Assembly (NCBI GenBank): GCA_964560325.1
Contig: CAZLLV010000407.1
Coordinates: forward strand, 1-40,669
Direction of reading: 5' to 3'
Source: an uncultured Thermoanaerobaculia bacterium
Lineage (GTDB): Bacteria; Acidobacteriota; Thermoanaerobaculia; Multivoradales; DATKCC01
DNA length: 40,669 bases
Shown: in pieces, positions 1 to 40,669 of the stretch
How the letters are laid out: the number at the start of each line of letters is the position of its first letter
How positions within the stretch are numbered: position 1 is the stretch's first letter
The notes under the pieces: model-generated
Databases searched by the model: none
Seen by the model: the letters and a program-made list of their open reading frames with translations, nothing else
Told to the model about the DNA's origin: nothing
Made by a program: the position numbers and the translations under genes

Positions 1-943
1 CCCGCGCCACCGCCCGCGACGCCGTCGGCCGGCCCATCTCCGCCGCCAGCTCGCCGTAGGTGACCGTCTCGCCGCACGGGATCGCGAGCAGCCGCTCCCA
101 GACCGCCTCCTGCCAGGGCGTGCCCGGCGCCTCGATCGGGATCGAGAACTCCCGCCGGGTGCCGGAGAAGTACTCCGCCACCTCCGCCTCGACCCGCGAG
201 AGCAGGTCGTTCTCCCCCGGCACCACCGTACCGGACAGCCGCTCCTTCATCCGCCGGAGCTGGAGCGGCAGCATCCGCCGGTCGGCGAACTCGAGCAGCG
301 CCAGCGCCTCGTCGGTCGCCGCCGCCACCATGCTGCCGAGCGGCGTCGAGAAGCGGCGCAGCACGATCCGCGGTGCCGACGCCGCCCCGGTCGGCGCCAC
401 GCCGGCGAGCTTGCGGAACGCCTCGTTGAAGCCGGAGAGCGAGTCGAACCCGTGGTCGAAGGCGGCGTCGATCACCTTGTCGCCGTCCTTTATGCGGGTG
501 AGCGCGAGGCCGAGCCGGCGCGACCGGGTGTAGGCGTGGAAGGTCATGCCGTGGGTCGCCTTGAACCAGCGGCGCACCCGGTCCGGCTCGAGGTCGAGCG
601 CGCGCAGGTCCTCGTCCTTCCAGCGCCGCGCCGGCTCGTCCTCGACCGCCGCCAGCAGCTCGCGCAGCCACCCCGGCGGGCTGCCCGCCGGCTCCATCGG
701 CCGGCAGCGCTTGCACGGCCGGTAGCCGGCGAAGAGCGCCTCGCGGCAGGTCGGAAAGAACTCGACGTTCTCCGGCCGCGGCTTCTTCGCGGTGCACGAC
801 GGGCGGCAGAAGATGCCGGTCGTCCGCACGCCGGTCACGAAGACGCCCTCGTACGAAGGATCGCGGCCCGAGAAGGCCGAGAGCATCTCGGCGCGGGGTG
901 GAAGGGTGGGGGTGGTTTCGATCATCGCCATCGTCGCGGTCAT
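1..943 (-). CDS. ada: Ada-type bifunctional regulator / methylated-DNA--protein-cysteine methyltransferase (3' end runs off the left edge)
   Basis: Absent from the ORF track because it has no stop in the window. Minus strand from the ATG (complement of 941-943), preceded by gaaaGGAGctacc, reads MTATMAMIETTP...GIFCRPSCTAKKPRPENVEFF...GYRPCKRCRP (Ada N-terminal Cys4 methyl-acceptor). This is followed by an AraC-type HTH (AFDHGFDSLSGFNEAFRK) and an Ogt/MGMT-like part (LLAIPCGETVTYGELAAEMGRPTASRAVAR). The frame is still open at base 1. Confidence 0.85.
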   Translation of the reverse strand, partial: MTATMAMIETTPTLPPRAEMLSAFSGRDPSYEGVFVTGVRTTGIFCRPSCTAKKPRPENVEFFPTCREALFAGYRPCKRCRPMEPAGSPPGWLRELLAAVEDEPARRWKDEDLRALDLEPDRVRRWFKATHGMTFHAYTRSRRLGLALTRIKDGDKVIDAAFDHGFDSLSGFNEAFRKLAGVAPTGAASAPRIVLRRFSTPLGSMVAAATDEALALLEFADRRMLPLQLRRMKERLSGTVVPGENDLLSRVEAEVAEYFSGTRREFSIPIEAPGTPWQEAVWERLLAIPCGETVTYGELAAEMGRPTASRAVAR

Positions 944-1025
944 GGTAGCTCCTTTCGTGACCGCCACACTACGCGCGCCGACGCCCCGCCTCCACCGGGA
1001 ACTTCGGATCGAATTCAGGCGGGGA

Positions 1026-2135
1026 TCACGAGCACCGGACCGTCACCCGGTGCCAGGCGTGGTTCATGTAGCCCTTGAAGTTCCAGACGCCGGCGACGCT
1101 CTCGGGTTGGGTGTTGGCCGAAGAGTCCCAGGCGCGGCAGGCGAGCTCGTGCTCGCCCGGAGGCAGGTCGATCTCGGCGTGCCAGAGCGACCAGACGCCG
1201 GGCGGCGCCGGATCGTGCTCCGCCGTGACCCAGCGCTCGCCGCCGTCGGACGAGACCTCGACCCGCTCGACCGTCCGCTCGCCGCCCGCCATGGCGTAGC
1301 CGCGAACCGTTACCCGGCCGGCGGGCACCTCGGCGCCGGGGGCGGGCGAGCAGATCGCCGAGGTGACGGAGAGCTCGCCGAGCATCAGGCCGCGCCGCCA
1401 GTCGACCGTCTCCGGCCCGACGTGGGGCGGGAAGAGCTTGTAGGAGCGCGCCTGGTAGTAGTTCTCGGACGGCTCGTCCTGGACCGTCACCGAGCCCACC
1501 CACTTGACGCTCCGGGCGCCGATGTAGCCCGGCACCACGACCCGGAGCGGGAAGCCGTGAACCGGCTCGAGCGGCGCGCCGTTCATCTCGTAGGCGAGGA
1601 GCACGTCGTTCCCCCCTCCATGGGATCGAATCGCGCGGGCGAGCGGAATCGAGGCGCCGAAGCCGATCGTCTCGCCCTCCTTCTCGATCTCGTCGAGCCC
1701 CAGGAAGGCGACGTGGCCGCCCCCCGGAAGATCGGCCTCGACGCCCGCGGCCCGCAGCACCGCCGCGAGCGGCGCACCTCGCCAGCGGGCGTTGCCGAGG
1801 GCGGTGCGGCCCCACGGGGTCTCGCCCGGGATCGGCCGGACGGCGATCAGCTCGTCGCGCCGGTTGCCGGCGCACTGGAGGGTCGCCTCGACATCGGCCA
1901 CCGGGAAGTCGCGGCGCAGCTCGTCGATCGAGAGGCGGAGCGATCGCTCGACCCGCCCGCCGACCTCGAGACGGAAACCCTCCGGATCGATCGCCGGCAC
2001 CGGCGCGTGGTTGCGGACGTAGAAGAGCTCGTTCGGCGTGACCGCGGACTCGACCAGGAGGTCGGCCGGCGGCTCGCCGTTCCAGGGGGTGTCGGAGAGG
2101 GAGTCGAATCGGGGGTGCTTGGTCCGGTCGGTCAT
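1026..2135 (-). CDS. Sulfite oxidase-family molybdopterin oxidoreductase (SUOX fold with C-terminal dimerisation domain)
   Basis: ORF 1026..2156. Motifs: FYVRNHAPVP, ATLQCAGNRR, GNARWRGAPL, HGFPLRVVVPGYIGARSVKWV, then an Ig-like Moco dimerisation part (RVEVSSDGGERW...W). ATG at 2135 (MTDRTK) preferred; an in-frame GTG at 2156 is the alternative. Confidence 0.85.
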   Translation of the reverse strand: MTDRTKHPRFDSLSDTPWNGEPPADLLVESAVTPNELFYVRNHAPVPAIDPEGFRLEVGGRVERSLRLSIDELRRDFPVADVEATLQCAGNRRDELIAVRPIPGETPWGRTALGNARWRGAPLAAVLRAAGVEADLPGGGHVAFLGLDEIEKEGETIGFGASIPLARAIRSHGGGNDVLLAYEMNGAPLEPVHGFPLRVVVPGYIGARSVKWVGSVTVQDEPSENYYQARSYKLFPPHVGPETVDWRRGLMLGELSVTSAICSPAPGAEVPAGRVTVRGYAMAGGERTVERVEVSSDGGERWVTAEHDPAPPGVWSLWHAEIDLPPGEHELACRAWDSSANTQPESVAGVWNFKGYMNHAWHRVTVRCS

Positions 2136-2237
2136 CACCGGCGGACTGTAACGCACCCACCTCGACGTCCCATACCCGCACCTCTAGGCCGACCCACGAC
2201 CCACGGGGGTCGGTAGCCCGGGACTCATTGTCCCTCG

Positions 2238-2266
2238 TTGACATTCTCTTTAGATTATGCATATAT
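2238..2266 (+). promoter_or_regulatory. Putative sigma70-type promoter for the reprolysin-like protease gene
   Basis: TTGACA (2238-2243), 17 nt spacer, ATATAT (2261-2266). It lies in a local AT-rich island in otherwise GC-rich DNA. AAAGGAG RBS at 2296-2302, ATG at 2310. Confidence 0.4.
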
Positions 2267-2309
2267 CCGCCTACACAAATAAACGGGCGCTACGAAAGGA
2301 GCTCCGCCC

Positions 2310-4328
2310 ATGCAGCCCACGATCCGTTCGATCTTCGCCCTCGCCGTCCTGGCACTCTCTCTCCCGATCCTCACGCCTCCAGCCGCCGCCGCGCCACCCA
2401 CGGCCGATCCACCGCGCCTCTTCCTCGACGCCGATCCGCTTCCGGCGGCCCCCGAAGCGGACGAACGGATCCTGCGGCAGCGCGTGGTCCGCGTCGACTT
2501 CACGGCCCTCGACGACGCCGCGGAGCGGGCGACACGTGGTCGCCGGGCTTCGGCCGGACGCCTCACTCTCAACCTCTTTCCCGGTTTCTCGCCGGTCACC
2601 GAGCTCGACGAGCTCCGCTCCGAGACTCCTTCCTCGCTATCCTGGGTTGGCCACCTGATCGGCGAGCGCGCTGGACAGGTCACTCTGGTGTGGGGCGACG
2701 GCGTCCTGGTCGGTCACCTGTGGCACGGCGACGAGGCCTACCGTATCCGCTACCTGGGCGGTGACCTCCACGTCGTCGAGCAGCTCGACCCGGCCGCCTT
2801 CCCCGCCGAGGCCGAGCCCATCGTCCCACCGCAGGGCCTTTCCGAGGCTCTCTCCGCGGGGGAGCCCGAGCTGACAGCCCAGGCGGACAGCGGCGCCACG
2901 ATCGACGTCCTCGTCGTCTACACGGCAGCGGCCCGCTCGGCGGCCGGCGGAACCTCCGCCATCCAATCCGAGATCGCCGGTGCGATCTCCGACACCAACA
3001 CCGCCTTCTCCAACAGCAACGTCGTCCAGCGGGTGAACCTGATCCACACGGCCGAGGTCGACTACGACGAGTCCGGGAGCGCGTCCACCGTGCTCGGCCG
3101 ACTCCGTAACACCAGCGACGGCCACATGGACACCGTCCACGCACTGCGCGACATCTACCGCGCCGATCTCGTGGCACTCGTAGTGTCCAGCTTGTCGGGC
3201 GCCTGCGGCATCGGCTACCTCATGCAGACCGAGAGCACGAGCTTCGCGTCGAACGCCTTCTCGGTGACCGACCGTGACTGCTTCATCCAGTACACCCTGG
3301 CCCACGAGATGGGGCACAACATGGGGAGCCACCACGATCCGGCGAACGCCGGCAGCACCCCGGTGTTCTCCTACTCGTACGGCTACCAGGACGCCACCAA
3401 CGGCTTCCGCACCGTGATGGCTTACCCCTGCGCCGGCTCGTGCCCGCGGATCCGCCACTGGTCGGACGACACGATTCTCTACATGGGCCACGCTACCGGC
3501 GACGCCGACCAAGACAACGCGCGGTCCCTCAACAACGTACGAACCACCGTCGCCAACTTCCGCGACTCGGGTGCCGCCTGCTCGTCGACCTCGAAGAACC
3601 TTTGCATGCACAGCAACCGGTTCGAGGCCAACGTGACCTGGTACAACCCGTCCGATGGTGCCCGCGGGATCGCGACCTCGATCTCCGACACGAGCTCGTC
3701 GGGCTACTTCTGGTTCTTCGGGAGCTCGAACGTAGAGACCGCCCTGAAGATCCTCGACGGGACCTCCGTCAACGGCAAGTACTGGTTGTTCCACGGCAGC
3801 CTGACCGGAACCGAGTACACGCTCCGGGTTCGCGACACCACGAACAAGACGGTGAAGACCTACACCAAGGCGGCCAGCAGCTACTGCGGCGCCGGAGACA
3901 CCGGGGCGTTCGCGCTGGAGATCCCCGGACCGATCCTCGAGGAGGAGTTTCCCGAGGCCGGTGGCGCGGGCGGCGGCGCGAACCCCGAAGGCCCGATCGC
4001 GCAACTCGGCTCGTGCACGGCGAACACCACCACGGTCTGCCTGCTCTCCAACCGGTTCGCGGTGCGCGTGAAGAAGGGCGGGGTCTACCAGAGCGGCGAC
4101 GACATCACCTCGCTCACCGGCATCTTCTGGTTCGTCAACCGGAGTACCCCCGAGGTGGTAGTCAAGACCCTCGACGGCACCGGCATCAACGGGAACTACT
4201 GGGTGTTCTACGGCTCTCTCACCGATCAGTCGTACCAGGTCGAGGTCACCGACACGGTCACCTCGACGACCAACATCTACACGCCGCCGGCATCGCTCTG
4301 CGGCGACGCGGACCTCGCGGCGTTCTGA
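2310..4328 (+). CDS. Secreted reprolysin-like (M12B-type metzincin) zinc metalloprotease with two C-terminal ~105-aa repeat modules
   Basis: Signal peptide MQPTIRSIFALAVLALSLPILTPPAAAA. Zinc site HEMGHNMGSHHD (nt 3303-3338) matches the HExxHxxGxxHD adamalysin signature, with a possible Met-turn at TVMAYP. The C-terminus holds two homologous modules (nt 3579-3911 and 4014-4325). Strong RBS. Confidence 0.85.
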   Translation: MQPTIRSIFALAVLALSLPILTPPAAAAPPTADPPRLFLDADPLPAAPEADERILRQRVVRVDFTALDDAAERATRGRRASAGRLTLNLFPGFSPVTELDELRSETPSSLSWVGHLIGERAGQVTLVWGDGVLVGHLWHGDEAYRIRYLGGDLHVVEQLDPAAFPAEAEPIVPPQGLSEALSAGEPELTAQADSGATIDVLVVYTAAARSAAGGTSAIQSEIAGAISDTNTAFSNSNVVQRVNLIHTAEVDYDESGSASTVLGRLRNTSDGHMDTVHALRDIYRADLVALVVSSLSGACGIGYLMQTESTSFASNAFSVTDRDCFIQYTLAHEMGHNMGSHHDPANAGSTPVFSYSYGYQDATNGFRTVMAYPCAGSCPRIRHWSDDTILYMGHATGDADQDNARSLNNVRTTVANFRDSGAACSSTSKNLCMHSNRFEANVTWYNPSDGARGIATSISDTSSSGYFWFFGSSNVETALKILDGTSVNGKYWLFHGSLTGTEYTLRVRDTTNKTVKTYTKAASSYCGAGDTGAFALEIPGPILEEEFPEAGGAGGGANPEGPIAQLGSCTANTTTVCLLSNRFAVRVKKGGVYQSGDDITSLTGIFWFVNRSTPEVVVKTLDGTGINGNYWVFYGSLTDQSYQVEVTDTVTSTTNIYTPPASLCGDADLAAF

Positions 4329-4350
4329 GCCGGTCGAGCTCGATGTAACG

Positions 4351-4411
4351 GCCGGCCCCCGGGAAGTCGGCCTTCCCTTTATGGAGAGGGAGCAGACCGC
4401 CGGGGGCCGGC
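4351..4411 (+). terminator. Long GC hairpin downstream of the protease gene (possible terminator or attenuator; no U-tract)
   Basis: GCCGGCCCCCGG (4351-4362) pairs perfectly with CCGGGGGCCGGC (4400-4411). The 37-nt loop contains a smaller TCCCT/AGGGA pairing. Confidence 0.3.
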
Positions 4412-4474
4412 GTCGTCGTAGGCGAGATCGGGCACAGGGATTGCTGCTCCTCCGCGGCCAGGAGGCATTCATCC

Positions 4475-4936
4475 ATGAGACGACCGACCCCGTACGTCCT
4501 CGCCCTGCTGGCGCTCCTCGCCGTCGCCGGGCTCGCCGCCCCCTCGACCCCGCTGCACGCTCAGCAGCCGACCCAGGCACCGGAGCAGCCGCCGGAGGTC
4601 CAGCCCCAGCCGTTCCCGGCGGAGCCCGAGCAGCCGCCCGCCGAGCGGCGACCGGACGAGGTCCAGCCGGCCGAGCCGGCTCCCGAAGATCCGCCCGCCG
4701 ACGTCGAGCCCTACGACTCGGAGACGGACGCGGAGGACACGGAGGTCGGCACCGAGGTCGAGATCGAGTCGCCGGTGATCGACGACGCGGGTGAGCAGGC
4801 GGACGAGACCACCGACGTGCTCGACGGAGACGCCGAGGAGGAGGCCTGGTATCGCGAGCCGCTCTGGGTGCTGATCGGGCTGGTCGCCCTGGTGGTGGTC
4901 GTGATCCTGCTCTTCGCGTCCGGGAGACGCCGGTAG
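4475..4936 (+). CDS. Hypothetical secreted acidic Pro/Glu-rich protein with a C-terminal TM anchor and terminal RRR
   Basis: AGGAGG RBS 8 nt upstream. Signal peptide MRRPTPYVLALLALLAVAGLAAPSTPLHA, a low-complexity P/E/Q/D region, then WYREPLWVLIGLVALVVVVILLFASGRRR. High GC at third codon positions. Confidence 0.7.
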   Translation: MRRPTPYVLALLALLAVAGLAAPSTPLHAQQPTQAPEQPPEVQPQPFPAEPEQPPAERRPDEVQPAEPAPEDPPADVEPYDSETDAEDTEVGTEVEIESPVIDDAGEQADETTDVLDGDAEEEAWYREPLWVLIGLVALVVVVILLFASGRRR

Positions 4937-4948
4937 GGGCCGACGGAT

Positions 4949-5025
4949 CTCCCCTCCAAACCCCTACCCTTCCTCCCCTCGCGGGGAGGGAGGGCGCCCC
5001 CACCCGAACCCTTTGCTCCGTAAGG
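4949..5025 (-). repeat. REP-like intergenic element, copy A (inverted relative to copies B and C)
   Basis: The reverse complement reads CCTTACGGAGCAAAGGGTTCGGGTGGGGGCGCCCTCCCTCCCCGCGAGGGGAGGAAGGGTAGGGGTTTGGAGGGGAG. It aligns with copies at 6063-6136 and 24878-24977. Central hairpin CCCTTCCTCCCC/GGGGAGGGAGGG. It lies between convergent genes. Confidence 0.8.
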
Positions 5026-5069
5026 CTGGATCGCATCCCGCCGCAAGCGGTCTGCCGGCGAGCGGGCAG

Positions 5070-6059
5070 TCAGGGGATCGTGACGATGACTTTCCCGACC
5101 GTGCCGCCTTCGACCACCGCGCGGTAGGCGCCGGCCACGTCCTCGAACGGGAACGTGCGCGCGACGAGCGGCCGCAGCCTGCCGTCCGCCAGCCGCTCCT
5201 CGGCGAAGGCGCGGAAGGCACCGACCAGCTCCGCCTTCTCCTCCCGCGAGCGGGCGCGCAGCACCGAGCCGCGGACCCGGAGCCGGCGCCGGAGCACGTC
5301 GGCCAGGTCGACCTCCGCGCGGCTCCCGGCGAGCACGCCGACCAGGACCAGCCGGCCGCGGTCCCGGAGCGCCGCCAGCCGCTCGCCGAAGTGCTCGCCG
5401 CCGACCAGGTCGAGCGCGAGATCGGCGCCCCGGCCGCCGGTGTGCCCCCGCACCGCTTCGGCAAGACCCGGCCCGTCGATCAGCAGCTCCTCGACGCCGA
5501 GCTCACGGAGCGGCTCCAGCCGCTCGAGGCTCCGGCCGGCCGCCAGGACCCGCGCACCGAGCTCCCGGGCGAGCTGTACGGCGAAGCTGCCGACGCCGCC
5601 GTTGGCGCCGTTGATCAGGACCGTCTCGCCCGCTTCGAGCCCGCCCTCTTTCACCAGGTTGGTCCAGGCGGTCATCGCGGCTTCCGGCACCGCGGCGGCC
5701 TCCGCGAACGACAGGCTCTCCGGCAACGGCAGGAGCTGCCCCGCCGGCACGGCGACCTTCTCCCCCATCCCGCCGCCGGCGAGAAGCGCCATCACCCGGT
5801 CGCCCGCGCGCCAGCCCTCGACCTCGCCGCCGACCGCCTCGATCACGCCGGCGCACTCGAGCCCCGGCACCGCGCTCTCGCCCGGTGGCGGCGGGTAGAG
5901 GCCGCGGAGCTGGAGGAGGTCGGCCCGGTTGAGCCCCGCCGCCCGCACCGCGACCCGCACCTCGAACGCAGAAAACCCCGGCTCGGGGACCTCCACGAGC
6001 CGGGGCTCCGGATCGGCCGGCCGCTCACCGCGGCCGACAGGCGTCAAGGCCAGCACCAC
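5070..6059 (-). CDS. qor: NADPH:quinone oxidoreductase (zeta-crystallin / MDR superfamily)
   Basis: EVRVAVRAAGLNRADLLQLRGLYPPPPG...PGLECAGVIEAVG, a Rossmann motif INGANGGVGSFAVQLA, and C-terminal GKVIVTIP. The start is GTG. Confidence 0.85.
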   Translation of the reverse strand: MVLALTPVGRGERPADPEPRLVEVPEPGFSAFEVRVAVRAAGLNRADLLQLRGLYPPPPGESAVPGLECAGVIEAVGGEVEGWRAGDRVMALLAGGGMGEKVAVPAGQLLPLPESLSFAEAAAVPEAAMTAWTNLVKEGGLEAGETVLINGANGGVGSFAVQLARELGARVLAAGRSLERLEPLRELGVEELLIDGPGLAEAVRGHTGGRGADLALDLVGGEHFGERLAALRDRGRLVLVGVLAGSRAEVDLADVLRRRLRVRGSVLRARSREEKAELVGAFRAFAEERLADGRLRPLVARTFPFEDVAGAYRAVVEGGTVGKVIVTIP

Positions 6060-6062
6060 ACT

Positions 6063-6136
6063 CTCCTCAGCAAACGGCTCGGGAGGGGGCGCCCTTTCTC
6101 CCCGCGCGGGGAGAAAGGGAAGGGGTTCAGAGGGGC
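6063..6136 (+). repeat. REP-like intergenic element, copy B (intact 14-bp palindromic stem)
   Basis: CTCCTCAGCAAACGGCTCGGGAGGGGGCGCCCTTTCTCCCCGCGCGGGGAGAAAGGGAAGGGGTTCAGAGGGGCG. CCCTTTCTCCCCGC (6092-6105) pairs with GCGGGGAGAAAGGG (6106-6119). It sits directly 3' of the acyl-CoA dehydrogenase stop codon. Confidence 0.85.
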
Positions 6137-6138
6137 GA

Positions 6139-8072
6139 TCAAGTCGTCACGGGCTCCGGCTTCAGCGAGGCGTCCTCGTCCTCCGACGTCGCCTCCTCCG
6201 AGCCCTTCGGGGCCAGCGACTCGCCCGGTCTCACCACCTTCATCGTCCCCTCCTCCAGCCACAGATGCTCACCCTTCAGCACCCGCTGGGCGACCCGGTA
6301 CTTCAGCTCGTCGTCGTTGTGCCAGAGCTCGTGGAACAACCGCTGCACCGTGCGCCGCGACCCGCGGCAGAAGAGATCGGCGATCTCGACCGCCCGCGAG
6401 GCCTCGGGGTGCCCCTCGACCACCATCGCGTGCGCCCTCGAGACCGAGCTCGTGATCGCGAACAGCTCGTTCGCCACGTCGACCAGCCGGAAGAGGAACG
6501 CCTGCTTGTTCTGGAGCTTCGGACCGAAGACGACCATGCCGTGGAAGATCTCTCGCGAAAGCTTCCGCGAGCTCCGCTCGGCGAAGCGCAGGTGGCCGGC
6601 GAGCGGCCCGAACTCGGAGAACGCCGGCGGCAGGCTCCAGCCGAGCCAGCGGGTCGGGTACCAGGAGGCGTAGAAGGCGGCGATCTTCGGCAGCGCGGCC
6701 GCCTTCTCGCCCAAGCTCTTCTTCGGGTCGATCAGCTCGCCCGAGACCTCGAGGTGCTTGTCCACGGCCTCGCGCGCCATGAACAGGTGCATGATCTCGC
6801 TCGACCCCTCGAAGATCTTGTTGATCCGGTAGTCGCGCATCATGCGCTCGACCGGCACCGGCTCCTCGCCGCGCGCCGCCAGCGACCCCTCCGTCTCGTA
6901 GCCCCGGCCGCCGCGAATCTGCATCGTCTCGTCGATGATCTGCCAGCCGCGGAGGGTGTTCCACTCTTTCGAGGCGGCGGCCTCGAGGCGGATGTCGAAG
7001 CCCTTGTCGTCGGCCATCGCGGTCGCCAGCTCGACCATCGACTGCATGGCGAAGCCGAAGCCGGCGATGTCCGCCACCTTGTGGGCGATCGCCTCGTGCT
7101 GGCCGATCGGCTTGCCCCACTGCACCCGCTCGCTCGACCATTTGCGGACGATCTCGAGGCACGCCTTGGCGACGCCCGCCGAGCCGTTCGGGATCGACAG
7201 GCGGCCGTCGTTGAGCGTGGTGAGGGCGATCTTCAGGCCCTTGCCCTCGTCGCCGATCAGGTTGTCGACCGGCACCTTCACCTGGTCGAAGTCGATCACC
7301 GCGTTGGCCAGGGCGCGCAGGCCCATGAAGTGGCAGCGGTGCTCGACGATGACGCCCGGGCTGTCCATCTCGACCACGAACGCACTGATCTTGCGGCTCT
7401 CCTTCTGCGCCGCCATCACCACGATCAGGTCGGCGATCGTGCCGTTGGTGCACCAGAGCTTGCGGCCGTCGAGGATGTAGTGCTCGCCGTCGGCGGTCTT
7501 CTCGTAGGTGGTGAGCAGGCGCGCCGGGTCGGAGCCGACCTGGGTCTCGGTCAGGGCGAAAGCCGAGATCTCGCCCCGGGCGCAGCGCGGCAGGAACTTT
7601 TTCTTCTGCGCCTCGGTGCCGAACAGCTTGAGCGGCTGCGGCACGCCGATCGACTGGTGGGCGGAGAGCAGCGCCGAGATGTTGCCGTCGTAGGTGCCGA
7701 GCAGGTGCATGACCTTCTGGTACTCGCGCTGGGAAAACCCCAAGCCGCCGTACTCCTTCGGGATCTTCATACCGAAAGCGCCGAGCTTTTTCAGCCCGTC
7801 GACCACGTGATCGGGGTACTCACCCTCGCGGTCGATCGCGCCCGGGTCGACCTCGTTCTTCAGGAACTCGCGCAGGGCGTTGTAGAAGGCCCCGAACTCG
7901 GGCCGGTCCTCGGCCGCGGCGAGCGGGTAGGGGTGAACGAGATCGAGCCGGAAGTTCCCGAGGAACATCTCGCGCATGAAGCTCGGCTTGGACCAACCCT
8001 TCTCGCGCGACGCCTCGGCCACCTCCATCGCTTCGGCTTCGCTGACGTGACGGACTTTCTGCTCTTTCATCT
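6139..8072 (-). CDS. Long-form acyl-CoA dehydrogenase (VLCAD/ACAD9-like, with C-terminal extension domain)
   Basis: Start chosen at ATG 8072 (MKEQKVRHVSEAE), preceded by GAGGAGAG. ACAD core motifs present: GLGFSQREY, ISAFALTETQVGSDPA, WCTNG, QIRGGRGYETE, INKIFEGSSEIM. An additional ~180-aa C-terminal region follows. Confidence 0.9.
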
Positions 8073-8157
8073 GCGCTCTCCTCGGGTGTCGTCGTTTCTC
8101 TACTCGTCCATCGTAGCATCCGCCGCGTCGCGGCACAAGGGCCGCATTGCGGCAAGC

Positions 8158-8169
8158 ACGAACGTTCGT
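8158..8169. promoter_or_regulatory. 12-bp perfect palindrome ACGAACGTTCGT upstream of the acyl-CoA dehydrogenase gene (candidate operator)
   Basis: Perfect dyad read directly, about 86 nt upstream of the ATG at 8072. Function is inferred only. Confidence 0.2.
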
Positions 8170-8249
8170 TTTTTCGCCGTGCACACGCCCTCGGGGTCAC
8201 GAGGGGTACCGACATCATACCGCGCTCGTCCGCCCGCCGGACGCCGCCC

Positions 8250-9134
8250 CTACCGTGCCCGCGCGGTCGCGGTCACCGCGACGCCGCCAACCACCAGTAG
8301 AGCACCGAGCACGATGCGTGCCGTGATCCCCTCGTCGAACAGGAGCGCCCCGAGCGCCACCGCCACGACCGGTGACAGGTAGTTGGTGAGCGCGAGGCGC
8401 GTGGCTTCCATGTGCTCGAGCAGCCAGAAGTAGAGGTAGAAGGCGATCGCCGAGCCGAAGACCGCGAGGTAGAGGACCGTCGAGACCGACAGCGCGTCGA
8501 ACACCACCGGCCGGCCGCGCTCGAAGGCCAGCGACCCGGCGCCCAGCACCACCGCCGCGATCAGCATCGGCACGCCCGAGAGCGAGACCGGGTGCACCCC
8601 TCTCCCCCACCGCTTGACCGCGTTGCTCGCCACCGCCGCCAGCAGCGGCGCGATCAGCAGCACCCCCGCCGCCCGCCGCGCCCCCGGCTCCGCCAGGCTC
8701 GCCAGGTCCTCCGAGAAGATCACCGCCACCCCGGCGAAGCCGGCGAGCACGCCGACCGCGCCCCGCCCCGTCAGCCGCTCCGCCGGCAACATCACCTGGG
8801 CGAGCAGGGCCACGAAGAGGGGGAAGGTCGCGAAGAGGACGGCCGTCAACCCCGACGGCACTCGCTGCTCGGCCCAGTAGACAATGCCGTAGGTGAAAAC
8901 GAAGGTCAGCAGCCCGTTGACCCACCAGAGCGCCACCTCCCGGCGGCTCCGCCCGAGCGGCAGGCGCCGGAAGAACGCGAACCCAAGCAGCAACACCGCC
9001 GCCACCGCGAACCGCAACGCCGCCCCCGCGAACGGCGGCATCCCCTCCAAACCCAACCGGATCGCCGCCCAGGTCGAGCCCCAGATCAGCGTGATCGCGG
9101 CCAGGGCGACGAAGCGGAGGGCGGGGGAGGGCAT
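8250..9134 (-). CDS. EamA/DMT-family (drug/metabolite) transporter
   Basis: A 294-aa polytopic protein of about 10 TM segments, as two EamA-like halves (LIWGSTWAAIRLG... and ...LTNYLSPVVAVALGALLFDE). Confidence 0.85.
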   Translation of the reverse strand: MPSPALRFVALAAITLIWGSTWAAIRLGLEGMPPFAGAALRFAVAAVLLLGFAFFRRLPLGRSRREVALWWVNGLLTFVFTYGIVYWAEQRVPSGLTAVLFATFPLFVALLAQVMLPAERLTGRGAVGVLAGFAGVAVIFSEDLASLAEPGARRAAGVLLIAPLLAAVASNAVKRWGRGVHPVSLSGVPMLIAAVVLGAGSLAFERGRPVVFDALSVSTVLYLAVFGSAIAFYLYFWLLEHMEATRLALTNYLSPVVAVALGALLFDEGITARIVLGALLVVGGVAVTATARAR

Positions 9135-9190
9135 GAGAGCGCTTCGGCCGGGGCGAGGTGGAGCAGGTGCAGGGTGGGGTCTGGAGAAAG

Positions 9191-9613
9191 CTACCGCTCT
9201 TCGATCAGCAGCCGGAAGGTGTCGCAGTGGTCAGGGCGTACGGCCCGGAAGTGGCGGTGGTCGGTCGTGAGGATCACGTCGGTCTTCAACCGTTCGGCCA
9301 GGGCGACGATCGAGGCGTCCGTGCCGCCGAGTGGGAAGTCGGCATACTTCTCCACCAACTCCGCGATCCGGGGCCAGTCCTCGGCGCTCGGTGAACGAAC
9401 GTCGAAAGCCTCCAACGAACGGAGGAACGTCGCCTCCACTCCGGAACCTCCGCTCTGCTGGAGGACGTGGGCAACCTCCGCAACGCACAGCGCGGGAATG
9501 ACGAGGCGCAGCTTCGGCGAGCGGAGGGCGGAGATCGCCGCCGCGTGGTACTTGTCGGCCCGGTTCGTGGCGGCGATCAGGGGACCGCTATCGACGATCG
9601 CGATCGATGGCAT
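9191..9613 (-). CDS. vapC: PIN-domain ribonuclease toxin (VapC-like)
   Basis: IAIVDSGPLIA (first acidic residue), CVAEV, GGTDASIVALAE and ILTTDHRHF are typical PIN acidic-quartet positions. The gene overlaps the upstream antitoxin by 26 nt. Confidence 0.8.
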   Translation of the reverse strand: MPSIAIVDSGPLIAATNRADKYHAAAISALRSPKLRLVIPALCVAEVAHVLQQSGGSGVEATFLRSLEAFDVRSPSAEDWPRIAELVEKYADFPLGGTDASIVALAERLKTDVILTTDHRHFRAVRPDHCDTFRLLIEER

Positions 9614-9839
9614 CGGTCCACGTCTCGTCGAGAAACTCTTCGATCTGGTCGCTCTGGACCATGCCTGGATCGTCCATGATCCCGGCGAACGGGATCTCCC
9701 GGGGCTTCTTCTCGGTCCCGAGGAGGAATTGAGCGACGAGCTTCCGCACCACTTCGGAGACCGGCGTGCTTCTCCGGCGCGCCTCGTCCCTCAGAAGATT
9801 GTCCAGATCGTCAGGCAAACTGATGGTTAAGCGCCTCAT
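9588..9839 (-). CDS. vapB: Ribbon-helix-helix (CopG/VapB-like) antitoxin
   Basis: MRRLTISLPDDLDNLLRDEARRRSTPVSEVVRKLV is a classic RHH beta-strand plus two helices. It lies immediately upstream of, and overlaps, the PIN gene. Confidence 0.8.
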   Translation of the reverse strand: MRRLTISLPDDLDNLLRDEARRRSTPVSEVVRKLVAQFLLGTEKKPREIPFAGIMDDPGMVQSDQIEEFLDETWTDAIDRDRR

Positions 9840-9894
9840 ACGCTCATACTAGCACACAGGCGATGCTCCTTCCATCGGCCACATCAGCCCGGCG

Positions 9895-10044
9895 GTGGAG
9901 GGCTTCGAGGAGGCCTTTCTCGCTGCCTACCACACGCTGCGCTGCCTCGCTGCCAACCCGGACGCGGCAGCACTCTTCATCGAGGCCCTCGACCCGGAGA
10001 CCGTGGCGCTCCTCGGGAGGGCCGTCATGCGCCGGCTGAGGTGA
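9895..10044 (+). pseudogene. Possible gene remnant or small ORF with coding-like codon bias and no ATG
   Basis: The frame is open from 9853 to the TGA at 10042-10044 and reads ...VEGFEEAFLAAYHTLRCLAANPDAAALFIEALDPETVALLGRAVMRRLR. Third codon positions are GC-rich. The only canonical start is GTG at 9895. No RBS seen. Confidence 0.2.
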
Positions 10045-10115
10045 CGCGGCCACCGAGGCCGGGGCGGTCCGACCCCGCCCCGGGCCGGTGGATCATGCAG
10101 TCGTGGCGAGGGGGG

Positions 10116-12560
10116 TCACTCCTCCTCGAGCCGTTCCCGCACGCGGGCGAGGTTCTTGGCGACGGTCCGGGTGTTCGGGTGCTCCGCACCGAGGATCGCC
10201 TCGGCAATCTCCAGCGCCCGGCGGTACTCCGCCTCGGCCGCGTCCAGGTGGCCCTGCTTCTCGAGGATGCCGGCGAGGTTGTTGCGGTCGGTCGCTACCT
10301 CGGGATGCTCCGGGCCATAGACCGCCTCGTCGATCGCCAGCGCCCGACGGGTCAGCTCCTCCGCACCCGCCAAGTCCCCATGAGCCTGAAGGATCTGGCC
10401 CAGGTTGTTCGCGTAGATAGCCACCTGCGGATGCTCCGAACCATAGACCGCCTCGGCGATCGCCAGCGCCCGCCGGGTCAGCTCCTCCGCACCCGCGAGG
10501 TCCCCGCGAGCCTGAAGGATGGTCGCCAGGTTGTTGGCGCGGATCGCCACGGTCGGATGCTCCGGGCCGTACACCGCCTCGCCGATCGCCAGCGCCCGCC
10601 GGGTCAGATCCTCCGCACCCGCCAGGTCCCCGCAATCCTGAAGGATCTGGCCCAGGTTGCTCGCGCATATCGCCACCTCGGGATGCTCCGGGCCGTACAC
10701 CGCCTCGGCGATCGCCAGCGCCCTGTCCAGGTGGTCCTGGGCCCGGTCGAGCACGCCCCGGTCCAGGAGCTGCAAGCCGGCTTCGTTCAGGAGCCGGCTG
10801 GTCGCCTCGGGCTCCACGCCGAGCTCTTCGGCCGCCTCGGTCGCGGCGGCCACGTGGGGGAGCAGGCGGAGGGCCGAATCCCAGGTGGCGAGGTCGTACC
10901 CGTCATACCCGTAGCCGGCGTCCAGCAGCCGGACGGCCGCCGCGGCCCAGGTGCGTTCCTCCTCTTCGCCCAGCCGGTCCCGGAGCACCGCCTGGACCAG
11001 CCGGTGGATGCCGGCGCTGCCGGCCTCGATCTCGAGCAGCGAGAGCCGGCGGGGCGCGGCCAGGACGTCGTGCCAGCGCAGCCGGTCGCGCGCGGCGGTG
11101 GCGAGGGGCTCCGGGAGGACCTCCGGGTGCTCGGCGCAGAGCGCCAGGGGCAGGTCCTCGGGGGCGAAGAAGGAGAGCAGCCGCAGCAGGTCGCCCGCCT
11201 CGGGGGCTTCCTTCTCCATCGCCTCGAAGGAGAGGTCCCAGGTGATCTCCACCGGCTCTTCCCGGTGGGAGCGCGGCGCCCCGCGGGCGAGGAGCTCGCT
11301 CCGGCGCTCCCGGAAAAGCTCCTCGTAGGCGGCGAGCGTCAGCGCCCCGTCCTCCCGGATGAACGCCCCCGCCTGCTCCAGCGCCAGCGGCAGGCGGCCG
11401 AGGGCCTCCGCCAGGCTCCGGGCGGCGGCGTCCTCTCCCGGGCCTTCCCCGCCGGGGCGCTCCCCGCTCGGATCGTCCGCCTTGCCCGGCGCCGTCCGCT
11501 CCAGGAGAAACTCTACCGCGTCGTCCAGCGGCAGCACGTCCACCGGCAGCTCCGCGGCGATCCCGTCCCAGTCGCGCCGGCGGGAGGTGATCAGCACCGG
11601 CCCGGTCCGGCCCCGGGGCAGGTAGGGCTCGAGCCCCGCCGGGTCCTCGGCGTTGTCGAAGACCAGCAGCCAGCCGCCGTTCGTCTCCAGCCACCGCCGG
11701 ACGGCGGCCACCTCGGCCTGCGGGTCCGGCGGTCCTTGCTCCGAGGGGGGATCGGCCAGCCCCAGCTCCGCCGCCAGGGCGGCCAGGTCCCGGACAATTG
11801 TCTCCGAGTCCGCGGCCCGGACCCACCAGATCACCCGGTACTCCCCCGCGTGCTGGTAGACGTACTCCAGCGCGAGCTGCGTCTTTCCGACCCCGCCGAG
11901 GCCCCGGATGGCCTGGGTCAGCGCTGCATGGGCCGGTGCCCGGTGGTTCGACGACCCAGCCGGGGCGAGCGCCTCCTCCAGTCGCGCCAGCAGATCCTCC
12001 CGCCCGATGAAGTGCGGATTGCGCCGATGAGGCACGTTGAAGTGCGGCGGCAACGCCCCCGGAAACGCCGGCTCCGAGACCGGCAGGCCGGCCTCCCCGC
12101 TCCCGCCGACACCGGCCCCGCCGGCCCCACCCCCGGGATACGCCGGCTCCTCCTCCGGCGGCCCGGGCGGCTCCAGACCGTCCAGAAGCGCCCGCCGGGC
12201 GCCCTCCGGCTCCTCGTGACCCACCAGGTCGATGTAGACGAGCGACCCCAGTAGCCCTCCAGGATCGCACTCCCGCACCCTCACCGGCACCAGCCGCCAC
12301 CCGCCCCCCTCCGGATCCTCCCGGAACCGCGCCGCCCACTCCGGCGCCACGTACCCGGAGCGCAGTGCGCTCGGCGACAGCACCAGCAGCGTCCGCCGCG
12401 TCTCCCGCGCCGCCCGGTCCATCTCCAGCGGAAAGTTCGCCCCCGGCCCCCAGGTCCACCCCTGGAGCTCCACCGAGTACCCCGCCTCCAGGAGCTGCCA
12501 CGCGATCCACTCCGCCCAGGCCTTGTCCGCCGAGGAGAAGCTGACGAAGAAATCCTTCAT
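10116..12560 (-). CDS. TIR domain / NB-ARC STAND NTPase / TPR-repeat protein (bacterial NLR-like)
   Basis: Start chosen at ATG 12560 (MKDFFVSFSSADKAWAEWIAWQL...), where the TIR-like fold begins; a candidate catalytic Glu lies in YVAPEWAARF (nt 12339-12341). P-loop GLGGVGKTQLA (11880-11903), Walker B LLVFDNAED, an ARC-like region (LPLALEQAG), then five 42-aa TPR units at the C-terminus. Confidence 0.9.
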   Translation of the reverse strand: MKDFFVSFSSADKAWAEWIAWQLLEAGYSVELQGWTWGPGANFPLEMDRAARETRRTLLVLSPSALRSGYVAPEWAARFREDPEGGGWRLVPVRVRECDPGGLLGSLVYIDLVGHEEPEGARRALLDGLEPPGPPEEEPAYPGGGAGGAGVGGSGEAGLPVSEPAFPGALPPHFNVPHRRNPHFIGREDLLARLEEALAPAGSSNHRAPAHAALTQAIRGLGGVGKTQLALEYVYQHAGEYRVIWWVRAADSETIVRDLAALAAELGLADPPSEQGPPDPQAEVAAVRRWLETNGGWLLVFDNAEDPAGLEPYLPRGRTGPVLITSRRRDWDGIAAELPVDVLPLDDAVEFLLERTAPGKADDPSGERPGGEGPGEDAAARSLAEALGRLPLALEQAGAFIREDGALTLAAYEELFRERRSELLARGAPRSHREEPVEITWDLSFEAMEKEAPEAGDLLRLLSFFAPEDLPLALCAEHPEVLPEPLATAARDRLRWHDVLAAPRRLSLLEIEAGSAGIHRLVQAVLRDRLGEEEERTWAAAAVRLLDAGYGYDGYDLATWDSALRLLPHVAAATEAAEELGVEPEATSRLLNEAGLQLLDRGVLDRAQDHLDRALAIAEAVYGPEHPEVAICASNLGQILQDCGDLAGAEDLTRRALAIGEAVYGPEHPTVAIRANNLATILQARGDLAGAEELTRRALAIAEAVYGSEHPQVAIYANNLGQILQAHGDLAGAEELTRRALAIDEAVYGPEHPEVATDRNNLAGILEKQGHLDAAEAEYRRALEIAEAILGAEHPNTRTVAKNLARVRERLEEE
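10179..10745 (-). repeat. 126-bp tandem repeat inside the CDS, encoding the TPR units
   Basis: Units start at 10179, 10305, 10431, 10557 and 10683, a period of exactly 126 nt. The three central units share long identical runs, e.g. GATCGCCAGCGCCCGCCGGGTCAG.TCCTCCGCACCCGC. Confidence 0.9.
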
Positions 12561-12769
12561 GGCTGCGGAGTGTATCGGTGGACGAGAGACCGAGAGCAGG
12601 CGGTCTGCCGAGAGGAGTCGCGACTCAGAGAGTCGGGCGAACCTGATGGGGATGAACGTCTCTCCAGGGCTCACCGCCGGAGCGGGCTGGGGCCGAAACG
12701 ATTCCGGGAGCGCCGCCATATCCTGAAGGAATCAAGCAAGCCATCCAATCCACTGACGCTGGAGGTCTC

Positions 12770-14374
12770 ATGAAAGCAGCCTTCCGTCCCGCCCTCCTTG
12801 CAGGGTCCCTCTGTCTCGCCGCCGCCCTGCCGGCCGCCGCCACCACCTACGTGATGATGGAGGACGCGGCGCTCGCCGATCAGGCTTCGATCATCGTCGA
12901 GGGTCGGATCGAATCCGCGGCCCGGGCTTCGGACGCTCCCTATGCCGCCACCGAGTACACGGTCGCGGTGACGCGGACGATCCAGGGGACTACCTCCGGC
13001 GACACCGTCGAGGTCCGGGTCCTGGGCGGGCTCCCCCGGGACGACGGCCCCTGGTTCCACGCCTGGGGCGTGCCACGGTTCCAGCCGGGAGAAGCGGTCC
13101 TGCTCTTCCTCTCGCCCCGGCCGGACGCCCGGCTCGAGCTGGTCCAGCTCGCCCTCGGCGCCTTCCGAAGCGTCGCCCGCGAGGGGCGGCGCTTCGCCGT
13201 CCGGCCGGAGCTCTCGGCCCACGGCCTGGGGGGCCCGGACCGGGTCCGGGACCTCGATGCATTCGCCGACTGGCTCGCCGACCGCGCCCGCGGGATCTCG
13301 CGCCCGGCCGACTACTTCACCGACCCGCCGGCGGGAGGGGTCGCCCGGCTCGCCGAGCGCTTCACTCTCTTCGAGGACGAGTCCGGCAGGAACTTTCGCT
13401 GGTTCGATTTCGACCAGGGGCTCACGGTCGACTTCCGGGCCAACGCCTCCGGGCAGTCCGGCATGGCCGGGGGCGGATTCGCGGAGGTGACCCACGGACT
13501 CTGGGTGTGGAACCTGGACAAGAAGTCGAACGTCGCCCTGCGCAACCGGGGCGAGACGAGCTATTCCGGGCGCTTCGGCTACTGCGACGGGTACAACCTC
13601 GTCCTCTTCGACGACCCCCACGACGAGATCTCGGGGAGCTACGACTGCGACCGCGGAGGGACCCTCGCGATCGGCGGAGGGTGCGTGAACGGCACCGGGA
13701 CGTTCGAGGGCAAGCAGTACTGGCGGATCAGCGAAGGGGACATCCTCACCCAAGACGGCGCCGGCTGCGCCTACGGGGCGGCCGGGGGCAAGGTGGGCGA
13801 GTACGTCTTCGGGCACGAGGCGGGCCACACCCTGGGGATCGGCCACTCCTGCGGCAACCCCGGCAACGACCCCGGCTGCTCGAATCCGGCGGCGGCCGCC
13901 GCGATCATGGCGGCCTCCGTCTCGGCGCGGGCGGTTCACGGGGCGAGCCTGGGCCACGACGATCGCGCCGCCGTCAGGACGCTCTACCCGGAGGCTGACG
14001 ACGGCGGTGGCGAGGAGCCGTCCGACGGCTGGCTCACCACCCGCGAGATTCCGGGCTTCCGGTTCCGGGTCACCATCCTCCCCGGTGGGGACGCCGAGCC
14101 CGTCCCCGGCGCCAAGGAGGACGGCTGCCTGGCGGAGACTCTGTGCGTGAGCGGCGCCATCGCGGGCCGGGTGGAGGTCCAGCTCCGGATCTCGGGCCCG
14201 AAGCCCAACGGCAAGCTGTGGCCCACCTTCACCAAGTTCACGACCTCCGCGGTGGAGATCGACGTGGAGCAGACCTCGTCCGGAGTGGTGAAGTCCTACG
14301 ACCTCACCGGCGCGGGCCCCGGAGACGACACGTTGAACGGCCTCTTCGACCGGGACGGCTTCGACCCGTCGTAA
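12770..14374 (+). CDS. Secreted matrixin/serralysin-like (M10-type metzincin) zinc metalloprotease with a C-terminal module
   Basis: GGAGG RBS. Signal peptide MKAAFRPALLAGSLCLAAALPAAA. Zinc site HEAGHTLGIGHS (13814-13849) fits HExxHxxGxxH, with a candidate Met-turn at AIMAAS. The C-terminal ~110 aa (14027-14362) resemble the module in the 2310..4328 protein. Confidence 0.85.
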   Translation: MKAAFRPALLAGSLCLAAALPAAATTYVMMEDAALADQASIIVEGRIESAARASDAPYAATEYTVAVTRTIQGTTSGDTVEVRVLGGLPRDDGPWFHAWGVPRFQPGEAVLLFLSPRPDARLELVQLALGAFRSVAREGRRFAVRPELSAHGLGGPDRVRDLDAFADWLADRARGISRPADYFTDPPAGGVARLAERFTLFEDESGRNFRWFDFDQGLTVDFRANASGQSGMAGGGFAEVTHGLWVWNLDKKSNVALRNRGETSYSGRFGYCDGYNLVLFDDPHDEISGSYDCDRGGTLAIGGGCVNGTGTFEGKQYWRISEGDILTQDGAGCAYGAAGGKVGEYVFGHEAGHTLGIGHSCGNPGNDPGCSNPAAAAAIMAASVSARAVHGASLGHDDRAAVRTLYPEADDGGGEEPSDGWLTTREIPGFRFRVTILPGGDAEPVPGAKEDGCLAETLCVSGAIAGRVEVQLRISGPKPNGKLWPTFTKFTTSAVEIDVEQTSSGVVKSYDLTGAGPGDDTLNGLFDRDGFDPS

Positions 14375-14434
14375 GGATCTGCCGGGCACTCGCGGCAGCC
14401 GGCCGTGACGCTGGCCGTGGTCGATCCGACGAAC

Positions 14435-15751
<1,317 letters not shown>

Positions 15752-15857
15752 GGTCGTGGATCCTGGCCGGTCGTGGAAGGCCTCGCGGAACGGCGGTTCC
15801 GGAGGGTGGAACGCCGAAGACTAGATCAGCGGGTTCGGGGGGTCAAACCGGGCACGG

Positions 15858-16574
15858 TCACTCGGCACTCCCGGGCGCGGGATCGCCCGCGACCAGCCGC
15901 TCCAGCGCCTCGGCGGCGGCCCGCTGCTCGGCGATCTTCTTGCTCCGCCCCTCGCCGCGGCCGGCGGCGCGGTCACAGACGTGGCACTCGACCACGAAGC
16001 GCTTCTCGTGATCGGGCCCCATCTCGGCCACCAGGTGGTACTCGGGGAGCGGCAGCCCGCGCCCCTGGAGCTCTTCCTGGAGGCGGGTCTTGGTGTCGAT
16101 CTCGTGGAGACGGGGCCGCTCCTCGACCACCCGGGCGAGCAGGCGGGTGACCAGCTTGCGCACCGGCTGGAGACCGCCGTCGAGGAACATCGCACCGAGC
16201 ACCGCCTCCGCCGAGTCGGCGAGGAGCGAGAGCTTCTGCCGCCCACCCGAGCGCTCCTCCCCCACCCCGAGGCGCAGCGCCCGGCCGATCCCGAGCTCGT
16301 CGGCGAGCCCGGCAAGCACCGGTGCGCTCACCAGGTGGCTCTTGCGCTTCGACAGGTCCCCTTCGGGCAGCTCCGGGTGGATGCGGAAGAGCCACTCCGC
16401 CGCGATCGTCCCGAGCACCGCGTCGCCCAGGAACTCCAGGCGCTCGTTGTGGTCGGGCAGGCCGTTCTCGTTGGCGTAGGAGCGGTGGGTGAGGGCGAGG
16501 GTGAGGAGATCCGGGTCGCGAAACCCGTAGCCGAGCGACCGCTCGAGCTCGGACTTCGACCGCAGGAGAGCCAT
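15858..16574 (-). CDS. rnc: Ribonuclease III
   Basis: Start at ATG 16574 (MALLRSKSELERSLGYGF). RNase III signature NERLEFLGDAVLG, and a C-terminal dsRBD (GPDHEKRFVVECHV...GEGRSKKIAEQRAAAEAL). The 537-aa track ORF is an upstream over-extension. Confidence 0.95.
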   Translation of the reverse strand: MALLRSKSELERSLGYGFRDPDLLTLALTHRSYANENGLPDHNERLEFLGDAVLGTIAAEWLFRIHPELPEGDLSKRKSHLVSAPVLAGLADELGIGRALRLGVGEERSGGRQKLSLLADSAEAVLGAMFLDGGLQPVRKLVTRLLARVVEERPRLHEIDTKTRLQEELQGRGLPLPEYHLVAEMGPDHEKRFVVECHVCDRAAGRGEGRSKKIAEQRAAAEALERLVAGDPAPGSAE

Positions 16575-16640
16575 CGCGGAAATCGTAGCAGAGCGTCCGG
16601 GTGCCGGGGCGGAGAGCTTCCGGTAGACTCGCTTCCTCCC

Positions 16641-17528
16641 ATGGCACAGCCCGCCCGCCCACCCGGCGCCCCTCCCGGCCGGCCGCGCCCCTTCACCGTC
16701 GCGACGCGCGACGGGCTCGACCTGATCGTCGAGAGCCGGACTCCGAGTCGGGCTCCGAGCCGGGCCCCCCGGACCACTTCCGAGCCCGGACGCCGCGTGC
16801 TCATCGTCCACGGCTTCGGCGAGCACCACCGCCGCTACGACACGCTGACCGGCGAGCTCACGGCGGCCGGCCACGAGGTCCACCGCTTCGACCTCCGCGG
16901 GCACGGCGAGTCGGAAGGGCGGCGCGGCCACGTCGACGATTTCGCCGAGTACCGGCGCGACCTCCTGCGCGTCGCCGACCACGTGGCCCCTGACGGGCCG
17001 CTCGACCTGGTCGCCCACAGTCTCGGCGGGTTGATCGCTCTCGATACCGCGCTCCACCACCCGGACCGCTTCGCCTCGCTCGCGCTGAGCGACCCGTTCC
17101 TCGCCCCCTCCTCCGAGCTCCCGTTCTACGCCCGGCCGCTCGCGAACCTGGCCGTCCGCTTCCGGCCCGGCGCCACCTTCTCCGCCGGGATCGACCCGGA
17201 GGGGCTGTCGCGCGATTCGGAGGCGGTGCGCGCCTACGTCGCCGACCCGATGATCGTCCGGCGGGTCACCGGCGGCTGGCTGCTCGAGGTGCTCGCGGCG
17301 CAGGTGCGGGTGCGCTCGCGGGCCGACGAAATCCGCCTGCCGGTCCTGCTGCTCCTGGGCGGCGCCGACCCGATCGCGTCGGTCGAGCGGTCGCGCGAGG
17401 TCTTCGAGCGGCTCGGGAGCGAGCGCAAGCGCCAGGTGGCCTTCGACGGCTTCCGCCACGAGATCCTCCACGAGCTCGGGCGCGAGCGGGTGGTCGGGGA
17501 GCTGCTCGCCTGGCTGGCCGGCCTATAA
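16641..17528 (+). CDS. Alpha/beta hydrolase, lysophospholipase / monoacylglycerol-lipase-like
   Basis: Start at ATG 16641. HGFGEHHRRYD, nucleophile elbow AHSLGG, C-terminal FDGFRHEILHE (His of the triad). The stop overlaps the stop of the convergent patatin gene by 6 nt. Confidence 0.85.
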   Translation: MAQPARPPGAPPGRPRPFTVATRDGLDLIVESRTPSRAPSRAPRTTSEPGRRVLIVHGFGEHHRRYDTLTGELTAAGHEVHRFDLRGHGESEGRRGHVDDFAEYRRDLLRVADHVAPDGPLDLVAHSLGGLIALDTALHHPDRFASLALSDPFLAPSSELPFYARPLANLAVRFRPGATFSAGIDPEGLSRDSEAVRAYVADPMIVRRVTGGWLLEVLAAQVRVRSRADEIRLPVLLLLGGADPIASVERSREVFERLGSERKRQVAFDGFRHEILHELGRERVVGELLAWLAGL

Positions 17529-20500
17529 CCCGTCCGGTGCCTCACCCCGACATTCGTCCGGACACTCGATCGGCACCCGCAGGCTGCTCTGGAACTCGGG
17601 CGGCCCCCAGCTCTCGACCATCCCGATCCGTTCGTCGAGGTCCTCGCCGGCCTGGTCGATCATCCGCTTGACCGTGGTGGCGCGGAAGTCGGTGAGGATC
17701 GGCCAGTCGTCGGCCGGCGGCGGCGCGATCGAGGCGACGAAGAGGTCGGAACGGCTCCGCCGGTCGAGCTGCTGCGAGCGCTCGTAGAGGAACCCGAGGA
17801 GCCGCGGGACGTTGTCGACCAGCGGCCCGCCGAGCGCCGTCAGCCAGCCGCCATCGGAGGAATCCGGGCGCGGGTTCGACGAGTGGATCACCAGCGCCTG
17901 GCGAGCGCCGATCTTCGCCGCCGCCTCGATCGGCACGTTGTTGCTGTAGCCGCCGTCGACCAGCGCCTCCCGGGTCGGGGACGCGTCCTCGCGCGCGGCG
18001 CCCTCCTCGCCGTGGATGCGCACCAGCTTCGGCGGGAAGGCGGGAAACGGCGAGCCGGAGGCGAAGATGTAGTTCTGGAGCTCCTCCCGGTCCGCCTGCG
18101 TCCCCAGCGCCAGGGGAGTGCAGTCGTCCGCTCGCGTGCTCGTGCCGGCGGAGCCGCCCTCGCGGACCGCCCGAAACTTTCGCCACGTCACCCCCGGCGC
18201 CGTCGGCACCGCCGGGCACGCGTGGTCGTCGGGCACCGCCAGCACGAAGCGGGTGCCGTCGAGCGCGAGGGCGTTGGCGGGGGCGAGGTAGCGGGCGGTC
18301 AGGCGGTACGAGGAGCGGTCGTGGCTCTTGCGGTACTCCGCCTCGAAGCGCTCCTCGGCGCTCTCCATGTAGTCGAAGGCGTAGCGGTTGCCGTAGAGCG
18401 CCGGCGCGAGCAGGAAGTTCCACCACACGAGGCCGCCCAGGGCCATCGCTCCCAGCCGCACGACGCGGCGCGGCACCAGGTGCGCGTTCGGGTGGATCGA
18501 GCAGAGGTAGGCGAGGGCGGCGGTGACCCCGCGCGAGAACGCACCGGCGCCTTCGCGGTTCCCCTTCCACGCCCAACGGACGAGCACCAGAGACCCGACG
18601 AGGCTGGCGACCGCGAGCCCGATCCAGAAGGACGGCGTCAGCTCGAACAGGGTCAGCGCCGCGAGCCGCCGGAAGCCGGCCGAGCCCGCGAGCCAGCCGG
18701 TCGCGTCCACGACCGAGATCAGTCGCACGACGAGCCAGAGGCCGGCGTAGACCGCGAAGGCGAGGCCGGTGACGACCAGGAGCACCGAGTCGCGGAAGCG
18801 CCCCTCGTCCTCCAGTCGATAGGCGTTGCGGCGGCGGTGGAGGACCAGGATCGTGCCGAGCAGGAGGAAGACGGCGCCGAGGCAGACGGCGAGCGGCCCC
18901 CGTGGCGCCTGGAGCTTCGATTCGGCGGTGAAGACCTCCACCACGCCGGCGCCATCGAACTCCGCCGCCTCGGGCCGCGTGAGGTCGAGCACGATCAGGC
19001 AGCCCAGGAACGCGACCGCGCCGAGCCCGAAGAGGCGCGCCGCGCGGTGCCCGAGGACGTCCTGGACGACGTCGACGCCGACGGCATAGGCCCTCCCCCA
19101 GAAACCGCGCTCCCATCGGCGCCGGGCCTCCGGCCCGTGGTCGACGCTTGCCGCGACCCGGACCGCGATCGCGATCAGGAGCCCGAGGCCGAGGACGAGG
19201 AAGAGAAGCGGCGTGCGGTCGATCCAGGCGAGCACCCGGACATCGGCGGCCTGGAGGATCCACCACGAGGCCAGGGTGCCGACCGTGAAAGTGGCCGGCC
19301 AGGCGAGGACGTTCCACCACCCGAAGCGCCGCAGCCGCCCCGCACCGACGGCGAGGAGGCCGACGCCGGCGGCCATCGAGCCGAGCACCAGATAAGAGCC
19401 GCCGGTCGTCACCAGTGTCTCGAGGGCCTGTGATTCGGGTGCTGCGAGCCGGACCAGCACCGGGATCGCCACCAGGACGCCGCCGACCAGGAGGAGGGCG
19501 ATCGGGACGACGGTCCGCAGGTCCGCCAGGAAAAACCTCCGCCCGGGCCCGCGCAACGGCGGCGCGTCCTTCGGAAGGTGCCGCTCGCGCCGGACGAGGC
19601 ACTGGTCGGCGTACATGCCGAGCACCAGCAGGACGGCGTAGAGAAGCCCCTCGAACTCGGGCACGTGCTCCTCGGCGAGCGGGCCACTGACCCACCGCAC
19701 GACGAGTGGAGTGAGACCCAGGAGCGCGAGCAGCGAGAGCCAGAGGACCGGGCGCACCGAAGGCTCGGCCTCCGGCTTTTCGCCGGCCGGCCGCCGCTCC
19801 GGCGCGAGGAACCCCCGGTGGCGCCAGGAGAAGGGGGCGAGCGCGAGACCGAAGATGCAGAAGATCAGCACCAGGCTCACGTAGCGCGGCAGGTCGGTCC
19901 AGCCGAAGATCTCCGACGCCGTCAGGTAGCGCTCGTCGTCGTCCGCGTCGGGCTTCCAGAGGATGCTCGAGAGCTCTCCCGGTCCGTGCGGTCCCAGCCG
20001 GGCGACGAAGAAGCCGAGCAGGGCGCCGCCGCTGGTGCCCACCACCGAGTCGACCTCGAGCGGGGTGGCCGCGGGGATGGCGACGTCGCCGGGCTGGACG
20101 CCGGCTCGGGCGCCACCGGAGGAAGAGGCGAAGACGAGCGACCGGTCGCGGTCGGGTGCCGGCAGGGTCTCCGGATTCGCCCCCGCATTGCGCAGCAGCG
20201 GTAGCCCGCGCGCCCCCTCCGCGTAGAGGTCGTCGAGCACCCGCGACTGGTAGGCCGCCTTGACGCCGCCGCCCGGGAGCACCAGCGCGAGCCGCCCTCG
20301 GCTCGAGATCCGCTGGTGGAGCTCGATCAGGTCGAGGGTCTCGCCGATCCGGAAGGCGAAGGTGCGGGTGCCGAAGTAGCCGTCGGGCGTGAGGAAGCCG
20401 TCGAAGGCCGAAGGGATCGGCGCCTGGGCCGGCCCCCCGACCGCCCGGTCGAGGACCTCGCGCAGGCGGTGGAGCTCGCCCCACGGTGGGGGCTCGGACT

Positions 20501-21467
20501 CCGGGAAGGAGTCGGGAGCGAAGACCGAGTCCGCGGCGCCGCGCCGGATCACCAGCCGGTCGCGGTACGCGAGCCGAGGGCCGAGCACCGGCGGCCCGTA
20601 CGGGTCGACCTCGCCGGAGAGCTCGTCGACCACCGCGACCTCGAGCCGTGGCGAGCCGGCCGCCGCCGCGCACGCCGTGCCGTCCCGCCGGCCGAGATCG
20701 GAGCCGAACCGAAAGCAGGTCCGCCGGTAGAAGGCGTCCCAGAACGCGCGCCGCGTCTCGGAGGAGGCCTCACGCTCGGGGTCGAGAGCGTCGAGGGCCT
20801 CGTCGACCGCGAGGATCGGCATGAGGAACCCCGCGGTCGACAGGTGGGACGGCATCACCAGGTGGCCCGGGTCGGTGGACGACCCCGCGCCGTGCCCGCC
20901 GCGCTCTGCCTGCCAGATACGCCGGGCGAGCTCTTCCAGGTCGCCGCCGTGTCCACTTCGCTCCTCGAACGCTCCGTCGACCACCGCCGAGTGCGTCAAC
21001 CGCGGCACTCGCCCGACGAGCTGCGCCATCTCCCGCGCCGCCGGGTCGGCGATCTCGAGCAGGTCGAGCCCGTCCCGGCGCAGCAGCTCGAAGCCGAGGA
21101 CCGGCACCACGCCCATGTCGACCAGCCCGCGGTCCAGCCAGTCGAGGATCTGATAGTCACTGCCGAGGGCGACGTTGATCCGCAGCGGCCGCGCGGGGCA
21201 GAGGGCGCAGGCGAGGTAGCGCTCTCCTACGACCGAGCGCAGCGACGCCTCGAGCTCCTCGAGCGTCACGCCCTCGACGACCGGCAGTCCGATGTTGAGG
21301 ATCTGCGGCAGCGGGTTGTCGCACTCGGGCGGCGGCACGGCCGGCGGCCGGCAGGCGAGCCCTTCCGTGGTGGAGGCGGCGAAGGTGGGAGCGGCGGCTC
21401 CGGCGAGCGCCAGGAGGAGGACGGTGCGCCGGGCGGCGCGGCGGATCGGGCTCGAACGCTGTCGCAT
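17523..21467 (-). CDS. Large membrane protein: signal peptide, PhnD-like binding-protein-like region, and a patatin-like phospholipase domain split by a multi-TM insertion
   Basis: Signal peptide MRQRSSPIRRAARRTVLLLALAGAAAPTFAAS. Region LRINVALGSDYQILDWLDRGLVDMGVVP. Patatin block I LVLPGGGVKAAYQ, block II VVGTSGGALLG (Ser479, nt 20031-20033). About 12 hydrophobic helices span residues ~527-1020. Then ASGSPFPAFPP and ALVDGGYSNNVPIEAA (Asp1171, nt 17955-17957). Confidence 0.85.
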   Translation of the reverse strand: MRQRSSPIRRAARRTVLLLALAGAAAPTFAASTTEGLACRPPAVPPPECDNPLPQILNIGLPVVEGVTLEELEASLRSVVGERYLACALCPARPLRINVALGSDYQILDWLDRGLVDMGVVPVLGFELLRRDGLDLLEIADPAAREMAQLVGRVPRLTHSAVVDGAFEERSGHGGDLEELARRIWQAERGGHGAGSSTDPGHLVMPSHLSTAGFLMPILAVDEALDALDPEREASSETRRAFWDAFYRRTCFRFGSDLGRRDGTACAAAAGSPRLEVAVVDELSGEVDPYGPPVLGPRLAYRDRLVIRRGAADSVFAPDSFPESEPPPWGELHRLREVLDRAVGGPAQAPIPSAFDGFLTPDGYFGTRTFAFRIGETLDLIELHQRISSRGRLALVLPGGGVKAAYQSRVLDDLYAEGARGLPLLRNAGANPETLPAPDRDRSLVFASSSGGARAGVQPGDVAIPAATPLEVDSVVGTSGGALLGFFVARLGPHGPGELSSILWKPDADDDERYLTASEIFGWTDLPRYVSLVLIFCIFGLALAPFSWRHRGFLAPERRPAGEKPEAEPSVRPVLWLSLLALLGLTPLVVRWVSGPLAEEHVPEFEGLLYAVLLVLGMYADQCLVRRERHLPKDAPPLRGPGRRFFLADLRTVVPIALLLVGGVLVAIPVLVRLAAPESQALETLVTTGGSYLVLGSMAAGVGLLAVGAGRLRRFGWWNVLAWPATFTVGTLASWWILQAADVRVLAWIDRTPLLFLVLGLGLLIAIAVRVAASVDHGPEARRRWERGFWGRAYAVGVDVVQDVLGHRAARLFGLGAVAFLGCLIVLDLTRPEAAEFDGAGVVEVFTAESKLQAPRGPLAVCLGAVFLLLGTILVLHRRRNAYRLEDEGRFRDSVLLVVTGLAFAVYAGLWLVVRLISVVDATGWLAGSAGFRRLAALTLFELTPSFWIGLAVASLVGSLVLVRWAWKGNREGAGAFSRGVTAALAYLCSIHPNAHLVPRRVVRLGAMALGGLVWWNFLLAPALYGNRYAFDYMESAEERFEAEYRKSHDRSSYRLTARYLAPANALALDGTRFVLAVPDDHACPAVPTAPGVTWRKFRAVREGGSAGTSTRADDCTPLALGTQADREELQNYIFASGSPFPAFPPKLVRIHGEEGAAREDASPTREALVDGGYSNNVPIEAAAKIGARQALVIHSSNPRPDSSDGGWLTALGGPLVDNVPRLLGFLYERSQQLDRRSRSDLFVASIAPPPADDWPILTDFRATTVKRMIDQAGEDLDERIGMVESWGPPEFQSSLRVPIECPDECRGEAPDGL

Positions 21468-21500
21468 GGACTACCTCGGTTCGGTACGGGTCCCCTTCTG

Positions 21501-22718
21501 TCAGGTCCCTGCCTGTAGTGAACGACGGAACACGATCCATTCCCCCACCCGCGGCATCGACCACCCGCGGGCGGTGGCGCCGCAGATCTTCGAGAGCGGG
21601 CGCGAGAGCGTCTGCTCGCCCTGCCGGAGCGCGCAGTCGGTGCGCTCCAGGAAGCGGTTCGCCATCCCCTCGGTCAGGGCCGGCACGAACCGGCACGGGG
21701 CGTCTCGCGGGCGGAAGAAGTCCTCGTAATGGGTGACGAGGACGTGGCGGGGCTTCAGGCTCTTCAGCAGAACCTCCGGGTAGCCCTCGACCAGGTTCGC
21801 GGAGGCCATGCAGGTCACCGCCAGGTCGTAGGCCACGCCGGACGCGGGTTCCAGCAGGTGCTCCGGCGGAATGCCGTTCGGCTCGCGCCCGGCGTCGCTC
21901 GCCGAGTCCTGGTAGTGGATGCGAAAGAGGGGCGGCGCCTCCGGCCGCTCGGGGTCGAGGAGGTCGATGACGAAGGCGTGCGGCCGGCCCTCCCTGAGGC
22001 TCGAGTAGCGGCGGGGCCGCCCCCACTCGTCCGGCGGACGCGGTTTCGTCTCGTTCTTCATCAGGTGGACCTTCCAGAGGTGGGGCGCGTGGCTCGACGG
22101 CAGCGGGTGGACGCGAAACGGCAACGGACGCCCGGCGGCGTCGCGCAGCCGGATCGAGCCGGCAGGGCCCTCCGGGTCGGTGCTCGGCTCGCAGGCCGCC
22201 CCGGCCCCCTCCTCTCCCGCTACCGGCTCCACGCAGTCGACCCGGCCGGAAAGGCCGGCGTGCTCCGAGAGGACGGTATGGGCGGACGCGTTGACGTAGA
22301 TGCGGGCGTCGCGGGTGAATCGCTCCGCGATGAACGACACGTCGCCCAGGTGATCGTAGTGCGAGTGGCCGACCAGGATCGCCCCCACCCGCCCCGTGCG
22401 CAGGCCGCGGAGCGCGCGAACGACGTCCCCCCGGCGCGTGCGGACGCGGCCGAAGCCGACCTCGATCAGGTCCGGGTTCGAGAAGAACGGCCCGGCGAGG
22501 AGCGCCTCGCCCCGCCACTCGACGTAGAGCCCGCCGGCGCCCAGGGAGCGCACCAGCACGTCGTCCGGACCGACCTCGGCCGGGCGGGTGGAGGCGGGGC
22601 AATCCGGCTCACGAAAGTCGAACCGCGGCGCCTGGTCGAAATCGAGATCGGGCGACACCGCATGGCCGCAACCGGCCAAGCAAGCGGCGAAGAAGGCCAG
22701 AAAGACTCTACGGGACAC
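21501..22718 (-). CDS. Metallo-beta-lactamase-fold hydrolase lipoprotein (Lactamase_B_2 / NAPE-PLD-like)
   Basis: HxHxDH motif VGHSHYDHLGD. Lipoprotein signal VSRRVFLAFFAACLAGCGH (lipobox LAGC) if translation starts at GTG 22718; the longest ORF would start at 22808. The gene ends 33 nt upstream of the patatin gene start. Confidence 0.8.
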   Translation of the reverse strand: MSRRVFLAFFAACLAGCGHAVSPDLDFDQAPRFDFREPDCPASTRPAEVGPDDVLVRSLGAGGLYVEWRGEALLAGPFFSNPDLIEVGFGRVRTRRGDVVRALRGLRTGRVGAILVGHSHYDHLGDVSFIAERFTRDARIYVNASAHTVLSEHAGLSGRVDCVEPVAGEEGAGAACEPSTDPEGPAGSIRLRDAAGRPLPFRVHPLPSSHAPHLWKVHLMKNETKPRPPDEWGRPRRYSSLREGRPHAFVIDLLDPERPEAPPLFRIHYQDSASDAGREPNGIPPEHLLEPASGVAYDLAVTCMASANLVEGYPEVLLKSLKPRHVLVTHYEDFFRPRDAPCRFVPALTEGMANRFLERTDCALRQGEQTLSRPLSKICGATARGWSMPRVGEWIVFRRSLQAGT

Positions 22719-22746
22719 GAGAGGATTGTCGCACGTTCCCAAGCGG

Positions 22747-22761
22747 TCCGGGAGCTCCCGA
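22747..22761. repeat. 15-nt element TCCGGGAGCTCCCGA containing the perfect palindrome CGGGAGCTCCCG (copy 1)
   Basis: Read directly. It lies about 30 nt upstream of the proposed GTG start of the MBL lipoprotein gene. Confidence 0.6.
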
Positions 22762-22883
22762 GCCGGGGGCGTCACGGGCCGCGCGTGCCACGAGCAGTGT
22801 CGGTGCACTTCGGGAAAGCGCGGACCGTGCCGAGGCGGGCGCCCTGCGCCCTCGGAGCTCGACAGCGCCCGCCGTCCCCCGGA

Positions 22884-22898
22884 TCGGGAGCTCCCGGA
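22884..22898. repeat. The same 15-nt element in inverted orientation (TCGGGAGCTCCCGGA), copy 2
   Basis: Read directly. It lies about 17 nt downstream of the mutL stop codon. Confidence 0.6.
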
Positions 22899-22914
22899 CC
22901 GCCGCGCCGCTCGT

Positions 22915-24819
22915 CTACCGTCGTCCGAACCGCCGCTCCAGGTCCGCGTCGGTCATCGTGAGCGTCGTCGGCCGCCCGTGCGGACAGGCGTACGGGTTCT
23001 CCGCCGCGAACAGCTCCGCCATCAACGCCTCCATCTCCTCCGGCGACAGCGGATGGTGCATCTTGACCGCCGCCTTGCACGACAGCGTCGCCGCCATCGC
23101 GTCGAGGATCCGGCGCTCCACGCCCTCTGCGCTCGACGACTCGTCCGCCGCGAGCTCCAGCAGCAGCCGCTCCGCCGCCTCCGCCGAGAGCGGCGGCGGC
23201 ACCGCCGTGAGCGCCACCGAACCGCCCGAGAGCTCCGCGACGCCGAAGCCGCACGCCTCGAGCTCGTCCGCCAGCTCAAGCAGCCGCATGCGCTCCGGCG
23301 CCGAGAGCTCGAGGAGGGGCGGATCGACCAGCCCCTGGCTCGGCGTCGTCTCGCGCGCGAGGCTCCGGCGCAGCCGCTCGTAGAGGATGCGCTCGTGCGC
23401 CACGTGCTGGTCGACGAGGTAGAGCCCGTCCGGCCCTTCGAGGAGGATCAGCGTGCCCTTGTACTGGCCGAGCAGCCGGAACGGCCGCGCCTCGCCCGAG
23501 CGGCCGGAGAGCGGCACCATCGGCCGCTCGGCGAGCGGGGCGTAGCGGGGGCCGGCGAGGCGGCCGGGCGGACCGCCGGCGCCCGCGGGCTCACCGTACG
23601 GCGCGCTCGCCTCCGCCAGCTCGCCGCCGCCGGCGCCCCGCTCCCGCTCGCGGTACCAGCCGGTGCCGGCCGGGTAGCCGACCGGCCCCGGCTCGACCCG
23701 CCACTCGCCGGCCCCGGCCGGGTTCGCCACGAAGGGATCGACTTTCCGGCCGCCCAGCCCCTGCCAGGCAAACGGCACGGTCGGCGCGCCCTGCGGCGCA
23801 CGGAGCGGCGCCTCCTCCTCGCCGCGCGCGAGGTCGAGACCGGCGCGCACCACCTCCGCCACCCGGTCGAGGATGCGGTGATCGCGGAAGCGCACCTCCG
23901 CCTTCTGCGGGTGGACGTTGACGTCGACCTCCTCGGGCGGCAGGTCGAGGAAGAGGAAGAGCGCCGGGAAGTCGTCGCGCTTCCAGACCTCGCGCACCGA
24001 TTTGTAGAAGACGGCGAGGATCGCGCGGTCGCGGAGCAGACGCCGGTTGACGAAGACGAAGAGGCGCCGGCCCCGGGTCGTCTCCGGCGTGCCGAGGAGC
24101 CCCCAAAGACTTTCGCCCTCCTCGCGCGTGCGCCGCGGCAGCGCCACCAGCTCGCGGGCGAGCTCGTCGCCGAAGATGCGCGCGACCCGGTCGCGCAGGC
24201 CCTCCGGCCCCTCCGCGGCGGGCAGGGCGTCGAGGAGCGTGCGGCCGCCGTGGCGGACGGTGAAGCGCACGTCGGGCCGGGCGAGCGCGTAGCCCTGCAC
24301 GACCTCGACCGCGCGCCGCAGCTCGGTCGCCGGGCTCTTCAGGAACTTGCGCCGCGCCGGGACGTTGAAGAAGAGTGAGGCGACCTCGATCGTGGTGCCC
24401 CGCGCGCGGCTCGCCGGCTCCGCCACCCGCACCCGGCCGCCCTCGATCCGCACCCGCTGCCCCTCGCCGGCCGCCTCCGCGGTCAGCAGCTCGACCCGCG
24501 CGACGGCGGCGATCGAGGCGAGCGCCTCGCCCCGGAAGCCGAGGGTGCCGACCCGTTCGAGATCCTCGAACGAGGCGATCTTCGAGGTGGCGTGGCGGTC
24601 GAAGGCGAGCAGGGCGTCGTCGCGCCCCATGCCGCCCCCGTCGTCGGTCACCCGGACCAGACGCTTGCCGCCCGCTTCGAGATCGACCTCGACGGAGGTG
24701 GCCCCGGCGTCGAGGGCGTTCTCGACCAGCTCCTTGACCACCGACGCCGGCCGCTCCACCACCTCGCCCGCGGCGATCTGAGAGACCAGCGGATCGGGCA
24801 GCAGGCGGATCGTCGGCAT
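22915..24819 (-). CDS. mutL: DNA mismatch repair protein MutL
   Basis: MPTIRLLPDPLVSQIAAGEVVERPASVVKELVENALDAGAT (GHKL ATPase N-terminus), DDGGGM, GFRGEAL. C-terminal endonuclease-type region with DQHVAHERILYE and ACPHGRPT. ATG 24819 preferred over the in-frame GTG at 24837. Confidence 0.95.
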   Translation of the reverse strand: MPTIRLLPDPLVSQIAAGEVVERPASVVKELVENALDAGATSVEVDLEAGGKRLVRVTDDGGGMGRDDALLAFDRHATSKIASFEDLERVGTLGFRGEALASIAAVARVELLTAEAAGEGQRVRIEGGRVRVAEPASRARGTTIEVASLFFNVPARRKFLKSPATELRRAVEVVQGYALARPDVRFTVRHGGRTLLDALPAAEGPEGLRDRVARIFGDELARELVALPRRTREEGESLWGLLGTPETTRGRRLFVFVNRRLLRDRAILAVFYKSVREVWKRDDFPALFLFLDLPPEEVDVNVHPQKAEVRFRDHRILDRVAEVVRAGLDLARGEEEAPLRAPQGAPTVPFAWQGLGGRKVDPFVANPAGAGEWRVEPGPVGYPAGTGWYRERERGAGGGELAEASAPYGEPAGAGGPPGRLAGPRYAPLAERPMVPLSGRSGEARPFRLLGQYKGTLILLEGPDGLYLVDQHVAHERILYERLRRSLARETTPSQGLVDPPLLELSAPERMRLLELADELEACGFGVAELSGGSVALTAVPPPLSAEAAERLLLELAADESSSAEGVERRILDAMAATLSCKAAVKMHHPLSPEEMEALMAELFAAENPYACPHGRPTTLTMTDADLERRFGRR

Positions 24820-24877
24820 GGCCGGGAACGGTAGCACGCACGCTCCGGCCGGCCGGGCGCGGCGGGATACGATCCCG

Positions 24878-24977
24878 CCCTACGGAGAAGACGGTTCGGG
24901 TGGGGGCGCCCTTTCTCCCCGCGCCTCTTCACGGCGTCCTGCCGGACGACGTGCGTGGGACGGGGTTCAGAGGGGCG
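24878..24977 (+). repeat. REP-like element, copy C (right hairpin arm replaced by ~37 unrelated nt)
   Basis: CCCTACGGAGAAGACGGTTCGGGTGGGGGCGCCCTTTCTCCCCGCGC, then CTCTTCACGGCGTCCTGCCGGACGACGTGCGTGGGAC, then GGGGTTCAGAGGGGCG. Both flanks match copies A and B. The 3' flank supplies the last codons and the stop of the CDS at 24967..25494. Confidence 0.75.
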
Positions 24978-25494
24978 TTGTGTTGGTTACGAGGAGGTGG
25001 TGCTCGATCAGCCACTCGCGCGCGTCCTCGGCGTCCTCCTCGAACCAGGCGCGGGCCGAGCCGAGGCGGAAGGAGTAGCCCCAGGCGTCCATGTCGGCCA
25101 TCAGGCGCTCGCGGCCGACGCCGGGCAAGTGGTCGGCGAGAACGATCTGGAAGTAGCAGACCGCGTTCTCCTCCACGTCGGTGCCACCCGCGTCGGTGTG
25201 CAGATCCTCGCGGCCGGCCGCCGCGGCGCAGACGACGTGGCACCCCTCGTGGAGCGCGGAGTGGACCGGCGTGTCGGGCCGGACGTGGAGCGTCTTGCCG
25301 ACGATCCCCGCCTCCGGCGCCCCCCAGTAGCTGCCCGGGATCTCGGCCCCGTCGGGATGCTCCTCGACCGTGATGCCGAAGTCGCCGAAGAGCGCCGCGA
25401 GGAGGCCCGCCGGCAGGTCCGCGCACAGCACGACCTCGGGCGCCGGCTCGCCAGTCGCGTCGATCGCGCCGGTCGTTTCGGCCGTCTTCGTCAC
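24967..25494 (-). CDS. Hypothetical protein with an HExxH motif (possible small zinc-dependent hydrolase)
   Basis: The GTG start overlaps the ltaE stop (GTGA). Sequence VTKTAETTG...TPVHSALHEGCHVVCAAAAG...WGYSFRLGSARAWFEEDAEDAREW. Codon bias is coding-like. No family recognised. Confidence 0.6.
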   Translation of the reverse strand: MTKTAETTGAIDATGEPAPEVVLCADLPAGLLAALFGDFGITVEEHPDGAEIPGSYWGAPEAGIVGKTLHVRPDTPVHSALHEGCHVVCAAAAGREDLHTDAGGTDVEENAVCYFQIVLADHLPGVGRERLMADMDAWGYSFRLGSARAWFEEDAEDAREWLIEHHLLVTNTTPL

Positions 25495-26558
25495 CGCGCG
25501 AGCCCCCGGATCGCCTCGACGGCACGGTCGATGCCCGCCCGGTCGACGTCGCGGTGGGTGACGAGGCGGGCGCGGGTCTCGCTGATCCGGCCGCCCAGCA
25601 CGCCCCCGGCCTTCAAACGGTCGAGCAGCTCGTCGACCGGGTCGCGGTCCTCCGGCGGGCCCGCCCCAGAAGAGCCGAACAGCTCCCGCCCGACCCCGAA
25701 GACCACGAGGTTGGTCTCCACCCGATCGAGGTCGATCGTGATCCCCGGCAGCTCGGCCAGCGCCTCGGCCAGCAAGCGTGCGTGGGCGTGGTCCTCCGGC
25801 AGCCGGGCCGGCCCCTCTTCGAGCGCGACCAGCCCGGCGGCGGCGATCACCCCCGCCTGCCGCATGCCGCCGCCGAACATCTTGCGGACCCGCCGCGCCT
25901 CGCCGACGAAGTCCGCCGGACCGCAGAGCATCGAGCCGACCGGCGCACCGAGCCCCTTCGAGAGCGAGAACATGACCGACGAGGCGCCGGAGGCGAGCCG
26001 CGCGACCGGCACCCCGAGCGCCGCGGCGGCGTTGAAGACGCGGGCGCCGTCGAGGTGGATCGGCAGCCGGTGCCGGCGGGCGACCGCGACGACCGCGTCG
26101 AGCTCCTCCGGCCGGTAGACGGTGCCGCCGGCGACGTTGTGGCTGGTCTCGACCCAGACCAGGACGGTGCGGGCGCGCAGGCTGGTGTCCGCCGCGACCG
26201 CCCGGTCGACCGCTGTCGGATTGAGCTGGCCCCAAGGCGTCTCGAGCGCCTTCGGCAGGAGACCCGAGAGCGCCGCCATGCCGCCCATCTCGTAGTGCAG
26301 GACGTGGGAGCGGGAGTCGCAGATCACCTCGCCGCCCGGGGTGCCGTGGACGTGGAGCGCGACCTGGTTGCCCATCGTGCCGGACGGCATGTAGATCGCC
26401 GCTTCCTGCCCCGTAGCCTCCGCCGCCCGCTCCTCCAGCCGCCGGACGGTCGGGTCCTCCCGCATCACGTCGTCGCCGACCTCGGCCTCGGCCATCGCGC
26501 GGCGCATCGCCGCGTCCGGCCGGGTGACCGTGTCGGACCTGAGATCGACGGGAATCAC
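25491..26558 (-). CDS. ltaE: Low-specificity L-threonine aldolase (PLP-dependent)
   Basis: MIPVDLRSDTVTRPDAAMRRAM...GDDVMREDPTVRRLE...PSGTMGNQ...HLDGARVFNAA...FSLSKGLGAPVGS (PLP Lys in SLSKG). Confidence 0.9.
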   Translation of the reverse strand: MIPVDLRSDTVTRPDAAMRRAMAEAEVGDDVMREDPTVRRLEERAAEATGQEAAIYMPSGTMGNQVALHVHGTPGGEVICDSRSHVLHYEMGGMAALSGLLPKALETPWGQLNPTAVDRAVAADTSLRARTVLVWVETSHNVAGGTVYRPEELDAVVAVARRHRLPIHLDGARVFNAAAALGVPVARLASGASSVMFSLSKGLGAPVGSMLCGPADFVGEARRVRKMFGGGMRQAGVIAAAGLVALEEGPARLPEDHAHARLLAEALAELPGITIDLDRVETNLVVFGVGRELFGSSGAGPPEDRDPVDELLDRLKAGGVLGGRISETRARLVTHRDVDRAGIDRAVEAIRGLAR

Positions 26559-27313
26559 AACCCGATCGCGATGCGCACCGCGCCCTGAAGGCTCTCGCCC
26601 TGCTCCAGCTCGAAGGTGATCTTCGGCACCCAGAGGTTGAGGATCACGCCGCCGTAGACGAAGCCGTGATCGGTCTCGACGTCATAGTCGCTGCCGAATC
26701 GCTCGAAGGTGCTCTCGCTCCGCGCCCAGCCGGCGCCGGCGTACGGCGTGAGGATCGTGAACCCCTTCGAGATCAGCACCTCGGCGCCGACCTGGCGCAG
26801 CTCGTAGGAATCGTCGCTCGCCTGCTGGCCGGTCACCCGCAGGCCGACCGCCGGCACCGCCAGACCGCCTTCGAGGATCGCCCAGGAGAGCTCGCCGGAG
26901 AGGAACTCGAGGTCGGAGTCGTACGCCTTGCCGACGGCGGCCCCGATGTCGAAGCCGCCCGGCAACCCCTTGCGCGCCCCGACCCGGTAGATGCCGAGGT
27001 GGCCGCTCGGCAGGTCGTCGGTCAGCGCGGTCCCCTCCTCCGTCCGCACCTCGTCCTCGAAGTCGGGCGTCACCGCCGCGTCGGCCCAGACGTCGAAGCC
27101 GATCCACCCGAGCGGCTTGGCGCTGTGCCGCGGGTAGAAGTAGGCGGACGACGCGAACTGGTCGTGGAACGCCTCGAGCGCCACCGGCGAAGCCTCCCCG
27201 TCCGGCTCCCAGGCAGAGGCGGATGGGGCGGCAGCCAGGGCCGCGGCGAAGCAGAGGATAGTCGTAGCGAAGCGCGTCGGCCCGCGCCGGCGCCCGGGGA
27301 TCGAGTCGGCCAT
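26555..27313 (-). CDS. Hypothetical secreted protein, probably an outer-membrane beta-barrel
   Basis: Signal peptide ...TTILCFAAALAAAPSASA. Alternating hydrophobic beta-strand pattern with aromatic girdle residues. There is a 4-nt overlap with the ltaE start. Confidence 0.6.
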   Translation of the reverse strand: MADSIPGRRRGPTRFATTILCFAAALAAAPSASAWEPDGEASPVALEAFHDQFASSAYFYPRHSAKPLGWIGFDVWADAAVTPDFEDEVRTEEGTALTDDLPSGHLGIYRVGARKGLPGGFDIGAAVGKAYDSDLEFLSGELSWAILEGGLAVPAVGLRVTGQQASDDSYELRQVGAEVLISKGFTILTPYAGAGWARSESTFERFGSDYDVETDHGFVYGGVILNLWVPKITFELEQGESLQGAVRIAIGL

Positions 27314-27315
27314 GG

Positions 27316-27690
27316 TCAGGGTCCTCCGAAAGGCAGAGAGCGAATGCGGATGCGATCCTCTTCGACGACCACGAGACTACCGGAAGCGAGAGCGTCCCGG
27401 AGGCTCGGGAGGTTCGCCGCCAGGAGCGAGACCTGCCGCTCCGGCCGGCGCTCGGTCCCACCCCGGAAGAGCACGACCGACGGGCGCGCGGTCCCGCGGA
27501 GCGCGAGAAGCGTTCCGAAGTCGGTGTCGGCGGAGACCAGGACGCGCCGCTCGTCGGCGGCCCGGTCGAAGATCGTCTCGTCGTCGGCCCGCCCGAGCCC
27601 GAGGTCGCGCACGTGGACGGCGTCGTGGCCCAGCTTCGCGAGGCCGGCGGCGACGCGGGGCGAGAGCGCGTTGTCGATCAGGAACCTCAA
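27316..27690 (-). CDS. DUF5615-family (PIN-like / Mut7-C-related) putative toxin
   Basis: (L)[61 protein letters not shown]...[17 protein letters not shown] matches my recollection of the DUF5615 consensus. The only usable start is TTG at 27690, overlapping the DUF433 stop (TTGA). Confidence 0.7.
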
Positions 27691-27938
27691 CCCGCGTGGG
27701 TCAGGGGCAGGGTCCGCTCCCGGACCGCCTCGGCGGCGAACCGGAGCGCCTCTCGCACGTCCTCCGGCTCCAGGTCGGGATACGCGTCCAGGATCTCCGT
27801 CACGGACAGGCCGTCCGCCACCATGCCGACGACGGTGGCGACCGGGATGCGCAGGCTGCGGATGCACGGCTCTCCGTCCATCGCCTTCGGATCGACCGTG
27901 ATGCGCGGAAACCGCGGCGCTCTGGTCTCGGCGGCCAT
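27687..27938 (-). CDS. DUF433-family putative antitoxin / DNA-binding protein
   Basis: Start at ATG 27938. [59 protein letters not shown] is the canonical DUF433 core. Confidence 0.8.
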
Positions 27939-28016
27939 CGCCGCCGATCCTAGCAGCGCCGCCGGACGCTCCGACTCGACTCCGTCGAGCGAAAGACGAC
28001 CACGGCGGCCCATCCC

Positions 28017-28460
28017 TCACAGGTCGTCGTAGGTGCCTCCGGCGGCCGCTTCGAGGAGGGTGAGCCAGGCGGTCGTGGTCGAGCGGCCGACCGACTCGGC
28101 GATGCGAGCATGCTTCTCGTATCGCAGTAAGCGACGGGAGTCGCCGTGGTCCTCGCCCAGATCCCCTCCGAGATCGGGCCGCGCTGCACAGACCTGATCG
28201 GCGTGCCGGACGCTCTCGGAGAAGTCATCTAGCAGGAAGGGCGGAACTCGCAGAGCCCGTGCGATCTGCGACCGTTCCTCCGGCGTCATCACCGCCTTGC
28301 CCTTCTCGATCTTGGAGATCGCTCGTCGCTCGATTCCGGAGCGTTCGGCGAGCTCGCGCTGGGACATGCCGCGATACGCGCGCAGGAGGACCAGCGACCG
28401 CCCGTCGATCGGGCGCCGCCCTTCCCCTTCCGTGGTGGCCTCGCGGGCTCGGCGGTCCAT
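28017..28460 (-). CDS. XRE-family helix-turn-helix transcriptional regulator with an uncharacterised C-terminal half
   Basis: [38 protein letters not shown] is an HTH_3/Cro-C1 motif. The gene lies upstream of, and co-oriented with, the DUF433/DUF5615 pair. Confidence 0.8.
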
Positions 28461-28466
28461 GGCGTG

Positions 28467-28494
28467 ACTGTAGCCCCCGAACGAGAACTGTCAA
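28467..28494 (-). promoter_or_regulatory. Putative sigma70 promoter giving a leaderless or near-leaderless XRE transcript
   Basis: On the minus strand: TTGACA (28494-28489), 16 nt spacer, TACAGT (28472-28467), then only 6 nt (CACGCC) before the ATG at 28460. No SD sequence. Confidence 0.35.
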
Positions 28495-28704
28495 GCCACA
28501 AAAGACTACCGCTCAATGACTTACGCGGACCACCGGTTACCTATCGACGGCTCGCTGGAGCCGGTGGAGACGAGACTCCGTACCATCGGAGCCATATGGT
28601 GGACCGATTTTCATGGAAACTTTTTTACTCCTGAGCGAACCTTCGGGTCCGACCCGTATCCGGTGCCGTACCGGCGGATCGCCGCACCCGGACTTCGGGC
28701 GGCG

Positions 28705-29760
28705 TCAGGGCGGCGTCCCGTACGCCGACATTAGGTCGCCGACCGTCGCCGATCGTCCCGCCTCCGCCCACTCCTCGACGATCCGCCGGCTTTCGGGGTC
28801 GAGCCAGTGGAGGACGGGGAGGTTGCCTTCGCGGGCGAGGGCGCGGAGGTCGTAGGCGGTGCGATCGATCCAGCGGGCGGCGCGCAGGTGGGCCTGGCCG
28901 CGGCCGACGTGGCCGAGGCGGAAGCAGAGCTCACCGGCGGTGGCGAGGAGGCCGGCGGCCTCGCGTTCGGGCGCGCCGGTGAGCGGCGGCCGGGGGAGCG
29001 GGCGCGGGAGGAAGGGGGAGAGGCCGTGGCGGTGGGCGGCGCGGGCGAAGGCCCGGGGGTCCGCCCCTGGACCGTGGAAGAGGGCCTGGAAGAGCGGGTC
29101 GTCGCCGTCCGTGCCCTCGTCAGGCGCGCCGGAGGACGCGCACTCGTAGAGCTCTCGCCGCTGCGCCGCGGGCAGGTCGGGAGCGATGCCCTGGACTGTC
29201 CGGAAGCCGGCGGCGGCGAGGCGGCGGCAGCCTTCGTCGACGAGCTCCGGGTCGTCGGTGAGGCCGGGGACGAGCGGCCAGAGGGCGACATCTTCCGGCG
29301 CCGGACGGAAACCGGGTTCGAATCCCATCTGGCCCACCATCCCACCCCGTCCCAGCAGCACCTCCAGGAGGTCGTAAACCCGGACGACGCCTTCGGTGAG
29401 CGCGCCGCCCGCCTCGCCTGCGAGCACCTGAACCAGCACCGGCGTCCCTTCGGCGGCGATCGCGGCCGCCGCGGCGTCGCGCGCGGCGGCGTGCTCTGGG
29501 TGCCCCGGTGCGATCGGGGGCAGGTAGAGCACGTCGTCGAACGGTCCCGCAGGCAGCGCCGCCTCGACCGCTCCACCACCACCCGTCCCGGTCGCCTCCC
29601 CGCCCCCTCCCAGCTCGCCCGCCGCCAGGTCGAACCAGCGCAGCTCTCCCGGCGGCGCCACCGCTCGCCAGTCGCGCGCCCGCGGCGCGTAGCGGATCCA
29701 GAGCCGGTCGAGCTCGGGCAGGAGGAGCCGGGGGCGGGCCGCGGTCGTGGCGCGGCTCAC
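28705..29760 (-). CDS. Hypothetical protein translationally coupled to ribE
   Basis: The GTG start overlaps the ribE stop (GTGA). The 351-aa product has good codon bias. The segment VALWPLVPGLTDDPELVDEGCRRLAAAGFRTVQGI resembles the TIM-barrel strands of SplB-type radical-SAM proteins, but no CxxxCxxC motif is present. Confidence 0.65.
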   Translation of the reverse strand: MSRATTAARPRLLLPELDRLWIRYAPRARDWRAVAPPGELRWFDLAAGELGGGGEATGTGGGGAVEAALPAGPFDDVLYLPPIAPGHPEHAAARDAAAAAIAAEGTPVLVQVLAGEAGGALTEGVVRVYDLLEVLLGRGGMVGQMGFEPGFRPAPEDVALWPLVPGLTDDPELVDEGCRRLAAAGFRTVQGIAPDLPAAQRRELYECASSGAPDEGTDGDDPLFQALFHGPGADPRAFARAAHRHGLSPFLPRPLPRPPLTGAPEREAAGLLATAGELCFRLGHVGRGQAHLRAARWIDRTAYDLRALAREGNLPVLHWLDPESRRIVEEWAEAGRSATVGDLMSAYGTPP

Positions 29761-30410
29761 CCGGTCCCTCCGGGCGGGCGGCCGGTGCGCTCGGCGAACG
29801 GCCCGCCGAACCGCTCGAGATTCCGAACCACGTACTTCGCCAGCACGTCGGCCTCGAAGTTGAACCGGCCCCCGGGTGCCGCCAGCCCGAGCGTGGTCAC
29901 CTCGAGCGTGTGGGGGACGAGCCAGACGGTGAAGCGGTCGCGATCGAGCGAGGCGACGGTCAGGCTCACGCCGTCGAGCGTCACCGACCCCTTCTCCACC
30001 ACGAACGGCGCCATCGCCTCCGGCAGCGAGACGGTGAGAATCGAGTGATCCTCCCGGTCGTCCCGCGCGAGCAGCTCGACAGTCGTGTCGACGTGCCCCT
30101 GCACCCAGTGGCCGCCGAGCGGATCGCCCATCCGGAGTGCCGGCTCGAGGTTGACGGCCGCCCCTTCGCGCAGGCCGCCGAGGGTGGTCCGCCGCACGGT
30201 CTCCTCCCCCATCTCGACGAGCGAGGCGTCCCGGGTTTCCGCGAGCTCGATCACCGTCAGGCAGACGCCGGAGACGGCGAGACTGGCGCCGATCGACAGC
30301 CGCTGGCCGAGCGCCGCGCCGTGACCGACCCGCAGCAGCACGCCCCCGTGCGGGGACGGCGCCGGGTCGCTCAGGACGCGCCCACGCTCCGCAACAAGTC
30401 CGGTAAACAT
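29757..30410 (-). CDS. ribE: Riboflavin synthase (alpha chain)
   Basis: MFTGLVAERGRV...GASLAVSGVCLTV...GGHWVQGHVD...KGSVTLDGVSLTV shows the two lumazine-binding repeats. Confidence 0.95.
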   Translation of the reverse strand: MFTGLVAERGRVLSDPAPSPHGGVLLRVGHGAALGQRLSIGASLAVSGVCLTVIELAETRDASLVEMGEETVRRTTLGGLREGAAVNLEPALRMGDPLGGHWVQGHVDTTVELLARDDREDHSILTVSLPEAMAPFVVEKGSVTLDGVSLTVASLDRDRFTVWLVPHTLEVTTLGLAAPGGRFNFEADVLAKYVVRNLERFGGPFAERTGRPPGGTG

Positions 30411-31438
30411 CCGTCTCGGTATCCGGTGAGGATCAGGTCGGGGCCGCGCTGGCGGGCGCGCAGCCGTTCGAGGCGCGGAGCGGATTCGAGGCTCGCGGCG
30501 CCCACTCCGCGCACGGGGCCGGGCGCGCCTTCGCCGCCCAGGAGGACCGGGGCGCAGTCGACCGCCACCCGGTCGTAGGTCCCGGCCGCCACGAAGGCCG
30601 CCGCCACTTCGCCGCCGCCCTCGACCAGGACGCTTCGCAGGCCGCGCCGGTGGAGGTCGGCGAGCACCGCCGCCGGGTCGAGCCGCTCGACCGCGACCAC
30701 CTCGGCGCCGGCCGCTTCGAGCGCGGCCATCTTCGCCCTCCGCTCGTCCGCCGTCTCCGCCGACTCCGCATGGTGCCGCAGCTCAGTGTACAGGAGCACG
30801 GGGCCGGCGACGCCGAACATCCGCGCCGTCGGCGGCAGCCGGAGCCGCCGGTCGAGCACCGCCCGCACGATCGGCCCGCGAGCCTTGCCCAGTCGCCGAT
30901 CGAGGCGCGGGTCGTCGGCGAGCGCCGTGCCGCTGCCGATCAGGATCGCATCGTGCCGCTCGCGCTGGTCGAGCGCCCAGCGCCGGCCCTCGGGCGAGGA
31001 GATCCACTGACTCTCGCCCGCAGCGGTCGCGATCTTGCCGTCGAGGCTCATCGCCCACTTGAGCGTCACCGCCGGGCGAGCGAGGACGTTCGAGACCAGG
31101 AAGTGGAGGTTGAGCTCGACCGCCTCCCGCGCCAGCAGCCCGACCTCGACCTCGATGCCGGCCTCGCGCAGCCTGGCGAAGCCGGAGCCGGCCGTGCGCG
31201 GGTCGGGATCGCCGTGGCAGGCCACCACGCGGGCGATGCCGGCCCGGACCACCGCGTCGGCGCACGGCGGCGTGTTGCCGTGGTGGGCGCACGGCTCGAG
31301 GTTCAGGTAGAGGGTGGCGCCGCGCGCCCGCTCACCGGCGGCGGCCAGCGCCTCGGCCTCCGCGTGCGGCCCGCCGTGCTCCCGGTGCCACCCCTCGCCG
31401 ACCACCTCCTCGCCCTGCGCCACCACCGCGCCCACCAT
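30371..31438 (-). CDS. ribD: Bifunctional diaminohydroxyphosphoribosylaminopyrimidine deaminase / 5-amino-6-(5-phosphoribosylamino)uracil reductase
   Basis: HAEAEAL...LEPCAHHGNTPPCADAV (CDA zinc site), then a reductase domain (VTLKWAMSLDGKIA...ESQWISS). Coordinates use the first canonical start at 31438. The conserved N-terminus continues in frame upstream to about 31516 without an ATG, GTG or TTG (see findings). The 3' end overlaps ribE by 40 nt. Confidence 0.9.
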   Translation of the reverse strand: MVGAVVAQGEEVVGEGWHREHGGPHAEAEALAAAGERARGATLYLNLEPCAHHGNTPPCADAVVRAGIARVVACHGDPDPRTAGSGFARLREAGIEVEVGLLAREAVELNLHFLVSNVLARPAVTLKWAMSLDGKIATAAGESQWISSPEGRRWALDQRERHDAILIGSGTALADDPRLDRRLGKARGPIVRAVLDRRLRLPPTARMFGVAGPVLLYTELRHHAESAETADERRAKMAALEAAGAEVVAVERLDPAAVLADLHRRGLRSVLVEGGGEVAAAFVAAGTYDRVAVDCAPVLLGGEGAPGPVRGVGAASLESAPRLERLRARQRGPDLILTGYRDGCLPDLLRSVGAS

Positions 31439-31499
31439 CGGGTTGGGGGAGACGCGGTAGCCGCCTCTCGCCGCGAGCCGCAGGGCCTTCCGGAGGAGG

Positions 31500-32483
31500 T
31501 CAGCCGAGGAGGGCAGTGGCGAACTCCCGCGGCCGGAACTCGACCAGGTCTTCCGGGCTCTCTCCCACGCCGAGGTAGAGGATCGGCAGGCGCAGCTCGC
31601 GCGAGATCGCGACCGCCATGCCGCCCTTGGCGGTGCCGTCGAGCTTGGCGAGGAGCACGCCGTCGACCGGCACCACCAGGCGGAAGGGGCGCGCCTGGGA
31701 GAGGGCGTTCTGCCCGGTCGTGGCGTCGAGCACCAGGAGCGTGCGCCGGTGCCGGTCGCCGGCCTCTTTCTCGACTACGCGACCGATCTTGCCCAGCTCG
31801 TTCATCAGGTGCTCCTTGGTGTGGAGCCGCCCGGCGGTGTCGATCAGCACGTGGTCGATCCGCCGCGCCTTGGCCGCGTGGAGCGCGTCGTAGACCACCG
31901 CGGCCGGATCCGCCCCCGGCTTCGAGCGCACCACCGGCACCCCCAGCCGCTCGCCCCAGAGGACCATCTGCTCGATCGCGGCGGCCCGGAAGGTGTCGGC
32001 CGCGGCGACCAGCACCGACTCGCCCTGGTCGAGCGAGCGCTTGACCAGCTTCGCGATCGAGGTCGTCTTGCCGACGCCGTTGACGCCGACGACCAGCGTC
32101 ACGCGCGGCCCGGCCACCCGCGCCGGCGGCCGGGGAGCGTCGAGCAGCAGGATCGACATGTGGTCGACCAGGTGCTCGCGCACCCGCAGGATGTCCTGGA
32201 TCTCATGCCCCTTGAGGTCCTTCCTCACCTCGTCGATCAGCTCGAGGCTGGTCTCGACGCCCAGGTCGGAGCCGATCAGGATCTCCTCCATGTACTCGAG
32301 CACCTCCTCGTCGAGGACCTGCTTGCCCTCCATCGCCGAGCCCATCCGGTCGATGATCTCGGTGTGGGTCATGAAGAGCCCCTTCTTGAGCTTCTTCCAG
32401 AAGCCCTTCTGGGGCACCTCCGGCATCTCCTTCTCCGGGGCGAGCTCGAGGGGTGCGGTCGGCGCTTTGACGTCGTCGGTCAT
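31500..32483 (-). CDS. ftsY: Signal recognition particle receptor FtsY
   Basis: Start at ATG 32483 (MTDDVKAP). NG domain: VVGVNGVGKTTSIAKL, AAADTFRAAAIEQ, IDTAGRLH, LAKLDGTAKGG. Confidence 0.95.
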   Translation of the reverse strand: MTDDVKAPTAPLELAPEKEMPEVPQKGFWKKLKKGLFMTHTEIIDRMGSAMEGKQVLDEEVLEYMEEILIGSDLGVETSLELIDEVRKDLKGHEIQDILRVREHLVDHMSILLLDAPRPPARVAGPRVTLVVGVNGVGKTTSIAKLVKRSLDQGESVLVAAADTFRAAAIEQMVLWGERLGVPVVRSKPGADPAAVVYDALHAAKARRIDHVLIDTAGRLHTKEHLMNELGKIGRVVEKEAGDRHRRTLLVLDATTGQNALSQARPFRLVVPVDGVLLAKLDGTAKGGMAVAISRELRLPILYLGVGESPEDLVEFRPREFATALLG

Positions 32484-32614
32484 GGGACTGGCGATTGTAC
32501 CGGGTGGCGGCGCCCGGCGCAGTGCACTGGGCGAGGGCTCGGGAGAGCGTCGGAGGGGCCCGGAGCGCCGCAGTGCGCCCGAGCCCCTTCGCCGCGAGGC
32601 TGCTCGAGAGTGCC

Positions 32615-32968
32615 CTATGGGCACTGCCAGGAGCAGATGCAGAACTGGAGGGAGCCGTCTACGGGCGGGCAGTCCTGGTTGCGGTAGCAACTACTGCAGT
32701 CTAGGCTACACACGCCCCAGGTGGTGCAGCCCGACGCCGGTGCCGCCGGGACCGGCTCGAAGCCGTTCAGGACCTCCCGCAGGTCGATCGTCTCCTCGCC
32801 GGCGGCCGGACTCGCTCCACCGCACTCGGCGGTCGCGCCTACGGCCGGAGCGGCGAGGGCGACCACCGCGTCGGTTGGTGGTGCGGCCGGAACGCCCGGA
32901 CCTGCATACGCCGGGAGCGCCGCGATCATCAACGCCACCGACAGAACGATCGATACTTTCTTGGTCAT
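32615..32968 (-). CDS. Small secreted protein with a Cys-rich C-terminal domain (function unknown)
   Basis: AAAGGAG RBS 7 nt before the ATG. Signal peptide MTKKVSIVLSVALMIAALPAYA. An Ala/Pro-rich spacer, then CTTWGVCSLDCSSCYRNQDCPPVDGSLQFCICSWQCP (8 Cys in the last 37 residues, nt 32618-32731). Confidence 0.7.
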   Translation of the reverse strand: MTKKVSIVLSVALMIAALPAYAGPGVPAAPPTDAVVALAAPAVGATAECGGASPAAGEETIDLREVLNGFEPVPAAPASGCTTWGVCSLDCSSCYRNQDCPPVDGSLQFCICSWQCP

Positions 32969-33096
32969 CCGAGACTCCTTTCGAACGGTGCTGCGTGGTC
33001 GAAATCCAGGTCGTGCGACGGCTCTCCGTCAGGCGCCTCGCGTCACCGCGACCCACCATCCGGCGCTACGACGCCCTTCACCCCTGGTCGCCACGA

Positions 33097-33126
33097 AATC
33101 TACAGACGAATCAGAAGCTATGTCAA
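33097..33126 (-). promoter_or_regulatory. Putative sigma70 promoter for the Cys-rich protein gene
   Basis: On the minus strand: TTGACA (33126-33121), 18 nt spacer, TAGATT (33102-33097), in an AT-richer patch. This would leave a ~120-nt 5' UTR before the ATG at 32968. Confidence 0.4.
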
Positions 33127-33158
33127 TGCGCAATTGCCGACTCGCGGCTTTTAGCGGC

Positions 33159-33707
33159 TCATGCACGGCGCCGGGCGGCGAGCGCCGCCGCCCCGGCGCC
33201 GTAGAGGAAGCACGAGACCAGGAAAAGCTTCACGCCGGGCGGTCCCACCACCACGAAGAGCCCGAAGAGCCCGAAGGTCAGGAGAGCGACGCCCGCGGTG
33301 ATCACCATCCGGCGGCGCCAGACCGAGCTCCGAAGCCACCGGCCGCTCCGTAGCGCGTGCGCCATCTGGCGGAGGGTGAAGGACTCCGACTGCCCGGAAA
33401 CCAGGAGGAGGTGCAGGATGCCGCCCATGAAGAGGGCGAAGCCGACGACAGTGGCGGAGAGCGTGAGCCGGAGCCCGGCCGAGCGGTGCCGGTCGAAGAA
33501 GGCGGCGAGCGGCCGGAGCGCCTCGGCTTCGTCGACCACGCGAACCGCCAGGTAGACGATCAGCGGAGAGACGACGCCGATGACTCCCGCGACCGCGGCC
33601 CGGGCGCGCGGCGGCAGGGCGGCCCGCCCGAACCCCCTCACGGCCCCCGCGATCAGGAGGAGGAAGAAGGCGATGGCCGCCAGGGTCGCGACGACGGTGC
33701 CGGTCAT
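33159..33707 (-). CDS. Hypothetical integral membrane protein (about 5 TM segments)
   Basis: The 182-aa ORF has repeated hydrophobic helices (VVATLAAIAFFLLLIAGAV, GVIGVVSPLIVYLAV, VVGFALFMGGILHLLLV, ITAGVALLTFGLFGLFVVV, LFLVSCFLYGAGAAAL). Coding-type GC at third positions. Confidence 0.65.
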   Translation of the reverse strand: MTGTVVATLAAIAFFLLLIAGAVRGFGRAALPPRARAAVAGVIGVVSPLIVYLAVRVVDEAEALRPLAAFFDRHRSAGLRLTLSATVVGFALFMGGILHLLLVSGQSESFTLRQMAHALRSGRWLRSSVWRRRMVITAGVALLTFGLFGLFVVVGPPGVKLFLVSCFLYGAGAAALAARRRA

Positions 33708-33769
33708 GGCTTCGGATGGTCCGGATCAGTCTATGCCGATCCAACCGATCCGAAGCCGGTGCGTGGCGA

Positions 33770-34180
33770 TCAGTCGCCGGCGGCGAAGTCGTACGGCTTC
33801 GGCTGCCACAGCTCGACCTTGTTGCCGTCCGGGTCGAGGAACCAGCCGAAGCGGCCGTAGGGCTGGTCGTCGACCTCGCCCACGATCTCGGCGCCGCCCT
33901 CCTTCACCTGGGCGAGCGCACCGTCGAGGTCGTCGACCATCAGGTTGAACATGAACTGCCGGTCCGACCCGCGGTCGGGGGCCGGATCGAAGTACTTCGT
34001 GTCGTGGGCGAAGGGCGACCAGACCGTCGCACCGCCCGCGGGTATCGCGTCGGGCTGGAAGGCCACGCCGCCCCAGCTCTCGTCGATCGGCGCGCCGAGC
34101 CACTTCGCGTACCACGCCCCGAGCGCCTTCGGGTCCTGCGACCGGAAGAAGATCCCACCCACGCCGAGCACTTTCGCCAT
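33770..34180 (-). CDS. VOC-family protein (glyoxalase / bleomycin-resistance fold)
   Basis: AAGGAGAGG RBS. MAKVLGVGGIFFRSQDPKALGAWY...FMFNLMVDDLDGALAQVKEGGAEIVGE...YGRFGWFLDPDGNKVELWQP. Confidence 0.85.
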   Translation of the reverse strand: MAKVLGVGGIFFRSQDPKALGAWYAKWLGAPIDESWGGVAFQPDAIPAGGATVWSPFAHDTKYFDPAPDRGSDRQFMFNLMVDDLDGALAQVKEGGAEIVGEVDDQPYGRFGWFLDPDGNKVELWQPKPYDFAAGD

Positions 34181-34209
34181 CGTCCTCTCCTTCTCTCGAC
34201 TCGTTCGCC

Positions 34210-34923
34210 CTACTCGTTCGCCAGGAAGTACTCGACCGTCGTCACCACCCGCACCCGCTTGTGCTCGGGCGAAAAGGGGTCGCGGTCCTCGATCGAGAAG
34301 TAGCCCTGCTGTGCCTTGCGGATCGCACCGACGCGGCTGCCGGAGTCGTCCGCGAACTGCTGGGCCGCGCGGCGGGCGTCGCGCGTGGCCTCGGCGATCA
34401 TCTCCGGCTTGACCGCCTCGAGGCCGGTGAACAGGTACTGCGTCGTGTACTCGTAGCTGCGGATCAGGGTCACGCCCTGGCGCACGAGATCGCCGGAGCG
34501 CTCGATGGCGGCCCGCGCGGCGTCGATCTTCGGCGTCCGCAGCGTCAGGGTCGTCTCGACCTGGTACCGGTCGACCGGCTGGTTGGCGTAGCCCTGGCCC
34601 TCGCGGTCGGTCACCCGCGGCGCCGAGAGCGACATCTCGGAGCCGTCGAAGCCGAGCCGGGTCAGGAACGCACGGATCGTCTCCGCGTCCTCCTCGACCC
34701 GACCCTGGAGCGCGGCCAGGTCGTTTCCGGTCACCGAGTAGACGATCGGCCAGAGCACGAGGTCGGCCGGTACCTCCCGCTCGGAGAGACCCTTGACGGT
34801 GACGTAGCGCTCGGCGGCGCGGGTGCGGTAGAGGGCGTTGCCGACCAGGGCGCCGAGGGCGGTGAGGCCGACGGCGAGGCAGAGCCCGAGAACGGTGGCG
34901 GCGAGGACGAGGCGGCGTTCCAA
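34210..34923 (-). CDS. SIMPL-domain (DUF541) periplasmic or membrane-anchored protein
   Basis: N-terminal anchor LVLAATVLGLCLAVGLTALGALVG, then the typical SIMPL pattern (RYVTVKGLSEREVPADL...TTLTLRT...EATRDARRAAQQFADDSGSRVG...RVVTTVEYFL). Apparent TTG start. Confidence 0.8.
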   Translation of the reverse strand: MERRLVLAATVLGLCLAVGLTALGALVGNALYRTRAAERYVTVKGLSEREVPADLVLWPIVYSVTGNDLAALQGRVEEDAETIRAFLTRLGFDGSEMSLSAPRVTDREGQGYANQPVDRYQVETTLTLRTPKIDAARAAIERSGDLVRQGVTLIRSYEYTTQYLFTGLEAVKPEMIAEATRDARRAAQQFADDSGSRVGAIRKAQQGYFSIEDRDPFSPEHKRVRVVTTVEYFLANE

Positions 34924-34930
34924 GGCAAGC

Positions 34931-35188
34931 TCAGCGGGGTACGGGCGGCACCGGCGGAACCGCCGGCTGCTCGCGCTTGCGGACGTAGGCGAGGAAGGCC
35001 GCGAGCCCGCCGGCGACCGCGATCGCGCTGAGCACCCGGATCAGGCTGATGACCCACGCGATCCCGATCCCGAGCGCCGCCCACTGCACCCACCACTCCC
35101 CGGGCGAGGTCATCCAGTTGATGACGAAGAGCATGAGCAGGACCAGCGGACCGACGAACAGGAACTTGACGGCTTTGAGCGTCTTCAT
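34931..35188 (-). CDS. Small two-TM membrane protein (2TM-like)
   Basis: GAAGGAGGAG RBS. MKTLKAVKFLFVGPLVLLMLFVINWMTSPGEWWVQWAALGIGIAWVISLIRVL... Confidence 0.7.
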   Translation of the reverse strand: MKTLKAVKFLFVGPLVLLMLFVINWMTSPGEWWVQWAALGIGIAWVISLIRVLSAIAVAGGLAAFLAYVRKREQPAVPPVPPVPR

Positions 35189-35290
35189 GGCATCTCCTCC
35201 TTCGGATGCTTCCGACTACGAGAGCTGGGACCGACGGGTTGCAGTGAGTCTACCCGAGCGGCGCCGAGAGCATCCTGCCGCCCCCTCCGT

Positions 35291-36994
35291 CTATTGCGGC
35301 CGCCTTCGAGGTCCGCGGCTGCCGCGCTGCTTCCAGATGTCGGAGTAGAGGATGTTCCCGACCAGCAGGAATCCGCACGCCGCCGCGGCGAGGAAGAGGA
35401 GCATCGCGATCCCCGGGTAACCGAAGAGCGTGAACGAGGTCTCGACCCCCATCAGCAGTGCCGCTCCGACGATCAGGGCCCCCAGCACCATGGCGAGCGC
35501 GATCCGGTTGGCGATCTTCTGCAGGTGGTCCATCAGCAGGCGCTCGTCGATCACCTGCAGCCGCAGCTCCAGCTCGTTGTGCAGCACCGACTCGAACAGC
35601 CGGTTCAGCCGCGCCGGAAGCTGCTGCACGAACTCGTTCAGGTCGAGAAGCGCCGAGAACATGTTGCCGGGCGACAGGCTCTTGAGCATGTGCCGCCGCA
35701 TCAGCGAGTCGGCGTGCGACCGGATCGCCGAGGTCGGGTCGAGATCGGGATCGAGCGCCCGGCTCACCTCGTCCAGATGGAGCAGCGTCTTGCCCAGCAT
35801 GGTCAGCTCCGACGGCGGCCGGATCCCCGACTCGGCCGTCCGCCGCGCGAGCTCGAGGATCACCCGCCCCAGGTTGAGCTCGGCGAGCGACGCGTCGTGG
35901 AACGTGTGCACCAGGTCCGCGATCTCGCGCGTGAACCGCCGCTCGTCGAAGTCGTCCAGGCGCTTGCCGATCTGGATCGTGATCTGCGCCACTTCGTTCC
36001 CCTTGCCGTCGGCGAGCGCCAGCACCAGCTTCAAGAGGTGCTCCTGCATGCGCTCGTCGACACGCCCGACCATCCCCAGGTCGACGACGCCGATCCGGTG
36101 GTCCGGGGTCACCAGGATGTTTCCCGGATGCGGATCGGCGTGGAAGAAGCCCTCGATCAGGATTCCGTCGAGGTAGGCGCGGGCGAGCTCCTCGGCGAGC
36201 CCCGCGCCGTCGAGCTCGGTGCGGAGGATCGCGGGCAGCTCGGTGACCTTGGTCCCCGGGACGTACTCCATCGTCAGGACCCGCGAGGTCGAGTAGTCGG
36301 GGATCGGCTCGGGCACCACGATCCGCCGGTAGGCGCGCAGGCTGTGCTTCAGGTGCGAGAGGTTCTGCGCCTCCATGCGGTAGTCGAGCTCGCGCAGCAA
36401 CGAGCGCCGGAACTCGTCCATCATGTCGCTGAAGGCGAGCCGGCGGCCGATCTCCGTGTGGTGGTCGAGGAACTCGGCGATCTCGCCGAAGGCGGCCAGG
36501 TCCTCGAGCACCGTCTCGCGCACGTCCGGCCGCTGCACCTTGACCGCCACCTCCCGCCCGTCGCGCAGCCGCGCCCGGTGGACCTGCGCGAGCGAAGCGG
36601 CGGCGCGCGGCACGGCGTCGAACTCGGAGAACGCCTTCGAGATGCGCACCCCCAGCTCCGCCTGCACCACCTTCTCCACCTCCTCGAACGGGAAGGGCTC
36701 GACCCGGTCCTGGAGCCGCGCCAGCGCCTCCAGGTAGGGCACCGGCAACAGATCCGAGCGCGAAGAGAGGATCTGGCCCAGCTTGACGAAGGTCGGCCCG
36801 AGCGCTTCGAGGTCGGCCGCGAGGGCTTCCGGGGCGCCGTCGGGCCCGGTCGGCTCGACCGGCTCCGAGTCGTCCTCGAACAGTCCCCGGTCGGCTTCGA
36901 CCGCGCGCGCCACGTCGCCGCGGCCGTACTTGAGCAGCAGCCGTGCGACATCCTTGTAGCGCCGGAGATGCTCCGGCTTCATCGAGAGCGTCAT
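35291..36994 (-). CDS. ubiB: ABC1/UbiB-family atypical kinase with C-terminal TM helices
   Basis: Start at ATG 36994, preceded by AAAGGGGGA. LGPTFVKLGQILSSRSDLLPVPY, AAASLAQVHRARL.DGREVAVKVQRP, FFHADPHPGNILV, VVDLGMVG. The 1745-aa track ORF is an upstream over-extension. Confidence 0.9.
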   Translation of the reverse strand: MTLSMKPEHLRRYKDVARLLLKYGRGDVARAVEADRGLFEDDSEPVEPTGPDGAPEALAADLEALGPTFVKLGQILSSRSDLLPVPYLEALARLQDRVEPFPFEEVEKVVQAELGVRISKAFSEFDAVPRAAASLAQVHRARLRDGREVAVKVQRPDVRETVLEDLAAFGEIAEFLDHHTEIGRRLAFSDMMDEFRRSLLRELDYRMEAQNLSHLKHSLRAYRRIVVPEPIPDYSTSRVLTMEYVPGTKVTELPAILRTELDGAGLAEELARAYLDGILIEGFFHADPHPGNILVTPDHRIGVVDLGMVGRVDERMQEHLLKLVLALADGKGNEVAQITIQIGKRLDDFDERRFTREIADLVHTFHDASLAELNLGRVILELARRTAESGIRPPSELTMLGKTLLHLDEVSRALDPDLDPTSAIRSHADSLMRRHMLKSLSPGNMFSALLDLNEFVQQLPARLNRLFESVLHNELELRLQVIDERLLMDHLQKIANRIALAMVLGALIVGAALLMGVETSFTLFGYPGIAMLLFLAAAACGFLLVGNILYSDIWKQRGSRGPRRRPQ

Positions 36995-37076
36995 GGAATC
37001 GTGTCCCCCTTTATTGGATCGCCGGATCGATGCTCGCGATCCGCTCCGTCCACATTCCATTTCAAGATCGACGCCA

Positions 37077-37106
37077 GCCCGCTCCCGGTGCGGGGCGGGA
37101 GCGGGC
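37077..37106. promoter_or_regulatory. 11-bp perfect-stem hairpin in the divergent ubiB / decarboxylase intergenic region
   Basis: GCCCGCTCCCG (37077-37087), 8-nt loop, CGGGAGCGGGC (37096-37106). A second stem CGAGAT/ATCTCG follows about 20 nt downstream. Confidence 0.3.
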
Positions 37107-37180
37107 GCCGGTGCAGTCTGTGCATCGAGATCGAATCGTGAAATCTCGGAGCTGAAACATTCGAAAGAAGGAGCCATTCC

Positions 37181-38878
37181 ATGGAGACCTGGTCCCGCGA
37201 TCTCGACCTCCGGTCGCTCGCCGACCGCTTCGGTACGCCGCTCTACGTCCACCACCAGCCCTCGCTGGTCCGAAACCTGCGCCGGTGGAGCGAGCTGGTC
37301 GGCGCGCCGGGCAACGTCCTCTACCCGGTCAAGGCGAACCCGTCGCCGACCGTCCTGCGGACCGTCGCGAGCCTCGGCAGTGGCGCCGACTGCGCTTCGG
37401 GGATCGAGGTGAGCCTGGCGCTCGAGGCGGGCGTCCCGCTCGACCGGATCAGCTACAACTCGCCCGCGCCGGAGCCGGCCCTCGCCCGCTGGCTGCTGCG
37501 GGCCGGCGGCACGGTGGTCGCCGACTCGGCCGAGATGCTCGACGCGCTCTCGAGCGAGCCCGCGCCCGGCGAGGTGACCGGCCGCCTCTTCGTGCGCGTG
37601 AACCCGGGCGGGCTCCCCGGCTACAAGATCCCCTCCGAGGTCCAGAAGTACACCGCGCACGGCGCCGCCACCAGCCAGTTCGGGATTCCGTCCGAGGAGG
37701 TGGCGGAGAGGATCGCCGGCCATCCGCTGCCGGTGACCGGCCTCCACGTCCACGTCGGCACCCAGATGGACAACCTCGACACCTTCGTCCAGGGGGTGCG
37801 CTTCCTCCACCGGTTGAAGGATCTCCTGGAGGCCGAGACCCGGCACCGGATCGACACCCTCAACCTGGGCGGCGGCCTCGGCATCCCGTTCGGCGACGAC
37901 CAGGAGTTCCCGACGATCGAGGAGCTGGTGGCGGCGCTCCGGCCCGAGCTCTCCCCCGCGCTGCGTTACGAGGTCGAGCCGGGCAACGCCCTGGTCGGCG
38001 ACACCTTCGCCCTGCTCACCCGCGTGGTCGCCACCAAGGAGGCGCGTGGCAAGCGCTGGGCGATCGCCGACGTCGGCACCGACCAGCTCGTCAAGCACAC
38101 GGTGGCGCGCTGGGAGCACCAGATCCTCGGCCCCGACGGTCGCCCGCTGCCGACCGAGGGGCCGGACGGGCTCGCCGGCCCCCTCTGCTTCGCCGGCGAC
38201 GTGCTGCTGCCGGAGACCGACCTCGGTGGCGTCGAGACCGGCGAGCTGCTGCTCGTCCAGCACACCGGCGCCTACTGCGAGGCGGTGTCGAGCCGCTTCA
38301 ACGGGCGCCGGTCGCCGGCGCACGCGGTGATCGGACCGGACGGCGAGGCGCGGCCGGCACGCCGCCGGGAGGACGTGTTCTACGACCCGGGCCACCAGAC
38401 CTGGCTGCCGGAGAGCCGGCTGTCGGCCGAGGGCGACCCCGAGCCGATCGAGCCGCGGCGTGTCGCCGCCCTCCAGAGCCGCTACATGGCCGAGCACGCG
38501 GCGCAGGACGCCTACGAGATATTGGAGGTCCGGCGCACCGGTCCCGGCGCCTACTCGATGCGGTTCAGCGTCACCGGCGCGGTCGACTTCGTCGCCATGC
38601 CGCTCGCCGTCCGCCTGGTCGGCGACGCGACCATCGTCGCCGCCGGCCTGGAGATGGGCTGGGAATCGAAGCGGGCGCCGGTCTGGGCGACGCGGCTCTC
38701 GATGTGCTGCGGCGGCGTGCTGCCGATGGGCGAGGTCGAGTGCCGGATCGTCCTCACCGCGCTCGCACCCAGCCCCAGGATCGGGGTCCGCGCCACGGCG
38801 ACCGCGTACTACCGGCTGGGCGAGGGCGAGGTGAGTGGCACCGCGGCGGTGGTGATCCCGGAGGAAGCGGTCGCCTGA
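37181..38878 (+). CDS. PLP-dependent Orn/DAP/Arg-type (fold III) decarboxylase fused to a ~145-aa C-terminal extra domain
   Basis: GAAGGAG RBS. LYPVKANP (PLP Lys51, nt 37331-37333), HVHVGTQ, LGGGLGIPF, EVEPGNALVG, GPLCFAGDVL, TGAYC. After about residue 420 (nt 38438-38875) comes an additional domain with a hotdog-like pattern of strands. Confidence 0.85.
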   Translation: METWSRDLDLRSLADRFGTPLYVHHQPSLVRNLRRWSELVGAPGNVLYPVKANPSPTVLRTVASLGSGADCASGIEVSLALEAGVPLDRISYNSPAPEPALARWLLRAGGTVVADSAEMLDALSSEPAPGEVTGRLFVRVNPGGLPGYKIPSEVQKYTAHGAATSQFGIPSEEVAERIAGHPLPVTGLHVHVGTQMDNLDTFVQGVRFLHRLKDLLEAETRHRIDTLNLGGGLGIPFGDDQEFPTIEELVAALRPELSPALRYEVEPGNALVGDTFALLTRVVATKEARGKRWAIADVGTDQLVKHTVARWEHQILGPDGRPLPTEGPDGLAGPLCFAGDVLLPETDLGGVETGELLLVQHTGAYCEAVSSRFNGRRSPAHAVIGPDGEARPARRREDVFYDPGHQTWLPESRLSAEGDPEPIEPRRVAALQSRYMAEHAAQDAYEILEVRRTGPGAYSMRFSVTGAVDFVAMPLAVRLVGDATIVAAGLEMGWESKRAPVWATRLSMCCGGVLPMGEVECRIVLTALAPSPRIGVRATATAYYRLGEGEVSGTAAVVIPEEAVA

Positions 38879-38956
38879 CCGCCGGTCATTCGGCGGCTCC
38901 GCGACCCCTAAGTCGCGGCGGTCACGGGGGAAACGCGTGCTATCCTCCGCCGAAGA

Positions 38957-40669
38957 ATGACTCGCAGAGACCCGTCCGGCGGACGGGAGTCGGCGCTCGT
39001 CGAGCAGGCCGCCCGGATTGCCGGACTGAGCAATTTCGAGACGCCCAGCCTCGAAGCGGTGGAGCGGCGCAGGATCCAGCTCTGGATCGTGGCGTCCCTC
39101 CTCCTGCTGTCGGTCGGGGGCGGCCTCGCGCTCGCCGCGGGCGGCGGCATCGAGACCCTGCCGCCCTGGCTCTCCCCGCGGGTGGTCCAGTACGGGATCG
39201 TCGCCCTGGTCGTCCTCTTCTGCGCCTACTCCTTCGAGAAGGAGCTGTCGCTGCGCCGCCTCGCCCACCTGCTGGTCGAGGAGCGGGTGCTGACCGCCGC
39301 CCTGACCAACCGCCTGCGGGAGATCGGGTCGCTGCTCGCGGCCGGCAAGGCGATCAACCTCGGGCTCGACCTCGACCAGGTGCTCTCGACCATCGCGCAC
39401 TCGGCCCTCGACCTGCTCGACGGCAGCGACGCGTCGATCATGCTCACCTCGGGCGGCCGCGAGCTGCGCACGGTGGTCACCGCCGGCCGCAGCGCCGCCG
39501 ACGGTGCGCGCGTGGCGTTCGGCGAAGGGATCGCGGGCCGTGTGGCGGCGAGCCAGGAGCCGCTCCTGATCTCGGGCCGCATCCACCACGTCGAGCCCAA
39601 GGAGCGGCGCCACGACCGCCCGCCGGCGCCGACCAGCGCCATGTCGGTGCCGCTCCTCCACCGCGGCTCGCTCCTGGGCGTGCTGAACGTCAACGCCGGG
39701 CCGGACCGCCACTACACCGAGCACGACCTGCGGGCGCTGTCGCTCTTCGGCGAGCAGGCGGCGTCCGCCATCGCCAACGCCCAGCTCTACCAGGCGCAGC
39801 GGCTGATGGCGTCGCAGAAGCTCTTCCAGGCGCTCCACGACGGCCTGACCCGGCTGCCCAACCGCGCCCTCTTCCTGGAACGGGTGCAGCGGGCGCTCGC
39901 CCGGCAGCGGCGCGAAGACCAGCGCGTCGCGCTCCTGCTCCTCGACCTCGGCGACTTCAAGCGCATCAACGACAGCCTCGGCCACGCCGCGGGCGACGAG
40001 GTGCTGATCGCCTTCGCCGAGCGGGTCAGGAGCTCGGTGCGCACCGGCGACACGGTGGCGCGGATCGGCGGCGACGAGTTCGCCGTGCTGGTGGAGGACG
40101 TGCGGACGGTCGAGGAGACCCTCCAGGCGGCCGAACGCCTCCAGGGCCTGCTCGCCAGCCCGTTCGTGGTCGGCAACCGGGAGGTGCGGCTCTCCGGCTC
40201 GGTCGGGATCGCGATCGAGGAGCCGGGCGCCGCCACCAGTCACGAGGATCTGCTGCGCAACGCCGACACCGCCCTCCACGCCGCGCAGGAGAAGGGCATG
40301 GGCCAGGTCGTGGTGTTCGAGCGCGCCATGCACACGCGGGCGTTGCGCCGCCTCCACCTGGAGGCCGAGCTGCGGCGCGCGCTCGCCGACGACGAGCTCG
40401 AGGTCCACTTCCAGCCGATCTGCGACCTGGCGACCGGCCGCACCGTCGGCACCGAGGCGCTGGTGCGCTGGCGTCACCCGGAGCGCGGCCTGCTGCCCGC
40501 CTCCGCGTTCGTGCCGTTCGCCGAGCACGCCGGCATCCTGGCCGAGATCGACGCCTGGGTGCTCGAGGAGTCGTGCCGGGTGGCACGGCGGCTGCTGGTC
40601 GCGCCCCGGGTCGAAAGCCCGCTTCGGATGAACGTCAACCTCTCCCCCAGCCGCCTGCGCGACGAGACC
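38957..40669 (+). CDS. Membrane-anchored GAF / GGDEF / EAL cyclic-di-GMP signalling protein (3' end runs off the right edge)
   Basis: Absent from the ORF track because there is no stop in the window. From ATG 38957: two TM helices (IQLWIVASLLLLSVGGGLALAA, VVQYGIVALVVLFCAY) and a GAF-like region (GEGIAGRVAASQEPLLI...SVPLLHRGSLLGVLNV). A GGDEF domain follows (LTRLPNRALF, RIGGDEFAVL), then the start of the EAL domain (FQPICDL.TGR.VGTEALVRW). The frame is open to base 40669. Confidence 0.9.
   Translation, partial: MTRRDPSGGRESALVEQAARIAGLSNFETPSLEAVERRRIQLWIVASLLLLSVGGGLALAAGGGIETLPPWLSPRVVQYGIVALVVLFCAYSFEKELSLRRLAHLLVEERVLTAALTNRLREIGSLLAAGKAINLGLDLDQVLSTIAHSALDLLDGSDASIMLTSGGRELRTVVTAGRSAADGARVAFGEGIAGRVAASQEPLLISGRIHHVEPKERRHDRPPAPTSAMSVPLLHRGSLLGVLNVNAGPDRHYTEHDLRALSLFGEQAASAIANAQLYQAQRLMASQKLFQALHDGLTRLPNRALFLERVQRALARQRREDQRVALLLLDLGDFKRINDSLGHAAGDEVLIAFAERVRSSVRTGDTVARIGGDEFAVLVEDVRTVEETLQAAERLQGLLASPFVVGNREVRLSGSVGIAIEEPGAATSHEDLLRNADTALHAAQEKGMGQVVVFERAMHTRALRRLHLEAELRRALADDELEVHFQPICDLATGRTVGTEALVRWRHPERGLLPASAFVPFAEHAGILAEIDAWVLEESCRVARRLLVAPRVESPLRMNVNLSPSRLRDET

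Follow-up and report, generated by a model that had tools for sequence, protein, structure and literature searches.

The question raised by this locus is whether a single gene on the minus strand of the analysed DNA (a stretch of 40.7 kb, here called the window) encodes an NLR-like immune sensor, as a preliminary description of the DNA had suggested. The 814-aa product combines a TIR domain, a linker, an NB-ARC module and TPRs in one polypeptide. The proposed reading of these parts as effector (TIR), switch (NB-ARC) and sensor (TPR) is supported in every part that can be computed, i.e. by the domain matches, the motifs, the position of the Glu and the context.

The gene and its islet

The complete CDS was located at 10116-12560 (minus strand, 814 aa plus stop) from the ORF list and the domain matches, with a TGA stop codon at 10116-10118. 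The ORF is intact and its GC3 of 0.90 is the pattern of a real gene. An alternative in-frame ATG upstream, at 12719, would give a version of 867 aa. The alignments with the closest homologues (P0002 and P0003) begin at residue 1 of the 814-aa form, and DNA homology with L002, a 90% identical DNA copy found elsewhere in unrelated flanks, starts just 15 nt ahead of the ATG at position 12560. The gene limits given in the preliminary description are therefore right. The motifs quoted there are all present (FVSFSSADKAWAEWIAWQL, YVAPEWAARF with E74, GLGGVGKT with K226 and LLVFDNAED with D302), and the full-length AF2 model of the 814-aa protein has a pLDDT of 85.

The gene is carried by an accessory islet of 5.3 kb (9135-14434) located between EamA (8250-9134) and AsnRS (14435-15751). 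In three relatives (L087, L088 and L089; AsnRS 86-89% identical) AsnRS is followed directly by EamA-ACAD-ADH. Since AsnRS directly adjoins EamA in these Thermoanaerobaculia, the suspected islet is a true one, inserted into a junction that is intact in close relatives. A vapBC pair (9191-9839, minus strand; RHH antitoxin 9588-9839, PIN toxin 9191-9613) lies 277 nt downstream in the same islet, and its earlier identification is confirmed by Pfam (PIN 1.2e-13, RHH_1 3.3e-5). A toxin-antitoxin (TA) pair also follows each of the tandem paralogues at another locus (L001); at 46 other loci, PIN does not figure in the list of recurrent neighbour families. The gene remnant reported next to the gene was not confirmed, as the 277-nt gap contains a 69-aa ORF and a 63-aa frame that have no Pfam, NCBIfam or PADLOC match, and domain HMMs found no paralogue fragments in the window.

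On the plus strand, divergent to the TIR gene, the islet encodes a metallopeptidase-like protein of 534 aa (12770-14374) that has a signal peptide and the zinc motif HExxHxxGxxH. This protein gave weak Reprolysin_5 and M10 matches and none in NCBIfam or PADLOC, and its gene was not found beside the closest homologues of the TIR/NB-ARC/TPR gene. It is cargo of the same islet and is probably functionally unrelated. The remainder of the window consists of housekeeping genes, which we count against an immune reading.

Putative effector, switch and sensor domains

The TIR domain (residues 1-130; 12171-12560, minus strand), a putative NADase effector, was delimited by Pfam TIR_2, which spans residues 4-123 (104 bits, E 9e-30), and by AlphaFold/Foldseek. 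The best Foldseek matches of a TIR-only AlphaFold model (pLDDT 79.5) are BtpA/TcpB, PdTIR and AbTir (TM 0.61-0.69), followed by SARM1 and SPARTA. The putative catalytic residue pointed out earlier, Glu74 (codon GAG, 12339-12341, minus strand), lies in an (F/Y)xxxE-W motif where helix alphaC begins (residues 71/73-81 in the AlphaFold models) and is kept in 118 of 120 homologues (98%). It pairs with the Glu of WPQKELDGL in PdTIR (WxxxE motif), by sequence-profile alignment and not by residue-level superposition. In AbTir, E208 of the WxxxE motif is essential for NADase activity, the Trp of this motif is crucial for ADPR cyclisation in bacterial TIRs, and both AbTir and TcpB produce 2'cADPR (Manik et al., preprint). 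Position 70, four residues before Glu74, is Tyr here, and the family has Phe (77), Tyr (38) or Trp (1) among the 120 sequences. As far as sequence can tell, the Phe or Tyr in place of the WxxxE Trp may speak against an NADase, and so may the glutamate that non-enzymatic TLR TIR domains carry at the position equivalent to Glu74.

A second peculiarity is found in the BB-loop/box-2 region, where Thr36-Trp37 (12450-12455, minus strand) gives WTWGPG instead of the family WDFRPG. Columns 36 and 37 are Asp in 114 and Phe in 111 of the 120 homologues, and the Thr and Trp are confined to the window protein, P0002 and P0003. This replacement of Asp-Phe by Thr-Trp could mean an alteration or a loss of TIR assembly or catalysis in the subclade. 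Y8F, A59L, Y65A, T71V and A78R are further changes, at positions that over 85% of the homologues conserve. Judged by its sequence, the TIR is a shuffled effector module, and TIRs with 50-60% identity are fused elsewhere to VMAP-M1/VMAP-C, iSTAND, nSTAND1, NACHT, EAD9 and SAVED. Kaur et al. 2020 (PMC7159879) have described these as conflict systems.

The Gly/Pro-rich flexible linker seen earlier is indeed present at about residues 131-178 (12027-12170, minus strand), and is disordered, with pLDDT <50 over residues 134-165 of the full-length AlphaFold model. It is followed by the nucleotide-binding domain of the NB-ARC module (residues 179-345; 11526-12026, minus strand). This module, previously recognised from GLGGVGKTQLA and LLVFDNAED, is matched by Pfam NB-ARC over residues 217-403 above the gathering score (26.0 bits versus 23.5, E 6.5e-6), so that the HMM matches are significant for TIR and NB-ARC alike; many homologues of the 814-aa protein have a precomputed PF00931 match. 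Every STAND motif is intact. Walker A is GLGGVGKT at 220-227 (G220, K226, T227; 11880-11903), Walker B is LLVFD at 298-302 (LLVFDN, D302; 11652-11669) and sensor-1 is TSR at 325-327 with R327. The helical and winged-helix part (residues 346-575; 10836-11525, minus strand), defined by conserved motifs, DUF7779 and NF040586, contains the GLPL motif as GRLPLAL (residues 388-394) and an MHD-like His519 in IHRLVQ (codon 11004-11006); the DUF7779 match (residues 447-534, 25.3 bits) is just under its cut-off. These five motifs are 98-100% conserved among 120 full-length homologues (98-99% for those of the nucleotide-binding domain), and P391, L392, A393 and H519 are found in all of them. In the PDB, the NB-ARC profile matches AfsR (6e-20), Roq1 (4.6e-9), NRC1 (3.8e-8), Apaf-1 (1.3e-5) and also ZAR1, and the best multi-domain Foldseek match of the full-length model is the TIR-NB-ARC core of RPP1 (7dfv_B, E 1e-8). 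The switch module belongs to the NB-ARC/AP-ATPase clade of STAND NTPases.

The sensor region (residues 576-814; 10119-10835, minus strand) is built from a capping helix pair and five 42-aa TPR units of the kinesin-light-chain (KLC) type, modelled with pLDDT >95 by AlphaFold. The number of units given in the preliminary description agrees with the five stretches matched by TPR_12 (E 1e-51) and TPR_10 (E 2e-45), and KLC1 in the PDB matches the region both by sequence (4e-30) and by Foldseek (2.5e-11). Tandem Repeats Finder detected an internal repeat at 10276-10723 (minus strand) with a period of 126 nt, 3.6 copies and 85% matches. It corresponds to the TPR units in the centre of the array. Compared unit by unit, their protein sequences share 74-81% identity, and the differences cluster at unit positions 1, 28, 32, 38 and 42. 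The sensor has diversified between the tandem paralogues of L001, which are 100% identical in TIR, linker and NBD and only 70.5% identical in the TPRs; this pair of values (100% versus 70%) would be an example of the TPR shuffling on a frozen TIR-NBD module that is proposed below. Repeat number also varies among homologues of the 814-aa protein. Fungal NLRs with internally conserved TPR, ANK or WD repeats (Podospora TPRs, PDB 4y6w and 4y6c) resemble the near-identical KLC-type units of the window protein, although the internal identity is lower in the latter.

Spread of the family and related architectures

At 50% identity the family falls into at least 6,589 clusters, and species-representative genomes contribute at least 576 loci; its distribution over many bacterial phyla and (methanogenic) archaea is patchy. 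No recurrent partner gene was found among the 149 nearest ORFs at 46 homologous loci. Copies of the gene occur on conjugative or mobilisable plasmids beside restriction enzymes, a recombinase, a DGR and a NACHT gene. The TIR/NB-ARC/TPR gene is a stand-alone mobile cassette, and its homologues are single-gene cassettes in variable and often mobile settings, not in the conserved housekeeping contexts that the preliminary description had named as speaking against its reading. On the other side, no family member was found in GenBank phages and IMG/VR has 2 loci, and this near absence from phage records is counted against our best explanation. Known defence genes show no visible enrichment among the nearest neighbours of the homologues, since at most 2 of the 149 nearest ORFs match any one PADLOC model (PtuA, mad3, AriA, AbiLi and others), a count made without a matched control set.

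Kaur, Burroughs, Iyer and Aravind (eLife 2020, PMC7159879) have described bacterial AP-ATPases with an N-terminal TIR and C-terminal TPRs. The three-part architecture is also identical to that of the plant TNPs (TIR-NBARC-TPR, formerly XTNX), of which a maize protein gives cell death dependent on the catalytic Glu, and in which the similarity between bacterial and plant members lies in the NB domain and not in the TIR or TPRs (PMC9806590). By Foldseek the TIR of the window protein is closest to bacterial TIRs, and the likeness to plant TNPs is one of domain order. Among canonical plant TIR-NLRs, RPP1 and Roq1 are the structural and profile matches mentioned above, but the window protein has KLC-type TPRs and not LRRs. 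The Avs/AVAST (Gao et al. 2022) and bNACHT proteins follow the same logic, with N-terminal effector, STAND switch and C-terminal repeat sensor in a single protein, and the Avs TPR sensor binds conserved phage proteins, with tetramerisation of the protein (summarised in PMC9806590). The NTPase of the window protein is, in contrast, of the NB-ARC/AP-ATPase clade, and there is no Avs structure among its PDB matches. The closest solved NB-ARC relative, Streptomyces AfsR (SARP - NB-ARC - TPR; PDB 8k60, 8jke), also has C-terminal TPRs. AfsR controls secondary metabolism and carries a SARP DNA-binding domain at its N-terminus, whereas the window protein has a TIR instead and no DNA-binding domain. 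That this relative is a transcription factor rather than an immune protein is counted against an immune reading.

Proposed function and alternatives

Taken together, we consider it probable that the product is a stand-alone NLR-like sensor of conflict or immunity, contained in one polypeptide, which would act by abortive infection through a TIR NADase. We infer the identity of the ligand, the oligomerisation, the NADase activity and the phage phenotype in the following way. At rest, the NB-ARC (AP-ATPase) would be ADP-bound and kept closed by the C-terminal TPR solenoid. A ligand would bind the concave face of the TPR array and unlock the protein, allowing ADP/ATP exchange and oligomerisation of the NB-ARC; the most plausible ligands are proteins or peptides that belong to a phage or another mobile element invading the cell. 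The flexible Gly/Pro linker would let the TIR domains pack head-to-tail with composite active sites around Glu74, and the assembled TIRs would hydrolyse NAD+, so that the cell is stopped or killed before the invader spreads. Near-identical repeats that vary at few positions may permit a rapid change of specificity, as reportedly discussed by Dyrka, Paoletti and Saupe.

There is a low but appreciable probability that the TIR is instead a signal generator, making a cADPR isomer or another nucleotide messenger that acts on an effector from another gene, as happens in Thoeris and in plant TNLs with EDS1. Its nearest structural neighbours AbTir and TcpB make 2'cADPR, but the Trp needed for ADPR cyclisation is Phe or Tyr in this family. 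Likewise, related TIRs are fused to SAVED and are found in multi-gene VMAP/iSTAND systems with predicted second messengers (PMC7159879), yet no conserved neighbouring effector is present at the 46 loci, in the window or in L002.

It is also unlikely, but conceivable, that the protein is a non-antiviral, self-directed death or regulatory switch with TPRs that sense an endogenous peptide or stress signal, for instance in kin discrimination, in cell death during development or in reaction to TA activity of the neighbouring PIN module. AfsR and other NB-ARC-TPR proteins do regulate physiology; the present protein has neither a DNA-binding nor any other regulatory output domain. In the window and in L001, a TA pair whose toxin is of the PIN type comes after each subclade copy, an association that is not upheld across the family. 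Kaur et al. (PMC7159879) tie these systems to multicellular and social prokaryotes, and the neighbours are mainly non-defence genes, but the accessory, patchy and plasmid-borne spread and the diversification of paralogues and TPRs fit conflict better than housekeeping regulation.

The name under which the family is annotated points to a further role, that of the FxsT component in a ternary system of FxSxx-COOH peptide, radical-SAM and vWA-MoxR (VMAP) proteins, with partners elsewhere in the genome. The protein matches NCBIfam NF040586, 'FxSxx-COOH system TPR protein' (fxsT), with 406.4 bits against a cut-off of 300 (residues 179-573 on profile positions 3-374 of 830), and PGAP labels its homologues fxsT. 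FxsT has the same order of TIR, NB-ARC and TPR, with thousands of full-length relatives at 40-50% identity, and in actinobacteria an AP-ATPase with N-terminal TIR is encoded beside FxSxx peptide-processing systems (Kaur et al. 2020, PMC7159879). Besides the FxSxx peptide, such a system includes a radical-SAM/SPASM maturase (FxsB), a zincin peptidase and vWA-MoxR-VMAP genes, and all of these are missing here and at the other loci examined. In the 40.7-kb window, none of 536 stop-to-stop ORFs (at least 25 aa) ends in F-x-S-x-x as an FxsA-type peptide would, about 38 ORFs gave no Pfam match to Radical_SAM, SPASM, vWA or MoxR, and the sole CxxxCxxC is found in a spurious out-of-frame ORF, leaving no genuine radical-SAM ORF. 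The same four families are missing from the 25 recurrent neighbour families at the 46 loci, plasmid homologues annotated fxsT likewise stand alone, and the cassette moves as a single gene (L002). As far as the window and these loci show, an FxsT role is very unlikely.

Finally, it is highly improbable that the subclade TIR is catalytically dead (an oligomerisation or adaptor scaffold, as are metazoan TIRs with the same Glu) or that the protein is a decaying copy, since, despite the Thr-Trp and the five other substitutions, the ORF is intact with normal codon-position GC, Glu74, Trp75, Ser62, Gly40 and every ATPase motif have been kept, no domain is better conserved relative to P0002 than the TIR (92%), and the substitutions are common to P0002 and P0003 at 73-82% identity, which argues that they are maintained under selection.

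The preliminary description had left undecided whether the architecture belongs to a validated family. The protein is a member of a very large family, annotated as NF040586 and described in the literature, but without validation, as PADLOC v2.0.0 (including Avs, bNACHT and TIR-NLR models) gave no match to the protein at E <= 0.01 and no experimental test of any family member was found in the literature searched. Because the family is so large and already annotated, the gene is a good but ordinary example and not a new kind of system, and for the window itself the meaning is equally ordinary, i.e. one accessory immune-like cassette in a chromosomal islet. For the family, there is a practical annotation problem: thousands of stand-alone TIR-STAND genes bear the name 'FxSxx-COOH system' with no FxSxx system nearby, and catalogues of defence systems miss them.

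A wider reading, which we put forward tentatively and at somewhat less than an even chance, is that stand-alone TIR/NB-ARC/TPR proteins are a major class of anti-phage or anti-plasmid receptors missing from these catalogues, a prokaryotic counterpart of the plant TNPs that evolves by shuffling of TPR units on a frozen TIR-NBD module, with a remodelled BB loop in one subclade. Given that remodelled loop (WTWGPG), the Thermoanaerobaculia subclade may therefore assemble or catalyse unlike known TIR NADases. If the proposed function is true, the gene would be a compact bacterial example of the plant TIR-NLR design, with sensor, switch and enzyme in one gene and with natural paralogue pairs that differ almost solely in the sensor. 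Such a protein would be a convenient model for how TPRs control the oligomerisation of NB-ARC modules, how this in turn activates a TIR NADase and how plant TNP-type receptors are related to prokaryotic ones.

Gene structure, fold and nucleotide switch

The TIR-STAND gene is a single uninterrupted open reading frame on the minus strand, with its TGA stop at 10116-10118, and its GC content by codon position (0.79/0.50/0.90) follows the pattern of real genes in the 72% G+C window. The first in-frame ATG lies at 12719 and gives 867 residues. The ATG at 12560 (814 residues), chosen in a preliminary description, is the better start, and the coordinates proposed there are borne out by the homologues: in the two closest (73-82% identical) residue 1 aligns with residue 1 of the 814-residue form, and similarity to the copy in L002, the locus of the closest homologue (82% protein and 90% DNA identity), runs from 15 nt upstream of ATG 12560 to 52 nt past the stop. 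Every peptide motif quoted in that description was found in the reading frame, and the codons of E74, K226, D302 and H519 were verified. The TIR domain, NB-ARC module and five TPR units that it named are also recognised by Pfam, with TIR_2 at residues 4-123 (104 bits, E 9e-30), NB-ARC at 217-403 (26.0 bits against a gathering score of 23.5) and TPR_12/TPR_10 in five stretches (E 1e-51), together with DUF7779 at 447-534, slightly under the cut-off.

The full-length AlphaFold2 model, built with 73 homologues as input (mean pLDDT 85, pTM 0.72), has a flavodoxin-like TIR domain (residues 1-130) and a disordered segment at approximately 134-165 (pLDDT <50) that corresponds to the Gly/Pro-rich linker described earlier, followed by an alpha/beta NTPase domain, a helical and winged-helix region and a very confident TPR solenoid. 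When the whole model was searched with Foldseek, kinesin-light-chain TPR domains ranked first, and the best multi-domain match was the TIR-NB-ARC core of the RPP1 resistosome (7dfv_B, E 1e-8). A profile of the NB-ARC region matched AfsR (6e-20) and the plant TNL Roq1 (4.6e-9) in the PDB, then NRC1, NRC4, Apaf-1 and ZAR1, and no Avs protein was among these matches. The predicted fold is nearest to plant TNL cores and bacterial TIR enzymes.

The ATPase switch looks functional, since its motifs are conserved across 120 full-length homologues of 40-50% identity. In this set, Walker A (GLGGVGKT) and the Walker B Asp302 are 99% conserved and the TSR motif (Arg327) 98-99%, P391, L392 and A393 of the GLPL motif (GRLPLAL) are 100% conserved with flanks of 97-98%, and the His of the MHD-like motif IHRLVQ is invariant (100%).

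Putative sensor and effector ends of the protein

The C-terminus consists of five 42-residue TPR units of the kinesin-light-chain type (PDB KLC1, E 4e-30). The central units repeat in tandem with a 126-nt period, 85% of the nucleotides matching, and are 74-81% identical as protein, and the differences among units cluster at unit positions 1, 28, 32, 38 and 42. The contig L001 (JGI Ga0373564_0001530), which holds a homologue of 73% identity, carries a tandem array of two complete and two partial TIR-STAND copies (L001 1-11568), which may be an artefact of metagenomic assembly. Between the complete copies, the TIR, linker and NBD (341 residues) are 100% identical, the helical/winged-helix part 86% and the TPRs 70.5%. 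A frozen signalling module joined to a diverging repeat domain is the pattern of immune receptor families.

The TIR domain modelled separately (pLDDT 79.5) is nearest to the bacterial TIRs BtpA/TcpB, PdTIR and AbTir (TM 0.61-0.69), followed by TLR1, SARM1 and the SPARTA TIR-APAZ. A Glu at the catalytic position had been proposed from the sequence, and the family profile agrees with this: its '...FTQPEW...' aligns with '...WPQKEL...' of PdTIR, so that Glu74 falls on the WxxxE glutamate. The corresponding residues of AbTir are W204 and E208; the E208A variant is inactive, and an important role of the Trp in ADPR cyclisation has been reported (Manik et al. preprint). Glu74 is present in 118 of the 120 homologues and the adjacent Trp75 is equally conserved; four positions before Glu74, Phe (77) and Tyr (38) prevail and Trp almost never occurs. 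In the box-2/BB-loop motif WDFRPG, the near-invariant Asp36-Phe37 is replaced by Thr-Trp (WTWGPG) in the window protein and two close relatives. The BB loop is part of the composite active site in assembled TIRs, and this replacement could therefore be relevant to TIR function. Decay of the window TIR seems disfavoured, because the Thr-Trp change is common to proteins that are 73-82% identical and because the TIR is the best-conserved domain (92%) between the window protein and P0002, one of the two closest homologues.

Among the TIR ORFs of the 84 loci examined, the TIR is joined to the same NB-ARC module in 50, usually together with TPRs, and 37 lack this module. The latter, with their downstream genes, contain VMAP-M1/VMAP-C, iSTAND, nSTAND1, NACHT, EAD9, SAVED and AAA-type domains, which are those of the 'NTP-dependent conflict systems' of Kaur et al. 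2020 (PMC7159879), where the TIRs are described as acquired from versions fused to AP-ATPases. Since related TIRs occur as shuffled modules in conflict systems, these data support a reading of the TIR as the putative output (effector) end of the window protein.

The fused TIRs at L005, L010, L045, L061, L066 and other genome loci are 50-60% identical to that of the window, are joined to VMAP-M1/VMAP-C, iSTAND, nSTAND1, NACHT, EAD9 or SAVED, and have a gene of about 310-350 codons 3-18 nt downstream. AAA_5, AAA and AAA_2, which may be MoxR-like, were seen in this set as a whole and are not tied to single genes. TIR-only proteins of about 250 residues were observed in Betaproteobacteria (L012, L029, L034).

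Distribution, neighbours and the accessory islet

A species-level scan with one genome per species gave at least 576 loci with this TIR subfamily, in Cyanobacteria, Acidobacteriota, Chloroflexota, Betaproteobacteria, Actinomycetota, Gemmatimonadota and Desulfobacterota, and also in archaea, e.g. Methanothrix and Methanosarcinales. Plasmids also carry the family (63 records): in the conjugative plasmid pPAES01 the gene adjoins a recombinase, a restriction endonuclease and a DGR, and on a Streptomyces plasmid a NACHT gene and a restriction endonuclease. It was not found in GenBank phages and is nearly absent from IMG/VR, which holds two loci. The flanks of the L002 copy are wholly different from those in the window (ThiG and a DUF4062 protein, the latter at L002 1780-2934, 1.5 kb upstream of the TIR-STAND homologue). 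DUF4062 is often N-terminal in STAND-like proteins.

When the 442 ORFs lying within 5 kb of the 50 full-architecture genes were clustered by BLAST, no recurrent partner emerged; besides paralogous TIR-STAND/TPR genes, the sole recurrence was local synteny in three Pyrinomonadaceae genomes. Among the 149 nearest ORFs, a Pfam census gave 220 families, the most frequent of which (HTH_3 and TPR_12) occur in only four ORFs; Radical SAM, vWA, MoxR and PIN are not among the recurrent families, and no PADLOC model matches more than two ORFs. These censuses used a crude ORF caller, which includes some spurious ORFs and misses some small genes. Each L001 paralogue is followed by a UPF0175 and DUF3368 (PIN-like) toxin-antitoxin pair, and the window gene likewise by a PIN-type pair (vapBC). 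A PIN-type module as functional partner was considered from the window and L001 only; the wider census gives it no support, and the pairing is retained as a feature of this subclade alone.

By its AsnRS, which is 84% identical to that of named MAGs, the window is placed in class Thermoanaerobaculia of the Acidobacteriota. The contigs of three relatives with AsnRS of 86-89% identity (L087-L089) share a core block of RNase III, AsnRS, EamA, acyl-CoA dehydrogenase, Zn-ADH, a small ORF, Mo-oxidoreductase and Ada. The accessory islet suspected earlier is correct, because AsnRS directly adjoins EamA in all three relatives and the two are 5.3 kb apart in the window (9135-14434). The islet holds vapC, vapB, a 69-aa ORF, the TIR-STAND gene and a divergent gene for a 534-aa secreted zinc-metallopeptidase-like protein with HExxHxxGxxH (12770-14374, plus strand), which is absent there in close relatives. 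The gene remnant of the preliminary description is unsupported: the 277 nt that separate the TIR-STAND stop from vapB (9840-10115) contain the 69-aa ORF (9844-10053, minus strand) and a 63-aa plus-strand frame, both with no detected homology, and no TIR, NB-ARC or TPR fragments were found elsewhere in the window. A simple promoter and terminator scan of 9000-13000 gave nothing informative and no sigma-70-like promoter. The 210 nt between the divergent TIR-STAND and peptidase-like genes contain a perfect palindrome, CGACTCTCTGAGTCG (12618-12632), which may be an operator. The 534-aa peptidase was rejected as the 'MPTase' of a peptide-processing system because it carries a signal peptide, lacks an NCBIfam match and is missing beside the closest homologues, and because metallopeptidases are not recurrent among the neighbours of homologues.

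Outside the islet the window carries housekeeping genes, among them those for MutL, FtsY, RibD and arginine decarboxylase. MutL, RNase III and AsnRS are contiguous in relatives, with RNase III and MutL adjacent in L088, and a second lineage-specific insertion (16731-22952) splits RNase III from MutL in the window. It encodes an alpha/beta hydrolase (16731-17528, plus strand), a 1315-aa protein in which only a patatin phospholipase domain at the C-terminus is recognisable (17523-21470, minus strand) and a 483-aa MBL-fold protein (21501-22952, minus strand), none matched by PADLOC or NCBIfam; the patatin-ending protein could be another effector-bearing conflict protein. Also inserted relative to close relatives is a Mep72/Reprolysin-like secreted metzincin of 681 aa (2283-4328, plus strand), which has only the zinc-binding motif in common with the 534-aa peptidase (BLASTP E 7e-4 over 25 residues). 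A DUF5615/PIN_10 ORF (27316-28020, minus strand), a candidate PIN-like toxin, lies amid housekeeping genes. PADLOC gave no meaningful match for the other islet and accessory genes.

Proposed mechanism and place in the family

The architecture, the intact ATPase and TIR signature residues, the stand-alone mobile genetics and the sensor-biased divergence are the observed basis for a model which we consider reasonably likely, namely a stand-alone NB-ARC switch with TPR sensing and TIR NADase output. Its mechanism is modelled on what is established for STAND/NLR proteins (Apaf-1, plant resistosomes, Avs) and for TIR NADases (SARM1, AbTir, SPARTA). Binding of a ligand by the TPRs would lead to nucleotide exchange and oligomerisation of the NB-ARC modules, the TIR domains would then cluster to form composite active sites around Glu74, and the clustered TIRs would hydrolyse NAD+, with growth arrest or death as the outcome. 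In the last and weakest step we favour direct NAD+ depletion over production of a messenger, because no conserved second gene was found and the family is without the Trp linked to cyclisation; both observations speak against a TIR that makes a messenger for a remote effector, which we regard as unlikely. A self-directed, non-antiviral switch for death or regulation also appears rather improbable.

Only the NB-ARC and TPR part matches NCBIfam NF040586, 'FxSxx-COOH system TPR protein' (406 against a cut-off of 300 bits), and PGAP names the homologues fxsT. A trans-acting component of an FxSxx/VMAP system is, by this name, a further reading, and a highly unlikely one. The window has neither an ORF with FxSxx at its C-terminus nor a radical-SAM/SPASM, vWA or MoxR gene, and these defining features are likewise missing at the other loci (neighbour census and plasmid loci). 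Since none of them is found nearby, the window protein is in the NF040586 protein family and outside the system that names it. As a caution on Glu74, a Glu also stands at the equivalent position in TLR TIRs, which are non-enzymatic. We give the reading of a catalytically dead scaffold hardly any weight.

PADLOC gave no match for the window protein. In its working it may be likened to Avs and bNACHT proteins, yet none of their PADLOC models match and its NTPase is of the NB-ARC clade. The domain order is identical to that of plant TNPs; bacterial TIR-NB-TPR proteins are already on record, and their likeness to plant TNPs lies in the NB domain (PMC9806590). An exhaustive HMMER search with residues 1-575 (TIR and NB-ARC, without the TPRs) against 1.84 billion representatives returned 37,602 proteins at E <= 1e-3, of which 6,589 reached E <= 1e-30, and the best 150 matches align over most or all of these residues and cover both domains. 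The TIR / NB-ARC / TPR architecture is one that has been described repeatedly and has a curated NCBI name. The literature searched yielded no report in which a bacterial TIR-NB-ARC-TPR protein had been tested experimentally. The window protein is real and well formed, is probably functional, and would hold no surprise for a specialist. It is of use as a compact model, and it draws attention to a very large TIR-STAND family to which annotation pipelines give the wrong name and which defence catalogues lack.

What the first reader, a model, noticed from the sequence alone, without database searches (positions are those of the whole stretch)
17523..21467. Patatin-like phospholipase whose catalytic Ser and Asp are separated by a ~690-residue multi-TM insertion
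Seen:
- Canonical patatin blocks I and II (PGGGVKAAYQ; VVGTSGGALLG, Ser479).
- About 12 hydrophobic helices across residues ~527-1020.
- Then the canonical late patatin blocks (ASGSPFPAFPP; ALVDGGYSNNVPIEAA, Asp1171).
- Upstream of the patatin part there is a cleavable signal peptide and a region resembling PhnD-type periplasmic binding proteins (LRINVALGSDYQILDWLDRGLVDMGVVP).

Established: in characterised patatins (plant patatin, ExoU, CapV, PNPLAs) the Ser-Asp dyad lies within one compact domain of roughly 150-200 aa.

Inference: this is a lipase fold interrupted by a large integral-membrane module. It might couple ligand binding or membrane state to phospholipase activity. I am not aware of a described example, but I cannot search to confirm that.
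Basis: partly seen in the sequence, partly recalled or inferred. Interest (0 to 1): 0.7.

Follow-up and report, generated by a model that had tools for sequence, protein, structure and literature searches.

The report
Patatin lipase split by membrane module
This is a real, conserved bacterial gene for a lipid-cleaving enzyme of the patatin type whose catalytic domain is cut in two by a 12-helix membrane module and fused to a periplasmic binding domain, an arrangement I found described nowhere.

Summary
ORF 17523-21467 (-) encodes 1314 aa with uniform coding signal (GC3 about 0.93). Pfam Patatin matches in two pieces: aa 395-507 to profile positions 1-64, and aa 1113-1183 to 133-190. Deleting aa 529-1024 in silico gives one contiguous match to profile 1-190. 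Ser479 and Asp1171 lie 692 residues apart with 12 hydrophobic helices between them.

This is not a chimera. More than 100 homologues, mostly from Thermoanaerobaculia and Holophagales MAGs, share the layout with all four patatin blocks invariant. A profile of the membrane module alone finds only 176 proteins among 1.84 billion. Every full-length one carries the split patatin.

Loop charges, a signal peptide and co-conserved cysteine pairs place both patatin halves and the N-terminal domain in the periplasm. AlphaFold2 gives pTM 0.89. Foldseek recognises patatin structures, and PhnD/PtxB-type binding proteins for the N-domain.

A periplasmic MBL-fold lipoprotein gene and a convergent monoacylglycerol-lipase-like gene are conserved neighbours.

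Best reading: an inner-membrane, periplasm-facing lipid acyl hydrolase whose membrane module replaces the soluble lid. Function is inferred, and Ser-Asp proximity could not be measured. It is a new variant of a known kind.

The parts
17523..21467 (-). Whole gene, 1314 aa: signal peptide, PBP-like domain, patatin N-part, 12-TM module, patatin C-part
   Evidence: ORF. Uniform GC3 of 0.93. More than 100 full-length homologues.
21378..21467 (-). aa 1-30: Arg-rich n-region plus hydrophobic core, with a putative signal peptidase I site TFA|AS
   Evidence: Sequence. Hydrophobic N-terminus in 166/173 full-length relatives. Cleavage is not verified.
20292..21377 (-). aa 31-392: periplasmic type-2 binding-protein fold of PhnD/PtxB/AioX type. 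Invariant Y105, W110, H208, L209; co-conserved C49/C90.
   Evidence: AF2 pLDDT 88.8, pTM 0.88. Foldseek gives 160 PDB hits at E<=1e-3, led by XAC2383, PtxB, HtxB and PhnD. No Pfam hit. Cys pair.
19890..20291 (-). aa 393-526: patatin N-part. Contains oxyanion loop PGGGVK (398-403), nucleophile elbow GTSGG with Ser479 (codon 20031-20033), and interface motif DLPRY (525-529).
   Evidence: Pfam profile positions 1-64. Invariant G399-401, K403, G477, S479, G480, G481, D525, R528.
18405..19889 (-). aa 527-1021: 12-helix membrane module inserted in the patatin domain. TM5-8 (about aa 688-829) are absent in an 8-TM subclass. Conserved motifs: EHVPExEG (600), ADQC (621), LFELT (942), HPNxH..RRxxR (992-1004), WWN (1015-1017).
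   Evidence: Hydropathy and K+R alternation 6/0/7/0/3/1/7/2/5/2/6. Alignment A4. No Pfam or PDB relative. Only 176 hits in 1.84e9 proteins, all in the same architecture.
17526..18404 (-). aa 1022-1314: patatin C-part. Contains APALYGN interface, block III ASGSPFP (1136-1142), catalytic VDGG with Asp1171 (codon 17955-17957), a C-terminal patatin segment, and co-conserved C1084/C1116.
   Evidence: Pfam profile positions 133-190. PlpD 5fqu alignment over the DGG block. Invariant S1137-P1142 and D1171-G1173.
21501..22808 (-). Upstream gene on the same strand, 33-nt gap: MBL-fold (Lactamase_B_2, HSHYDH motif) protein with a lipoprotein-type signal (FFAACLAG|C). Conserved partner.
   Evidence: Pfam. 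Sequence. Directly upstream on the same strand in 19/40 loci, and present in 24/46 loci. Weak, non-significant similarity to NAPE-PLD 4qn9 (E 0.08).
16641..17528 (+). Convergent gene, 295 aa, no signal peptide: monoacylglycerol-lipase/lysophospholipase-type alpha/beta hydrolase. Its 3' end overlaps the patatin gene by 6 nt. Conserved partner.
   Evidence: Pfam Hydrolase_4 at 6e-63. Best PDB hits are monoacylglycerol lipases: 6qe2 at 9e-41, M. tuberculosis and human MGL. Directly downstream and convergent in 23/37 loci. Start and overlap.

Best explanation
SHOWN
- One polypeptide with this order: signal peptide, PhnD-like binding-protein domain, first part of a patatin domain (oxyanion GGG, nucleophile Ser479), 12 transmembrane helices, and the rest of the patatin domain (block III, Asp1171).
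- The catalytic motifs are invariant across a family restricted almost entirely to Acidobacteriota (Thermoanaerobaculia, Holophagales).
- The membrane module occurs only in this context.

INFERRED FROM TOPOLOGY
- All soluble parts lie in the periplasm.
- The two patatin parts leave and re-enter the membrane side by side, so they can fold into one catalytic domain sitting on the periplasmic face of the inner membrane.

INFERRED MECHANISM
- The enzyme is a membrane-integral lipid acyl hydrolase, or possibly a transacylase.
- The membrane module is inserted about 45 residues after the nucleophile, in the variable region that forms the lid or cap in soluble patatins. It takes over the lid's job.
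- Its conserved periplasmic-interface residues (F521, D525, R528, E600, E942, F947, W948, W1016, N1017, P1022, Y1025, G1026, N1027) form a portal. Through it a lipid from the outer leaflet, or one handed over by the binding domain, reaches Ser479.
- The PhnD-like domain binds the phosphoryl head group or a phospho-product.
- The enzyme works in a three-gene lipid-turnover module. A periplasmic MBL-fold lipoprotein is a putative phosphodiesterase. A cytoplasmic monoacylglycerol-lipase-like esterase would finish deacylation after the partly deacylated lipid has crossed the bilayer, possibly through the membrane module.
For: Architecture:
- ORF and motifs.
- Split Pfam hit.
- Contiguous hit after in-silico splicing.
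- Invariant blocks I-IV and conserved interface residues.
- Family of 106 proteins at the 90% clustering level, 43 species loci, and 176 TM-module hits that always lie within a split patatin.

Topology:
- Alternating K+R loop counts, 34 on the inside against 5 on the outside.
- Signal-like N-terminus in 166/173 relatives.
- Cys pairs C49/C90 and C1084/C1116 are co-conserved, and the first pair is lost together in two sequences.
- The helix number is even in both subclasses, and the indel is exactly four helices.

Fold:
- AF2 pLDDT 86.9, pTM 0.89.
- Foldseek probability 1.0 to CapE, CapV, patatin and PlpD.
- N-domain matches PhnD, PtxB, HtxB and AioX.

Lipid context:
- MGL-like hydrolase convergent in 23/37 loci, and MBL lipoprotein upstream in 19/40.
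- Loci lacking these carry PAP2 (3 loci), LpxR or a fatty-acyl reductase next door.
- The surroundings are housekeeping genes (mutL, RNase III, AsnRS), and there are no PADLOC hits.
Against: - No coordinates were available, so Ser479-Asp1171 proximity and the position of the active site relative to the membrane are not measured.
- Foldseek alignments of 245-330 columns cannot span the insertion. They show only that a contiguous part, most likely the C-terminal part, has patatin-like structure.
- The substrate, the reaction type (hydrolase or acyltransferase) and any transport role of the membrane module are pure inference.
- The membrane module has no detectable relative and no internal repeat to guide function.
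- The MGL-like gene is convergent, so it is not co-transcribed.
- The MBL protein cannot be assigned an activity; its NAPE-PLD similarity is at E 0.08.
- About 40-50% of loci lack one partner.
- Topology rests on the positive-inside rule, not on a dedicated predictor or experiment.
Confidence: 0.55

Rival explanations
1. Scavenging importer. The membrane module is primarily a secondary transporter fed by the fused binding-protein domain, as in transporters with fused substrate-binding domains. The patatin domain deacylates exogenous (lyso)phospholipids, so that a glycerophospho-compound or fatty acid is captured and imported for catabolism.
For: - The PhnD-type fold usually serves uptake of small phosph(on)ate compounds.
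- Conserved polar residues lie on both membrane faces: D621, H992, N994, R1001 and R1004 on the cytoplasmic side.
- A cytoplasmic MGL-like esterase is a conserved neighbour.
- An acyl-CoA dehydrogenase gene is nearby at 6139-8184.
Against: - No similarity to any transporter family: Foldseek probability is below 0.16 for Nramp, GltTk and LeuT, and there is no Pfam hit.
- No internal or inverted repeat typical of transporters.
- The module never occurs as a stand-alone transporter.
- Four of the 12 helices are dispensable.
Confidence: 0.2
2. Envelope-lipid remodelling transacylase. Patatin enzymes can transfer acyl chains. The protein would move an acyl group from an inner-membrane phospholipid to a periplasmic or outer-membrane acceptor such as a lipoprotein, lipid A or an unusual acidobacterial lipid. 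This would be analogous to polytopic enzymes with periplasmic catalytic domains such as Lnt or OafA/OafB.
For: - Periplasmic orientation on a polytopic anchor.
- Neighbours in some loci are envelope-lipid enzymes: LpxR in L038, PAP2 in L003, L015 and L037.
- The gene sits in a core-genome location.
Against: - The commonest partners are hydrolases (MGL-like, MBL fold), which suggests breakdown rather than synthesis.
- No acceptor-specific domain is present.
- The analogy to Lnt and OafA rests on my own knowledge, not on any detected homology.
Confidence: 0.15
3. Ligand-gated membrane-destroying effector, for defence or suicide or as a toxin. The binding domain senses a signal and unleashes the phospholipase on the cell's own membrane, as cyclic nucleotides activate CapV and CapE.
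For: - The top structural matches are the CBASS effectors CapE and CapV.
- A sensor-like binding domain is fused.
- A TIR-NB-ARC-TPR gene lies 5 kb away.
Against: - No PADLOC hit for the protein or its neighbours.
- Synteny is with mutL, RNase III and AsnRS and is conserved across genera, which is typical of core genes rather than defence islands.
- The orientation is periplasmic, and there is no cyclase or sensor partner.
- The CapE/CapV similarity is only that of the common patatin fold (13-14% identity).
Confidence: 0.07
4. Artefact: two genes fused by a frameshift, an assembly chimera, or a long chance ORF in high-GC DNA.
For: High-GC DNA gives many long spurious ORFs, for example 35291-40528.
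Against: - GC3 is uniform at 0.93 in every segment.
- The same uninterrupted architecture appears in more than 100 proteins from independent assemblies and sources, including contigs up to 8.7 Mb and complete MAG chromosomes.
Confidence: 0.02

Closest known systems
PlpD of Pseudomonas aeruginosa (type Vd secretion; PDB 5fqu/5fya)
   Same: Bacterial patatin-like lipase with a Ser-Asp dyad that is extracytoplasmic and tethered to a membrane. It is the best PDB sequence relative of the DGG half (E 2.4e-4 with the family profile) and a Foldseek hit.
   Different: In PlpD the patatin domain is contiguous and is followed by POTRA and an outer-membrane beta-barrel. Here an alpha-helical inner-membrane module is inserted inside the catalytic domain, and a binding-protein domain precedes it.
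CBASS phospholipase effectors CapE and CapV (PDB 9ion, 8zr9)
   Same: Top structural matches (probability 1.0, TM-score normalised to target 0.40-0.41). Same patatin core and dyad.
   Different: They are soluble cytoplasmic proteins of about 300-340 aa, activated by cyclic nucleotides and encoded in defence operons. Identity is 13-14%. There is no membrane module, no binding-protein domain and no PADLOC match here.
Cytosolic phospholipase A2 alpha (own knowledge: Ser228/Asp549, with a cap of about 180 aa between the dyad residues)
   Same: Precedent for a large insertion between the nucleophile Ser and the catalytic Asp of a patatin-type fold, where the insertion forms the lid over the active site.
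   Different: The cPLA2 cap is soluble and about 180 aa. Here the insertion is about 500 aa of 12 (or 8) transmembrane helices. No homology to cPLA2 was tested.
PhnD/PtxB/HtxB/AioX periplasmic binding proteins
   Same: The N-domain model matches these type-2 binding proteins (160 hits at E<=1e-3). The SHLSTxG motif resembles the anion-binding Ser/Thr loop of PhnD; that point is from memory and was not tested.
   Different: They are stand-alone components of ABC transporters or sensor partners. Here the fold is fused to an enzyme. Pfam PF12974 is not matched (E 0.28 in 1 of 30 members).
Polytopic membrane enzymes with periplasmic catalytic domains and the LplT-Aas lysophospholipid system (own knowledge: Lnt, OafA/OafB AT3-SGNH)
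   Same: Working analogy: a helical membrane part handles the lipid or acyl group, a periplasmic domain does the chemistry, and a cytoplasmic partner finishes processing.
   Different: In those systems the domains are fused end to end, or the soluble domain is inserted in the membrane part. Here the membrane part is inserted in the soluble fold. No sequence or fold similarity was detected.

Membership tests
Patatin-like phospholipase (Pfam PF01734 / PNPLA domain) | Profile score above the curated threshold | tested here: met
   40 bits against a cut-off of 27.7 for the whole protein. All 30 members scanned match, best E 9.3e-15.
Patatin-like phospholipase (Pfam PF01734 / PNPLA domain) | Gly-rich oxyanion motif GGGx[RK] | tested here: met
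   PGGGVK at aa 398-403. G399-G401, V402 and K403 are invariant in 30 homologues.
Patatin-like phospholipase (Pfam PF01734 / PNPLA domain) | Nucleophile elbow GxSxG | tested here: met
   G477-T-S479-G-G481, invariant.
Patatin-like phospholipase (Pfam PF01734 / PNPLA domain) | Catalytic Asp in a DG[AG] motif, plus the ASxxxP block | tested here: met
   D1171-G-G and A1136-S-G-S-P-F-P are invariant or nearly so. They align to the PlpD DGG block.
Patatin-like phospholipase (Pfam PF01734 / PNPLA domain) | Single contiguous domain with Ser and Asp roughly 120-320 residues apart | tested here: not met
   Ser-Asp separation is 692 aa here, and 425-750 aa across the family. Reference values: PNPLA9 Ser465/Asp598 (PMC12871566). 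The profile match is contiguous only after in-silico removal of aa 529-1024.
Patatin-like phospholipase (Pfam PF01734 / PNPLA domain) | Patatin three-layer alpha/beta/alpha fold with the dyad assembled | tested here: inconclusive
   Foldseek probability 1.0 to CapE, CapV, patatin and PlpD, and a confident model.
Patatin-like phospholipase (Pfam PF01734 / PNPLA domain) | Lipid acyl hydrolase activity dependent on Ser and Asp | not testable with these tools
   Needs an enzyme assay of wild type against S479A and D1171A.
Type-2 periplasmic binding protein, PhnD/Phosphonate-bd subfamily (PF12974) | Two-lobe alpha/beta binding-protein fold | tested here: met
   AF2 pLDDT 88.8. Foldseek top hits are XAC2383, PtxB, HtxB and PhnD at E 1.7e-6 to 3e-5, with 160 hits at E<=1e-3.
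Type-2 periplasmic binding protein, PhnD/Phosphonate-bd subfamily (PF12974) | Sequence-profile membership | tested here: not met
   No Pfam hit for aa 1-383 at E<=10. PF12974 appears at E 0.28 in only 1 of 30 members. No binding protein appears in the PDB profile search.
Type-2 periplasmic binding protein, PhnD/Phosphonate-bd subfamily (PF12974) | Binding of a phosph(on)ate-type ligand in the inter-lobe cleft | not testable with these tools
   Needs ligand screening or a structure. Invariant Y105, W110, H208 and L209 are candidate pocket residues only.
Anti-phage defence phospholipase effectors (CBASS CapV/CapE type) | Match to defence-system models and a defence-operon context | tested here: not met
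   No PADLOC hits for the protein or its neighbours. The neighbours are mutL, RNase III, AsnRS and lipid hydrolases.

The most novel reading that the evidence does not exclude
The 8-12-helix module is a previously unseen lipid-handling membrane fold that has replaced the lid of a soluble hydrolase. It extracts a lipid from the bilayer into the periplasmic patatin active site, then passes the partly deacylated product across the membrane to a cytoplasmic monoacylglycerol-lipase partner. A phospho-head-group-binding domain gates the process. This would be a self-contained trans-membrane lipolysis machine, and the first case of a polytopic membrane domain inserted within the catalytic dyad of an alpha/beta-type lipase.
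Probability: 0.25. Interest if true: 0.8.

Novelty: new variant of a known kind. Interest (0 to 1): 0.62.

Why it matters
Patatin-like lipases (PNPLAs, ExoU, CapV, plant patatin) are all interfacial enzymes. They must be recruited to membranes or lipid droplets, and how substrate leaves the bilayer to reach the buried Ser-Asp dyad is a central mechanistic question.

Here evolution has hard-wired the answer. A polytopic membrane domain is spliced into the fold at the lid position, with conserved residues at the membrane-enzyme junction. A structure of this protein could show a lipid path from bilayer to patatin active site directly.

The finding also adds three other things:
- a rare example of a large membrane domain inserted within a soluble catalytic fold
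- a membrane module with no detectable relatives
- a candidate lipid-turnover module (MBL lipoprotein, split patatin, MGL-like esterase) in Thermoanaerobaculia and Holophagales, abundant but uncultured soil and sediment Acidobacteriota whose envelope biology is almost unknown

Tried and rejected
1. Sequence searches for the membrane module and the N-domain. Pfam, NCBIfam and PDB phmmer/hmmsearch gave nothing significant. The only hits were Nitrate_red_gam at E 0.025-0.14, PEF-CTERM at 0.94 and reaction-centre L at 1.2, all regarded as noise.

2. Foldseek of the 965-aa model for the membrane part. Only low-probability transporter hits appeared (Nramp, GltTk, MraY, LeuT, probability below 0.16). 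I rejected these as evidence.

3. Internal-repeat test of the three 4-helix units with hhalign. Probability was below 1%, so there is no repeat.

4. Defence-system hypothesis. PADLOC was negative.

5. Searching the N-domain alone for stand-alone relatives. This returned only 3 fragments of the same family and was uninformative.

6. An N-domain-only profile for a PDB search. My trimming of alignment A3 failed because the tail was misaligned, and I abandoned it.

7. Reading the model coordinates in the sandbox to measure the Ser-Asp distance. No structure files are exposed.

8. Seven literature searches for a described TM-interrupted patatin or a binding-protein-patatin fusion. None was relevant. 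The library lacks most subscription journals, so absence is not proof.

9. Direct-coupling analysis between the two halves. I considered it but did not run it, because about 150 full-length sequences are too few for roughly 420 columns.


Full report

Yes. The ORF 17523..21467 on the minus strand encodes 1314 aa from an ATG. The window is about 72% GC, a composition that produces many long spurious ORFs. I therefore checked codon-position composition. GC3 is 0.93-0.94 and GC2 about 0.5 in each of the four segments: N-domain, first patatin part, membrane region, C-terminal part. That is the signature of one genuine reading frame.

- PGGGVKAAYQ at 398-407
- VVGTSGGALLG at 475-485 (Ser479)
- ASGSPFPAFPP at 1136-1146
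- ALVDGGYSNNVPIEAA at 1168-1183 (Asp1171)

The dyad residues are 692 positions apart.

**2. Is the patatin domain really split?**

Pfam PF01734 matches the protein above its curated threshold (40 against 27.7 bits) in two stretches. Scanning sub-fragments shows aa 395-507 aligned to profile positions 1-64 and aa 1111-1183 to positions 133-190 of 191.

I then joined aa 393-528 directly to aa 1025-1314 in silico. The match became one contiguous alignment over profile positions 1-190, with a better score (49 bits, E 1.1e-12). So the roughly 500 residues in between interrupt one patatin domain rather than separating two partial ones.

Against PDB sequences, the only relatives are patatin proteins aligned on the DGG block. 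These are PlpD 5fqu (E 2.4e-4 with the family profile) and CapE 9iom.

**3. The membrane module and topology**

Family-averaged hydropathy gives 12 helices between aa 527 and 1021. K+R counts in the connecting loops alternate 6/0/7/0/3/1/7/2/5/2/6, which is 34 positive charges on one side and 5 on the other. By the positive-inside rule, the segment before TM1 and the segment after TM12 are both outside the cytoplasm.

Three further observations fit a periplasmic location:
- The N-terminus looks like a signal peptide: six Arg, a hydrophobic core, then TFA|AS. 166 of 173 full-length relatives have such a segment.
- Two cysteine pairs are co-conserved, C49/C90 in the N-domain and C1084/C1116 in the C-terminal patatin part. 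The first pair is lost together in two sequences, as expected for periplasmic disulfides.
- The helix number is even in both size classes.

No dedicated topology predictor or experiment backs this, so the periplasmic orientation is a well-supported inference.

**4. Not an assembly artefact: a conserved family**

A search of 5.8 billion proteins found 106 relatives of 960-1500 aa, all carrying PF01734. They are named at most "hypothetical", "RssA" or "patatin-like phospholipase family protein".

In an alignment of 30 diverse full-length members (29-64% identity), several positions are invariant:
- the oxyanion loop (G399-G401, V402, K403)
- the nucleophile elbow (G477, S479, G480, G481)
- block III (S1137-P1142)
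- D1171-G-G
- residues at the two junctions with the membrane (F521, D525, R528, S531; W1016, N1017, A1021, P1022, Y1025, G1026, N1027)
- a few residues inside the module (P587, E600, G607, D621, G864, E942, F947, W948, R1001, R1004)

The family has two size classes. In one, Ser-Asp gaps are about 560-700 aa with roughly 12 helices. In the other they are 465-490 aa with roughly 8 helices. The alignment shows the short class lacks exactly TM5-TM8, so the indel preserves parity. That is what one expects if both patatin parts must stay on the same side.

**5. How widespread is it, and does the module occur elsewhere?**

A scan of one genome per GTDB species found 43 loci. Nearly all are MAGs labelled Thermoanaerobaculia, Holophagales or Acidobacteriota. 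Four carry other labels: Rokubacteria, Planctomycetota, Polyangia and Pseudomonadota. No cultured isolate appeared.

A profile of the membrane module alone (A4) was scored against 1.84 billion representative proteins. It found only 176 proteins at E<=1e-3. Every hit longer than about 900 aa has GGG and the Ser motif before the module and DGG after it. The shorter hits contain one side or the other and look like fragments.

The module therefore has no life of its own. It has no Pfam, NCBIfam or PDB relative and no internal repeat.

**6. Structure predictions**

- aa 350-1314, predicted with a 105-sequence alignment: mean pLDDT 86.9 and pTM 0.89, with values above 90 in both patatin parts and most helices.
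- Foldseek against the PDB: the only credible matches are patatin-family structures, namely CapE, CapV, plant patatin and PlpD (probability 0.99-1.0, target-normalised TM-score 0.35-0.44). Transporter hits to the helical part have probability below 0.16.
- The Foldseek alignments are 245-330 columns long, so they cannot bridge the insertion.
- The tools do not expose coordinates.

I therefore could not measure the Ser479-Asp1171 distance. The high pTM argues for a fixed mutual arrangement of all three parts. Reassembly of the dyad remains inferred from sections 2-4, not seen.

- The N-domain (aa 31-392): pLDDT 88.8, pTM 0.88.
- It matches 160 PDB chains at E<=1e-3, led by XAC2383, PtxB, HtxB, PhnD, FutA1 and AioX, which are type-2 periplasmic binding proteins for phosph(on)ate-like anions.

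**7. Genomic context**

In the window the gene is preceded, 33 nt upstream on the same strand, by an MBL-fold protein (HSHYDH motif) with a lipoprotein signal.

At its 3' end it overlaps a convergent gene by 6 nt. That gene encodes a 295-aa alpha/beta hydrolase without a signal peptide. Its best PDB relatives are monoacylglycerol lipases: 6qe2 at E 9e-41, then M. tuberculosis and human MGL.

Beyond these lie mutL, RNase III and AsnRS.

Across 46 non-redundant related loci:
- the MGL-like gene is directly downstream and convergent in 23 of 37 loci with enough flank
- the MBL gene is directly upstream on the same strand in 19 of 40
- the MBL gene is somewhere in the locus in 24 of 46

This holds down to about 31-35% identity of the patatin protein.

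Loci lacking them have other lipid enzymes next door: a PAP2 phosphatase in three, LpxR in one, and a fatty-acyl reductase in one. PADLOC finds no defence signature.

**8. How it most likely works**

Shown: the architecture, the conservation and the exclusive association of the module with the split patatin.

Inferred with good support: periplasmic orientation of all soluble parts, and reassembly of a functional Ser-Asp patatin domain on the outer face of the inner membrane.

Inferred more loosely:
- The insertion lies about 45 residues after the nucleophile, in the variable region that forms the lid or regulatory segment in soluble patatins (PMC12871566). From my own knowledge, cPLA2 carries a soluble 180-aa cap in the equivalent place.
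- Most invariant residues of the module cluster at its periplasmic rim, next to the two junctions. I therefore propose that the module replaces the lid and forms a portal that feeds a bilayer lipid to Ser479.
- The PhnD-like domain plausibly binds a phosphoryl head group or product.
- The conserved partners suggest a turnover pathway. The periplasmic MBL lipoprotein would act as a phosphodiesterase, the patatin would remove an acyl chain, and the remaining mono-acyl lipid would cross the membrane, perhaps via the module. Conserved polar residues on the cytoplasmic side (D621, H992, N994, R1001, R1004) fit such a crossing. The cytoplasmic MGL-like esterase would then finish the job.

I put 0.55 on this package. 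That breaks down to about 0.9 for the architecture and topology and about 0.35-0.4 for the specific portal and pathway mechanism.

Rivals are an importer-centred reading (0.2), a transacylase for envelope-lipid remodelling (0.15), a ligand-gated self-destructive effector (0.07) and an artefact (0.02).

**9. Comparison with known systems and novelty**

By motif, profile score and fold match it belongs to the patatin superfamily. It fails one usual property, a contiguous domain with the dyad 120-320 residues apart.

The nearest relatives all have uninterrupted patatin domains:
- PlpD is tethered by a C-terminal outer-membrane barrel.
- CapV and CapE are soluble.
- From my own knowledge, NTE/PNPLA6 has an N-terminal anchor.

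Seven full-text searches found no description of a membrane-interrupted patatin or a binding-protein-patatin fusion. The library is incomplete, so this is absence of evidence.

I rate it a new variant of a known kind: known chemistry, unprecedented architecture, with a membrane module of unknown fold family. Interest is 0.62. It would surprise lipase and membrane-protein specialists and offers a natural system for seeing how a lipid passes from bilayer to a patatin active site. Its function is unproven, and the family is confined to uncultured Acidobacteriota.

Noticed in passing
window 10116-12719 (-): An 867-aa protein with TIR_2, NB-ARC and multiple TPR domains. This is a STAND/NLR-like architecture typical of bacterial immune sensors, and it lies about 5 kb from the patatin locus.
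   Followed up: no
window 17523-17528: The patatin gene and the convergent MGL-like hydrolase gene overlap by 6 nt. Each gene's stop codon is the reverse complement of the other's last Leu codon (CTA/TAA). Tight convergent spacing, from -16 to +70 nt, recurs in related loci.
   Followed up: partly
A4 alignment; window aa 688-829 (nt about 18981-19406): The family splits into a 12-TM class and an 8-TM class that differ by exactly four helices (TM5-8). The 8-TM core carries all the invariant residues.
   Followed up: partly
L003 3947-5740, L015 3866-5467, L037 4151-5764; L038 4583-5710; L036 4768-5892: In loci that lack the MBL lipoprotein, the gene next to the split patatin is a PAP2-type phosphatase (three loci), the outer-membrane lipid A deacylase LpxR, or a fatty-acyl reductase (NAD_binding_4). 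These are again lipid or envelope enzymes.
   Followed up: partly
L041, L045, L046, L047: Four homologue-bearing MAGs are labelled Rokubacteria, Planctomycetota, Polyangia and Pseudomonadota rather than Acidobacteriota. This could reflect horizontal transfer, mis-binning or mislabelling.
   Followed up: no
window 35291-40528 (-): A 1745-aa mechanical ORF fails the codon-position GC test and lies antisense to a real Orn/Arg decarboxylase gene at 37181-38878 (+). It is almost certainly a high-GC artefact.
   Followed up: partly
window 6139-8184 (-) and 2310-4328 (+): A very-long-chain-type acyl-CoA dehydrogenase (with an ACAD9/ACADV C-terminal domain) and a reprolysin-like M12 metallopeptidase lie upstream in the window. 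The former is loosely compatible with fatty-acid catabolism nearby.
   Followed up: no
window aa 49/90 and 1084/1116 (nt 21198-21200, 21321-21323; 18120-18122, 18216-18218): Two co-conserved cysteine pairs, 27/30 and 23-24/30 sequences. The first pair is lost together in two sequences. These are candidate periplasmic disulfides in the binding domain and in the C-terminal patatin part.
   Followed up: partly
window 12770-14374 (+) and 26555-27313 (-): Two ORFs with good coding statistics (534 aa and 252 aa) have no Pfam match at E<=1e-5.
   Followed up: no
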